A DNA stretch of 64,000 bases, taken from the NCBI GenBank assembly GCA_030390025.1, contig CM059434.1:131564001-131628000 (forward strand). Reading direction: 5' to 3'. A model generated the notes under the pieces. The model ran no database searches. It had not been told where the DNA came from and saw only the letters and a list, made by a program, of their open reading frames with translations. The stretch is from Squalus acanthias. Taxonomy: Eukaryota. Positions within the stretch are counted from its first letter, which is position 1. The number at the start of each line of letters is the position of its first letter. Positions 1-64,000 of this stretch are shown here, one piece after another. The position numbers and the translations under genes are program-made.

Positions 1-1059
1 TTAACCCAGACCACATCCCGACCCCACTGTCAGAACCCTAACTCTACTCTATCAGCCCTTCCCGACTGCTGTTTGATTTGGGCTAAACTACGCTTGCTTT
101 GTTTTTCAAAGCAGTAAAAGCTACCAATAAAATTAAATCCATAATAATGAGATAAATATAGCTTAGAAATATAATTAAATAGAAAACCTCAAGTTATCAC
201 TGTAATTCATGCTTATACTACCTTCCAATTTACCATAAATGCCAACATCCAACGGATATGCAAAAGTAATGCACAGAAAGAACAATATTCTTAGTGATAC
301 TGCAGCTCATTAATTAAAATGCTTAGTTAAGTAAATGCACCATTAGTTGCAATAGTAAAAACACAGTAAATATTGAAAAAAAATACAGACAAGTAATCAT
401 AAGGAGCATTTAAAAAAGAATAGTTCATCTGTTGATTTAATTTGCACTATTGGATTTCCTTATTAATGCCAGAATCAAATTAGATCTAAGGGAAAATAAT
501 TCAACGTCCACTGTGTAACATTAGGGTATTTTAGAAAAAGTAAAATAACGATAACAATTATATTATTGTTAAAAAGCAATACTTTAAAGCAGCTACTGTT
601 ATCAATAATAAATTGTGTATCCAACAGTGACTTCTTTTTTAAAAAATTGCTGCTATACCATAGTTTGAAAACCAATAAATAAGTAGGTAGCACAACACGC
701 AGCCCATCCTTCTCTTAATATAACACTGTATTTACTGCACTGCTGAGTAAACTGACAGTCCTGTTTTTCTAATGTTTTTGGGGGGATTTTCATTATTTAA
801 CAGTACCATGCGTTAGAATCTACAATTAGTACCTGTTATTTAACTAACCTTTAATCAGCACAGAATTAATCCACCTGTTAAGAATGTGATGGGGACAATG
901 TGTACAGTTCTTGCAGATATTTCATTTTCATGGATAATTATGAAACCCCATGAGCCACCTTTAAAAACGACATCACCTTGGGAAAAATGTTGCAATTTGT
1001 CCTCCTTTCAATGTGCTGCAAAGGAAATGACCTTTGTTCTAAAATATACCAGAACGTTA

Positions 1060-1180
1060 AAACAAAAAACTGTGGCTGCAGGAAATCTGATGAAGAGTTA
1101 TGCTTGAAACATTAGCTTGTCACTTCTCTCCACAGGTGCCGTGCCTGACCTGCTGAGTGTTTCCAGCATTTTCTGACTTT
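1060..1180. mobile_element. Decayed copy of the palindromic short element seen at 5598-5791
   Basis: Shares ggaaatctga and ctctccacag..gcctgacctgctgagtgtttccag with the 5598 copy, and keeps CTGATGA..GAAAC at 1087-1110. Confidence 0.65.
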
Positions 1181-2014
1181 AGAAAGTTGTTAGGCCCAAC
1201 TAATAAGGTAGAGAGATGAGTAATTTCATTGCTGTATATACAATGTGCTGAGAGGGAGTATGAGGGAAATGTTTAAAAAAAAAACCATCAAAGAGTAATT
1301 TTTTTTACTAGTATATCAGTAAAAAGTGAGGCAAAACCCACGAAGAGAGGATTGTAGATAATGATCAAAAATAGCAGGGGTATGTAAGAAGTACTCCATG
1401 TCTGTCTTTACTAAAGCGAGGATTGAGAACAAGATGAGTGATATTATGATGGATTTGTAGAACAACCAAACTTATTTCATTAGCCCAAGTTGAGGAATGC
1501 TAGCTGTTTCTATGTAGAATAACCTTTAAGCAGTCAAGCAACATTTTGCTTCAATTACTCCAATATTTTAAGCGTAGGAGGAAAATTATGGACATTGGTT
1601 AGTCTTGGGAAAAAGTATGTTTTTTCGCATGCTCAGAGTTTTCCTCACCGCTTTATTCATATCAATTCTGTTAAAGTTAGTCCATTGAGAAAAGTACGAT
1701 TCATTTTTAGGGCAGAGTAGAAGGAATTTTAATCTATATATAGTAATTTGATGCTGATACTGGTTGCCAGTATTCCATTCTCCAGCATTGTTATCTCAAA
1801 CATTGGTGAACACAACAGCCCTCACCCCCCAAAAAAATGAAAAGACGTAAGCAGATTGAGTGACAAACTGGTCCATTAATGGGGCAGTAATATACAGTAA
1901 TTTTCCAGCTTGTACCCTTGATGTGACTGCTGCAGTGATATTTATTTTTATTTTTACTTTTTTGCCTCCTTTTTCCACCCATTTTCTTCCTTTCTCCTCT
2001 CCCGAAGGCATTGC

Positions 2015-2285
2015 TGGGGTACAGTGCCAGAGATTCCCTCCAGCACCTCACCCATGAATATTCTTCATGTGCGACTCTAGGGAGTGAATGCCACGAGGCT
2101 GTTCTATCATGGAGACCCTGATTCTGTCCTCAACCAAAGTCATATATGCACTTCCATCTGATAGTGATCAGGGATGGGAACCTTCCCAGACCTGGGGCAC
2201 TGAGGGCAAATGTAGAACTCCTACCATCATGCTGGCTAAGATCAGCTAACTCACCATAGACTGACGATCAAACCTGAGACGTCTC
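2015..2285 (-). mobile_element. AmnSINE2-like ancient SINE remnant (intron of IgSF gene)
   Basis: Reverse complement has gagttagctgatcttagcc, ctgatcactatc, tgaggacagaatc and cacatgaagaat, matching recalled AmnSINE2 motifs; homologous to 34940-35245. Confidence 0.55.
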
Positions 2286-2402
2286 ACACATGTATGTATG
2301 ACCGACACACAATTATACAAAATTCATTGCTGCTAAACTTTGCATGAATTTTCCAAATAATATTGCCAAAAAATCTAATTCATAAAGTTATAAAACAATT
2401 AC

Positions 2403-2762
2403 CGGTTACATTCAGCAGTGTTCCATTTCCTTTTGCTTTAACATTTGGTGGAGGTGCAGTCTGAAACACCTCACAGTGATAGACTCCAGTGTCACTGGTT
2501 TGAACATCAGTAATCCATAAGGTGAATGCTTTCTGACTGGAGTTGTGCATTGCAGAATATCGAGAACGAGTCACCCGGGGTTCTTTGGTCGATAAGTTTG
2601 CGATGATCTTGGGAGAACTCTGGTCATCACCATGAAAAACCCACCATGCCTCGAACCTTCGTAGATCAGGTATTGAGTAGGAACAATTTAATGCGATCAA
2701 GTCTCCTTTTGTGACAGCAAGAGTATTAGGCTGCTGTAAATCCAGATCAATTGGCTGTCCAG
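2403..2762 (-). CDS. Ig V-set (VJ-type) domain exon; CD28/CTLA-4/NKp30-like immune receptor
   Basis: Acceptor ttccaag| and donor G|gtaatt bound a 360-nt phase 1-1 exon. It encodes the B-strand Cys (LNCSY), the Trp (AWWV), DTGVYHC and a J-like GNGTLLNV preceded by APPP, with five N-glycosylation sequons. Confidence 0.92.
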
Positions 2763-3486
2763 CTTGGAAAAGAGATTCAGAAGAAGTAATTACAATGTCA
2801 TGTACTGGGGATAAAATATTAGTAATGAACATGAATGTGTTTGTATGAAACTTCTCTGCTATTTTCATTGGAGCGGTTAACCCATTTAATTCCTTTGTTC
2901 AAATAGAGGATAAAACATTTTATGTGTTCACATTAATGTGTCTGTTACTAAATACCACACATCACATTTTCAACCTTATTGGGTTTAATTTTAAAGCTGC
3001 TCCTGCAGGTGTTAAAAAAGTAAACACAGGAATTTAGCACCACATAAGAAGAGCTGCTGACAAAATAGACCCATTGGGTGCGACATGATAAGATAAGAAA
3101 GTATGGAATGGAAAACAATGTTATTAACTGTACCCACCTTAATAACGGAGAATATTATGGTATTTTAGTAAAAGTGCATTATAGTGATACAAAACAACAC
3201 AGCAAGTACCATAACATGTATGAGGGATACATAGCACAGAATGGTGGTTTATGCAAACTGAACTGAGGAATATCGACGGCTGGCTCACAAATGGAACAGG
3301 CACAAGTGATTTAAGCATCTGTGAACCGAATAGTTTATTTTGCATAAATCACCAAATTTCTGACTTGTGCAATGCTTTTTTTTGGAAAGTTTAAATCAGT
3401 TTTTCACAGATTTTAGCTGCATTTATCAGCACAGATGCAGTGAAAGGCTGTGGCACGCTACACAATGAAATTAGAAATTGGCAATA

Positions 3487-3575
3487 AAACCAGATGGGTT
3501 TTTACGACAATCCGATAGTTTCATGGTCACCATTACTGATGCTAGCTTTTTATTCCAGATTTATTTAATTAACCA
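3487..3575 (-). mobile_element. Fragment of the tRNA-headed SINE/LINE 5' body
   Basis: Reverse complement matches 36165-36250 (ttaattaaat..tctggaataaaaagctag..tcagtaatgg..aacccatctgg). Confidence 0.65.
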
Positions 3576-3744
3576 GGTTTCATCATATAAATTAAACTCA
3601 AACAGCACTAAAAACAACTGACTCGCATGTTACTGGCCATCTTATCAGTCACTATAGTTATTTACAGCTGTAACTTTAAATTTAACGTCTATCCAACTTT
3701 GATTTTTCAAACTTTGATTGAAGTATTAACCTTGGGTCCCGTAC

Positions 3745-3793
3745 CTGTAAACGATAGCAGTAGCTGTAGGAAAAGGCAGAATAATGTCGCCAT
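3745..3793 (-). CDS. Leader (signal peptide) exon of VJ-type IgSF receptor gene
   Basis: ATG at 3793-3791 gives MATLFCLFLQLLLSFT plus 1 nt, then the donor G|gtac. The 49-nt phase-1 exon splices in frame to the V exon. Confidence 0.85.
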
Positions 3794-4679
3794 GTCACAC
3801 AAGGGCGAAGTTACTCATCAGATATCACCAGATGAACTGGCTGCATCCTGTCAAACTCTGAATAACCCCAGCCCAGCCTATTTCTTGTAAATCATGAGAT
3901 AACCCACTACCTTAAGTACAAAAGGAGGGTGAAAGCGCACGGACAAGACACTTGGTGGCAGGGCATAATGGGTGCAAGTGCTGCCAGACCACTGGTTTAT
4001 AGGCAGCTTTGGCTGCAAGAAGAGCTGGATGTGCGAGATTGCTATGCAGTCATTTTACACCAGATTAGTTTGTCACTGCCTTGGATTTTGATCTTTATTA
4101 CCGCAGGGATCGAGTCTACTGAAGAAGCTTTTAGTACAGCTAAACTGAAGCAACTTTTTTTTTTATGTGCAGCTTGTTAAATGAAAATGTAATATTTAAA
4201 CATATCCGTTAATGCTGGGGATTCAGGGCTTTATGCCTACCAGTTTGTAGGTTGATCCACGTATGCGCCACTTTCTCGTGCAAACAATCTCTCAGCATTT
4301 AAGCCGGTTTAATGCCGATTCATCCAGCCACCCATATAAAGGGCACCCAGTGACTGTGCTAATTTGTACACCACCTATATAACTAGCACCCCAGTTACCA
4401 TGTTGATTCATCCACCCACCCATATAAATAGTAGCCAGGGCCAGTACTGTTGATGGAAGTGGATTGAAAAAACTCCATTGGAAGATTTATAATAGCATTT
4501 TGAATGTATTTGTTTCAATTTTTGTTTTTTCCCTGTTCCCACTTAGGAGTCCTTGTGTCAATTGTGGTGACTGCCATTTTTTTGCTATATGCACAACAGT
4601 CTCGCAATGGATTTCCTTGTGGGAATCCCCCTTGTACATTCTGAAGGAAAAAAAGAGGGACAATGGAGTGATGGCCCGC

Positions 4680-4890
4680 ACCCCCAGGCCTCCAATCCCT
4701 CCCTCCCTCCTCTCCCGGCTGCGGCCTGGTGCCGAAGGCCTACCCGCCCGACGGCCAGCCTCTCAATCTGGCTGGCTGCGGCCGCGAAACGGAGGAAAAA
4801 ACTGTTAATCAGGTCCTGCCATTAAATTTGGCAGGGCCTGAGGGAAACCCGTTCTTCCAGGTTTCAATCCCACTTCCCCAACTCCCTCCC
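4680..4890. repeat. GC-rich dispersed repeat fragment (probable non-autonomous DNA transposon)
   Basis: Reverse-complement homology to 20850-21020 (cagcctctcaatctgg..ttaatcaggtcctgccatt). Confidence 0.65.
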
Positions 4891-5597
4891 TGTCTCCGAG
4901 TAACAATCCAGCCCATAATCTCGTAGATCTCTACCCCATTTTCTGATTTATGCCAGCTTGTCAGGCATAACTGATTGGAAAAGCAAGTCTGCTCTGCTAA
5001 ATTTTCATTATTCATTTCATTGATGCCTGGAAGTTTCAAGAATGTGCAGTTTCCATATGGATCTGTGATGCAACATTGCTATGGCCATTGTAAAACGTTC
5101 AGCTTTGCACGAAGAGAAACTATCAAATAAAGTTTGCATGTGACACAGTCCCAACTTTTAATGTGGTGAAATGTCACAGTAATATAGGTTATGTAACCAC
5201 TGAATTGTTTTGCTGTCCACAGTTAAGTAGACTTCCTTTGTAACTTGGCACCACACTGGTTGATATATGAAGCAACCAATAGTGATCTGAGAGATTTGTA
5301 TCTTGACACAAAACAAAAATTGAAACTTAAAATCTAACCACAGTCCACGTGACAATGCTTAAATGCAACAGTGATAACTCCAGCTATATTATACTCCGCA
5401 CCCAAAAAAATAAGTATGATGCCAGTGTCAATTCATAACTCTGGCTATTATCAAAAATTAGGACCAGTGCTGTTAAAGTGAGGGGTGTTAGTGCTTGGTA
5501 TTGACACTGGTCCATAGCACTGTCAGCTGTACAGTGTATGACATGGACAGAGGCTCCTTCCAGTCTGTCCCGACAATCAGCTATATTTTACTAAACC

Positions 5598-5791
5598 AAA
5601 ATACTGCGGATGCTGGAAATCTGAAATAAAAACAGAAAATGCTGGAAATACTCAGCAGGCCAGACAGCCTCTGTGGAGAGAGAAACAGAGTTAACGTTTC
5701 AGGCTGACGACCTTCGAAAGGTCATCGACCTGAAAAGTTAACTCTGTTTCTCTCTCCACAGAGGCTGCCTGACCTGCTGAGTGTTTCCAGG
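5598..5791. mobile_element. Palindromic (fold-back) short interspersed element
   Basis: Inverted arms of about 70 bp span 5642-5790 (ctggaaatactcagcagg..ctctgtggagagagaaacagagttaac / gttaactctgtttctctctccacagagg..cctgctgagtgtttccag) around the centre gaccttcgaaaggtc. Confidence 0.8.
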
Positions 5792-6261
5792 TATGTTTTA
5801 CTCTTTGACTGCTAATAAAACGGCGGGTATGCGCAGTTTTTAAATGCACGCTTTGGTTGAATTCTTTAGTTGGAAGCACAAGAACAGCAGGCAATTATGG
5901 TGTTTCTGTAATAAAGACCCTTTAACACTTCTCGAGCAGTTAATGAAGGAATTAACCAGCATCAATGGCAAAATGTTTAGTAATCTAGCTTGTGGGACTA
6001 GCGTAAAACCTAGTTTACTTTTGTGACCCTTTGTGTTTATTTGCGCATCCTTTGATTTTTGGGAGGGGGAGGCCTCTATGGCCAACAGAATTTCTTAAAA
6101 TTCATTGTGTACAATAGTGAAGAATTGGCATCAAATAATTATCTAAGTGAGTCCTTTCCCAAGGGCTTTGTGTAGAGTTGCTCCTCTGGCTGATCCAGTA
6201 CATCATTTGTATTTTTATTGTAGTCAAAGCCATTTAATATTAGCAACACTGTTCACATTTT

Positions 6262-6875
6262 ACATAAGAACATAAGAAATAGGAGCAGGAGTAGGCCAAT
6301 CGGCCCCTCGAGCCTGCTCCGCCATTCAATAAGATCATGGCTGATCTGATCCTAACCGCCAATCTACTATCTATCACAGAACCATCTCCTGCATCTAACA
6401 GAATTGCACACACGAAATAGGAGCAGAATCAGGCTACACGGTCCCTGGGCCCGCTCCACTACCCACAGGGCCATGACCGATCCGAACCTAGACTCATGTC
6501 CAAATTCCTGCCCGCTCCCCGTAACCCTTAATGCCCTTTACTTCTAGGAAACTGTCTATTTCTGTTTTAAATTTATTTAATGATGTAGCTTCTACAGCTT
6601 TTTGTGGCAGCATATTCCATGGACCTACCACCCTCTGAGTGAAGTAGTTCCTCCTCATCTCAGTTTTGAAAGAGCAGCCCCTTATTCTAAGACTATGTCC
6701 CCTAGTTCTAGTCTCACCCGTCATCGGGAACATCCTCCCCGCATCCACCCGATCCAACCCCTTCACAATCTTATATGTTTCAATAAGATCGCCTCTCATT
6801 CTTCTGAACTCCAATGAGTAGAGTCCCAATCTACCCAACCTCTCCTCATATGACCACCCCCTCTTATGTTCTTAT
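6262..6875 (-). mobile_element. CR1 LINE 3' fragment
   Basis: ORF 6494-6838 is the CR1 ORF2 C-terminus ([22 protein letters not shown]); (cataagaa)n tail at 6262. Confidence 0.9.
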
Positions 6876-7658
6876 CAGACACACTTATATTTTTTGTTTA
6901 ATCCTTTAAGTTCAGTTTCTATTTAAGTTAAGGTTTGTATTTTGAGCCTCTATTCAAATATTATGTAGACAACGGAAATGTTGACTCTCATTTATCTTCA
7001 CACTATCTCTGTGGCTGGGGTGATATTTTGAAATCTTGCCGTTCGTTCAGACAACAATATTCATGACCTGGATTTCAACACCCACTTTTGATTTCTGTCT
7101 CCCTGCCCAATATAATTGAATGATTACTCTTTGAAAAGGCCTTAGCAGGCAGAAAACTGTCCCCTATTTTTTGTTAATTTCCATTTTTGAACAGGCGCAA
7201 TGTTCAGCACAGGTAAATAGTCCATTATTGCTTTCTGCTGGCCACTGTTTACATATGCCTGCATTTTTGTTCAATTTAGTGAATACTTTTAAACCCAGCC
7301 TCAGAGGAGAAAGCCACACCAGTGAATTCAGTTCACTATTTCCATACACAGCATGAATACTGTGCATCTGTCTGCGGGCAGAACAAACTTGTGTGTGCGT
7401 AAAAATAGGTTGAACCACATGCTGGATTTTAAAGTTTCATTAAGGCAGTAAAAAGGGGCTTTATACAGAAAAACACAGGAACAGGGCAGTAACAGATTGG
7501 GAGGGCAGGATGACAATATACACTACCTGTGTTTTTTTAAAAAAAGAAACTCACTTATAATTGTTATATGTGGCGGCACTAGCACTGCAGCACACTATGT
7601 CGCACTAGGTTCCAGTGTACTGCTACAAGCCAGTGACGGATTAGCATAGAGTACTGTG

Positions 7659-8438
7659 GAGCGGCGGCAGCTTCGGAGGAGGCGGTAAGATTTAAACAGC
7701 GAGAGGAGAGGCAGTGTGGGTCTGTGCGACGGCAGCTTCGGAGGAGGCGGCAAGATTTAAACAGCGAGAGGAGAGGCAGTGTGGGTCTGAGCGACGGCAG
7801 CTTCGGAGGAGGCGGCAAGATTTAAACAGCGAGAGGAGAGGCAGTGTGGGTCTGAGCGACGGCAGCTTCGGAGGAGGCGGCAAGATTTAAACAGCGAGAG
7901 GAGAGGCAGTGTGGGTCTGAGCGGCAGCATCGGAGGAGGCAGCAAGATTTAAACAGCGAGAGGAGAGGCAGTGTGGGTCTGAGCGGCAGCTTCGGAGGAG
8001 GCAGCAAGATTTAAACAGCGAGAGGAGAGGCAGTGTGGGTCTGAGCGGCAGCATCGGAGGAGGCAGCAAGATTTAAACAGCGAGAGGAGAGGCAGTGTGG
8101 GTCTGAGCGGCAGCTTCGGAGGAGGCAGCAAGATTTAAACAGCGAGAGGAGAGGCAGTGTGGGTCTGAGCGGCAGCTTCGGAGGAGGCGGCAAGATTTAA
8201 ACAGCGAGAGGAGAGGCAGTGTGGGTCTGAGCAGCAGCAGCTTCGGAGGAGGCGGCAAGATTTAAACAGCGAGAGGAGAGGCAGTGTGGGTCTGAGCGAC
8301 GGCAGCTTCGGAGGAGGCGGCAAGATTTAAACAGTGAGAGGAGAGGCAGTGTGGGTCTGAGCGACGGCAGCTTCGGAGGAGGCGGCAAGATTTAAACAGC
8401 GAGAGGAGAGGCAGTGTGGGTCTGAGTGGCAGCAGCTC
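7659..8438. repeat. Minisatellite, 12 copies of a 62/65-bp unit, at the 5' end of a CR1
   Basis: Unit cagcttcggaggaggcggcaagatttaaacagcgagaggagaggcagtgtgggtctgagc(gac)gg; spacings are 65,65,65,62x5,65,65,65. Confidence 0.95.
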
Positions 8439-8687
8439 CGACAATTTCAACAACAACAAAACAACCACGGAGTGATGTCACAGGATAACAGGTAGGTGAT
8501 TGGTTGATGAGTATTAACATTTTTTTCTCTCTAAGCTAGGACAGTGGTTTAAACTAGGAGTGGGAAACTGTACCGCACTTTATTAAATTTATAACTTAAC
8601 TAGTTAAACTAATTAATATAACTATAAATAGTCGTTGAATAAAGACTTTAACTAATTAAATAAATAAATAGAAGGTTAGACTAAGAC

Positions 8688-10547
8688 ATGGCAGAGCAGG
8701 TTGTGTGCCTGGACTGCAGTATGTCGGAGTTTGTGGACAGCGAGACTGTCCCGAGTGAACACATCTGCAGCAGGTGTCTCCACCTCGAATCGCTCCGGCT
8801 CAGAGTCAGTGAGCTGGAGTGTGAGTTGGCGACTCGAATCTCTCCGGCTCAGAGTCAGTGAGCTGGAGTGAGAGTTGGCGACTCGAATCTCTCCGGCTCA
8901 GAGTCAGTGAGCTGGAGTGAGAGTTGGCGACTCGAATCTCTCCGGCTCAGAGTCAGTGAGCTGGAGTGAGAGTTGGCGACTCGAATCGCTCCGGCTCAGA
9001 GTCAGTGAGCTGGAGTGTGAGTTGGCGACTCGAATCGCTCCGGCTCAGAGTCAGTGAGCCGGAGTGTGAGTTGGAGACTCGAATCTCTCCGGCTCAGAGT
9101 CAGTGAGCTGGAGTGTGAGTTGGAGACTTGAATCGCTCCGGCTCAGAGTCAGTGAGCTGGAGTGTGAGTTGGAGACTCGAATCTCTCTGGCTCAGAGTCA
9201 GTGAGCCGGAGTGTGAGTTGGAGACTCGAATCGCTCCGGCTCAGAGTCAGTGAGCTGGAGTGTGAGTTGGAGACTTGAATCGCTCCGGCTCAGAGTCAGT
9301 GAGCTGGAGTGTGAGTTGGAGACTCGACTCCGGCTCAGAGTCAGTGAGCTGGAGTGTGAGTTGGAGACTCGAATCTCTCCAGCTCAGAGTCAGTGAGCTG
9401 GAGTGTGAGTTGGCGACTCGAATCGCTCCGGCTCAGAGTCAGTGAGCTGGAGTGTGAGTTGGAGACTCGAATCTCTCCGGCTCAGAGTCAGTGAGCTGGA
9501 GTGTGAGTTGGCGACTCGAATCTCTCCGGCTCAGAGTCAGTGAGCTGGAGTGTGAGTTGGCGACTCGAATCTCTCCGGCTCAGAGTCAGTGAGCTGGAGT
9601 GTGAGTTGGCGACTCGAATCTCTCCGGCTCAGAGTCAGTGAGCTGGAGTGTGAGTTGGAGACTCGAATCTCTCCGGCTCAGAGTCAGTGAGCTGGAGTGT
9701 GAGTTGGAGACTCGAATCGCTCCGGCTCAGAGTCATTGAGCTGGAGTGTGAGTTGGAGACACTTTGACGCATAAGGGAGGGGGAGGTGTATTTGGGCAGT
9801 TTGCTCCAGACTTTGGTCACGCCTCGTAGAAAGGTGCAGGATCAGAATGGGGTTGGTGTGACCGATAGTGTGCAGAGTAAGGGGAACCCAGGTAAGAAAG
9901 GGACCGAGGATCCACAGAAACTGATCCTATCCAACAGGTACAATGTACTTGCTACCTGTGAGGATAAGGATAAAGACTGTCAGAAGGACAGCCAGAATGC
10001 GGACCATGGCACTTTGGAGCAGGAGGCTGTCCTAAGGGGAGAGGAACAGGAGAGGAAGCGTAATGTGGTAGTTGTAGGGGATTCTATAATTAGGGGGACA
10101 GATAGCATTCTTTGTAAGCAAGATCGAGAGTCCCACATGATATGTTGCCTACCTGGTGCCAGGGTGAGGGACATCTCAAACCGGCTTGAAAGGATATTGG
10201 AGAGGGAGGGGGAGGATTCAGTCGTTGTGGTCCATATTGGGACCAACAACATAAGGAAGAGTAGGAAAGCGGTCATGTTTGGGGAGTACCAGGAACTCGG
10301 AGCTAAATTAAAGAACAGGACCTCAAGGGTTATAATCTCTGGATTATTACCTGAACCACGTGCAAATTGGCGTAGGGATAAGCTGATTAGGGAAGTAAAC
10401 ACGTGGCTAAAGGAGTGGTGTGGGAAAGAGGGGTACTGGCACCAGTATTGGGAGAGGAAGGAACTATACTGTTGGGACGGGCTCCACCTGAACCGATCTG
10501 GGACCTGGGTCCTAGCGGAAAGAATAGGGCGGTCACAAGGACTTTAA
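8688..10547 (+). pseudogene. Disrupted CR1 ORF1 (CxxC zinc finger, coiled coil, SGNH esterase-like domain)
   Basis: Starts MAEQVVCLDC..CSRC..LESLRLRVSELECEL, is interrupted by the 49-bp array and a TGA near 9765, then continues with GDSIIR, HIGTN and DGLHLN motifs. Confidence 0.88.
8784..9759. repeat. Minisatellite, 20 copies of a 49-bp unit, inside CR1 ORF1
   Basis: Unit ctcgaatc(g/t)ctccggctcagagtcagtgagctggagtgtgagttgg(c/a)ga; 19x49 plus one 45-bp unit = 976 bp. Confidence 0.95.
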
Positions 10548-12668
10548 ATTAGTAAGTGGGGGAGAGGGCTCAAGGGGAAATTGCAGTACAAATAGTAGTT
10601 CAAAAACAAACGAAAGGGAAGAGAGTAGAGCAGCAGTCAGAAATTGTGCTTTAGGCACTACAGGTAAGGGGAAAACTAAAAGATGTAAAGCGATTAAACC
10701 AGGAGAGAGAAATAAGAAACATGTGAGTAAAACATTAGAGCTGAAGGACAGGCTCGGGTGTGTGGCCCAAATAAGCGTTCGTTATATAAACGCACGGAGT
10801 ATAAGGAATAAATTGAATCAACTGCAGGCACAAATTCAAATTAGAGGGTATGACATGGTAGCCATTACTGAGACATGGCTGCAAGACGGTCAAGACTGGG
10901 AACTAAATATGCCAGGTTATAAGGTCTACAGGACAGATAGGGAAAATGGCAGAGGGGGAGGAGAAGCCTTAGTGATTAGGGATGAAATCACTTCAATGAT
11001 AAGAGAGGATATAAAGAGAGGTAAGCAGCCAGTGGAGACCTTATGGGTTGAATTAAGAAATAGGAAAGGATCTAAGACTGTAATGGGAGTTGTGTATAGG
11101 CCCCCTGGTAGCAGCTCTGAAGTGCTAGATTGTATAAATGCAGAGATTAGACAAGCGTGCAGTAAAGGCAGAGTGGTTTAAATGGGGGCATTTAACTTTC
11201 TCATAGATTGGGAAAAGCAGACTAGCACCTGTCGGAAAGGTAGTGAATTTCTTGAGTGTGTCCGGGATGGTTTTCTACAACAATATGTCCTAGAGGCAAC
11301 AATGGGGCAAGCCATATTAGATTTAGTAATGAGCAATGAGCCAGATTTAGTTAACAGCCTGACTGTGCGTGAACATTTATCCAATAGCGATCATAACATG
11401 ATCGAGTTCAATGTAGTGTTTGAAAGGGAGAAACGTGAAACAGCTACTCAGATTCTAGATTTAGGTCAGGCCTACTTCGACGGGATGAGGCAGAGACTGT
11501 CCACAGCAAACTGGGCAAATCTGTTAATGGGTAAAATGACTGAAGATCAGTGGGAGATGTTTAAAAAATAATTTAAAGTGATCCAGAACCAGTTTACACC
11601 CCTGAGGAGCAAGAGCTCAACTTGCCAAAAAAACCAGCCATGGACAACGAAAGAGGTAAGGGACAGCATAAAACTAAAGGAAAGGGCATACAAAAATACA
11701 AAAACTAGCACAGATCCTGGTGAATGGGAAAGATACAAAGAACAGCAAAGGGTCACAAAACAGATAGGAAGAGCTACAAAAAGGGAGTATGAAAAGAAAC
11801 TTGCAAGAACATAAGAAATAGGAGCAGGAGTAGGCCATTTGGCCCCTCGAGCCTGCTCCGCCATTCAATAAGATCATGGCTGATCTGGTCTTGGCCTCAA
11901 CTCTACTTTCCTGCCCGCTCCCCGTAACCCTTGACTCCCTTATCGTTCAAAAATCTGTCTATCTCCACCTTGAATATATTCAATGACCCTGCCTCCACAG
12001 CTCTCTGGGGTAGAGAATTCCAAAGATTCACGACCCTCTGAGAGAAGAAATTCCTCATCTCCGTTTTAAATGGACGACCCCTTATTCTGAAACTATGCCC
12101 CCTAGTTCTAGATTCCCCCACGAGTGGAAACATCCTCTCTGCATCTACCCTGTCGAGCCCCCTCAGAATCTTATGTTTCAATAAGATCCCCTCTCATTCT
12201 TCTAAACTCCAATGAGTATAGGCTCAACCTGCTCAACCTTTCGTCATACGTCAACCCCTTCATCCCAGGAATCAACCTAGTGAACCTTCTCTGAACTGCC
12301 TCCAATGCAAGTATATCCCTCCTTAAATATGGAGACCAAAACTGTACTCAGTACTCCAGGTGTGGTCTCGCCAACGCCCTATACAGTTGTAGCAGGACTT
12401 CCCTACTTTTATACTCCATCCCCCTTGCAATAAAGGCCAACATTCCATTTGCCTTCCTAATTACTTGCTGTACCTGCATGGTAAGTTTTTGTGCTTCATG
12501 TACAAGGACCCCCAGATCCTTCTGCACCGCTGCATTTTGTAGTCTCTCTCCATTTAAATAATAATTTGCTTTTTTATTTTTCCTTCCTCACATTTTCCCA
12601 CATTATACTCCATCTGCCAAATTTTTGCCCACTCACTTAACCTATCTATATCCCTTTACAGATTCTTT

Positions 12669-13512
12669 GGGCTGGATTTTGAAGTTGGAGTCGAGTTGGG
12701 GTCGGGAATCACACATTCTGGCTTGTGAACCCGCCTCCATCGAGATGTGGCCAACCCACTGTATTTTCCCTTGATTGACCTTGTTGAGCCCGCCCAGTGG
12801 GCTCAGCAGGCTAATTAAGGGCCACCCGGCAACAGGTGACGTCACAGACTGACATTTCATCTGTCAAGAGCTTTTGACAGGTGAAATATCAGCGTTTGAC
12901 AGCTCTGTGAAGCTGTCAAACACTCACAATATGATTTATAACTTCAGTCCTTCCTTTCAGGCTGAGTTAGAAATCATTCCACCACAGAAACCAGAAGGCT
13001 GCTGTTTTTGACAGGTCCACGGCTTTCCTGCTTTCTGTGCCGGTGAGATTTCTAACTCCCGAGAACTGAAGGGCTGACACCTGCAGAAGGAAGTTAAGGT
13101 AAGTAAAACTTTTTTCAACAGTTAGCACTTACCTTACACACTTACCTCTGCACACATGCACCCATCACTCACCTGCCCACCGGACATATCGACCCCTCCA
13201 ACCCCTGCAGTCCCACGGCCCGACCCGATAACTTGGAGTGTTTGCCACCTGTCGGGAAGCCCACACTTTTGTTTTTAAAATAGGGATTATGCCAAAAACT
13301 GCCTGTTAACTACCTGTTAACAAGCAGTTAATTGTCAGTAATCCCTTCCCGCCTCGGGGAGTCGGGTCTCAGACCAGGTCGGGTACCCGCCGCCAGAGAA
13401 ACTGGCATGGAGGCGGGTTGGAGTCGGGATGGGGTCGGGACCCTCGAATCTGCAACTTTAACCCCCCCCCCGACTCCAAACCCGACTCCACGGGTCATTC
13501 AAAATCCAGCCC
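12669..13512. mobile_element. Non-autonomous PIF/Harbinger-type DNA transposon (844 bp)
   Basis: Perfect 15-bp TIR GGGCTGGATTTTGAA and 3-bp TSD TTT (12666-12668 / 13513-13515). Removing it restores the CR1 sequence gattctttgtgtcc. Confidence 0.88.
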
Positions 13513-14492
13513 TTTGTGTCCTCTTCACAACTTGCTTTCCCACCTATTTTTGTATCATCAGCAAATTTGGCTACATTACACTCGGTCTCTTCATCCAAGT
13601 CATTAATATAGATTGTAAACAGCTGAGGCCCCAGCACTGATTCCTGTGGCACCCCAGTTTCCCAACCTGAAAATGACCCATTTATCCTGACTCTCTGTTT
13701 CCTGTTAGTTAGCCAATCCTCTATCCATGCTAATATATTACCCCAACACCCTGAGCTCTTATCTTGTGCAGTAACCTTTTATGTGGCACTTTATCGAATG
13801 CCTTCTGGAAATCCAAACACACTACATCTACTGGTTCCCCTTTATCCACCCTGCTCGTTACATCCTCAAAGAACTCTAGCAAATTTGTCAAACATGATTT
13901 CCCTTTCATAAAACCATGCTGACTCTGCTTGACTGTATTTTGATTTTATAAATGTCCTGCTATTACTTCCTTAATAATGGACTGTAGCATTTTGCCAATG
14001 ACAGATGTTAGGCTAACTGGTCTATAGTTTCCTGCTTTCTGTCTCCCTCCTTTCTTGAATAGGGGTGTTACATTTGTGGTTTTCCAATTCGCTGGGACCT
14101 CTCCAGAATCTGGGGAATTTTGGTAGATTACAACCAATGCATCCACTATCTCTGCAGCCACTTCTTTTAAGACCCTAGGATGCAGGCCATCAGGTCCAGG
14201 GGACTTGTCCACCTTTAGTCCCATAAGTTTGCCGAGTACTTTTTCTCTAGTGATAGTGATTGTTTTAAGTTCCCCCCTCCCTATAGCCCCTTGATTATCT
14301 ATTATTATTGGGATGTTTTTAGTGTCTTCTACCGTGAAGACTGATACAAAATATTTGTTCAAAGTCTCTGCCATTTTCCTGTTTCCCATTAGTAATTCCC
14401 CAGTCTCATCCTCTAAAGGACCAACATTTATTTTAGTTACTCTCTTCCTTTTTATATACCTCTAGAAGCTCTTACTGTCTGTTTTTATATTT

Positions 14493-15401
14493 AGAACATA
14501 GAGAAACATAGAAAAATAGGAGCAGGAGTAGGCCATTCGGCCCTTTGAGCCTGCTCCGCCGTTCAATATGATGATGGCTGATCCTCTATCTCAATACCAT
14601 ATTCCCGCTCTCTCCCCATACCCCTTGATGCCTTTTGTGTCTAGAAATCTATCTATCTCCTTCTTAAATATATTCAGTGACTTGGCCTCCACAGCCTTCT
14701 GTGGTAGAGAATTCCACAGGTTTACCACCCTCTGAGTGAAGAAATTTCTCCTCATCTCAGTCCGAAATGTCCTACCCTGTATCCTGAGACTGTGACCCCT
14801 CATTCTAGACCCCCCAGCCAGGGGAAACATCCTCCCTGCATCCAGTCTGTCTAGCCCTGTCAGAATTTTATACGTTTCAATGCGATCCCCTCTCATTCTT
14901 CTAAACTCTAGTGAATACAGGCCTAGTCGACCCAATCTCTCCTCATACGACAGTCCTGCCATCCCAGGAATCAGTCTGGTGAACCTTCACTGTACTCCCT
15001 CTATGGCAAGTATATCCTTTCTTAGGTAAGGAGACCAGAACTGCACATAGTACTCCAGGTGTGGTCTCACCAAGGCCCTGTATAACTGTAGTAAGAGATC
15101 CTTGCTCCTGTACTCAAATCCTCTTGCAATGAAGGCCAACATACCATTTGCCTTCCTAACTGCTTGCTGCACCTGCATGTTTTCTTTCAGTGACTGGTGT
15201 ACAAGGACACCCAGGTCCCTTTGTACATCAACATTTCACGATCTATCACCATTTAAATAATACTCTGCCTTTCTGTTTTTCCTACCGAAGTGGATAACTT
15301 CACATTTATCCACGTTATACTGCATCAGCCATGTATTTGCCCACTCACTCAACTTATCTAAATCGCCTTGAAGCCTCTTTGCATCCTCCTCATTACTCAC
15401 A
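14493..15401 (-). mobile_element. CR1 3' fragment nested in an older CR1
   Basis: ORFs 14591-14962 and 14987-15178 ([12 protein letters not shown]); tail agaacatagagaaacatag; apparent ATTT duplication at the two junctions. Confidence 0.88.
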
Positions 15402-15950
15402 ATTTCTTGCTAGTTTACTCTTATAATCTATCTTCTCTCTATTTTTTTAGTCGTCCTTTGCTGGTTTCTAAAAATTTCCCAATCCTCTGGCCTACCACTA
15501 ATCTTCGCATTATTGTATGCCTTTGTTTTCAATTTGATGCCATCCTTAACTTCCTTAGTTAGCCACGGATGGTTCATTCTTCTCTTAGAGTCTTTCTTTC
15601 TCACTGGAATATATCTTTGCTGAGAGTTATGAAATATCTCCTTAAATGTCTGCCACTGCTTATCTACCATCTTACCCTTTAATCTATTTTCCCAGTCCAC
15701 TTTAGCCAACTCTGTCTTCATACCTTTGTAATTGCCTTTATTTAACTTTAAGACACTAGTTTCAGACCCAAGTTTCTCACCCTCAAACTGAATTTGAAAT
15801 TCTATCATGCTATGATCACTCTTCCCTAGAGGATCCTTTACTATGAGATCATTAATTAATCCTATCTCATTACACATGACAAGATCCAAACTAGCCTGCT
15901 CCCTGGTTGGTTCCACAATGTATTGTTCTAAGAAACCAACCCGAATACAC

Positions 15951-16530
15951 TCATGTTCTAGATTCCCCAGCCAGGGGAAACATTTTCCCAGCATTAACCC
16001 TGTCAAGCCCCTTAAGAATTTTATATGTTTCAATGAGATCACCTCTCATTCTTCTAAACTCTAGGGAATATAGGCCTAGTCTACTCAATCTCTCCTCATA
16101 GGGCAATCCCCTCATCCCAGGAACCAGTCTACAGAGCCTTCGTTGCACCTCCTCTAAGGCAAGAATGTCTTTCCTTAGGTAATGAGACCAGAACTGCACA
16201 CAGTACTCCAGGTGTGGTCTCACCAATGCCCTGTATAATTGTAGTAAGACTACTCTTATACTCTAATCCCTTTGTAACAAAAGCTAACATACCATTTGCT
16301 TTCTTAATTGCTTGCTGTACCTGCATATTAACTTTCTGTGATTCATGTACAAGGACACCCAGGTCCCTCTGAATGCAAACATTTCCCAGTCTCTCACCAT
16401 CCAAAAATATTCTGCTTTTTTGTTTTTCCTACCAAAGTGGAAGGCGAAGATGAGATAGAAGATCAGCCATGATCTTACAGGATGGTGGAGCAGGCTCGAA
16501 GGGCTGAATGGCCGACTCCTATTCCTTTAT
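15951..16530 (-). mobile_element. CR1 fragment, followed by a short opposite-strand CR1 tail (16441-16530)
   Basis: ORFs 15951-16226 and 16129-16404 carry CR1 RT C-terminal motifs. Confidence 0.8.
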
Positions 16531-16544
16531 ATTCTTTTGACCAA

Positions 16545-17055
16545 TGCTTCCATTGCAGCACAATCATTTCCATGCTGCCTTGGAAGCTCAAACTGCTGCC
16601 ACCGTGGCTCTGGGTACCATTGTTGAAAGTGGCTTCTAGAGCATCAGAGGAGTCCATCATCTGTCTGCAATAGTTCACCATGATTGTTGAGGAGCCATTC
16701 CAGGAGAGTGGCAGTGGCTCCATGGAACAAGAACCCCTCAGGATGACAGCATTCCTACTCCCATCCCTGCTACTCCACCAGTGCCCTTGCTGTTGCCTGT
16801 CAGCCAGTCGGCACAGACTGATACAGCCCATGATAAGATGGCGTAGTCTGAAGCCAGGCAGTCTAGGCCCAGAGCTGCTCGAGGTCGCCCTCCATTGAAG
16901 GTCAGCAAGGTCCCATGCTGCAGCCACTAAGGAAACACCTTGTATGAGCACTAGGAAAAGCAAAGGCACATGGAAGACAGGCATTTATGGAATGCACAAG
17001 GGTGATTAGCTTCATTTTGTATGTATTATTTAGTGATTTACTTCATAAATTTGGA
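16545..17055 (+). mobile_element. Harbinger fragment (3' part of Myb/SANT gene region)
   Basis: Homologous to 29330-29850 (gagcactag..gcaaagg..cacaagggtgattag). Confidence 0.65.
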
Positions 17056-17059
17056 TTTA

Positions 17060-17380
17060 GAATCATAGAATGATACAGAACAGAAGGAGGCCATTCGGTC
17101 CATCGTGCCTATGCTGGCTCTTTGGTAGCCAATTAATCCTTGCTCTTTCCCCATAGCCCTGTAAAATTTTTCCCTTCAAATATTTATCCAATTCTCTCTT
17201 GAATGTTACTATCGAATCTGCTTCTACCACCCTTTCAGGCCGTGCATGCCAGATCACAACTCGTGTAAAATTAGGTTTCCTCGTGTCGCCTCTGTTTCTT
17301 TTGCCAATCACCTTAAATCTGTGTCCTCTGGTTACCACTGGAAACAGTTTCTCCTTATTTACTTTGCTATACCATTCATG
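17060..17380 (-). mobile_element. CR1 3' fragment
   Basis: Encodes TRGHRFKVIG..VVEADSIVTFKRELDKYL; atcatagaat tail. Confidence 0.8.
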
Positions 17381-17455
17381 ATTTTGGCTTTGCAGGTGGT
17401 GTTGGTTTTTATTTCTGCTGTGACCTGAGGGAGGAACCAATAAGTGTTGTCAGAA

Positions 17456-20400
17456 AGATACATAGATACATAGATACATAGAAGATAGGAGCAGGAATAG
17501 GCCATCCGGACCTTCGAGCCTGCTCCGCCATTTAATGAGATCATGGCTGATCCTCCAATTCAGTATCCCGTCCCCGCCTTCTCTCCGTAACCCTTAACCC
17601 CTTTTGCCTGTAGAAATATATCTAATTCCCTCTTAAATATATTTAATGAGCTGGCGTACACTGCCCTCTGTGGCAATGAGTTCCACAGGTTCACCACCCT
17701 CTGAGTGAAGAAATTCCCCCTCATTTCTGTCCTAAATGGTTTAGCCCTTATCCTTAAATTATGTCCTCTAGTTCTGTTCTCACCCGCCAAGGGAAACATT
17801 CCTTCTGCATCTAGTCTGTCTAGACCTGTCAGAATTTTATACACTTCTATGAGGTCCCCTCTCAATCTTCTAAACTCCAGTGTGTACATCCCTAAACTAC
17901 ATAGTCTCTCCTCATAGGTCAATCCCGCCATTCCTGGTATCAGCCTGGTGAATCGCCGCTGCACCCCCTCCATGGCAAGAACATCTTTCCTCAGATGAGG
18001 CGACCAAAACTGTACACAGTACTCGAGGTGTGGTCTCACCAGTGCCCTGTACAGCTGCAGCAAGGTATCCCTGTTCCTGTATTCCAACCCTTTTGCTATG
18101 AAGGCCAGCATACCGTTTGCCTTCTTGACCGCCTGTTGCACCTGCATGCTCGCCTTCAGTGACTGGTGTACAAGAACACCCAGGTCTCTCTGTACTTCCC
18201 CCTCTCCCAATTTATTGCCATTTAAATAATAATTTGCCCTCCCGTTCCTGCACCCAAGGTGGATAACTTCGCACTTGTCCACATTATAGTGCATCTGCCA
18301 TTTATCCGCCCAATCACCCAGTCTGTCCAAATCGCTCTGGAGCTTCCTGGTCTCCTCCTCTGAGCCCACCCCCCCTCCTAGTTTAGTGTCGTCTGCAAAT
18401 TTGGAAATGCTGCATCCGACTCCCTGATCCAGGTCATTAATGTAAATTGTGAACAGCTGGGGACCCAGGACAGATCCCTGTGGTACCCCACTTGTTACTG
18501 CCTGCCATTCAGAAAATGAGCCGTTTATTCCAACTCTCTGTTTTCTATCTGACAGCCAGTTCTCTATCCACGTCAATACTTTCCCCTTTATCCCATGAGC
18601 TTCAATTTTCCATGCTAATCTTTTATGTGGGACCTTATCGAAGGCCTTTTGGAAGTCCAGGTACACCACATCTACTGGCTCTCCCCCATCTATTTTACCA
18701 GTTACTCCCTCAAAAAATTCCAATAGATTAGTCAAGCACGATTTACCCTTTGTAAATCCATGTTGACTCTGTCCTATCCTGTCCCCATTTGCTAAGTGCT
18801 CCGCTATTTCATCCTTAATGATGGACTCCAGCATTTTGCCCACAACTGATGTAAGGCTTACAGGTCTGTAATTACCTGCTTTTTCCCTACCCCCCTTTTT
18901 GAATAGTGGGGTAACGTTAGCTACCCTCCAATCCATGGGCACTGTTCCCGAGTCTAATGAATTCTGAAAAATCATACTGAGTGCATCCGCTATCTCTAGG
19001 GCCACCTCCTTCAGTACCCTAGGATGCATGTTATCAGGCCCTGGGGATTTGTCCGCCTTCAATCCCTTTAGCTTCCTTAACACCATATCCTTAGAGATAT
19101 TGATTTGTGTCAGTTCCTCCTTTGCCAATGTCCCTATTTTTCCCGATATCCCAGGGAGGTTTTTGTGTCTTCCTTCGTAAAGACTGACCCAAAGTATGCA
19201 TTTAGTTGGTCTGCCATTTCCTTATTTCCCGTTATATATTCCCCCGTATCTGACTGCAATGGACCAACTTTGGTTTTCACCAGTCTTTTCCTCTTGATAT
19301 ACTTATAAAAGCTTTTGGAGTTAGTTTTTATATTTTCCGCCAGCTTGCTTTCGTAAACTATTTTGCCCCTCTTGATTAAGCCCTTTGTCCTCCTTTGCTC
19401 TATCTTAAACTGTTCCCAATCTTCCGCTCTTGCGCTTTTTTGGGCTATTTTATACGCCCTATCTTTGGATTTTATGCTGTCTCTAATTTCCCCTGTTATC
19501 CACGGTTGAGTCACCTTTTTAGATTTCCTTTTATGCCAGATTGGTATAAACAATTTTTGCAATTTTGTCATTCTATCTTTAAATGCTTGCCATTGTTTAT
19601 CTACCTCCAGTCCTCCCAGGAACGTTGTCCAATCAGACCTACTCCGTTCCCGTCTAATGGCATCATAATTCCCCTTGTTTAAATTCAGGACCTTAGTCTC
19701 TGAGTCAATTTCTTCGCTCTCCATTTCGAGTGAGAAATCGATCATGTTATGATCGCTCTGACCCAAGGGTCCCCGTACAACAAGATTACTAATTAGTCCC
19801 TTCTCATTGCACAGTACCCAGTCCAATATAGCCTGTTCCCGAGTTGGTTCCTCGACATATTGATCCAGATAACCATCCCTTAAACACTCAAGGAATTCCT
19901 CCTCCTCATTATTTTTACTGATTAGGCTAGTCCAATCTATATGTAAGTTAAAGTCACCTATGATGACAGCTGTGATCTTATTGCACGCTTCTCTAATTTC
20001 CCTCGTGATGCCCTCCCCAACCTCTATTTTACTATTTGGAGGCCTATATACCACTCCTATTAATGTTTTTCGCCCCTCGCTATTTCTTAGCTCCACCCAT
20101 ATAGATTCTGTATTAACTGAGTTAATATCCTTCCTTTCAATTGCATTTATCCCCTCTTTTACCAGCAATGCTACCCCTCCTCCCTTTCTTTTTTGTCGAT
20201 CCTTCCTAAATACTGAATACCCCTGTATGTTAAGCTCCCAGCCCTGCTCACCCTGCAACCATGTTTCCGTAATGCCAATTAGATCATAATTATTAACCTC
20301 TATTTCCACAGCTAATTCATCTACCTTGTTCCTGATGCTTCTCGCATTAAGGTATAAAACCCTCAGGCTTTTTTTATGCTCACATTTTTTATGAATTAGT

Positions 20401-20736
20401 TTGGCCCTTTGTTTTTTGTTCCTCACCCTTTTACCATTTATTTCTGTCTGCCTTTCACTTTCCTCTATTTCACTACATAGGTTTCTAGCCCCCTGCCATA
20501 CTAGTTTAAATGCTCCCGAACTGCTTTATCAAAAATTACCCCGAGAACATCAGTTCCATCTTTGCACAGGTGTAGACCGTCCCTTTTGTATAGGTCACAC
20601 CTACCACAAAACTGGTTCCAATGCCTCAAAAATTTAAAACCCTCCCTCTTACACCACTGCTCAAGCCACGTATTTAGCCTAACTATCCTGTTCTCTGTAC
20701 TCTTACTAGCACGTGGCACTGGTAGTAATCCAGAGA
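17456..20736 (-). mobile_element. 5'-truncated young CR1 LINE with near-intact ORF2
   Basis: ORF1 C-terminus at 20501-20736 (DGLHL), EN ORF 19134-20426, RT ORF 17560-19128 ([15 protein letters not shown]) and a (gatacata)3 tail at 17456. Confidence 0.95.
17560..20426 (-). pseudogene. CR1 ORF2 (AP endonuclease + reverse transcriptase) with a single frameshift
   Basis: The 430-aa and 522-aa ORFs join into about 955 aa if one base is added to the homopolymer at 19160-19164. Confidence 0.88.
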
Positions 20737-20744
20737 TGTGATGG

Positions 20745-21730
20745 TCAGTGAGAGAGGAAAGGTAAAGGGCTAAATATTAACTCGGAGGCGGGGAGAGAGC
20801 GCGTTGGGGTTGGGGCGGGGGGGGGGGAGGCGGCGGTGCGGGGGCTGGATTGAGGTCGGGAAACCCGGAAGAATGGCAGGACCTGATTAACATATTTTGT
20901 CTCCGTTTCCCGGCTGCTGCCAACCAGATTGAGAGGCTGGCTGGCTGTCAGGCAGGTAGGCTTTCGGAACCAGGCTGCAGCCGGGGAACCGAGCGGAGAG
21001 GAGGGAGGGAGGGATGGATCAGGGAGGCCTAGGGGTGGCGGAGGCTGGAGGATCAGAAGTCGGGCAACATCGGGAGACTGGGGCCGGGGGAGATAGATCG
21101 GGAGCCCTGAGCCGGGGGAGATCATGGAGGCCGGAGCTGGGGGAAGGAAGATCGGGAGTCCTGAGCCGATGGAGATTGTGGAGGCTGAAGCAGGGGGAGG
21201 AAGAGCGGGAGTCGTGAGCCGGCAACATCAGGGAGATCGGTGGCCAGGGTGAACGGAGTCTGGAGGCCACTAGGAAGATCGGAGGCCAGAGCAGGGGGGG
21301 AGATTGGGAGGATTGTGGACTGGTGGGTGAGATTGGAGGCCTCGTGGAGGAGGTCGGGAGGGGTGTCCGATCGCGCGGCAGGGGGGCAGGTGGTGATGGG
21401 GTGGGTAAAGCAGGTAAGCTGCATCCAGCAGGTAAGAGGAAAGGCACTTGCCTCCTAGATCCAGCAGTCCTTGCCTCACTTTAGCCGCTGAGTTTCCCGC
21501 AGCTCGGGAAACCCGGCCAGCCAGGGTTAAATTTAAAATGGTGGTTAAATATGAGGCTCCGAGCCTCATTATAATATTTAAATTGCCAGCCCGCCTTCTG
21601 CGTAACAGTTTGGCTGCCTGCCCCCTGTCCCGCCTCAGTTAAAACCAGAAGTGGGCGGGTTGGAGGCGGGATTCAGATTTTTAACATTTTAACATCCCAC
21701 CCGACCCCAACCCACCTGTTTTTGGGGGTT
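20745..21730. repeat. GC-rich repeat-derived segment (probable non-autonomous DNA transposon) with G-rich low-complexity core
   Basis: Part is homologous to 4680-4890; degenerate gagatcgg(g)ag motifs at 21040-21360. No convincing TIR pair was resolved. Confidence 0.55.
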
Positions 21731-21799
21731 AACGGTGTGGTGAATGAAGAAATGTAGTTGATACTGGTATCGCTCATGAATAATCTGATAATGTGGAGT

Positions 21800-22070
21800 C
21801 CTGGCAAAAAGGGGCTGTCTATGTATAGCCTCCCTTCCTCTTCCTCCTGCTCCTCAGCTTCTCGCCTGATAGGTGGTGGCATGGGCTGCTCTCTCATAAT
21901 AGCGAGGTTGTGCAGCATCATACCACAAATCGTATCGATGCCTACAATTGCACCAGCAGCCAGAAAAAATAATCCAGCAACTAACCTGTAAATCCCTTTC
22001 AATAGCGCTGGTGGGGGGTCCGTCATGCCGTTAAACATTGTGCCCAGCTGTGCGAGGTTAGGAAAGGACA
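21800..22070 (-). pseudogene. Harbinger transposase C-terminal remnant
   Basis: CGMMLHNLAIMREQPMPPP parallels VCCILHNLAIMRVQPLPP at 30343-30585. Confidence 0.7.
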
Positions 22071-22547
22071 TTGGCTGGAGTGTGGAGTTCCAAAATACAG
22101 TGGTGGCTTCAAATCAGCGTTGCACACCGAGTCGCATCATGATCTGCCTGGTCTGCATGCTGTCGGCGGTTGCTAGGCATGTGTGCGCAAACCCCTTTAA
22201 CAAGATGGCGTCCTGTGTATGTCCCATCGGAAGTGTGTGCACGCACCTTGGACACCATTTTGAAACCTGCGCAATCTTGGCTACATGGCCCAGTTTAACC
22301 CCCAGTCACCCATGTGCTGATTCCCTGATTTTTGACAACATGTCCGGAGGAGGCATGCCAAGTAGGCACTATAAATTGCTGGAAGGGCAGAGAGGGCGTA
22401 AATCAGAGGATGAGACACCTCAGGTTTCTGTCATGTACAGCTGGCTTGAGCTATGTTGGAAGAGCCCTGAGGTAAGGATACTTGCACACCTCCCACTGGG
22501 ATTAGAAGTTCAGGGAGACCTGGAGACTTAAAAAAAATTAAAGAGAG

Positions 22548-22850
22548 AAAAAGGAAAAAGACTTGCATTTATATAGCGCCTTTCACGATCACTGGATGTC
22601 CCAAAGAAAGTACATTTTGAAATGCAGTCACTCTTGTAATGTAGGAAACGTGGCAGCCAACTTGCAAGCTCCCACAAACAGATAATCTGTTTTAATGATG
22701 TTGATTGAGGGATTAATATTGGCCAGGACACCGGGGATTACTCCCCTGCTCTTCTTCGAAATAGTGCCATAGGATCTTTTATGTCCACCTGAGAGAGCAG
22801 ACGGTTCCTCGGTTTAACGTTTCATCCGAAAGATGGCACCTCCAACAGTG
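22548..22850 (-). mobile_element. DeuSINE (SacSINE1/AmnSINE1-like)
   Basis: Deu-domain aaagatcctatggcactatttcgaagaagagcaggggag and tail gcgctatataaatgcaagtc on the minus strand. Confidence 0.85.
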
Positions 22851-24347
22851 ACTCCAGCCAAGCCGTTCCAGTACAGCTACAACACTGCCATCTATCTGAC
22901 AATGTGGAAAACTGCCCAGGTGTGTCCTGTCCACAAAAAGCAGGACAAATCCAATCTGGCCAATTATCGCCCCATCAGTCCACACTCAATCATCAGCAAA
23001 GTGATGGAAGGTGTCATCGACACTGCTATCAAGTGGCACTTACCAATAATCTGCTCACTAATGCCCAGTTTGGGTTCCGCCAAGACCATACGGCTCCTGA
23101 CATCATTACAGCCTTGGTCTAAACATGGACAAAGGAACTGAATTCCAGAGGTGAGAGTGACTGCCCTTGACATCAAGGAAGCATTTGACCAAGTGTGGCA
23201 TCAAGGAGCCCTAGTAAAACTGAAGTCAATGGGAATCGGAGGGGGGGGGGGGGGGGGGGCAGTTGGGGAAACTCTCCACTGGCTGGAGTCATACCTAGCA
23301 CAAAGGAAGATGGTTGTGGTGGTTGGAGGTCAATCATCACAGCCCCAGGATATCGCTGCAGGAGTTGCTCAAGGCAGTGTCCTCGGCCCAACCATCTTCA
23401 GCTGCTTCATCAATGACCTTCCCTCCAACTTAAGGTCAGAAATGGGGATGTTCGCTGATAACTGCACAGTGTTCTGTGCCATTCACAACTCCTCAGATAA
23501 TGAAGCAGTCCATACCCGCATGCAACAAGACCTGGACGACGTTCAGGCTGGGCTGATAAGTGGCAGGTAACATTCGCGCCACAGAAGTGCCAGGTAATGA
23601 CTATCTCCAACAAGCAAGAGTCTAACCACCGCCCCTTGACACTCAACGGCATTACCATCGCCAAATCCCCCACCATCAACATCCTGGGGGGGTCACCATT
23701 GACCAGAAACTTAACTGGACCAGCCACATAAATACTGTGGCAACAAGAGCAGGTCAGAGGCTAGGTATTCATCGGTGAGTGTCTCACCTCCTGACTCCCC
23801 AAAGCCTTTCCACCATCTACAAGGCACAAGTAAGGAGTGTGATGGAACACTCGCCACTTGCCTGGATGAGTGCAGCTCCAACAACACTCAAGAAGCTCGA
23901 CACCATCCAGGACAAAGCAGCCCACTTGATCGGCACCCCATCTACCACCTTAAACATCCACTCCCTCCACCACCGGCGTACCGTGGCTGCAGTGTGTACC
24001 ATCTACAAGATGCACTGCAGCAACTCGCCAAGGCTTCTTCGGCAGCACCTCCCAAAACCGCGACGTTTTCCACCTAGAAGGAGAAGGGCAGCAGGTGCAT
24101 GGGAACACCACCACCTGCAAGTCACACACCATCCTGACTTAGAAGTATATTGCCGTTCCTTCATCGTCGCTGGGTCAAAATCCTTGAACTCCCTGCCTAA
24201 CAGCGCTGTTGGGAGTACCTTAACCACATGGTGTACAACGGTTCAAGATGGCGGCTCACCACCACCGTCTCCGGGGCAATTAGGGGTGGGCAATAAATGC
24301 TGGCCTTGCCAGCGACGCCCACATCCCATGAACGAATCAAAAAAAAA
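22850..24347 (+). mobile_element. LINE RT and 3' end (CR1/L2/Jockey group; same family as 36066-37569)
   Basis: NYRPIS, ALDIKEAFDQVWH, GVAQGSVLGP, MFADN and [11 protein letters not shown] motifs; tail gggcaataaatgctggccttgccagcgacgcccacatccc followed by an A run. Confidence 0.88.
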
Positions 24348-24892
24348 CCTGTGCTTTAAGCACCCCCCCACCTCACTGTGTCTTGCTAAGTATTCTCCAT
24401 CACATCACTTCTCACACCCACTCAACTTTCAGCAGCATCCAGCCTAATTTTCTATGCACCTCATCACCTCCCGATTCATCCATCCACCGTTGACACACAC
24501 CCCAATCATTATGCAATGTGATGCAAGTGTCTCATAGTCACCCTCACTGATTGCACTACATCTATTGGGTGAATACCTCACCTTCACTCACTCACAGGTC
24601 TGCTTTTTTCGCCCCTTGTAGGTGAAGAGAGCGCAAAACGCAAGGGAGAGGGGCAAGACTGGAGGTGAGCCGCCACAAATATTCCAGCTCACAGATGCAG
24701 AGGAGGAGCCTTGGAGATAAGTGGCACATCTGCGTTCCCCTCTGTTGGAGATGGAGAAACAGGGAGGGACAGATAGCTGGTGACAGAATTACAAATATCT
24801 CTGGCACACATATATGCTGACTTCATTTCATCAATGACTGAACTATGAGAAGACTGAGTATGGTGATTGTTAAGTTTGTGACATATCTGTTA

Positions 24893-25190
24893 TTTTTTTA
24901 TTCGTTCATGGGATGTAGGCATTGCTGGCAAGGCCAGCATTTATTGCACATCCCTAATTGCTTCTGGAACCGCTGCAGTCCGTGTGGTGAAGGTACTCCC
25001 ATAGTGCTATTAGGGAGGGAGTTCCAGGATTTTGACCCAGTGATGATGAAGTAACGGCGATATATTTCCAAGTCAGGAGGGTGTGAGACTTGGAGGGGAA
25101 CTTGGAGGTGGTGGCGTTCCCATGCACCTGCTGCCCTTGTCCTTCTAGGTGGTAGAGGTCATGGGTTTAGGAGGTGCTGTCGAAGAAGCT
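24893..25190 (-). mobile_element. LINE 3' end (same family as 22850-24347)
   Basis: Reverse complement of the 24040-24347 and 54430-54750 tails. Confidence 0.85.
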
Positions 25191-25197
25191 ATCCCTT

Positions 25198-25875
25198 TGT
25201 AAGAATACACCGTTCATGGTAAACTTGACTGAAGCTAAAGTGACCAAATTTGATGTACTGCCAAGCTTTGAGGGCAAGAGACTTCTTGGCTAAACATTTG
25301 TAAAATAAATGATGCGCTTGCAAGCTGTTTTTTTCCTCCTGAAAGTTCTGTGAGAACAAGGAGTCAACCCTCAGATGCAAAAACAAGGACTTTTTCCAAC
25401 GTCTGACCTTGGTTAACCAAGCGTCAAAACAGATAGGAAAGAATGTGAGAGAGAGAAAACAACACTATTCACACAGTTCGGGACATGAATGCTGTGGGCG
25501 AGTTGCCAAGTATTGGGGTATGAAAGATGCTGTAAATTGACCACTCGCTGCTGCAGTCGGGGGCAACCTGGTCAGTTGTCAGTTAAAGTCATAGGTCTAG
25601 TCACTGCCGAGCTGACCTCTCACTGGTGTTGGTACGTACGTGATTGCTCATGATCACTTGAGCTTAAAAGTAAATGATTTAGATTCGTGCGTGCTTACTT
25701 GTAATAAGTAAATGATTTGAGTACGGGTTGTATTTTGTGTGTTTACTTGTAACCTCTTGTTGACTTTAAGTAAAGAATAGTTTACCCTGAAATCTTTGTC
25801 TCGAGTTGTCTGTTCCACGGGTCTGAACTCTACAAACTGTCAGACAGAAGTTCAAACCAATCTGCACGTCTTACA
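25198..25875. mobile_element. Solo LTR (678 bp)
   Basis: Starts TGTAAGA and ends TCTTACA (perfect 7-bp inverted termini, TG..CA); 4-bp TSD CCTT on both sides; no ORF. Confidence 0.8.
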
Positions 25876-26054
25876 CCTTTCTTTTGTCTTCCAGGGCCTT
25901 TACACGTACAGCAAGTGCAGCAGGATAGCCACGAGGAGGATTTCTCAGAGGACCTCATTCCTTCTGCGGGTGCAGCGTTACAGGACCTACAACCAGAGCA
26001 GATACTCGCACTTCGGTGGCTCCAGTTAGAGAGTTAGTTGGGTTTTCATCTGGT

Positions 26055-26500
26055 GGCAGTCTGCCATCTGAGCCAGAAGGTTGTGGGTTGAAGCGCTGCT
26101 CCACGGACTTGGGCGCATTATCTAGGCTGACATTTCAGGGCAGTACTGAAGAAAGGTGGTGTTGTCTTTCAGATGACGTTAAACTGAGGGCCCATCTGTC
26201 CACTGAGTTGAATCATAGAATCATGGATGAAAAAGATCCCATGGCACTATTTGAAGAAAAGCAGGGGAGTTCTCCCAGTGTCCTGGCCAACATTAATCCC
26301 ACCATTAACCTCACTAAAAACAGATTATCTGGCCATTTATCACAATCCTGTTTGTGAGACCTTGATGTGCGCAAATTGGCTGCTGCATTTCCTTCCATTA
26401 CAAGAATGACTACAATTCAGAAGTACATTCATTGGCAATGAATCGCTTTGGGACAGCCTGAGATTGTGAAAGACGCTATACACATGCAAGCTTTTTATTT
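26055..26500 (+). mobile_element. DeuSINE
   Basis: Partial tRNA-like head (gagccagaaggttgtgggttgaag), Deu-domain and gacgctatacacatgcaag tail. Confidence 0.8.
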
Positions 26501-28223
26501 CTTTAATCGGCAATTGAAGAAAATAGTTTTATTAAGTTCATGAAACAACTAAATATGTTTCGGGAGAAAAAGATTAAGGAATTGGTGAGAAGATAAAGTT
26601 GCAATCAACCATAAAGAGGGAAGCTTATTGGGCCAAATGGCCTTCCCCCTGTTCCTAACGTCTCCAATGTTTCTTTGCTTCTTCAACAGACATCACAAAC
26701 ACCTAGATATTTAAATAAGCAGAGGAAACATGGCTTCACAATTATCTCATGGAAATGTCCAGATTGTGCTAAACAGGCTTGTAGTGAAATCGGAAGCGCA
26801 TCAGGGAATATTTTTGTCACCTTGGTCTGCAACAGTTTACACATAACAGATACTATTACACAGGAAACCCTTTACCCTGAGGTTGGCATGGTCTTAATAA
26901 ATACGGCTCATATAGGCTATAGAAATGTATGTGTAAATGCAGGTGGCCACAGCAGCAGGAAGAGCACTCAACCACTTATCCAGCTACCGATCTGCAGTAC
27001 CATATGAACTGACCTCAAGTGGAAAGCTACCAGAACAAGGTGGTTTTAATAAGCTCATTATATCCTAAAAAATGCATCACACCATTTACCACAACCTAAT
27101 ATCCTCCATCAGCTTCATTTCTATGACTGATAAATCTTTCCCGTATATTTTATCAGCTCAGATGTGCTACTAAAAATGTGGAAGCCGATGAAACAATCAA
27201 CAATATATACCTAGTTTGATCATCTATGGTCCCGAAAATCCTTGGCGCGATGTTTGTATCGTTGTGTAAGTGAATGAGAAGGGGAACAAAACATAACAAG
27301 ATTAGGTTTGTACTAGCCTGGAACTTGGGAGAGAGGACTGCTGTTTCACATCTCCCTAATATCTTATTGACAAGGAAGTACAGGGTGGCCTTCTCAAAGG
27401 CCTTGTAACTAATGGACTTCCTACCATTTCAGGTCTCTTCCCTTTTACTATGTACCACTTTGTCTTGCAAGCAGACACATAGTTTTGATGGAATACTTAC
27501 AGTAACAGACATTGCCCAACCTGCAGCCCATCTTAGGTGTCAGAAAGTGACCATTCATCATGCAGCTAGGTTATGTTACAGTGATTTGCTGTGTGAAGTC
27601 CTTTTACGATGTCAAAGCTTTCAGCTGCTAAATTGCACCATGAATGTGTGCCCTGCTGGAATATCAGCATCCACGATAAGCGATGCAAGAACTGAAATGT
27701 TGTGTCAAGGCTTAGCATAGGCCAGTAGTAAATGTGTAACAGGTTGACAAGCCACACTAGAGCCACCTGATATATGGTACTGTTCTGTAGCCATACACTG
27801 ACAGTTTTAAGGCCATCTTCTTCCACAGTGTGAAGTGATGCATTTTGGAAGGAAGAATGAGGAGAGGCAATATAAACTAAATGGTACAATCTTACATGGG
27901 GGTGCAGGAACTGAGAGACCTGGGGGGCTAAATTGGAAAAGGTCCGAAAACAGGCGTAGGGATCGCAATGCGCCCGCGCCCTTTGAAAGTAGTGCAGGCA
28001 GCACGCAAAATTTGTGCTGCCCGCTAATGAACATGATTGCAGCGCTGAGCCCAGTGCTAAACGCGCTGCTGATTGGCTCAGAGCTCAACAGGGGGCCCAA
28101 TATGGTGTGGAGTCTGCTTTCTATTTAAAGGTTGCCTGCAGAGTGAAAGGCTGTCTGCACTTCTTATAGGAGAGGTGCTTTGTAAGAGAAGTACCTCATT
28201 GTGACTGCAGCTACAACTTAGCA

Positions 28224-29809
28224 ATGTCTCAACAGGGCAGAGAAAGGGCACCTCAGTTCTCTGATGCAGCACTGGAGGCCTTGGTGCAGTGGGTCTATAG
28301 GAGGAGACGGGTCCTCTACCCGCAGGGGGCAGGAGGCCTTGCAGACACACTGTACAAAGGCAGTGGGAGCAGATTGCTGAAGCGGTCAGTGCTACTAGTC
28401 TGTCCCCAGGACATGGATCCAGTGCCGGAAGAAGTTTAATGACCTCACATGAGTGGTCAAGGTGAGTGAATGCCATATCCCACCAACTACACCACTAGCC
28501 TCACACACTGCTCAATGCACCACACCCCCATCACTCACCTACCAACAATCTCCAGCAATCACGACTCATACCCCACAATCATATCTTCACCTCACCCTCA
28601 CACACCAATGCTGCAAGCCTCACACCCACATCTCACACCTTACACACAATGCCAGCTATTCAACCATGACAGGCACATCACCCAAACACATTGCACCACA
28701 CTCACTGACACACTTCCCTTTCTCTTGCAGGCCAAGGTGGCTCACAACCGGAGTGAGCAGGAGCAAACAGGCGGGGGGGCAAGCATAACTACAGAACCTG
28801 ACCCAGCTGGAGGAGACAGTGCGAGAGATAATTGGAGGGGCCGTCACTGAAGCTGTGGTGATCCTAAGAACCAGCCCAGCCTGTGCATGAAGAAGTAGAG
28901 GAGGAGCGTGATGGAGAAGAGACACCAACACTCGATCTGACACTCCCAGGCACCAGCCTGAACTTTAGAGGGTAATGCAGGTGCCAGCTCCCCGGAGGGC
29001 GAGGTCGCACACGAGTTCTGCTGCACAGGACTCCGATGAGGACTTCGATGGGGTGGCCTTCAGAAGAAGGGTGATGGGCATGCACACAGAAATGCTTGGC
29101 AGGCCTGCCAGAGAGTCTCTTGTCACTGTCAAGGAGCATGGGGGCGATCAGCTCCAACATTGCACAGTGCTTTGCACAGAACTTGGAGTCCATGATTCCC
29201 AGGATGGAAGAGATGGGCAACTCCATTAGAGCACTTGTGGACCCCACCATGATGCTGGGTGTGACGGGTGATGTCGCAGCTTCCATTGCAGCACACAAGC
29301 AGAAGTGACCCAATGTCTGAGTGCTGCACTGGAAGCTCATGCAGGCTCAGCTTGCTGCTACGCAAGATCAGACTGCCGCCATCGTGGCTGGGTTTACAAG
29401 TGTGGAAAAGGGCTTGCAGAGTCTCACAGCAGTCCAGCAATCTGTCCTGCAGCAGATGGCTAGGAATGCTGAGGTGCCACCCCGGAGGAGCAAGAACCTG
29501 CTGTCCTTTCTCAGGATGACAGCATTTGTACTTGCACACTGCCACTCTGCCAGTGCAATTGCAGTTGCCTGCAGCCAGCCAGCCCAGACTGCCGCTGCCC
29601 ATACCACAGTGGTGCAGTCTACAGCCGGGCCTTCTAGGCCTAGAGCTGGTTGCGGCTGTCCTGCAAGGCCATTTGCAGTGTTCCCCCCGGAATGTCAGCA
29701 GCCCTCCACCAGCCATGCTGCAGCTACTGGGGTAGCACTGCGTAGGAGCACTAGAATAGGCAAAGGAACACGAAAGACAGACACTAAGGGAACACACAAG
29801 GGTGATTAG
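28224..29809 (+). pseudogene. Harbinger Myb/SANT-like DNA-binding protein gene (degraded, intron-containing)
   Basis: MSQQGRERAPQFSDAALEALV..WEQIAEAVS..RTWIQCRKKFNDL; GT-AG intron at 28462-28730; frameshifts and stops present. Confidence 0.82.
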
Positions 29810-29856
29810 TTGACTTTGTAATGAATTATTGGAATTAATCATTTATAAATTGGGGG

Positions 29857-30210
29857 CACGACAAGGTAGATGCAGAGAGGATGTTTCCCCTTGTGGGGAA
29901 ATCTAGAACGCGGGGGCAGTTTTAGAATAAAGGGTCGCCCTTTTAGAACTGAGATGAGGAGGAATTTCTTCTCTTAGAGAGTCGTAAATCTGTGGAATTC
30001 TCTGCCCCAGAGAGCCGTGGAGGCTGGGTCATTAAATACATATAAAGGTGGAGATAGACAAATTTTTGCAAGATAAGGGAGTGATGGGTTATGGGGAGCG
30101 GGCGGGGAAGTGGCTTTAAGCCCAAGATCAGCCATGACCTTATTAAATGGCGGAGCAGGCTCGAGGGGCCAAGTGGCCTATTCCTGCTCCTATTTCTTAT
30201 GTTCTTATGT
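29857..30210 (+). mobile_element. CR1 3' fragment nested in the Harbinger element
   Basis: gtagatgcagagaggatgtttcccc.. ending in ttcttatgttcttatg. Confidence 0.88.
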
Positions 30211-30342
30211 AAATTATGTTTGGAATGTTTGTTTTGTGGTGGCTTTCATTTCAGCACTATGCCCAAGAGGATGCTGTGATGTCCTGTGACAGAGGGATGA
30301 TAAGGTGGAAAAGTGTTGAGCAAAAGGGATCTGGGGTTTCAT

Positions 30343-31165
30343 TCAGGGGAGCCGGAGTCTGATGATGCGTTTAAGGACAGCCTGTCCAGAATGGGGATTT
30401 GCCGGCTGCCTCCTCCCTTCCTCCTCCTGAGGTGGTCGCGGAACCCGTGGTGGCAAGGGCTGCACCCTCATGATGGCCAAGTTGTGGAGGATGCAGCAGA
30501 CCACCATGAAATGTGATACCCGCGCCGGGGAGTATTGGAGAGCTCCTCCCGAGTGGTCAAGGCAGTGGAGCTGTTGCTTGAGCACCCCAGTGGTCTGCTC
30601 AATGAGGTTCCTTGTGGCAGCATGGCTCTCATTATATGATTGCTAGCCACGAGTGGTGGGGTTGCGGAGGGAAGTCATCAGCCAGGTGTAGAGAAGATAG
30701 CCCTCCTCTCTTAACAGCCACCCTTGGGTTCGACGTAGTAGCTGGAAAATTGCTGGCACAGCGGACTGACGCAGGATGAAAGCATCATGACTGCTGCCAG
30801 GATACCGGGCATTCACCAGCATGATGTGCTGGACGTGGTCGCACACCAACTGCACATTAAGAGTGGTAGCCTTTGCGATTACAGTACATCTCACCATTGA
30901 TATGCGGTGTCCACAAAGTCACGTATGTGCAGTCATTGGCGCCTTGCACCATGGAGACGCCCGATATCCTGGCAAAGCCACGTGCACGTTCCTCCTGCTT
31001 CTCTCTGTTTAGAGAGAAGCAGATGAAGTCCCTTCTCCTGGAGTACTGAGCCTCTGTGACCTCCCGGATGCAGCGACGGATGGTGAACTGCGATATGTTA
31101 GCTATGTCGCCTATTCCAGCATGGAAGGATCCGCTGGCGAAAAAATTCAGGGCCACGGTCACCTT
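30343..31165 (-). pseudogene. Harbinger (HARBI1-like) DDE transposase, degraded
   Basis: VALNFFASGSF, QGANDCTYV, NRKGYHS/LNVQLVCD, YPGSSHDAFILRQS, GWLL, LQYSP and CCILHNLA motifs across frameshifted ORFs. Confidence 0.9.
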
Positions 31166-32399
31166 GCTGCCTCTGCTTTATCTCCCTGTCAGCACGAGGG
31201 GGACAGCAAGGAAAGCCCCCATGACTGGGAGCAAGTGGTGTAGTCGAAGGCCTTGCAGTTGCAGCCAATGCCTTCTCAGCATCCAGCAGCACTCCCTGTG
31301 CACTTTAACGACGTTATAAATGTCTTCCAGCAAGCCAGTATGGATATAAACTCTGCGAGAGCCAGTACAAGAGAAATAATCAACTTACTTGCAAGTTGGA
31401 TGTATTCCTTTAAATAGAGCTGGTGGCGGGGGGGGGGGAAGTCCCTCGTGCAGCTGAATACGTTCAGCTGTGCGTGTTTAGGAGAGGGCGTTGTTTGGAA
31501 CGGCGACGTCCAAAATGGCAGGTCGTGCGTCAAATCAGCTCTGCCATTTTGGACGTCACACTCTGCCTACTCTACATACTGCCGGCGTGCACACATCCCG
31601 CCCATGCTATCGCCCTCACCAAGATGGCAACCAGCACGGGGTGAGGCGGCCGCCAATTTTTTCTGAAAATGGCTTTAACTGTTGGCGCTAAGGTACCAAA
31701 TTTCGCAGCCCTGGGGTTTTACATACACATATCTTTGAAGGTGGCAGGACAAGTTGATCAAGCTGTTAAAAAAGCATATGGGATAGATAGAGGCACAGAG
31801 TAAAAAAGCAAGGAAGTGATAGTAAACCTTTATAAATCACTGGTTAGACCTCAGCTAGAGTATTGTGTACAATTCTGGGCACCACACTTTAGAAAGGATG
31901 TCAAGGTTGGAAAGAGTACAGAGCAGATTTACCAGAATGGTACCAGGGATGAGAAAATTCAGTTATGTGGAGAGACTAGAGAAGCTGGGATTGTTCTCTT
32001 TAGAGCAAGGAAGGTTAAAGGGAGATTTGATAGAGGTGTTCAAAATTATGAGGGGTTTTGATAGAGTAGATAGGGAGAAACTGTTTCCAGTGGCAGGAGG
32101 GTTGGTAACCAGAGGACACAGATTTAAGATAATTGGGAAAAAAGCCAAGGGAGAGATGAGGAGAATTTTTTTTAATCAGCGAGTTATGTTGATCTGGAAT
32201 GTATTGCCTGAAAGGGTGGTGGAAGCAGATTCAACAGTAATTTTCAAAAGGGAAGTGGATATATACTTAAAAAAGGAAAAATTTGCAGGGTTACGGGGAA
32301 AGCAGGGGAGTGGGACTAATTGGATAGTTCTTTCAAAGAGCTAGCACAGGCACAATGGGCAGAATGTCCTCCTTATGTGCTGTGCGATTCTATGATTCA

Positions 32400-32680
32400 T
32401 AACCTCAGGACGTCCCAAAGTGCTTTACAGCCGATGAAGTACTTCTGAAGTTTAGTCACTGTTGTAATGTAGGAAACACATCAGCCAATTTGTGCACTGC
32501 AAGGTCCCACAAACAGCAATGAGACAATGACCAGATAATGCTTTTAGGTGTTGGTTGAGGGATAAATATTGGCCAGGACATCGGGAGAACCTGCTCTTCT
32601 TTGAAATATTGCCATGGGATCTTTTGCGTTCAGCTGGCAGGGTGATGGGACCTCGGTTTAACGTTTCATCCAAATGATGG
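32400..32680 (-). mobile_element. DeuSINE
   Basis: Reverse-complement Deu-domain and tail. Confidence 0.82.
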
Positions 32681-33248
32681 AAAGAGTGAACTCATTGCTG
32701 GGATAGAATTCCATGGTTGCCCATCACCCTCCAGTACTTTATCCAAGTGGACTTTATTCATGAGCCTTAACAGTGCGCTTTTATCTTGAGTATGCAACCC
32801 ATCAGGTTTACTGTCCCAGGCTACATGAAATAAAAAGTTATTAATATATTTGTATGGAAGGAAATATATTATTTTGCAAGTTTCTGATATTTTCTCACTA
32901 TCCTTTTCTGCATCATGTGATTCTATCTCCCACCCAATCAGTGACAGTTCATTGGACCCCAATAAGCTGCCACCCCTGCTAAAATCACACTGACCAGGTT
33001 GCTTGGAAGAGTGAGAATAGTCGCAAAGTTCATTCTCCCTCTAAGTTCCCTGTTTTTCTTTTAGATACTTTGCTGAGTGTAATTGTTTTTGCTGCAGCTG
33101 AATTTTAAAATGGAACCCCAGTTAGTAAAAAAAAAGTTTGTAACTTTTTTTTTACAATAGAGCAAGCCATTTCATGATTCTGCCTCCTCCTCCACATAGA
33201 CAAATCTTATTCTTACTACCTTTTACATACTCTTCTCCTACTTTTTAA

Positions 33249-33611
33249 TTTCTCCCTTTACTATCTAGCATTTCCTAACTAAACATGGAACAGATAACCC
33301 AATCACAGGCCTTTACCAATGTGGCACTATCACCAGCTGTTGCAGGATAATGAGGAAGAAAGTTGTAGACTGCAGGAAGATATCAATGGACTGGTCAGGT
33401 GGGCAGAAAAGTGGCAAATGGAATTTAATCCGGAGAAGTGTGAGGTAATGCATTTGGGGAGGGCTAACAAGGCAAGGGAATACACAATGAATGGTAGTGT
33501 ACTGAGAAGTGTAGAGGGACCTTGGAGTGCATGTCCACAGATCCCTGAAGGTAGCAGGACAGGTAGGTAAGGCATACGGGATACTTGCCTTTATTAGCCG
33601 AGGCATAGAAT
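33249..33611 (+). repeat. Left arm of a local inverted duplication (partner 38178-38541)
   Basis: About 95 bp of non-CR1 sequence plus a CR1 fragment, near-identical in reverse complement to 38178-38541. Confidence 0.9.
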
Positions 33612-34499
33612 CTGAAAAGAGTAAAGATAGTTTAAGGTTTTGAGCGTAAATTCTTCTTCAGAACCTGATATTTGTCTGAAGCATTAATCAGTCTTTTCTC
33701 TTAAATGCTGATGGGTATGTGCGTATTTCCAGTATTTTTTTTATTATAAATATATGAATGTATGGATATGAGAACGGAAAAGAAAAATTCAAAGGACCTA
33801 GATTCTATGTTTCTTTCTATGAAATAAGTTACACAGCTGCAGGATTACTTAAAAACAAAGAAATAAAAAGAGAAAAACAACTGTGACAAAAATAAAATGA
33901 TAAAACTTGGGATCTTCATGATTGGTGCGGCTTAGCAGGCGGTATATTCAGATGCAACAAAAAAGCTACTGCAGTAGGTAGTTAAATAACATTAAATTCA
34001 AGGCTCTTAATAAGAGTAAAGGGTGCAGTAGATTACAATTTAAGAAAAATGTAACGCTTACCCATGTAACACCAATTACAGGTACCTAATTGTAGTAATG
34101 GTAAGAAAGGTCAGAAACTGAACTTCAATGCAGTCAGGCCCAGTATTTCCACGGTTTTATTTTTATTTATAGTAATGATAAGTCCATCTTTAAAATTGAT
34201 AACTGAATTGTTTCTAGATTGAATTACAATAGTATCTCTCAATTTCAGTTGCAATTCTTATTGAACAGAGATGATCAAACTGGCAGCATTAAAGTTCTAC
34301 TTACAATCTCCCTCAACCACATGGGGTGCATGATGTGACCAACTGAAGACCTTACTTTTTTTGAATAATAGGAGAAGATTCCCTCTAAATATCCAAGTAT
34401 ATACAGTAATATCAACTCCATTTCCCCTATTTTGACATTTAATTGCCGAGCCTTTTTGCCATCTTTGACTGACTAACTTATCTTCCACTTTAGGAATAA

Positions 34500-35245
34500 T
34501 CTGGCTCCCCTCAGTGGCCATGCAGAGTACTGAGCCGCACCACAGGGGACGGTAGCATAGTGGTAATGTCACTGGGCAAGTAATCCAGAGGCCTGGACTA
34601 ATGATCCAGAGACGTGAGTTCAAATCCCACCATGGCAGCTGGGGAATTTAAATTCAATTAAATAAAAAAAGCTAATATCAGTAATGTTAACCACGAAATT
34701 ATTGGATTGTTGTAAAAACCCTTCTGGTTCACTAATGTCCTTTAGGGAAGGAAATCTGCCGTCCTTACCTGGTCTGGCCAATATGTGACTCCAGACCCAC
34801 AGCAATGTGGTTGACTCTTAACTGCCCTCTGCAGCGGTTCAAGAAGGCGGCTCACCAGCACCTTCTCGAGGGCAATTAGTGATGGGCAATAAATGGTGGC
34901 CTTGCCAGCGACGCCCACATCCCATAAACGAATAAAAAAGTCATGAAGATCGCAAGTTCTATTTTTCATTTGTGCTGAGTTTTCTGATTTCAATCAAGGT
35001 TACAGGGTGGACATTACAATTGGACTTCGTATCTCCCAAGCTAGAGAGGGGGGAAAAATCAACCAGGGTTCATGCTCATAATCATTGATATTGAAACCAA
35101 TAGACTGCATAAAAACAGGATCACACATGGTTTTGCTGACCTCCATAATTGAACAGCTGAAGATTATCTGGACTCACACATAAAGGGTGGCTACTTTGGT
35201 GAGGTACTGGAGAGTGGTTGTATCCATGAAGCTGTACCCAAACAT
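34500..35245 (+). mobile_element. AmnSINE2-like SINE remnant interrupted by a younger SINE
   Basis: Head gtactgagcc lies before 34545; the body resumes after 34940 (tgtgctgagt..ggggaaaaatcaaccagggttc..gaggtactggag..tgtaccc). Confidence 0.55.
34545..34939 (+). mobile_element. tRNA-derived SINE with LINE-derived 3' tail
   Basis: A box TAGCATAGTGG at 34553-34563, B box GTTCAAATCC at 34618-34627; the tail matches the LINE ends at 24240-24347 and 54640-54750. Confidence 0.88.
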
Positions 35246-35265
35246 AAGTCATCACCCAATGTGTG

Positions 35266-35620
35266 TCAGCTGTGGCTCAGTGGGTAGCACACTCGCCTCT
35301 GAGTCAGAAGGTTGTGGGTTCAAGTCCCGCTCCAGGGAGATGCCGTATTTCAGACGAGACGTTAAACCGAGGCCCCGTCTGCTCTCTCAGGTAGACGTAA
35401 AAGATCCCATGGCACTATTTCGAAGAAGAGCAGGGGAGTTATCCCCAGTGTCCTGGCCAATATTTATCCCTCAATCAACATCAAACAAATTGTCTGGTCA
35501 TTATCACATTGCTGTCGCGTTTCCCACATTACAACAGTGACTACACTCCAAAAAAGTACTTCATTGGCTGTAAAGCACTTTAAGACGTCCGGTGGTCCGG
35601 TGGAAATGCAAGTCTTTCTT
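35266..35620 (+). mobile_element. DeuSINE with intact tRNA-like head
   Basis: A box tggctcagtgg, B box gttcaagtcc, Deu-domain and aatgcaagtctttcttt tail. Confidence 0.88.
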
Positions 35621-36065
35621 TCAAGGACAAGATGTGAGAAAATTGGAACAACAAAAAACTTGAAACCAAAATTTCTGTCTGCTAATTCTAGCAAGAAAAG
35701 TAGTTGAGCATAAAAAGTGACATTCAGGCCTTTTGAAACTGCTAACGACACACATCAGTAATATCTTGAGAAACTCATTTTTTACAGCTTTAACACATGC
35801 CACATTGCCATAATAATCTGTCCTGTTTAATCAACGTCCTTCAGAATGGTTACCCACAGTGGAAGACACGTATAGGAAGAGTAATTTTGCACCATACCAA
35901 GGTTTGACATCATAATATGTTTTAATTACTGAAAAATGCTTCCTCTGTATTAAACCTCTTATTATACTGGTTTAAACTATCCTTATGGCTTTTCGCTGCC
36001 CGAAAGAATACAATAGGGTCAGTAATCTAGGAATCTTGAGGCAATGCTACCATTGGTAGTTACGC

Positions 36066-37569
36066 CAGCAGTGTGGTTATGTTACTGGACTAGTAATCCA
36101 GAGGCCTGGATTAATGATCCGGAGACATGAGATCATGTCATGAATGTTCAATAAAAATTTTAATTCAGTTAATTAAATCAATCTGGAATAAAAAGCTAGT
36201 ATCAGTAATGGCGACCATAAACCTACCGGATTGTGGTAATAACCCATCTGGTTTACTAATGTCCTTTAGGGAAGGAAATCTGCCGTCCTTACCCGGTCTG
36301 GCCTATATGTGACTCCAGAACCACAGCAATGTGGTTCACTCTTAACTGCCCTCAGAAATGGCCTAGCAAGCCACTCAGTTGTACCAAACCGCTACAAAGA
36401 AGTATACTAAGAATAAAATTGGACGGACCACTCGGCATCGACCTAGGCACCAGATACGACAAAGGCACACCCAGCCCAGTCAACCCTGCAAAGTCCTCCT
36501 CACTAACATCTGGGGACATGTGCCAAAATTGGGAGAGCTGTCCCACAGACTAGTCAAGCAACATCCTGGCACAGTCATACTCACAGAATCGTACATTTCG
36601 GCCAAGATCACAGACTCCTCCATCACCATCCCTGGGTATGTCCAGACCCACCAGAGGTGGCGGCACAGTGGTATACATTCGGGAGGGGGTGGTCCTGGGA
36701 GTCCTCAACATTGACTCCGGACCCCATGAAATCTCATGGCATCAGGTCAAACATGGACAAGGAAACCTCCTGCTGATTACCACATACTGCCCTCCTTCAG
36801 CTGATGAATCAGTACTCCTCCATGTTGAACACCACTTGAAAGAAGCACTGAGAGTAGCAAGGGCACAGAACGTACTCTGGGTGGGGGACTTCAATATCCA
36901 TCACCAAGAGTGGCTCAGTACTACCACTACTGACCTAGCTGGCCGAGTCCTGAAGGACATAGCTGCGAGACTGAACCTCTGGCAGGTGGTGAGGAAACCA
37001 ACACCAGCGAAAAACCTCTGCGGCGAGTGTCTCACCTCCTGACTCCCCAAAGCCTTTCCACCTTCTACAAGGCACAAGTCAGGAGTGTGATGGAATACTC
37101 TCCACTTGCCTACATAAGTGTAGCTTCAACAACACTCAGGAAGCTATCAGGACAAAAAGCTCACTTGATTGGCACCCCATGCACCATTTTAAGCATCCAC
37201 TCCCTCCACCACCGGTGCACTGTGGCTGCAGTGTGTGCCATCTACACGATGCACTGCAGCAACTCACCGAGGCTTCTTCAACAACACCTCCCAAACCCGC
37301 AACCTCGACCACCTAGAAGAACAAGGGCAGCAGGCACATGGGTGCATCATCACCTCCAAGTTCCGCTCCAAGTCACACACCATCCTGACTTGGAAATATA
37401 TCGCCGTTCTTTCGTCGCTGGGTCATAATCCTAACAGTACCTTCACCACGTGGACTGCAGCGGTTCAAGGCGGCGGCTCACCAACACCTTCTCAAGGGCA
37501 ATTACAGATGGGCAATAAATGCGGGCCTTGCTAGCGTCGCCCACATTCCATGAATGAATTAAAAAAAAA
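36066..37569 (+). mobile_element. Internally deleted LINE with SINE-like (tRNA-derived) 5' end, endonuclease coding region and 3' tail
   Basis: 36066-36355 matches the SINE at 34545-34830. EN motifs follow (TNIWG, ILTESY, GGGTVVY, TYCPP, VGDFN), then a deletion near 37018 and the ORF C-terminus and tail. Confidence 0.85.
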
Positions 37570-37594
37570 TTCAGTTGATGCTCCACCAAGGATA

Positions 37595-38445
37595 TCATAG
37601 AATCATAGAAATTTATAGCCCATCGTGTCTGTGCTGGCCGAAAAAGAGCTATCCTGACATTCCCACTTTCCAGCTCTTGGTCCTTAGCGCTGTAGGTTAC
37701 GCCACTTCAACTGCATATCCAAGTACTTTTTAAATGCGTTGACAGTTTCTGCCTCTACCACCCTTTCAGGCAGTGTGTTCCAGACCCCCACCACCCTCTG
37801 GGTGGAAATAATTCTCTTCAACTTCCCTCTAATCCTTCTACCATTTACTTTAAATCTATGCCCCCTGGTTATTCACCTCTCTGCTAAGAGAAATAGGTCC
37901 TTCCTATTCACTCTATTTAGGCCACTCATAATTTTATACACCTCAATTAAATCTCCCCTCAGCCTCCTCTGCTCCAAAGAAAACAACCCCAGCCTATTCA
38001 ATCTTTCCTCATAGGTAAAATCCTCCAGTCCTGGCAACATCCTTGTAAATCTCCTCTGTACCCTCTTTAGTGCAAGCACATCTTTCCTGTAATGTGGTGA
38101 CCAGGACTGTATGCAGTACTCTAGCTGTGGCCTAACTAGTGTTTTATACGGTTCCAGCATAACCTCTCTGCTCTTATATTCTATAGCCTCGGCTAATAAA
38201 GGCAAGTATCCAGTATGCCATACCTACCTGTCCTGATGCATTCAGGGATCTGTGGACATGCAGTCCAAGGTCCCTCTACACTCCTCAGTACACTACCATT
38301 TATTGTGTATTCCCTTGCCTTGTTAGCCCTCCCCAAATGCATTACCTCACACTTCTCCAGCTTGAATTCCATTTGCCACTTTTCTGCCCACCTGACCAGT
38401 CCATTGATATCTTCCTGCAGTCTACAACTTTCTTCCTCATTAACC
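37595..38445 (-). mobile_element. CR1 3' fragment
   Basis: ORFs 37873-38205 and 38193-38471; atcatagaatcatagaa tail. Confidence 0.88.
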
Positions 38446-38899
38446 TGCAACAGCTGGTGATAGTGCCACATAGGTAAAGGCCGGTGATTGGGTTATCTGT
38501 TCCATGTTTAGTTAGGAAATGCTAGACAGTAAAGGGAGAAATGAAAGAATCAATAGTAGCCTTCAAAAGGGAATTGGATAAATACTTGAAGGAGAAAAAA
38601 TTGCAGGGAAATGGAGAAAGAGCGGGGGAGTGGCGCAGATTCGATGGGCCGAATAGCCTCCCTCTGTGCTGTATTATTCTATGATTCTAACTCAGTGCCT
38701 ACTTTAAAATAATAAAGTCAAACACCTTCGGCAGTTCCAGTGTTTTAAACAACTAGTGTCCTGATAAAGTGCTTTTACATGAGAAAGACAACTCTCAATA
38801 ACCGCTCCCTGTACAGTGGTAAAGCAAGAGAACTGGTGATCTAGTAAAGACATGAGATACTTTCACCCAATTTCAGGCAGCTCCTGGCTTTAAAATATT

Positions 38900-40090
38900 A
38901 AATAGCATTTACAGCACAGGAACAGGCCATTCAGCCCAAGTGGTTATTGCTCTACACAAGGCTCCTCCCACCCGACTTCATCTAACCCGATCAACATATC
39001 CTTCTATTCCTTTCTCCCTTATGTAATTATCTAGCCTATCCTTAAATGTATCCATGCTATTCGCCGCAACTACTCCATGTGGTAGCAAGTTTCACATTTA
39101 CAGGAAAAATGTGATTGCACTAGAGAGGGTACAGAAGAGATTTACAAGGATGTTGCCAGGACTGGAGAATTTTAGCAATGAGGAAAGATTGGATTGGCTG
39201 GGGTTGTTTTCTTTGGAACAGAGGAGGCTGAGGGGAGACTTAATTGAGGTGTATAAAATTATGAGGGGCCTAGATCGAGTGGATAGGAAGGAACTTTTTC
39301 CCTTAGGAGAGTGGTCAATAACCAGGGGGCATAGATTTAAAGTAATTGGTAGAAGGACTAGAGGGGATTTGAGGAGAACTTTATTCACCCAGAGGGTGGT
39401 GGGGGTCTGGAACTCACTGCCTGAAAGGGTGGTAGAGGCAGAAACCCTCATCACAGTTAAAAAGTACTTGGATGTGCACTTGAGGTGCCGTAAATTGCAG
39501 GTTACGGACCAAGAGCTGGAAAGTGGGATTAGGCTGGATAGCTTTTTTTTGGCTGGCACAGACACAATGGGCCGAATGGTCTCCTTCTGTGCCGTAAATT
39601 TCTATGCTTCTATGATTCTAACCACTCTCTGGGTAAAGAAGTTTCTCCTGAATTCCTTATTGGATTTATTAGTGACTATCTTATATTTATGACCCCTAGT
39701 TTTGAACTCCCCCACAAATGAAACCATTTGTTCTACGTTTACCCTATCAAACCCCTTCATAATTTTAAAGATCTCTATTTGGTGACCCCTCAGCCTTCTT
39801 TATTCTAGACAAAAGTGCCTCAGCTGGTTCAGTCTATCCTGATAGTTATAACCTCTCAGTTCTGGTATCATTCTTGTCAATTCTTTTTGCATCTTCTCCA
39901 ATGCCTCTATCTTTTTTGTAATATGGAGAGCAGAACTGTGCATAGTACTCCGAGTGTGGTCTAACCAAGGTTCTATACAAGTTTAACATAACCTCTCTGC
40001 TTTTCAATTCTATACCTCTAGAAATGAACCCCAGTGCTTTGTTTGCATTTTTATGGCCTTGTATCCTGCGTTGCTACTTTTAATGATTTG
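38900..40090 (-). mobile_element. Old CR1 3' fragment with a nested plus-strand CR1 (about 39098-39617)
   Basis: Minus-strand CR1 sequence flanks the plus-strand [25 protein letters not shown]. Confidence 0.8.
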
Positions 40091-40509
40091 TGATATTCTG
40101 TCTCGCTCTCCTTTCCTCCATCCTGATCCCCTTCCTCCTCCATTAAAGTTGCAAATTCCCTTTGGGAATCCCATACCTAGTACTCAAACTTCTCATTGTG
40201 GATGGGAGCAAAATGTACATGGGCAGCAACTCAATTCAGCAACCCCACCCACGCAGCTGTCTCCAGCCATCCATCCACTTGCAGGATGAAGTGGAGCAGT
40301 GAGACATGTTGTCATCGGCATCACTGCACCAAGTCTCTTCAAAAGCCTGGTACAATAGAAAATGCAAGACGACTATAAATATGGGAAGCTGATGTAGTGT
40401 ACCATCGAGACAGTCTACTCCTGGCCAGCAGTAACCAAATCTAAGTGGCCACAAAAAATTGGCATAGCGATAAATCCCCAACATAAAAAATAAATACAGA
40501 TTCTTACAT

Positions 40510-40786
40510 ATGAGGACACTGATTTACAGTAATTGGCAAAAGAACCAGAGACAACATGAGGAAAAAACTTTTTATGCAGCGAGTTATGATATGAATGCAC
40601 TGCCTGAAAGGGTGGTGGAAGCAGATTCAATAATAACTTTCAAAGGGGAATTGGATAAATACTTGAAAATGAAAAATTTGGGGAAAGAGCAGGGGAGTAG
40701 GACTAATTGGATAGATCTTGCAAAGAGCCAGCACAGGCACGATGGGCCGAATGGCCTCCTTCTGTGCTGCATCAGTCTATGATTCT
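40510..40786 (+). mobile_element. CR1 3' fragment
   Basis: [24 protein letters not shown] followed by a ctatgattct tail. Confidence 0.8.
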
Positions 40787-40988
40787 AACCTGAAGCATCA
40801 AGCACAGGTTCCAGCTTGTCAACCCTGGAAATACAGGTGCCAAAAAGGCAAAATGTAAATCAGAGGAAGGGCACACAACAGTCAGAAATTAACAGGATTG
40901 CTTCTTTTGATCCAGAAGAAGGCACGATTGGTAAATTATTTCAGTATTGATCCAAGCACAGAAAACCCCCCAGGATATTGCCCCTCTC

Positions 40989-41122
40989 TCACAGTTTGGA
41001 TTGGACAATAGCAGCTGGGTGTTGTAGCACAAGGTGCTTTTCTAGAAATGCTAGAATCTTTTTCCAGGAGTCCTCCTGAGCATCTGAATGAGGTTTGGCC
41101 TCTCCTCCCCACAACACATTCA
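40989..41122 (-). CDS. ACOT-family terminal coding exon with PTS1 (SKL)
   Basis: ttctttctgcag|TG; [44 protein letters not shown], with TGA at 40991-40989. Confidence 0.93.
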
Positions 41123-44100
41123 CTGCAGAAAGAAACAGTGTAAAATAAGGAAACATTAGTTAGTAAGCTTGAGGTTTTAGGAGGTTAGCATAATTGTTAG
41201 ATCTGTAATATTGCTGGGAGTCCAGTAACTGAATAAACTCTCACAAACACCACTTAATTTTCATCACTGGCATTTCTATCTGCAAAACACTAACCTTCAC
41301 TTGATAGAAAGCAAAGGTTTTGAGAGTTCTTGTACTGTCCTACAATCTAGTACCTCCTAATTCACTTCTGAAGCAAATGAGAGCAGCACATTTGGTTGTA
41401 AAAAGATATGGAAGTGTAGGGAAATGTATTTTCAGAGCAGCTAAACTCAGAGGTGCTTCTGAATTCAAGTTCCAAACACATTGTGGAGTCCTGAAGGAAT
41501 TCCTTAAAGTCCCATGGAAGGTTCCTCAATTGGGAGTGCACACAGAGATCCACTCCCAGTCCTATGTGAATAATGTTCCGTAAGCCTGCAGGTGAGCAAT
41601 CAGACACAGGCTAACTCAGCTCCTATCTTAACTTCCTCCCTTGTCTCCCCTCAGCACCTTCTCATGCAGGCTATACAGACATTGGGAACTTGACAAGTAG
41701 GAAATTGAAAGCATGAACATCTGTTAATGCTGATTGGGAAGAGGGTTGAGTGCAAAAGATAAAATTCAACAAACTTTCACTTAAAAAAACAATTTACTAC
41801 CAATACTTTTATAGGTCAGGTGTAATGGGAGCATGATGGTATAAGGCCTACCAACTTCTCAGGGTAACGAGGGATGGGCAATAAATGTGGCCTGGCCAGT
41901 GTCACCCACATCCCGAGAACCGAAAAAAAAGCAAATCTATGATTTCCCACATTACTGACTTCCCAATCCTAGGCACGAGCAGATAGCAGATATATGCACA
42001 AATTAGGGAGGGGCAAAATTGTAAGTATGTTACTTATACACTTCTGAACTACGGTTTTAAATGCAGAGGCCTGGGATCAGCTTCCCTGCCCTTTTCTGGT
42101 GATAATGGAGGGAAGTACAGTGTTACACCTCGGAGATTTGTGTTGGGTTTGCAGCTGGCGCTGTGCAATGCCCACATTGCTGAGGAGAGTGCAAGGACAA
42201 ATATCCAAATAGCATTGGAGTTTGAAACTAGCAGGGAGGTGGCACAAGGCCTCTCTGTTTCATTCTCCTCTACCATTCACCCCAAAATGGGGTTTGGTGG
42301 GGGGGGGGCTAAGCAGGATGAAAATCTAGGCTGAAATTTCTTGTTCAAGGAAACAAGGCATCAAGTCACTCACTTGATAAATCTAAGGACAGAATTTGTT
42401 GCTGTTATACATTGGGATCCTTACGGGGACAAGTGTTCAGGCCAGTTGTGATCTTGACAAGCACTGATGCAATGCATCTGGTGAATCTGGGCTGCAGGTC
42501 TAATTGGAGCATTCAGCATAACTAACAGCAGATGTTCTAAGTTAGAGAGGCACTGCTCCTCGAATATGGGAATTCCCAGGGAAAAATCCATTGTGGCAGC
42601 AGGAGTCAAGAAAAAAATTAATCTTTTGCAGTGAGCACAAGAAAATAAAATGGGAGCAAGCCCAAATCATAACAATTCTTTGAGCAGGTCTCAACCAGTG
42701 TCCACAATAACTCAGTGAGAGTTTCACATGATCAATTGCTCATTTAGATAAGCCCTCTATTAAAGAGAATCTAGGACACTGAAATTTGTGGTAGCACACC
42801 GTGTACATGCAAGTGACAATTAGGAAAACACACATTGTGCAAACATATGAATTTGAAGGCAAAAGCAAAAAATGATTATGTAACAAATCGGTCTCAGAAG
42901 GGAACAGAAAACCTACGAGGGAACTGGCTATTTAGATCTAGTACTGTGCAATGAGACAGGGTTAATTAATAACCTTGCAGTAAAAGAGCCTCTGGGGAGC
43001 AGTGATCATAATATGATAAAAATTTTATGTTGAGTTTGAGAGTGATTTAGATAAGTCCGAAACTAGGGTCCTAAACCTGAACAAAGCAAACAACGTAGGT
43101 ATGAGAGGCGAGTTGGCTAAGGTAGGTTGGGAAACTAGACCAAAAGATATGACAGTAGAAAAGCAGTGGCAAATATATAAAGAAATAATTCATAATTCGC
43201 AACGAATATACATTCCCCTAAGGAATAAAAACACCACGAGAAAAATGGTCCAACCGTGGCAAACAAGAGAAATTAAAGATAGTATTAGATTAAAGGAAGA
43301 GGCTTATAATCTTGCCAAAAAGAATAGTAAGCCTGAGGATTGGAAGGATTTTAGAATTCAGCAAAGGAGAACCAAGAAATTGATAAAGAAAGGGGAAATT
43401 GAATGAGAGTGAACTAGCGAGAGACATAAAAACAGATTGTAAAAGCTTCTAAAGGTATGTAAAAAGGAAAAGATTAGCAAAAATAAACATGAGTCACTTA
43501 CAGGCTGAGATAGGAGAAATTATAATGGGGAATAAGGAAATGGCAAAGAAATTAAACAAATACCTGGGCTGCGATTTCGCCGACCGAGGCGAATCCGGGG
43601 CGGTGTTGCGGTCCCAACCTGCTGCAGCCCGCAATCTCCAAGTTATTTTACGTTAATAGGGCTTGTTAAACCCGCCCTGCGAGGTTCCCGGCCAATTAAA
43701 AGGAAGCAGGTCTGATGATGTCATTTGATGACACGTCATCAGCTGGTTTCCTTAAAGGGGCCATGTCCAAACTGATCTTGACAGTTCTGCTGTCAATGTT
43801 CTACAGCATTGAGGTGCTGCAAACACTGACAAGCACTGCACAAAGGTGCACGGCTGCACCCAGGCTCTCCCATGACTTCCTCCATATGCTTATGTAGGGA
43901 GTCACAGCACGCAGGGAGGTTCTCTTCCCTTCCAATGGGCGGAAGAGACCTCCCCAGGAGATCAACGCAGCCTGGTTGTACATTGCAGAGAAGGGCACAA
44001 GCAGGGATGTCGTCATGAGGACCAGGCTGCAGTAGCGCAAGCCTTTCAATCATCTCAGTAGATCACGAAACGATACTGCCAAGCCACACTCAACCTCATC

Positions 44101-47100
44101 CTGCTGTGCCACTCATCACATCCACATCACTCTGCTTTCCTACCCTATTCCTACACATCTCTACTCACTCCAACTTACCTTGCACCTCCACCCATCCCTC
44201 TCTATCTACATTATCACTTCCCCATCTCACTAGCCACCCCTCACCTTCATCCTACTGCAAGCATACCAACTAACAGCATTCTAGCAAGGGTAGGTACTTG
44301 GGTGGTTTAGCCAATGTTCATGTGAAGTTTCTGGCAATGTGCTGTCGAACATTGAAACCTTTATTTTCAGCACTGTGTGTTCTTGGACAGATTTGTGTGC
44401 ACCTTTGGAAGTGGCTTGGTGAGTTGTAGTGAATGGTGAGACATAAGGGTACCCCCCGCAATGGTGATGAGTGTGAAAGGAATGGCTTAGGCATTGTAGG
44501 GGTGCTTTATGGTGTTGGTGTGGGGTGGTGTCAATCTGGCGCATCATGTGGCATCCAGAGTGTACAGCGTCAAGTGAAGTAAATCTGGCCATGGTGAGGC
44601 CATCCATGGCGTCCCGGGTAGCAATGTGGTCGGGTACTGATGCCCTGTGCAGCAACAGTTGATTGTGGAGAAGGCTAGTGTTGTTGTTGCTGCTGGTGTG
44701 CCCGGTGATGTTGGTGTTGGGGCTGATCTTGGTGGGATTCTGAGGACAAAGGTGAGATATTTTCAAGGTCATCGATGCTGATGGAATAGATGGCAGGTGA
44801 GGTTGAGATGACAGAAGCAATCTGTCAATGGTGAGAGAGGTTGTTCCAATGAGGTGACACTGGATAGAGAGTTGGCTCCAAACACTTGTAAGCTGCAGAA
44901 AACTCAATATGTATTCCAAATGCAGTAACCAACAATTTCTGAGCTTTGAAAGTGAACAGCTGGAACATGGGATTTTTAATACAACTTTGGCAGCTGTCAG
45001 GTTATGAGATAATTCAATGCTGAATCCACTCATGACATGCTGAGCTGATGTGTTCCCCGAGCAGCAAGTAACCCATGGGGGAGCATGTAAAATTGAAATG
45101 CAGGCTTAAAATAACAGTTAATTGGACGTTAACAACCCATTTGATGATGTGCATTGCCTCCCCCGCCGCTTGGTGTCAGGTCTGTTCAGCACCGACAGAC
45201 CCGACACCTGGGAGACTCGCGTGGAGGTGGGTTGACAGCGGGTTCCCTACCCACTGTCAATCTTTGCTATTTTGACAGCTGTCCCGCCTCCGAACGCCAG
45301 CAAAATTCAGCCCTTTGTGTCTGTCTTCACAGAAGAAGACGCAAAAAACCTCCCGGAAATAGTGGCGAACCAAGGGTATAGCGAGAATGAGGAACTGAAA
45401 GAAATTATTAGTAAAAAAAAGTACTGGAGAAATTAATGGGACTGAAAGCCGATAAATCCCCTCGACCTGAAGGCCTACATCCTAGGGTTTTAAAAGAGGT
45501 GGCTATAGAGATAGTGGATGCATTGGTTGTCATCTTCCAAAATTCCATAGATTCTAGAACGGTTCCCGCGGATTGGAAGGTAGCAAATGTAACCCCACTA
45601 TTTAAGAAAGGAGGGAGAGCGAAAACGGGGAACTATAGACCAGTTAGCGTGACATCAGTAGTAGCGAAAATGCTAGAATCTATTATTAAGGACGTGGTAA
45701 CAGGGCACTTAGAAAATAATAATAGGATTAGGCAGAGTCAACACTGATTTATGAAAGGGAAATGCTGTTTGACAAATCTGTTTTTGAGGTTGTAACTAGC
45801 AGAATAGATAAGGGGGAACCAGTGGATGTGGTGTATTTGGATTTTCAGAAGGCATTCGATAAAGTGCCACACAAGAGATTATTAAACAAAATTAGAGCTT
45901 ATGTGATTGGGGTAATATACTAGCATGGATTGAGGATTGGGTAGTGGACAGAAAACAGAGAGTAGGAATAAACTGGTCATTTTCGGGTTGGCAGGCTGTA
46001 ACTAGTGGGGTACCGCAAGGATCAGTCTTGGGCCTCAGCTATTCACAATCTATATCAATGATTTGGATGAGGGGACCAAATGTAATATATCGAAGTTTGC
46101 TGATGATACAAAGCTAGGTGGGAATGTAAGTTGTGAGGAGGATGCAAAGAGGCTTCAAGGGGATATAGAGAGGCTAAGTGAGTGGGCAAGAACATGGCAA
46201 ATGGAATATAATGTGGAGAAATGTGAAGTTATCCACTTTGTTAGGAAAATAGAAATGCAGAGTATTTTTTAAATGGTGAGAGACTGGGAAATGTTGGTGT
46301 TCAGAGGGACCTGGGTGTCCTTGTACACGAATCACTGAAAGTTAACATGCAGGTACAGGAAGCAATTAGGAAAGCAAATGGTATGTTGGCCTTTATTACA
46401 AGAGGATTGGAGTATAAGAGTAAAGACGTCTTACTGCCATTATATAGGGCCCTGGTGAGACCACACCTGGAGTATTGTGTACAGTTTTGGTCTCCTTACC
46501 TAAGGGAGGATATACTTGCCATAGAGGGAGTGCAACGAAAGTTCACCAGACTGGTTCCTGGGATGGAGGAATTGTCCTATGAGGAGACTAGGCCTATATT
46601 CTCTAGAGTTTAGAAGAATGAGAGGTGATCTCATTGAAACATACAAAATTCTTACAGGGCTTGACAGGGTAGATGCAGGGAGGATGTTTCCCTTGACTGG
46701 GGAGTCTAGAACCAGGGGTCACAGTCTCAGAATAAGGGGTTGGCCATTTAGGACGGAGATGAGGAGAAATTTCTTCACTCACAGAGGGTGGTGAATCTTT
46801 GGAATTCTCTACCCCAAAGGGCTGTGGAGGCTCAGTTGTTGAGTATATTCAAGACAGAGATCGAAACATTTTTGGATATTAAGGGAATCAAGGGATATGG
46901 GGATAGTGCAGGAAAGTGGAGATGTGGTAGAAGATCAGCCATGATCTTACTGAATGGTGGAGCAGGCTCGAGGGGCCGAATGGCCTACTCCTGCTCCTAT
47001 TTCTTAAAGCTCAAAGCCATTACAACTTTGTTTTGTAACACACCTAAGGACCGAATAACATCTTTGGGTCTAACTAGTGGGGACAAGACTACCTAAAAAT

Positions 47101-50100
47101 ATTTGAATTATGAATAGTAATATAAAAGTGCGCATGAGTACTTGGAGGGTTAATGCTATTTTTGGTACTAGCTCACCTGTTTTGTTTAAGGATTGTATCT
47201 TTAACTTGGTTTGTCTGAAGTGCGGGCTATATGGAGGCTCAATTAGATGTCCGGTTTGAGGGTATGAGATTGCTGTGAGCAAGTGATCACTTCCTGCAGC
47301 CTTCATCATCTTCTGGATCTGAAATGGAAAAGTAACCAAATTTACACCTTCAAGTATTTCTGGTCAATACCGCAAATCTCATTTACGAATTAATTGATTC
47401 GTGACAAAATGGAGCATAATATGCACTTACCGCAATGGCTGATTCAGGTGCAGGCCAGTTCTGATCATCCTCCCCAGAAATAAGCATCAAGGGGCATCTG
47501 ATTTTATCAACCTGCCAATCAAACATAAGAGTTTATGCAGTGGAGAGTTAACAACAGTTCATGAGTATGAAGTCCTGTCACTCAAATATCCGGCAGGCAT
47601 GAGAAAGTAGAAATATCCTTTGCACAAATGAGAAATATACAAATATCTCTTTGCCATTTGAGATCTTGGTAACTACCTCAGCTCAGAACTTTCTCTACAT
47701 TTGTCTCCCTATAAAGGCATCTTTTGAATTCAAACATTTGTTTTGCAGCAGGAGTTTATAACATGAGTTTGTGCAACAAACGCCATTAAAATTTAGAATT
47801 CCAATAGACAAAATTCACTTGCGAGTTGAGGAACAGGGAGAGAGTGCAGATAAACACGTGGCTGCAGGGATGGTGTAGGGGGGAGGGTTTCAGTTATGTG
47901 GATAATTGGAGCACATTCTGGGGAAGGTGGGACCTGTACAAACAGGACGGTTTGCACCTGAACCAGAGGGGCACCAATATCCTGGGAGGGAAATTTGCTA
48001 CGGCTCTTCGGGGGGGTTTAAACTAATTTGTCAGGGGGATGGGAAAAAGGGCTGTAGTCCACGAGCCAGTGGTGAGTGTAGGGAGGTACTGAGGAGGGTA
48101 TCAAGGTCGCAGGAATGTACCGGCAGACAGGAAGATGGCTTGAAGTGTGTCTACTTCAATGCAAGGAGCATCCGGAATAAGGTAGGAGAACTTGGAGCGT
48201 GGATTGGTACTTGGGACTACGATGTGGTGGCCATTACGGAGACATGGTTAGAACAGGGACAGGAATGGCTGTTGGAAGTTCCGGGGTATAGATGTTTCAG
48301 TAAGAGTAGGGAAGTTGGTAAGAAAGGTGGAGGAGTAGCATTGTTAATCAAGGATAGTTTAACAGCGGCAGAAAGGCAGTTCGAGGGGGATCTGCCGTCT
48401 GAGGTAATATGGGCTGAAGTTAGAAACAGGAAAGGAGCGGTCACGTTGTTAGGAGTTTTCTACAGGCCCCCAAATAGTAATAAAGATGTGGAGGAAGAAA
48501 TTGCAAAGCAGATTATGAATAGGTGTGGAGGTCACAGAGTAGTTGTCATGGGTGACTTCAACTTTCCAAATATTGATTGGAACCTTTATAGGTCAAACAG
48601 TTCGGATGGGATAGTTTTTGCACAGTGTGTGCAGGAGGGTTTCCTGACACAATATGTGGATAGGCCGACAAGAGGTGGGGCCACGTTGGATTTGGTACTG
48701 TGTAATGAACTGGGCCAAGTGTTTGATTTGTATGTGGGAGAGCACTTTGGAGATAGTGACCACAATTCGGTAACTTTCACTATTGCAATGGAGAGGGATA
48801 GGGCCATACGGCAGGGCAGGGTTTATAATTGGGGGAGGGGTAATTATGATGCGATTAGGCAAGAATTAGGGAGTATAAGATGGGAACAGAAACTATCAGG
48901 GAAAGGCACAAACGAAAAGTGGAGCTTTTTCATGGAGCAATTACTGCGTGTCCTTGATAGGTATGTCCCTGTCAGGCAGGGAGGAAATGGCCGAGTGAGA
49001 GAACCATGGTTCACAAAAGAGGTTGAATGTCTAGTCAAGAGGAAAAAGGAAGCGTATGTAAGGATGAGAAAACAAGGTTCAGTTGGGTCGATTGAGGGGT
49101 ACAAGGTAGCAAGGAATGAGCTAAAAAAAGAGCTTAGGAGAGCTAGGAGGGGGCATGAGAAGTCCTTGACGGGTCGGATCAAGAAAAACCCCAAGGCTTT
49201 TTACTCTTATGTGAGAAATAAAAGAATGACCAGGGTGAGGGTAGGGCCGGTCAAGGACAGTAGTGGGAACTTGTGCATGGAGTCAGAAGAGATAGGAGAG
49301 GTGATGAATGAATACTTTTCGTCAGTGTTCACCGAGGAGAGGGGCCATGTTCTTGAGGATGAGAGTGTGATAAAGGTGGATAGGCTGGAGGTGGTAGATG
49401 TTCTGAGGGAAGATGTTTTAGCAATTTTGAAGAACCTGAGGGTCGATAAGTCCCCTGGGCCAGATGGGATATATCCTAGGATTCTTTGGGAGGCAAGGGA
49501 GGAGATTGCAGAGCCTCTGGCTTTGATCTTTGGGTCCTCACTGTCCACGGGGATGGTGCCAGAGGACTGGAGAGTGGCGAATGTTGTTCCTCTCTTCAAG
49601 AAAGGAAATAGGAATGACCCTGGTAATTATAGGCCGGTTAGTCTTACTTCGGTGGTTGGTAAGATAATGGAAAAGGTCCTGAGGGATAGGATTTATGACC
49701 ATTTGGAAAGGGGCAACTTAATCAGGGATAGTCAACACGGATTCATGAAGGGTAAGTCTTGCCTAACAAATTTGATTGAATTCTTTGAGGAGGTAACTAA
49801 GTGTGTAGATGAAGGTAGAGCAGTTGATGTCGTATACATGGATTTTAGTAAGGCGTTTGATAAGGTTCCCCATGGTCGTCTCATGAAGAAAGTAAGGAGC
49901 TGTGGGATAGAGGGAAATTTGGCCGATTGGATAAGTAACTGGCTATCTCATAGAAGTCATGATGCGGAGATGCCGGTGTTGGACTGGGGTGGACAAAATT
50001 GAGAGGTCGCTGTATCTAATTTACTTCACCTGAGGAAGGAGCAAATCAATAGCTCCGAAAGCTTGTGATTTCAAATAAAACTGTTGGACTATAACCTGGT

Positions 50101-53100
50101 GTTGTGCGACCTCTCAATTTTATCTCATAGAAGGCAGAGGGTGGTGGTGGATGGAACATTTTCGGACTGGAGACCAGTTACCAGCGGTGTGCCACAGGGG
50201 TCGGTGCTGGGTCCTTTGCTGTTTGTGATTTTTATCAATGACTTGGAGGAGGGGACTGAAGGGTGGATCAGTAAATTTGCTGATGACACCAAGATTGGTG
50301 GAGCAGTGGATGAGGTGGAGGGCAGTTGTAGGCTGCAAAGAGCCATTGATAGGATGCAGAGCTGGGCCGAAAAATGGCAGATGGAATTTAACCCTGATAA
50401 GTGCGAGGTGATTCATTTTGGTAGGGCAAATTTGAATAAGGATTACAGGGTCAACGGCAGGGTTCTGAGGAACGTGGAGGAGCAGAGGGATCTGGGGGTT
50501 CATATCCACAGATCTCTAAAGGTTGCCACTCAAGTGGATAGAGCAGTAAAGAAGGCCTATGGTGTGTTGGCGTTTATTAACAGAGGGTTTGAGTTTAAGA
50601 ACCGTGAGGTTATGCTGCAACTGTACAGGACCTTGGTGAGACCACATTTGGAATATTGTGTGCAGTTCTGGTCACCTCACTATAGGAAGGACGTGGAAGC
50701 ATTGGAAAGAGTGCAAAGGAGATTTACCAGGATGGTTTGGGGGGGAGGTCTTATGAGGAAAGATTGAGGGAGTTGGGGCTTTTCTCTTTAGAGCAGAGGA
50801 GGATGAGAGGCGACTTAATAGAGGTTTATAAGATGATGAGGGGGATAGATAGAGTGGATGTTCAGAGACTATTTCCTCGGGTAGAGGCAGCTGTTACAAG
50901 GGGGCATAACTATAAGGTGCATGGGGGGAGATATAGAAGGGATGTCCGAGGTAGATTCTTTACTCAGAGAGTGGTTGGTGTGTGGAATGGACTGCCTGCT
51001 GTGATAGTGGAGTCGGACACTTTAGGAACTTTCAAGCGGTTATTGGATAAGCACATGGAGCACACCAGAGTGATAGGGAGTGTGATAGCTTGATCTTGGT
51101 CTCGGACAATGCTCGGCACAACATCGAGGGCCGAAGGGCCTGTACTGTGCTGTACTGTTCTATGTTCTAGTTATATAGGGCCTTGGTGAGACCACACCTG
51201 GAGTACTGTGTACAATTTTGGTCTCCTTACCTAAGGAAGGATATACTTGCCATAGAGGGAGTGCAATGAAGGTTCACGAGATTGATTCCTGGGATGGCGG
51301 GACTGTCGTATGAGAAGAGATTGAGTAAACTAGGCCTGTATTCTCTTGAATTCAGAAGAATGAGCGGGGATCTCATTGAAGCACACAAAATTATTAGAGG
51401 GCTTGATGGATGGATGCTGGGAGAATGTTTCCCTTGGCTGGGGAGTCTAGAACCAGGGGCCACAACCTCAAGATAAAGGGTAGGCCATTCAGGACTGGGA
51501 TGAGAAGAAATTTCTTCACACAGAGGGTGGTGAATCTTTGGAATTCTCTACCCCAGAGGGCTGTGGAGGCTCAGTCATTGGGTATATTCAAAACAGAAGT
51601 CGATAGATTTCTGACTAGTATGGGCATCACAGATATGGCGATAGGGCCGGTGAATGGAGTTGAGGCAGAAGATCAACCATGATCTCATTGAATGTTGGAG
51701 CAGGCTCGATGGGCCGAATGGCCTACTCCTGCTCCTATTTCTTATGTTCTGCCGTATATGGATTAACATAGTCGAGGTCTAACGATTAACCCCAAATCAC
51801 AGTATATTGGCCACTGGCGAATAGTAGGATGCTTATTACGATGGATCTTGCTGTCCTGATTCAGAGCATAAGAACATCTACATTCAATTATTTTTTTCCA
51901 AAATACAAATTTGTAGTTTACCAGTAATACAGCAGTTTTAAGTTGGCTGCAGTAACTGCATGCTGAGAAAGCATTACCAAAGGCAATCTACAAAGGCCAT
52001 CTGCAACTGCCAAAAACAAATGACTTATCTTCGTTCATGTTGATCAAGGGAGATCCCAAGTAAGCCCTGGTAACAATAATAGTAATTAATGTAGATCAAT
52101 GGCTTACCAGACTCTGAGCTCTGCTTTGTCCTGAAGATGTGTGAATTGCCTGAGTGAAGGGATACCTTTACTCTGAAGGGCTACCCTGCTAACTTTGACA
52201 CCTGAGTTGATTGAAATCATTGCAAGAAATGTTTCACAGTGGGTTGGCTTTGATTCATTATAAATGATAGTCGTCTATCTATCTTTGTACTAGCCTAAAT
52301 CAATGAAAAGAAATGTGAATGGGACCAGAGTCAGTTCTGTTATATGGGCCATGGGCTAATAAAGCAGTGAATTTCTCACACAAAAGTTTTTCATCAAAGA
52401 CATGTAGTTCTAGTTACTAAAGTTACTGCAAAGAACTGTTAAGGCGTCTTGGCTATTGGTTTTAAACTACTGGTGAAAAATTCATTATGTAACTGGACAC
52501 ATATTAGAAGGCTCAAACATTAAATTCCAGTTTCATACAAATTTCAATTTGAAATTTTGAGCTAGTTTGCTGATTGATCCATTTTGATCCTGTGCTCTTT
52601 GTCTCATTAAAATATAATTGGTTGTTTTCAGCCTAGGTCATACTAACATTATTTGATTGAATTTTTTGAGGAGGTAAGAAGGAGGGTAGATGAGGGTAGT
52701 GTGATTGATGTAGTGTATATGGACTTTAGCAAGGCTTTTGATAAGGTTCCACATGGCAGACTGGTCACGAAGTTAAAAGCCCATGGGATCCAGGGCAAAG
52801 TGTCAAGTTGGATTCAAAACTGGCTCGGAGACAGGAAGCAGAGGGTACTGGTTGATGGGCGCTTTTGTGACTGGAAGGCTGTTTCCAGTGGGATTCCGCA
52901 GGGCTCAGTACTAGGTCGCTTGCTTTTTGTGGTATATATCAATGATCTAGACTTGAATATTGGGGGTATGATTAAGAAGTTTGCAGATGATACTAAAATC
53001 GGATGTGTGGTTGATACTAAAGAAGGACTGCAGGAAGATATCAATAAATTGGTCAAGTGGGCAGAACAGTGGCAAATGGAATTCAATCCGGAGAAGTGTA

Positions 53101-56100
53101 AGGTAATGCATTTGGGGAGGGCTAACAAGGAAAGGGAATACACATTAAATGGTAGGACACTGAGTAGTGTAGAGGAACAAAGGGACCTTGGAGTGCATTT
53201 TTACAGACCCCTGAAGGTAGCAGGCCAGGTAGGTAAGGTGGTTAAGAAGGCATCCGGAACGTTTGCCTTTATTAGCCGTGGCATAGAATACAAGAGCAGG
53301 GGGGTTATGCTTCAACTGTATAAAACACTAGTTAGGCCTCAGCTAGAGTACTACGTGCAGTTCTGGTCACATTACAGGAAAGATGTGACTGCACTAGAGA
53401 GGGTACAGAGGAGATTTACAAGGATGTTGCCGGGAGTAGAGAATCTTAGCTATGAGGAAAGACTGGATAGGCTGGGTCTGTTTTCCTTGGAACAGAGGAG
53501 GCTGAGGGGAGACCTTATTGAGGTGTATAAAATTATGAGGGGCATAGATAAAGTGGATAGAAAGGACCTATTTCCCTTAGCAGAGGGGTCAAAAACCAGG
53601 GGGCACAGATTTAAAATAATTGGTGGAAGGTTTAGAGGGGATTTGAGGGGAAATTTCTTCACCCAGAGGGTTGTGGGGGTCTGGAACTCACTGCCTGAAA
53701 GGGTAGTAGAGGCAGGATCCCTAACCACATTTAAAAAGTACTTGGATGTGCACTTGGGATGCTCTAACCTGCAAGGCTACGGACCAAGAGCTGGGAAGTG
53801 GGATTAGGCTGGATAGCTCTTTGTTGGCCGGCGCAGACACGATGGGCCGAAATGGCCTCCTTCCATGCTGTAACTTTCTATGATTCTATTTACCAGGAAT
53901 TATACGAATAAACCATACCATTTCCAGTGTACACAACAGAGATAAAAATGGGTTCACGTTTCATCCCAGGCAGGTTACACCCTAGATAGTGTTGATACAT
54001 GATTGCATTTCGGTTCAGAGAGCAGGAACTGCCTATAGAAGTGTTCCTTTGAAGTGAACAGGAGTTAAAAATGTGTTGGAAGATAGTTCAAATTGTAATA
54101 ACCAACACACTCTCACGGACCTCAGAAGGCAGAACATTTACCACACCGAGAGACCAGTTGTCCAGATTTATTTACAGTTTAAAATACACGGAAAGAGAAA
54201 GAGACACCATCTGCAAGGCACAAGTAAGGAGTGTGATGGAATAGTCTCCACTTGCCTGGATGAGTGCAGCTGCAACAACACTCAAGAAGCTCGACACCAT
54301 CCAGGACAAAGCAGCCCGTTGATTGGCACCCCATCCACCACATTACACATTCACTCCCTCCACCACCGGCGTACTGTGGCTGCAGTGTGTACCATCTACA
54401 AGATGCACTGCAGCAACTCGCCAAGGCTTCTTCGGCAGCACCTCCCAAACCCGCGACCTCTTCCACCTAGAAGGACAAGGGCAGTAGGTGCATGGGAACA
54501 CCACCACCTCCAAGTTCCCCTCCAAGTCACACACCATTTTGACTTAGAAGTATATCGCCGATCCTTCATCGTCGCTGGGTCAAAATCCTGGAACTCCCTA
54601 CCTAACAGCACTGTGGGAGTACCTTCACCACACGGACTGCAGCGGTTCAAGAAGGCAGCTCACCACCACCTTCTCAAGGGCAACTAGGGATGGGCAATAA
54701 ATGCTGGCCTTGCCAGCGACGCCCAGATCCCATAAGCAAATAAAAAAAAAATACTAACAGTATACTAATCAAATTTACATTACTTACAAACTAGATTAAC
54801 TGCTTAAAACAAAGACAACCGTATAATTCTTATAGCTCCTCTCAGCAAGTTCCTGGAAATAATCTATTTAAACTACTTCCTCATAGTAAGTAGCTGAGGA
54901 GTGGCCTTAAAAAGACAGGGTAGGTTAAACATATGGGCCATAAAATTCCTCAGGTCGCAATCCTGATGATTATACTGGGATCACACCCAACCGTGTGCTC
55001 CAACACTGACTCCATTGCAGTTTGTGGTGTCAGTGGAAGGACACCTTATTAGCTTGGGGTAGGCAGGCGCAAGTTCCATTATGGGTCAAATTAATATTTT
55101 TCATTGCAGCTTGCTCTGCAATTTCTATTGAACTAAACATCTTTCATTATTCCTATACTTAGCAGAACCTTTTACCTGCACTATCAACTTTGGATCATCT
55201 GAAAACGGCAAGGGAATATTTCTCCATATCATAGCACCATCTTCTGTAAACTTAATTTTATCCGATTGTCTGGGTGGGGAGGCCAAAAAAAGGAAAGAAA
55301 AGTCAATGACTAGACAATGAAACCCAACAGTAACACAGATATTTTTGCCGTATTGTGTTAAATCCGTTAACACTCCCAGATTTTAAAATTAGTGTACCAG
55401 TGACTTACATAACCTACCAATTTCACAACAGCGGAGGAGACATTTGTGAGCTTATTTATCAAGACTGCTCAATTTTTTTGCAGAAGGCAACCACTTCCCC
55501 CTGACCTTCAATGGCACCACCCTTACATTATACTCATTGCAACCCAAAGGAGGAGTATTTGGCTGTGCCCATATGAAGAACAGCAGACATACATAACATG
55601 GAAACACTAGGAAATTAGATTAACTTACTTGTAAATGTCAGTAAAAAAATCTAATTTTCCTTCCCGGATAAGGTTATAATGACTTCCACTGATGCAGATT
55701 AAGCACTTGGGCTAAGGGGAAAGCACATCAAATGCAGTAGATAAACAATCAAGATGAGCAAAAAGTGTTTTTATTCATGATAAAAATGAAACTATGGTCA
55801 AGAAGCTGAGTAACAGATTAATATGACCAACGTTCAGTAAATAAATCCATTGCAAAGGCCGAAATACCAGCCATACATGACCACAGCAAAATGTACGATA
55901 ATGTACGCCACGTCAGAATTAGCAAATGCTCTAGTTTAGTTGGGATGCTTACTCTGAGATTTTCCTATCAGAAGTTTAATTTTTTCTGCATAAAAGCAAA
56001 CTTACCCAATAAATCCCTATTGCAAAACACATGGTATGCCATGGGTTCTCAAGCTAGTTTGAAGGCTACAAGTTAATAAATACACTGATGGAAAATTTAT

Positions 56101-59100
56101 AGCTACCAATTCTCATTTTGACCCTTGCCACTGTAATTTTTCCTTTCACAAACTTCTTTTACCTAGTCAGATGTTTCAAAAAAATGTATACAGGAATTGC
56201 ACTGCAGGCAATGGATTATAAATGAAAATACACAGGTAGTGAACAGATATAACCCCAGTTTAGATCTCACAGTAGTAAGATAACTGACGTTGATATATTG
56301 TATTCTTCTCTAAGCCTGTTTCATGGCTGGTCAACTTACATGAATATTTGGGATCTCTGTTGCCATCAGGAGTGCAAGTGTGAATCCAAGCGAGAGCCCC
56401 AAAAGGGCAACTCTGCCTTTTGCAACCTTTGGATGGTTATTCAGGGTATTGAAGGCCTCCTGTGAATCAGTAAATACAACGTTACAGTGCCCTTTATGAT
56501 CTAACACAGCAACATCTCTATGTATCTGACAATAGTAAACACAAAATGCTTGAATTGCCTTTGCTGCGATGGTGCTGGATCTTCAGCAGAGGATGACTTC
56601 CACCACCCCTTGCCTGTGCCTGACTTTGGCCCATTTCCTGCAACAGGATCATTTATATACTGAGCGAAGGCACCAGTGTCCTTTACAGCATCGCTGGGGT
56701 GCATGCCTTGGAGGCGCGAAGAAGCAGAATTGTTGCAGCGCCTTGCTGGATTTTTTTTTAAAGGGTCAAACTTTTTGAATTTGACAATTTATTTAATGCA
56801 AGTGCTCGCAGAGCAAACTGGCCAATTATTTAACCCCCCGTCCCCCTCCCCCAACCCCCCCAATTTGCTATGTCGCAAATAACAGGAAATAAATCTTACA
56901 ACACCATCTCATTATTTGTGTTCCATTATAATACACAAGCCAGTATGTGGGTGGACAAACTGTACACCCAGCATTACTTCCGGTAGAAAATCCCAGAAGT
57001 GGTGTTGGATGGTAGGGAGCTAGATTTTTTGTCCAGGTTTAGGCATTACCACAAAGGAAATTCAACACCCAAAGCGCCAAGTGTTTGAGAAACAGTAAAC
57101 GTACATTGGAAGTAGGATAAAAAATTATCTAGGATTGTTAGCATAACAAACTGAGCAATTCCAAATTGCTAGATATCAAAAATTATATTCTGTTTCTGAT
57201 AACACGAACTTCCCCCTAAAACAGTCACAAATTACTGAAGCCACGTATGACCAGAAATGGACAATGGGCAAATAGTGCACCATCTTCAGCACTGAGAAGC
57301 CAAAGTCATTACATTGAGAAATAGAGATCTTGATACTGCCCATTCAGATTTATTCTTCAGTTACAAAAAATCAGTTCTTTGGCTTGGTAATCACATCCGG
57401 TCCACATTAGGACATGCAAGTGAAAAAGGTGGCTGTGGTCTGTTACTGTCAACAACTTTAATTTTCCAAAAAGCCTGCATCCACCCAGTAAAGAATACTG
57501 TAGCCTTTTTTGTCAGACAGAAGAGAAAACTCCTCTTTTGCACCTGAACAGAATACATTCCAAAGCAATTTAGAGCGACGGACATGAGGAGCATGAGCAC
57601 AGCCTGATACATACCAGTATCCATCCTCTGCAATGACAGTGAATGCGGTGAGGGGGCAGGAGGTGCCCTGATGACACAAAGGGGGCTATAGATGGGTTGT
57701 GGAAGGAGGCTGACAGGCAGGACTGCAGTGGGAGGGTTGGGGGCCTAATGGGCTGAAAGGGGCAAAAGGCAGTTCAGGTCCCATTCTGCTCTCACCCCCC
57801 TCCACCACAGGGCTTGAAGACCCTGCCCTCCAAATACTGCCAGATTCTAGTACTCCCAGACCGTGGAATCTCCTCTGAAAGTATCGGGACAGACAGACTG
57901 CCATTACTGACACACCCCAGGCTCCCCCAGTGCTGACAGATCAGTAACCCTGATAATACAATTTGGCGTAACATCCTTCTTCTTACAAAACCTCTAAATG
58001 GCCATGGGGGATTTGCTAGTATACAAATCAAAATAATGAAGGAAGAAAATGGGATCCATAAGACAACAGAGCTGAAGGATAACTTCAATTATGTAAAGAT
58101 TTATCACAGCTAAAATGATGTCATCTTTACATTAAGTTTTCCAAATTTAATTCCTCTTAATTATTCAGTGACTTATCACTGGAATTATGGATGTGACAGT
58201 CAATCCAAATTTTACAATTCTTTGACACATTAGTACTTTTGGCACTGATGTTTTCCTGATATAGTAAACATCTGCCAACTTCCTAATTATCACATTTGTA
58301 AATCCAAAGTAGTTGAAACATTGCAACCCATTAAAATATTCTTTACCTCAAAGTAAAACAGTTTTGGCTCAAAGGTTTGATGTGACTGTGGGACCCCCTT
58401 ATGTCCCGTGTAAGCCAAAGCTAAGGTTGCAAATCCTCGGGATGCAAGAAGAGCTGCACGGTATTCAACAAGACCTCCTCCACCACCCCACATATCTACA
58501 ACAGCAGGAAATGGTCCAGGGCCTAAAAAACACAACAGTGATTATAGTTCTAAAATGCATCCAACAGACTGCTATAATTCAGTAGAACATTGTGTACTAC
58601 AGCTGAATCATGATGACTGCACATTGGAAGTACATTTTATAAAACTTGCATGTGTATCGCGCCTTTAGATGCTTCACAAATAGAAAGAACATCTTATATA
58701 GCGCCATTCAGGACCTCAGGACTTCCCAAGGTGCTTTAAAGCCAATGAAGTACCTTTGAAGTGTAGTCCCTGTTGTAATGTAGGAAACGCAGCAGCCAAT
58801 TTGCAGACAGCAAGCTCCCAAAAACAGCAATGTGACAATGACCAGATAATCTGTTTTAGTGATGTCGATTGAGGGGTAAATATTGGTCAGGACACCAGGG
58901 AGAACTCCCCTGCTCTTCTTCAAAATAGTGCCATGGGACTTGGTACAAAGTGGTTCTACACTTAGATCAAGATAATCCATTCAACTGGAATTGGGAATTG
59001 ACCATAATAGCTTTGCATGAGAAGGAAGTGTCTTTCAACTTGTTAGTCACAAGTGGACTATATATAGCACGTTTACCAGACAAAACGTCCCAAGGCACTT

Positions 59101-62100
59101 TACAGGGTTGTACGAAGAGAATCAGAATACCAAGCCGGGGAGACAGTTTAGGAGGCTGAAAATTAATTCAATGCAAGAGAGGCCATAAAATATCACAAAT
59201 GGAAATGTCACATTGGTCCAAGTGGAGTGACCTTCTAAAGTTGGGATTACGGCACATCAGTGGAGTAGAGTAATGGGTGCATTACACTGCAAATGGCTCT
59301 GCTGTATCTGATCTGAGAGTTCTTAGTGTTGACACAATTAAAAATGAAAGTGTTCTATTTCATTGCATCTCTTATCTTGAAGAACCAAAAACGCAATTAA
59401 GATTAAGAAATACTTGTTCCCTTTCACAAATTACCCCACAATCCTATATTTGTATGGCTTCATCACTGGCAGTAGGTTGGTCTGACTGCCTACCAGAGAT
59501 TCTATTACAAATACCTGGATTGAGAACTTAAAGTGACTACTCAGCGAAGGTAAATCTAAGTGTACTTTTTGTTTAAAATACTCCCCTATTTTTCTTTTAC
59601 TGTAAAATAATATTCTCACTACTTTAGCAAAATAACAGGAGTTTCCCTATCACCAAATCCACAATACCCAGTGTAGTTTTCAGCATGGCCATTCAATTTG
59701 GTGCCTACATTATGCAGCTCTGGAACACTGCTCTTGAACACTTTGATGAATTAACTGTTTTCTCAAAGGCTTTGGAGATATCCAAGGCAAAGTTAAGCAC
59801 TGTATACTAAGCAAGTTAGTATATGGATACACACCAAAACAATTGTATACTCCTGGGATGATGTTTCCTCTGAATCAATATTTGTGCTGTTGCTCATGGC
59901 TCACCTTCCAACTGTTTTTCCATTAATTTAGGGGTTTCCCAGTATTCTGTTCCCTCTTCAATAACATCAACTTGTATTTATATAGCGCCTTTAACGTAGT
60001 AAAACGTTCCATGGTGCTTCACAGGAGTGTTATCAAACAAAATTTAACTTTGAGCCACATAAGGAGATATCAGGGCAAAGACAAAGAGGTAGGTTTTAAG
60101 GAGCATCTTAAAGGAGGAAAGAGAGGTAGAGAGTAGGAGAGGTTTAAGGAGGGAATTCCAGAGCTTAGGGCCTCAGCATCTGAAGGAATAGCTGCCAATG
60201 GTGGAGCAATTAAAATTGAGGATGCTCAAGAGGCCAGAATTGGAGGAGCACAGCTTTCTCTGAGGGTTGTCGGCAATGTTCCCCCTAAGCTGCACGGGCC
60301 GCTCATCAGCTTTTCTGCTGGAAAAGATACCGGGCATGTGCAGCCGCTGGACCGCGCACCTAAAATAAAAATTAGATAGAACATTAGTTGTGGGGCTGGA
60401 GGTGGTTACAGAGATAGGGAGGAGCAAGGCCATGGAGGGATTTGAAAACAAGGATGAGAGTTTTAAAATAGAGGCGTTGCTTATCTGGGAGCCAATGTAG
60501 GTCAGCGAGCACAAGGATAATGGGTGAACGGGACTTGATGCGAGTTAGGGTACGGGCAGCAGAGTTTTGGATGACTTTTAAGTTTACGGAGGGTGGAAGA
60601 TGGGAGGCCGGCCTGGGGTTCATTGGAATAGTCAAGTCTGGAGGTAACAAAGGCATGGATGAGGGTTTCAGCAGATCAGCTGAGGCAGGGGTGGAGTCAG
60701 GAGATGTTACGGAGGTGGAAACAGGCGGTCGTAGTGATGGCGTGGATATGTGGTCGGAAGCTCATCTCAGGGTCAAATAAGACACCAAGGTTGTGAACAG
60801 TCTGGTTCAGCCTCAGACAGTTGCCAAGGAGAGGGATGGTGTCGGTGGATAAGAAATGGAGTTTGTGGCAGGGGCCGAAGATAATGGCTTCAGTCTTCCC
60901 AATATTTAGTTGGAGGAAATTTCTGCAAATCCACTACTGGATGTTGGACAAGCAATAAGACAATGCAGAGACAGTGGCGGGGTTGAGAGGTGGTGGTGAG
61001 GTAGAGCTGGGTGTCGTCAGTGTACATGTGGAAACTGATGATGTCGTCGAGGGGCAGCATGTAGATGAGAAATAGGAGGGAGCCAAGGATAGAACCTTGG
61101 GGGACCCCAGAGATAACGATGCGGGAGTGGGAAGAGAAGCCATTGCAGCTGTTTCTCTGGCTTCGACTGGATAGATAAGAATGGAACCAGGCAAGTGCAG
61201 TCCCACCCAGTTGGATGACAGTGGAGAGGTGTTGGAGGAGGATGGTGTGGTCAACTGTGTCAAAGGCTGCAGACAAGTCAAGAAGGACAAGGAGGGATAA
61301 TTTACCTCCGTCAGTCACATAGGATGTCATTTGTGACTTTGATAAGAGCTGTTTCGGTACGGTGGCAGGGACGGAAACCTAATTGGAGGGATTCAAACAT
61401 GGAGTTCCGGGAAAGATGGACACGGATTTGGGAGGCGGCAACACGTTCAAGGACTTTGGAGAGGAAAGGGAGGTGGATATGGGGCGGTAGTTTGCAAGGA
61501 TGGAGGTGTCAGGATTGTTTTTTTGAGAGGGGTGATGACGACAGATTTGAAGGAGGGGGGGACAGTACCGGAGGAGAGAGTACCGTTAACAATATCAGCT
61601 AACATGGGGGCCAGGAAGGGAAGCTGGGTGGTCAGCAGTTCAGTGGGAATAGAGTCGAGGGAGCAGGAGGTGGGTGTCATGGACACTCCATTCGTTCTTC
61701 CCATCAATAACCTCCTCCTTAGATTAATTTCCTACAGATTGCACCCCCTCAGTGTTCAAAACCACCAGACCTCTGGCAGTGTAATGTCTGAATCACTACA
61801 TCTTGATCTCCAGTGTGCCCTTCAATGGTGCAATAAAAATCTTACTTGTTTCAATTTCTTGATGTCTTTCCCAAGTTTAACTCAACAGCTACCATGATTG
61901 TTGACCTTCCTATAAAGCCCCAAGTCCATCCAGGCCTTCAGTATTGTTCTACTAACACCTGTTGCATTTGTCCATCTCCCTATCTCTCTCACACATACAA
62001 CCTTGTCTTTCTCTTTTATTGATAGTTCTCTGCTGTTCTCTGAAATTTCCTCTTTTCATTCCTTCTAAGCTCCAAATAGACCTTCCTACACATTCTTCCT

Positions 62101-63716
62101 CTTACCTACATCCCCACTGTGTTGAAATGAAGACTCATCACAAAGCCTCCTACTCTTAACTCACCATTTCCCAGGACCTCAAAGCTGGGGAAGTCCTTAC
62201 CCCATCCACCAATCCATCCTACCTTCCTCTGATAATCCTACCAAGCTTTTAAAACCCAAACTTGGCATACTTAATCATTTCATTTTCAGTTACCTGCCTT
62301 CTGTTTTACCCTTTTCATCCTTGATGTTGTATAGCATTATGGGCATTATGCCTTTCCCTAGTTGTTCAATCATTTTATTTGGTTTATGTAAACATGCCAA
62401 TTATCTTAACTCCATAAGGACTTGCTAGGCTGTTCCAGTGACATCACTGAAAAGAATCACCAGTGTATCCCAGAGTGGATCCATAGGAAAAAGCCAGGGC
62501 AACTTTGGACCCTCTCAAGAGCTGCTTGACCCTGGGAAATCACAATTGGGCGTGCAGATTTCCCAGTTGACAGCACATTTTCCTGGAATTGCATGGTTCC
62601 AGGGCAGTTCTCAGGCTTGTCCAAAGTCACAGCTTCAGCAGTTTCCCACATTGACATTACTAGAGAAACTTAACAAGGTATCCACATGGTTACAAAAAAA
62701 ATTGCGATTTCCTCAAAAACTTGACAAACAAAATTCTGGAGATTCCAACTAAACCTTAAATCTCCTTTAATAGTCACTAAAAAAACCTAGACTTTTAACT
62801 TAGTACGATATTTGAACGCAGGTCCCAGAGGTGAACAAAGCATTCTCACACACTGTGTACCTTAGAATATTTATCAGATGAAAATATCTTCAGCCAAACA
62901 GCAGTAACCTTTCACGAGAGTTTGAATAACATTGGCAAAACTGCAAAATTGTCAGTGGCTCAACCTAGTGCATCAACAGCACCACAGAGTTGGAGAAAAC
63001 ATGAGGAGTTCCAGCTGTGGCCGCTCAAGTCAGAACATTGAAAATTCAGCACATTATCTAGGCCAACAGTACAGAGGGAGCATTGTATAACCAGAGATGC
63101 TGCCATGTAGATGAGACATAAACTAAGCTCCTCTCTGCCTGTTTGTGTGGTTCAGGTGAACGTTAAAGATCCATTGGCACTATCCAAAGAAAAGCAGGGA
63201 GTTCTGGAGTCCTAGCTAACATTTCTCACTTAACTACTATCACCAAACAGATTATTATGTGGGATCTTGCTGTGTGAAAACTGGCAGCTGTGTTTCCCTA
63301 CATAACAGTGAATGTACTTTAATGTAATTCACTTAATTCAAAGCACTTTGGGACATCCTGAGACACATGATGAATGTCAAGATGAAGGAGAGAAAGTATG
63401 TCCATTAGTGACCAAATATAGAAAGACATTGGGAAAGGATTCAGAAAAAGTCATAACTGCAGAATGGTCCATGGCATGCTGGATGCAAAAGAAGCAAAGG
63501 TAAATAGTGAAACATTATCATTTACCTGGTGGAAAGAACATTGTTCCAATGACACGACCCTCTATGAACTCTAATCTGGTGGTGCCTGGGGCCATATAAA
63601 AACGTTCTAATACAGTTGATGCCAGTACTGCCGCCTTGTCAAAATCACTGGAAATCCATCCATCATACACAGAAATAGTTATCGAAAGTGGGACTGTCAC
63701 ATCCTTCTTCCTCAGC
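40989..63716 (-). CDS. ACOT: Type-I acyl-CoA thioesterase / BAAT / ACNAT family gene, last 8 coding exons (5' exons lie beyond the window); symbol is family-level only
   Basis: Eight GT-AG exons with compatible phases give 1021 nt (about 339 aa plus stop) with no internal stop. Motifs: [55 protein letters not shown] and terminal SKL. Confidence 0.93.
42930..47005 (+). mobile_element. Degraded CR1 ORF2 in the last ACOT intron, split by a Harbinger insertion
   Basis: ORF2 fragments at 43101-43406, 45436-45747 and 46063-46920; 3' hairpin tail near 46960-47005. Confidence 0.88.
43566..45313. mobile_element. Non-autonomous Harbinger derivative with Myb/SANT remnant
   Basis: Imperfect TIRs GGGCTGCGATTTCGC / GCAAAATTCAGCCC; it interrupts CR1 aacaaatac..tttgtgtctg. 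Positions 43840-44060 read [34 protein letters not shown]. Confidence 0.82.
47177..47318 (-). CDS. ACOT-family exon with catalytic His (phase 0-1, 142 nt)
   Basis: tttcag|ATC..ACA G|gtgagc; [36 protein letters not shown]. Confidence 0.93.
47431..47511 (-). CDS. ACOT-family exon with catalytic Asp (phase 0-0, 81 nt)
   Basis: ggcag|GTT..GCG|gtaagt; [27 protein letters not shown]. Confidence 0.93.
49957..50120 (+). mobile_element. 164-bp non-autonomous Penelope-like retroelement insertion
   Basis: Perfect 13-bp TSD TATCTCATAGAAG (49944-49956 / 50121-50133), internal inverted repeat 49996-50010 / 50106-50120, and a hammerhead motif. The Penelope assignment is inferred. Confidence 0.78.
50026..50068 (+). 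ncRNA. Putative minimal type-I hammerhead ribozyme
   Basis: Stem I UCAC/GUGA, core CUGAGGA, one extra A, stem II GGAGC/GCUCC with a 9-nt loop, GAAA, palindromic AGCU stem III; predicted cleavage after U50064. Confidence 0.65.
51170..51750 (+). mobile_element. CR1 3' fragment
   Basis: ORFs 51282-51682; ttcttatgttct tail. Confidence 0.88.
52653..53889 (+). mobile_element. CR1 3' fragment with an open 384-aa RT region
   Basis: [22 protein letters not shown] and KFADD motifs; ttctatgattctat tail. Confidence 0.92.
54205..54750 (+). mobile_element. LINE 3' end (same family as 22850-24347)
   Basis: Colinear with 23812-24347 and ends in an A run. Confidence 0.88.
55176..55269 (-). CDS. ACOT-family exon (phase 2-0, 94 nt)
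   Basis: cccag|A..CAG|gtaaaa; [31 protein letters not shown]. Confidence 0.88.
55629..55711 (-). CDS. ACOT-family exon (phase 0-2, 83 nt)
   Basis: tttccccttag|CCC..AA|gtaagt; [27 protein letters not shown]. Confidence 0.88.
56340..56459 (-). CDS. ACOT-family exon with catalytic Ser (phase 0-0, 120 nt)
   Basis: cacag|GAG..CAT|gtaagt; [40 protein letters not shown]; Ser codon at 56393-56391. Confidence 0.93.
58347..58522 (-). CDS. ACOT-family exon (phase 1-0, 176 nt)
   Basis: tttttag|GC..GAG|gtaaag; [41 protein letters not shown]. Confidence 0.95.
58685..58940 (-). mobile_element. DeuSINE 3' part
   Basis: Reverse-complement Deu-domain and tail. Confidence 0.82.
59962..61680 (-). mobile_element. 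L2-clade LINE RT and 3' end
   Basis: [43 protein letters not shown] and SLDSIPT motifs; tail ggcgctatataaatacaagttg. Confidence 0.88.
60274..60386. mobile_element. hAT-type MITE (113 bp) nested in L2
   Basis: Degenerate TIRs CAATGTTCCCCCTAA / TTAGATAGAACATTA (11/15 match) and 8-bp TSD GTTGTCGG / GTTGTGGG. Confidence 0.65.
63065..63370 (+). mobile_element. DeuSINE (old)
   Basis: gatgagac..aaagatccattggcactatccaaagaaaagcagggagttct..aagcactttgggacatcctgag. Confidence 0.75.
63526..63716 (-). CDS. ACOT-family exon (phase 2-1, 191 nt)
   Basis: cttttag|G..CCA G|gtaaat; [35 protein letters not shown]. Confidence 0.92.
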
Positions 63717-64000
63717 CTAAAAGGTAAATTGACATATGCTGGGATTCTAACCGACTGCTAAAAGTCAAAATAGAATTAAAAATGTGATGGCATACATTTT
63801 CCTGTTTGGTAGAATTAGGTCTTTTGCCTGACTCCAGGTGATTTTCCGGCCTCAGGGCTATTTCCATAATTCGGGCGGGCTCCCTGGCCTCAGTGGACGA
63901 GGCCACGTGCCATGGGTTTGGAGAGTGGCTATGGCAGGCCTCAGAGAGCTGCTGCAGCAGAGCGTTGCCAGCAGCCACAGTGATGCCAGTTCAAGATTGA

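Follow-up and report, generated by a model that had tools for sequence, protein, structure and literature searches.

A 64,000-nt stretch of Squalus acanthias DNA, referred to here as the window, carries side by side a short, SINE-like element (34545-34939) and a longer element with an endonuclease reading frame (36058-37569), which share both of their ends. The original prediction took them for a LINE with a tRNA-like Pol III head and its non-autonomous deletion derivative. The locus raises the question whether such a head belongs to the LINE, which polymerase would read it and how the short element arose.

The two elements and their family

The short element (395 nt, plus strand) is a bipartite, internally deleted copy with a SINE-like layout, in which a head and 5' UTR are followed by the LINE's final 111 nt. 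Its tRNA-like head (34545-34640, plus strand) contains the expected A box (34553-34563) and B box (34616-34627) and two tandem arms, the first of which is damaged in this copy. A scan with box consensus sequences found only two A+B pairs in the 64-kb window, the second of them in an unrelated SINE. The Rfam tRNA model matched the head weakly (22.6 bits, E 0.18, under the gathering score of 29) and ARAGORN detected no tRNA in it. The element is non-coding, shorter than 600 nt and ends in a tail shared with a LINE, as do tRNA-derived SINEs.

The colinearity proposed between 36066-36355 and the 5' part of the short element was borne out by alignment: 34554-34829 and 36067-36353 were 78.8% identical over 292 columns (pairwise E 3e-72), and the last 163 nt of this alignment were 89% identical. 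The 3' part (34829-34939) was 87.4% identical to 37455-37565, the tail of the neighbouring LINE copy, and 91.9% identical to 54637-54747. The two halves meet, as predicted, at a CTG microhomology (34829-34831, plus strand) matching 36353-36355 and 37455-37457; the 36058 copy itself reads CAG at 36353-36355, and other contigs have T at 36354. No target-site duplication longer than 5 nt was found flanking either element.

The longer element (plus strand) is a decayed LINE copy of 1.5 kb, internally deleted and frameshifted, running from head to poly(A). The loss of the B box from its head (36058-36165, plus strand) had been recognized, whereas the original prediction mentioned neither the alteration of the A box nor the absence of the RT. 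The arm CTGGA-CTAGTAA-TCCAG is intact at 36085-36101, and under standard tRNA numbering its loop CTAGTAA contains the anticodon AGT (Thr). The remaining 5' UTR (36166-36489, plus strand) consists of an A-rich stretch, a conserved body, an ATG-GCC-TAG mini-frame at 36358 and an Arg-rich leader. The AP-type endonuclease domain (36490-37003, plus strand; PF14529, E 2.3e-09) has one frameshift near 36630. Its motif KVLLTNIWG begins near 36490, about 135 nt past the shared stretch, and, in line with the prediction, no ORF1 lies between. The C-terminal part of the ORF and a short 3' UTR (37018-37569, plus strand) end with AATAAA at 37514 and an A9 tail (37561-37569). Aligned with a 962-aa relative, the copy reaches residue 204 at 37003 and resumes with residue 790 at 37018, indicating a deletion of about 1.75 kb at approximately 37017 that removed the whole RT. 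This deletion is specific to the copy, since loose contig ends before 37017 (336, 683 and 667 contigs in three runs) continue as the copy at 22853. With the deletion added back, the length of this copy comes to about 3.3 kb.

Family pieces had also been noticed near 22850-24347, 24893-25190 and 54205-54750, and alignment recovered all three: a 5'-truncated copy with RT, C-terminal part and tail (22853-24352, plus strand; RVT_1, E 1e-15), the only copy in the window with an RT, a 3' fragment (24890-25189, minus strand) and a 5'-truncated 3' fragment (54205-54752, plus strand). Additional pieces are a fragment of the 5' UTR body (3487-3573, minus strand; 90.8% identical to 36168-36254) and a diverged tail fragment (41850-41936, plus strand; about 81% identical to other tails). 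Within the RT of this 22853 copy, an insertion of about 20 G (23228-23260) drew Gly-rich false matches.

Judged by sequence, each of the two elements is a copy of elasmobranch Zenon, a LINE of the CR1 group and a very common, high-copy retrotransposon of sharks and rays. Sixteen-mers of the window matched three and five rows of the supplement of Stuart et al. 2026 (PMC13343379), and all rows displayed were Zenon. The first 117 nt of the 34545 head, compared by eye, equalled the SquAca_Zenon-1 consensus at 112 of 117 positions (five differences, 96% identity). According to the accessible text of that paper, ORF1 is missing throughout the Zenons, whose tails are poly(A), so its absence is ordinary here; the elasmobranch members are described there as absent from a repeat repository. 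In the part seen of a whale shark preprint (10.1101/443036) a CR1-Zenon-like LINE is mentioned once. At the level of the family no difference was found between the window copies and the Zenons as presented in PMC13343379, which have the same 5' sequence, a single EN-RT ORF, no ORF1, poly(A) and a length of about 3.3 kb. In the window the endonuclease begins about 430 nt from the 5' end with no long frame upstream, and A-tails occur at 34934 and 37561 and also terminate the copies at 23, 25 and 54 kb. PF14529 and RVT_1 occur in separate window copies that share the C-terminal part, no single window copy having both, and both domains map on the single-ORF relatives P0030 and P0123.

A quick RT tree (107 rows and 130 columns, with no named Zenon reference; rows were removed beforehand if they were shorter than 230 aa, had fewer than 105 aligned residues or contained poly-G) placed the family RT with two shark proteins (support 98), apart from the CR1 RTs of the window. 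Word-index protein searches gave four and two matches, mostly shark gene models carrying pieces of the Zenon element. Among the annotated shark models, P0001, P0002, P0005, P0006 and P0009 contain in-frame pieces of the Zenon ORF, by exonisation or mis-annotation. A 23-nt pattern from the body had no match in viral or metagenome contigs. Membership in Vingi or Ingi was considered and dropped when Zenon rows matched instead; neither the RT clade nor the 5' conserved domain of RTE, Ingi and Vingi was found in these elements. Four of five motifs were absent from the part seen of the supplement of Kojima 2018, and the match of a 9-mer lies in RTE 5' UTRs with different flanks. None of the five short motifs matched the hagfish SINE supplements, an insensitive test. 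Self-comparison gave no match between the Zenon elements and the Deu-type SINE at 35260-35620 that would indicate a Deu, Meta or UCON3 central domain.

That SINE (plus strand) represents a second tRNA-headed family that has no relation to the Zenon head. Its A box lies at 35273 and its B box at 35316, and its middle part, by eye, matches the Deu domain of AmnSINE1; the family is also present at 22555-22843, 26231-26496, 32395-32680, 58697-58938 and 63152-63362. Several canonical CR1-type LINE families, which served as controls, have many copies in the window (17467-20468, minus strand; 48131-51045 and 52643-53888, plus strand; and others), one copy having a 553-aa open stretch across RT and C-terminus. 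Two tandem arrays (7659-8426 and 8784-9760; 12 x 65 nt and 20 x 49 nt, 96% matches) lie just upstream of a CR1-like ORF region and are possibly repeated 5' subunits of the CR1 group.

The tRNA-like head as the 5' end of Zenon

The junction of head and endonuclease, which the original prediction expected to be shared by the family, recurs outside this locus. All seven elasmobranch Zenon consensi in Supplementary Table 2 of PMC13343379 (SquAca_Zenon-1 to -3, CarCar, ScyCan, RhiTyp and HypSab; 2.9-3.3 kb; four shark species and one ray) begin with the tRNA-like head, when compared by eye over the first 400 letters of each row, and none of the three hagfish and coelacanth consensi given there does. 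In the same comparison the B box reads GGGTTCGAATCCC in three species and GAGTTCAAATCC in all three SquAca consensi, and that of the ray lacks one base. Both boxes are kept across the four shark species, and the arms between them vary. Full-length members as described in this source lack ORF1, so that the conventional 5' UTR followed by ORF1, which would have spoken against the predicted structure, was not encountered.

Public contigs from four runs of three organisms gave the same picture, 76,503, 5,347, 142,820 and 124,521 contigs aligning to 36000-37650. Among the 32 listed pieces out of 350,513, six bridged position 36355 with at least 31 nt on each side. Four of the 32 listed pieces, with 33-53 differences from the 36058 copy, had at least 31 nt on the head side and extended past the start of the endonuclease. 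These bridges include contigs from two other organisms, both sharks. Loose ends before 36073 (706, 944 and 878 contigs in three runs) led to the beginning of the head and, beyond it, into AT-rich flanks that are unrelated. On this evidence the head is the 5' end of the Zenon family and not a local accident.

Distant relatives, which share 21-46% identity with the query protein and include elements other than Zenons, gave no parallel: an A+B box pair upstream of the ORF was found in none of the 55 for which a long ORF and upstream DNA were available, and ARAGORN detected no tRNA in 150 relative loci. The loci L081-L149 comprise dozens of intact animal-type LINE ORFs in bacterial MAG contigs, mostly of invertebrate symbionts, probably reflecting host contamination.

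The head bears two tandem anticodon-like arms, each with a 5-bp stem and a 7-nt loop (34577-34609; 36085-36121). In the consensi, examined by eye, the second arm varies among species yet stays paired, which may mean selection on RNA structure. Folding of the head, body and tail of the 34545 element revealed no significant structure (z -0.7 to +1.4 in 5 of 6 stretches), and the z of -3.1 obtained for the head at 36060 is due to the duplicated arm. An Rfam scan of 34300-37700 found no ribozyme at E values up to 10. In one run, X1, guessed to be RNA, head bins exceeded endonuclease bins more than 10-fold, as compared with about 1-3-fold in the other three runs, contig depth being unable to rank parts of the element.

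Internal deletions that keep both ends

The predicted pair of LINE and SINE stood only in part: the 34545 element does consist of the two ends of a Zenon LINE, but no SINE family with its CTG junction appeared. Public contigs aligned to 34730-34945 amounted to 132,856 pieces (four runs, three organisms). None of the 32 pieces listed crossed the junction with 31 nt on each side; 15 of them ended at 34825-34834 and 17 started at 34817-34846. Loose ends behind 34831 (263, 363, 18 and 473 contigs) continued as LINE 5' UTR and those before 34829 (217, 312, 33 and 321 contigs) as LINE ORF, the LINE being the continuation on both sides in all four runs. Nor was the CTG junction among the 15 best of 2946 joints. 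Six of these 15 connect the 5' part to the 3' end with differing breakpoints, and deletions keeping both ends have arisen repeatedly and independently. One such joint, of low depth, was seen as 36380-36383 to 37494-37495 in three of four runs and as 34831 to 34869 in all four.

Many copies of the 34545 structure were thus found neither among the listed pieces nor among the best joints. A small family with the CTG junction is possible, since rare forms are lost from contigs, which also break where repeats are nearly identical. The reading that fits best is a single rare or private product among many independent deletions. The suggestion that it derives from the adjacent LINE copy did not hold: the heads differ at diagnostic positions and its tail is nearer to the 54205 copy than to the neighbour, so by these comparisons it is not a daughter of the 36058 copy. 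With seven family pieces in 64 kb, the adjacency of the two needs no explanation.

The premise that tRNA SINEs share only the 3' tail with their partner LINE proved too strong, as both-ended derivatives are described in the available text of two papers (PMC6740152, PMC5786205). Persaeus SIDEs of Lepidoptera (Wang et al. 2019, PMC6740152) are short Zenon derivatives that keep both ends and formed repeatedly by internal deletion at microhomologies. Unlike the shark elements, Persaeus is presented there without tRNA homology or a Pol III promoter. In the shark, what the long and short forms share at the 5' end is a tRNA-like head, and the deletion product therefore has the anatomy of a SINE. Persaeus is credited in the same text with more than 100,000 copies, whereas the 34545 junction was crossed by none of the 32 listed pieces. 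The RTE- and Vingi-derived Bov-tA, AfroSINE and SINE2_Gav, as described in Kojima 2018 (PMC5786205), likewise combine a tRNA head with the 5' UTR and 3' end of a LINE; there, however, only the SINE carries the head, and the LINE is regarded as a Pol II unit, while the shark LINE, a member of the CR1 group, is itself headed. RTE-1_DAn and elements related to it (same source) are LINEs that hold tRNA-like sequence and differ in belonging to the RTE clade. Bivalve SINEs are reported to use CR1-Zenon tails (PMC11481361).

The word "tRNA" is absent from the main text by Stuart et al. (PMC13343379), and in the passages seen neither the head nor deletion derivatives come up. The literature searched contained no paper on a Zenon with a tRNA head or on an autonomous LINE driven by Pol III, and a full-text search with five sequence motifs returned none; subscription journals, Repbase and Dfam lay outside this scope and may hold an earlier note. 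The Zenon family, its loss of ORF1 and both-ended derivatives are known, and the tRNA-like head of the elasmobranch members appears, within the literature searched, to have gone unremarked.

Transcription, translation and origin

Pol III terminators in mammalian assays are TTTT or TVTTT, according to the accessible text of PMC8466645. In 2445 non-redundant nt of Zenon, about 820 nt of the ORF being absent from the window, 8 runs of three or more T were found against 17.0 expected (P 0.002), compared with 38 runs of three or more A against 40.9. At 0.47, the ratio for T is lower than in any of the 89 related ORFs, whose median is 1.07 and whose minimum is 0.70, and the CR1 copies of the same window have 1.38 times the expected number. 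Under a codon-aware null the T runs were 5 against 13.0 expected, with all three CR1 controls near 1. All five terminator-like motifs present in five Zenon copies are missing from other aligned copies. On the other side of the balance, the scarcity of such motifs reached only P 0.039, the antisense strand also being somewhat low (25 against 32.3, P 0.077). Runs of four or more T taken alone were not significantly scarce in a comparison of low power (2 against 3.5, P 0.32). Of 11 picked relatives, in the codon-aware test, two reached P <=0.01 for runs of three or more T and four P <0.05 for runs of four or more; in L081, a relative rich in GC, a single T4 occurs over 2.9 kb. The kept A and B boxes and the scarce T-runs lend moderate support to transcription of Zenon by Pol III.

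How the protein would be started is less straightforward. The endonuclease frame of the 36058 copy is open from the TAG at 36364 through the Arg-rich leader and has no in-frame ATG. This leader can be aligned to the N-terminal end of a relative of 983 aa, the methionine of which stands five residues ahead of the aligned region. By eye, six of the seven consensi (PMC13343379, first 400 letters) have ATG at the corresponding place, where the 36058 copy has ATA. That ATG is one base out of the endonuclease frame in the alignment of the 36058 copy and in the ray consensus; in SquAca_Zenon-2, a consensus that small deletions have made shorter, it falls in frame. Non-AUG initiation, a frameshift and an error in the consensi are candidate explanations.

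These observations can be joined in the following scheme. The tRNA(Thr)-like head would have been attached to the 5' UTR of a Zenon before the divergence of sharks and rays, probably through a template switch. The entire unit would then be read by Pol III, since its sense strand is nearly free of terminators, and the RNA would be translated without a normal cap or in-frame AUG. The protein would bind the 3' tail and copy the RNA by target-primed reverse transcription, which is established for LINEs. Internal deletions keeping both ends would yield ready-made SINEs. The account as a whole, a tRNA-headed Zenon read by Pol III and subject to both-end deletions with the 34545 element as a rare or private product, appears to us rather probable.

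The main competitor leaves the anatomy unchanged and assigns the full-length RNA to Pol II, with the head serving as a Pol II promoter or riding in host transcripts and Pol III reading at most short deleted copies. LINEs are stated to be Pol II transcripts in the parts seen of PMC10886601 and PMC5786205, a capped RNA would be easier to translate, and a translated 3.3-kb Pol III RNA had no precedent in the literature searched. AATAAA at 37514, 24292, 54696 and 34888, some 45 nt ahead of the A-tail, also fits Pol II. The signal also occurs in the 5' UTR (34661, 36187), however, and polyadenylation at AATAAA is possible for Pol III transcripts of SINEs (PMC8466645, accessible text), so that its position before the tail fits either polymerase. 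A low T content could account for part of the scarcity of T-runs, but runs of A are not depleted along with those of T, and the A and B boxes have been kept in four shark species, to judge from the consensi, where the intervening arms vary. We regard transcription by Pol II as unlikely, though well worth keeping in mind.

A different order of events is improbable to a higher degree: a both-ended non-autonomous Zenon would have gained the tRNA head, spread as a SINE family that included the 34545 element and passed the head to the LINE through the shared 5' UTR. Such a route has been proposed for headed bipartite SINEs of RTE and Vingi (PMC5786205, as far as its text was available), and the joint recurring in three or all four runs would suit it. 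Against it, the CTG junction left no trace among the listed pieces and best joints, the breakpoints are many and each of low depth, and the 34545 head is so close to the consensus of a full-length LINE (SquAca_Zenon-1) that it should be no older than that subfamily. Mere nesting, a SINE and a 5'-truncated LINE lying by chance side by side, might be thought of in a repeat-dense window where no target-site duplication marks the unit; it is refuted by the contig bridges and the seven published consensi, which have the same junction in copies from two other organisms' runs and in every consensus, and we give it virtually no weight.

The scheme with Pol III can be taken one step further. Zenon would be an autonomous, protein-coding LINE, the most abundant head-bearing one in sharks and rays, transcribed end to end by Pol III and translated without a cap or in-frame AUG, and each both-end deletion would be a newborn SINE, born in one step. 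This fuller reading is put forward tentatively, as a real possibility that we stop short of calling probable. If true, it would break, for a high-copy LINE, the textbook division that assigns LINEs to Pol II and SINEs to Pol III (PMC10886601, in the text available). It would also provide a natural 3-kb Pol III RNA that must be translated, and a one-step route from a LINE to a SINE.

What the first reader, a model, noticed from the sequence alone, without database searches (positions are those of the whole stretch)
49944..50133. 164-bp hammerhead-ribozyme-bearing mobile element freshly inserted into a CR1 reverse transcriptase gene
Seen: a perfect 13-bp TSD, and excising the insert restores [14 protein letters not shown] in CR1 ORF2. 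Inside, UCAC-CUGAGGA-A-GGAGC(loop)GCUCC-GAAA-GCUU-GUGA folds as a minimal type-I hammerhead with a palindromic AGCU stem III. The first ~54 bp end in an inverted copy of the element's last 15 bp. Established: Penelope-like elements carry minimal hammerheads with palindromic stem III, proposed to cleave as dimers, and show partial inverted terminal repeats. Inference: this is a small non-coding, ribozyme-processed retroelement family that has moved recently. The extra A after the core is atypical.
Basis: partly seen in the sequence, partly recalled or inferred. Interest (0 to 1): 0.82.

Follow-up and report, generated by a model that had tools for sequence, protein, structure and literature searches.

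The report
Truncated, folded-back Penelope-type hammerhead insertion
A 164-base insertion in a LINE reverse-transcriptase gene is real and carries a Penelope-type minimal hammerhead motif, but it is an ordinary truncated, partly inverted copy of the tail of a very abundant repeat, not a small element family of its own.

Summary
A 164-bp insert (49957-50120) sits between perfect 13-bp duplications. Cutting it out restores the LINE ORF2 frame. Contigs of three of four public runs hold the uninterrupted form. The insert carries one minimal type-I hammerhead motif. It is the only hit in the window on both strands, with 0 hits in 50 shuffles. No Rfam hammerhead model matches it.

Other copies of the repeat read straight through both the inner junction (50010|50011) and the right end (50120). 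The insert is therefore the last 149 nt of a longer, very abundant element. Its terminal 54 nt are inverted and overlap the direct part by 15 nt. Strong 5' truncation, an adjacent inverted copy, a 30-40-bp tail at one end only and a short TSD are the published Penelope-like element (PLE) insertion architecture. The 'atypical' extra A is a published hallmark of PLE minimal hammerheads.

A near-identical hammerhead lies about 750 nt downstream of a PLE-type endonuclease ORF on a metagenome contig. I found no PLE ORF in this window, and I could not do covariation or cleavage tests.

First-stage notes of this scan describe the same kind of mini-insertion elsewhere in this genome.

The parts
49944..49956 (.). 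Left copy of the target-site duplication (TATCTCATAGAAG)
   Evidence: The empty-site joint has 13 letters that fit either side.
50121..50133 (.). Right copy of the target-site duplication. Its first T may belong to the element instead.
   Evidence: The inverted repeat I1 runs on into 50121-50124 with 3 of 4 matches.
49957..50120 (.). The whole 164-bp insert
   Evidence: joint skipping 177 = 164 + 13.
49957..50010 (-). Inverted arm: the family's true last 54 nt, read on the minus strand. 49957 is the family's 3' terminus.
   Evidence: Contigs with unlike flanks start at 49957-49959 (X3 61+67, X6 10, X8 11+14, X13 1 at 49956; agreement 0.37-0.46). After 50010 other copies go on as the reverse complement of 50081-50107 (X3 52, X6 33, X8 31, X13 1; agreement 0.90-0.94).
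49957..49995 (-). 39-nt 'tail', present only on the inverted arm and missing from the direct arm
   Evidence: Script overlap of 15 nt. Other copies continue after 50121 with the start of this tail (X3 54, X8 12, X6 18 at 50116). Compare the one-sided 30-40-bp tail of PLEs (PMC8557442; PMC3846280).
50011..50120 (+). Direct arm of 110 nt: 15 nt upstream sequence (50011-50025), the hammerhead motif, and the first 52 nt of the tail region
   Evidence: Other copies carry 25+ further letters upstream of 50010/50019 (X13 1 contig, X8 1 contig), so the arm is 5'-truncated.
50026..50068 (+). Minimal type-I hammerhead motif. Helix I is 50026-29 / 50065-68. The core CTGAGGA is 50030-36, with the unpaired A at 50037. 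Helix II is 50038-42 / 50052-56, with loop 2 at 50043-51. GAAA is 50057-60. The palindromic AGCT is 50060-63 and H17 is 50064. The predicted cleavage site is 50064|50065.
   Evidence: A near-identical motif stands on L001/L002. No Rfam match.
50106..50120 (.). 15-nt stretch present in both arms (inverted repeat with 49996-50010)
50082..50090 (+). 9-nt block TGTTGGACT, repeated directly at 49977-49985. In the uninverted parent RNA the two would pair and close a loop that holds both breakpoints.
   Evidence: The fold is no better than shuffles (z -0.4 to -0.5), so this is weak.
47906..50767 (+). Host LINE ORF2 (APE endonuclease + reverse transcriptase), open on both sides of the insert

Best explanation
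The insert is a dead-on-arrival retrocopy of the last 149 nt of the RNA of a very abundant hammerhead-bearing element of the Penelope-like (PLE) kind. The parent may be a coding PLE or a non-coding derivative that PLE machinery moves; that is unresolved.

Shown: the insertion duplicated 12-13 bp of a young LINE ORF2. The family's true 3' end lies at 49957 on the minus strand. The terminal 54 nt are inverted relative to the remaining 110 nt, with 15 nt present in both. Both the inner junction and the right end are truncation points, not family boundaries.

Inferred mechanism:
1. Staggered nicks were made about 12-13 bp apart.
2. The plus-strand 3'-OH at 49956 primed cDNA on the RNA's 3' end, and 54 nt were copied.
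3. The other strand's 3'-OH at 50121 primed 39 nt inside the same RNA. There is T..TC microhomology with the target at that point. 110 nt were copied.
4. The two cDNAs were joined at 50010|50011.
This is a twin-priming-like or self-priming route. It yields the inverted arm plus one-sided tail that PLE insertions typically show.

The hammerhead came along as a passenger. It has only a 2-bp, loopless helix III, so it cannot fold actively alone and would need a second copy. This copy is probably inert.
For: - TSD, restored frame and natural empty-site contigs.
-, contigs of 4 runs at 80% likeness (8627, 7, 1329 and 1721 laid): the canonical continuation after 50010 is seen in 52/33/31/1 contigs (X3/X6/X8/X13) and after 50121 in 54/12 contigs (X3/X8; X6 18 at 50116).
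- unlike flanks begin at 49957-49959. Extra upstream sequence precedes 50010/50019 in X13 and X8.
- other fold-back joints run from 50010 to 50060, 50068, 50088 and 50093 (one X3 contig each), so the direct arm's 5' end varies between copies.
- The overlap of the two arms is 15 nt and the inferred parent fragment is 149 nt.
- PLE papers describe strong 5' truncation, an adjacent inverted 5'-truncated copy and a 30-40-bp tail at one end only (PMC8557442, passages). In Adineta vaga the tail is 31 bp, the inverted and direct pLTRs overlap by 15 bp, and TSDs are 8-10 bp (PMC3846280, passages).
- All sequence features that PMC4209133 lists for PLE min-HHRs are present.
- Metagenome contig L002 has the same motif: by my reading of alignment A1, 32 of 34 positions outside loop 2 are identical, and the two differences are N7 and H17.
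- On L002 the motif lies about 750 nt downstream, on the same strand, of an ORF whose longer form P0001 matches the C-termini of 800-980-aa proteins. Of 10 such proteins scanned, 7 carry RVT_1 and 2 carry GIY-YIG. The Atlas's nearest clusters carry GIY-YIG.
Against: - No PLE ORF lies in this window. None of the 30 ORFs of 130 aa or more has GIY-YIG, and the two extra RT fragments are LINE-like.
- I could not fetch any other copy from this genome, so the parent's length and coding status are unknown.
- The link to PLEs rests on motif, architecture and a contig of another organism. Its tail aligns only weakly with this one, and blastn finds the hammerhead alone (E 5e-4).
- Pfam itself finds nothing in the L002 ORF, even at E<=10.
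- Rfam hammerhead models do not match.
- Everything laid is contigs, so depths are not copy numbers and the lists were cut (233 loose ends and 15 joints not shown).
- Whether the exact 50010|50011 junction recurs elsewhere is not known.
Confidence: 0.8

Rival explanations
1. One reading: the 164-bp unit is itself a small non-coding, ribozyme-processed retroelement family that transposes as such.
For: - Clean TSD and a young look.
- One fold-back junction of another geometry (50010->50060) sits on a contig of word depth 326 in X3, so some fold-back forms may be multi-copy.
- Unchecked first-stage notes of this scan speak of mini-element 'families'.
Against: - Other copies read through both 50010 and 50120 and extend upstream of 50011.
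- The ends do not coincide with the hammerhead cleavage site.
- Neither strand of the insert keeps the whole 3' module, i.e. motif plus full tail.
- There is no second copy in the 64-kb window.
Confidence: 0.05
2. The parent is a non-LTR retrozyme, a short tandem non-coding hammerhead repeat expressed as circular RNA. This would be a monomer copy of it.
For: Animal retrozymes are reported as non-autonomous relatives of PLE pLTRs, with many dispersed monomers, and are present in 1 of 1 Chondrichthyes and most non-amniote vertebrates sampled (bioRxiv 10.64898/2026.07.22.740005, abstract and results read; PMC7229834, passages). The tail block is far more abundant in the contigs than the LINE flanks (depth caveat).
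Against: - There is no tandem arrangement here.
- The motif is the minimal PLE type without a helix III loop, not the canonical type I with loop-loop contacts.
- The family has a defined 3' terminus with unlike flanks. That fits linear-RNA TPRT better than rolling-circle copying.
Confidence: 0.12
3. A SINE-like element moved by a LINE (CR1, L2 or similar), with the hammerhead-like motif incidental.
For: A 12-13-bp TSD also fits APE-type LINE integration, and the window is full of LINEs.
Against: - Rfam gave no tRNA, 5S or 7SL match at E<=10 in 48000-52000.
- The insert shares no tail similarity with any LINE in the window (blastn with word size 7).
- The motif has all PLE min-HHR features, and a near-identical one stands beside a PLE-type EN ORF on L002.
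Confidence: 0.03
4. The hammerhead resemblance is by chance or is a decayed relic, and no ribozyme activity exists in any copy.
For: No Rfam hit. Published PLE min-HHRs showed no activity as monomers and only low activity as dimers in vitro (PMC4209133).
Against: - 0 hits in 50 shuffles against 1 observed.
- The same block is kept on L001/L002 while the flanks differ. All differences fall at N7, H17, loop 2 and the distal end of helix I.
- Two other variants among the contigs keep CTGANGA, the unpaired A and the 5' strand of stem II (loose ends: X3 22 contigs, X13 1).
Confidence: 0.1

Closest known systems
Minimal hammerhead ribozymes (min-HHR) of Penelope-like elements (Cervera & De la Pena 2014, PMC4209133; parts 1-2 of the text read)
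   Same: - CUGANGA and GAAA boxes.
[quoted passage not shown]
- A G10.1-C11.1 pair.
- Palindromic positions 15.2-16.2 with no helix III loop.
- A short helix I (4 bp).
- Mostly found as single dispersed motifs ascribed to truncated PLEs, sometimes as pairs on opposite strands.
   Different: Helix II has 5 bp and a 9-nt loop; the paper describes 7-8 bp in Schistosoma families. No PLE ORF is next to it here. Activity is untested.
Penelope-like element insertion architecture (Arkhipova et al. 2013, PMC3846280; Craig et al. 2021, PMC8557442; passages read)
   Same: Strong 5' truncation; an inverted 5'-truncated copy next to the direct one; a 30-40-bp tail at one end only (39 nt here); a 15-nt overlap of inverted and direct parts (15 bp in Pen2a_Av); a short TSD (8-10 bp there, 12-13 here); insertion into another retrotransposon.
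   Different: It is miniature: 164 bp in all, with no ORF and no complete pLTR. The inverted part consists almost only of the tail.
Animal non-LTR retrozymes (Cervera & de la Pena 2020, PMC7229834, passages; Li, Clavereau & Pollet 2026 preprint, 10.64898/2026.07.22.740005, abstract and results)
   Same: Non-coding, hammerhead-bearing, related to PLE pLTRs, with many monomers dispersed in non-amniote vertebrate genomes.
   Different: Retrozymes are defined by tandem units with type-I hammerheads and circular RNAs. Here there is one unit, it is not tandem, the ends are not at the cleavage site, and the structure is inverted.
Twin priming of human L1 (5' inversions). Recalled from memory; no paper was read here.
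   Same: The 3' part is direct, the 5' part is inverted, there is a small overlap at the inversion junction, and a TSD is kept.
   Different: Different enzyme family (GIY-YIG PLE against APE LINE). For PLEs a self-priming route has also been proposed (PMC3846280).

Membership tests
PLE minimal hammerhead (min-HHR) | Catalytic boxes CUGANGA and GAAA in type-I order, with H17 before helix I | tested here: met
   50030-36 CTGAGGA, 50057-60 GAAA, H17 = T at 50064.
PLE minimal hammerhead (min-HHR) | [quoted passage not shown] | tested here: met
   A at 50037; G50038 pairs with C50056. The feature is listed in PMC4209133.
PLE minimal hammerhead (min-HHR) | Palindromic 15.2-16.2 with no or minimal helix III, allowing a dimer | tested here: met
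   AGCT at 50060-63. I could not evaluate dimer formation itself: my dimer structure was not evaluable as written.
PLE minimal hammerhead (min-HHR) | Stems kept by compensatory changes across copies | tested here: inconclusive
   Only two distinct full motifs were in hand (window, L001=L002), and their stems are identical.
PLE minimal hammerhead (min-HHR) | Self-cleavage at the predicted site | not testable with these tools
   All runs were kept as contigs, which cannot show RNA ends.
Rfam hammerhead families (type I and others) | Match to a curated covariance model | tested here: not met
   No hammerhead match at E<=10 on 4 kb or on 101 nt, and none at gathering score in 64 kb. Probably (my inference) because these models include a helix III hairpin, which the motif lacks.
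Penelope-like element insertion | RT + GIY-YIG ORF in the element or in a parent with the same tail | tested here: inconclusive
   None in the window.
Penelope-like element insertion | 5' truncation, adjacent inverted copy, one-sided 30-40-bp tail, short TSD | tested here: met
   set against PMC8557442 and PMC3846280.
Non-LTR retrozyme | Head-to-tail tandem units, each with a type-I hammerhead | tested here: not met
   A single unit between TSDs; there is no tandem array at the locus.
Non-LTR retrozyme | Circular RNA of unit length | not testable with these tools
   Contigs only.
LINE-dependent SINE | Pol III head (tRNA, 5S or 7SL) and a 3' tail shared with a partner LINE | tested here: not met
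   No such Rfam match at E<=10 in 48000-52000. No similarity to any LINE of the window. LINEs outside the window were not tested.

The most novel reading that the evidence does not exclude
The 3' module of these elements would be a conserved cis-element: the minimal hammerhead, a spacer, and a hairpin whose loop holds both breakpoints seen here. It would direct a programmed second priming step inside the loop. Mini fold-backs would then be regular products rather than accidents, and some of them (for example the junction on a contig of word depth 326 in X3) would have become self-amplifying non-coding lineages.

The pairing 50082-90 with the reverse complement of 49977-85 seems to be kept on L002 through changes on both sides. 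That is my reading of alignments A1 and A2, with n = 2.
Probability: 0.12. Interest if true: 0.55.

Novelty: new member of a known kind. Interest (0 to 1): 0.25.

Why it matters
It matters little beyond annotation. The locus is a clean, datable example of how Penelope-type integration leaves truncated, partly inverted, one-tailed copies, and of how minimal hammerheads are scattered through a vertebrate genome as passengers.

It also carries a practical warning. Such motifs are missed by Rfam models, and their fold-back shape invites misreading as a new small element or a MITE.

If the breakpoints proved to be fixed across many copies, the locus would help to dissect the still unsolved PLE integration mechanism.

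Tried and rejected
- Rfam: no hammerhead match.
- Other copies inside the window: none within 3 mismatches or by blastn with word size 7.
- Exact 22-mer of the tail in metagenome and prokaryote genome collections: 0 hits each.
- Paper search for two 17-mers of the tail: 0 papers. So I found no printed description of this tail by that string. Supplements were closed. The supplementary alignments of PMC4209133 and the supplementary tables of the 2026 preprint may already hold this family.
- The search of earlier findings by sequence: blank. One word query: blank.
- Hammerhead dimer energy: my structure was not evaluable as written, so I dropped it.
- Fold of the inferred parent tail: no better than shuffles, so the hairpin is only a lead.
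- Pfam on the L002 ORF: nothing, even at E<=10. PDB by sequence: one weak unrelated hit, E 0.092.
- The search for homologous proteins: only one near-identical protein.
- ORFs of 30 aa or more lying wholly inside the insert, as handles for look-ups: none.
- MITE or DNA transposon: rejected. The left 'TIR' is not terminal, a 13-bp TSD is unusual for them (recalled), and other copies have another arrangement.
- LINE targeting (scan note s1-947196): the flanks of other copies are unlike each other (agreement 0.37-0.46), so there is no sign of one preferred site. The lists were cut.
- Depths were not used as copy numbers. X6 and X8 are only guessed to be RNA, so I claim nothing about expression.

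Full report
THE OBSERVATION. The sequence is as described. TATCTCATAGAAG stands at 49944-49956 and again at 50121-50133, around a 164-bp insert at 49957-50120. Joining the flanks in a script gives one open frame through ...[14 protein letters not shown]...FADD.... The flanking ORFs carry Exo_endo_phos plus RVT_1 on the left (E 4e-22 and 6e-18) and RVT_1 on the right (E 2.5e-15). The host is therefore an APE+RT LINE; I did not test whether it is CR1. Nature supplies the control. Among contigs of four public runs laid on 49880-50200, a joint from 49943 to 50121 skips 177 letters, with 13 letters fitting either side. It appears in X3 (2 contigs), X13 (one 2849-nt contig with 1 other letter) and X8 (1 contig). 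In X6 one contig reads from 49956 straight into the downstream LINE sequence. These may be other LINE copies or empty alleles. Either way they show the uninterrupted target.

THE HAMMERHEAD MOTIF. 50026-50068 reads TCAC / CTGAGGA / A / GGAGC-AAATCAATA-GCTCC / GAAA / GC / T / T | GTGA. My descriptor required both boxes, an optional unpaired base, a stem II closed by G-C, a palindromic helix III, H17, and a helix I of at least 3 bp. It found this one site in the window on both strands and none in 50 shuffles. The MFE fold of 50024-50072 forms helices I and II. Rfam gives no hammerhead match at E<=10 on 4 kb or on 101 nt, and nothing at gathering score in 64 kb. I take this to reflect the missing helix III hairpin, but it stands as a negative result.

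[quoted passage not shown] All are present here. The same paper reports no cleavage for a single motif and low activity for dimers.

WHAT OTHER COPIES SHOW (contigs only; 80% likeness; 8627, 7, 1329 and 1721 contigs laid for X3, X13, X6 and X8).
(a) Contigs with mutually unlike flanks begin at 49957-49959: X3 61 and 67, X6 10, X8 11 and 14, X13 1 at 49956, with agreement 0.37-0.46. This is a true family terminus.
(b) After 50010 other copies do not continue as this insert does. They continue with the reverse complement of 50081-50107: X3 52, X6 33, X8 31, X13 1, with agreement 0.90-0.94.
(c) After 50121 they continue with the reverse complement of the left arm's outer part: X3 54, X8 12, and X6 18 at 50116. 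Agreement is 0.48-0.65, falling where the contigs end.
(d) Upstream of 50010/50019, one X13 contig and one X8 contig carry 25 or more further letters.

In the family, therefore, the motif is followed by one continuous tail of about 91 nt that ends at what is here 49957. The insert consists of that tail's last 54 nt, inverted, followed by 110 nt (15 nt upstream sequence, the motif, and 52 nt of tail). The two parts share 15 nt, so 149 nt of the parent are represented.

Other fold-back joints are also present, from 50010 to 50060, 50068, 50088 and 50093, each with 2-5 extra canonical letters between (one X3 contig each; word depths 326, 156, 24 and 54). The 5' end of the direct arm therefore varies between copies.

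At a share of 5% or more, only three places vary among the laid copies. 50048 is A here and G in about 92% of the X3 depth; it lies in loop 2, at a CpG in the majority form. 50043 has a one-letter deletion, also in loop 2. 50080 differs as well. Two divergent variants at contig ends keep CTGANGA, the unpaired A and the 5' strand of stem II (X3 22 contigs, X13 1 contig).

COMPARISON WITH THE LITERATURE. [quoted passage not shown] Arkhipova et al. describe for Pen2a_Av a 31-bp tail on one of the inverted pLTRs, a 15-bp overlap of inverted and direct pLTR, and TSDs of 8-10 bp. They discuss self-priming as the source of the inverted repeats (PMC3846280, passages). Here the tail is 39 nt and sits on the inverted arm only, the overlap is 15 nt, and the TSD is 12-13 bp.

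LINK TO A PLE ORF. There is none in the window. Of the 30 ORFs of 130 aa or more, none has GIY-YIG, and the RT fragments at 23151-23570 and 60890-61330 are 34-42% identical to a LINE RT of the window.

A scan of metagenome contigs with a pattern generalised from the motif found two contigs, L001 and L002, which are 99.6% alike over 677 nt. Their motif is identical to this one at 32 of 34 positions outside loop 2, by my count on alignment A1. The differences are N7, H17, loop 2 (3 nt against 9), and one more base pair in helix I. Those are the positions the hammerhead leaves free. The flanks, by contrast, align only weakly: blastn finds the motif alone, E 5e-4.

On L002 an ORF on the same strand (90-581) ends about 750 nt upstream of the motif. 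Pfam finds nothing in it. The ESM Atlas puts it at 0.97 next to chordate clusters in which 31-34% of members carry GIY-YIG. Its longer form P0001 has 5314 relatives at E<=0.001. Among the listed hits are proteins of about 800-980 aa that it matches at their C-termini. Of 10 of these scanned, 7 have RVT_1 upstream of the match and 2 have GIY-YIG above Pfam's cut-off inside it. That is the PLE domain order.

So a near-identical motif is shown to belong to a PLE in another organism. For this genome the link is inferred. First-stage notes of this scan report GIY-YIG remnants beside such motifs on other pieces of the same genome, and mini-insertions with 12-bp TSDs. I could not check them.

MECHANISM. 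Shown: the duplicated target, the orientation of the two arms, the family's 3' terminus, and the non-boundary nature of the inner junction and the right end. Inferred: target-primed reverse transcription from the plus-strand nick at 49956 copied the RNA's last 54 nt. A second priming from the opposite nick, 39 nt inside the RNA, copied 110 nt; there the target and the RNA share T..TC (3 of 4). The two cDNAs joined at 50010|50011, where one C fits either side.

The predicted cleavage site 50064|50065 lies inside the direct arm and 91 nt from the family terminus, so the ribozyme did not set the ends of this copy. With a loopless 2-bp helix III and no partner motif in 64 kb, this copy is most likely inert.

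In the uninverted parent, 50082-90 would pair with the complement of 49977-85 and close a loop holding both breakpoints. The fold is no better than shuffles (z about -0.4 to -0.5), so I keep this as a lead only.

NOT DONE. Genome-wide copy number, the parent's length, recurrence of the same junction, covariation, presence or absence in other individuals, expression and cleavage.

VERDICT. This is a real, young insertion of a known kind: a truncated, folded-back Penelope-type 3' fragment with a passenger minimal hammerhead. It is neither a new class nor a 164-bp family.

Noticed in passing
window 2380-2868 (-): A 162-aa ORF with an immunoglobulin V-set domain (Pfam E 1.3e-15). Possibly an exon of a host immune-type gene among the repeats.
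   Followed up: no
window 9786-11181 (+): An ORF with a GDSL-lipase/OSK-like domain (E 2e-8) directly upstream of an APE endonuclease fragment. It looks like a LINE with an esterase-type ORF1.
   Followed up: no
window 17560-20426 (-): A second LINE with long open APE (430 aa) and RT (522 aa) frames. Together with the host LINE at 47906-50767 it suggests recently active LINEs.
   Followed up: no
Read laying on window 49880-50200, joint 50010->50060 (X3): A fold-back junction of another geometry sits on a contig of word depth 326. One fold-back form may itself be multi-copy.
   Followed up: no
Read laying, X6 joint 50121->49958 with 25 letters between: On one contig a direct arm ends at the same place as here. 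After 25 unrelated letters the inverted terminus begins. This may be a recurrent right-end breakpoint or two adjacent insertions.
   Followed up: no
L002 1-109 and 983-1091: A 109-nt inverted repeat (94.5%) inside the metagenome PLE contig, between the EN ORF and the hammerhead. A 12-nt direct repeat lies at 1267-1278 and 1423-1434, flanking the hammerhead.
   Followed up: partly
P0114 (863 aa, relative of P0001): Carries an N-terminal OTU-like cysteine protease domain (E 7e-7) and the PLE-type C-terminus, with no RVT_1 hit at E<=0.001.
   Followed up: no
window 50082-50090 / 49977-49985 and L002 about 1388-1396 / 1444-1451: The stem that would close the tail loop in the parent RNA seems to be kept on L002 through changes on both sides. 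This is my reading of alignments A1 and A2, from two sequences only.
   Followed up: partly
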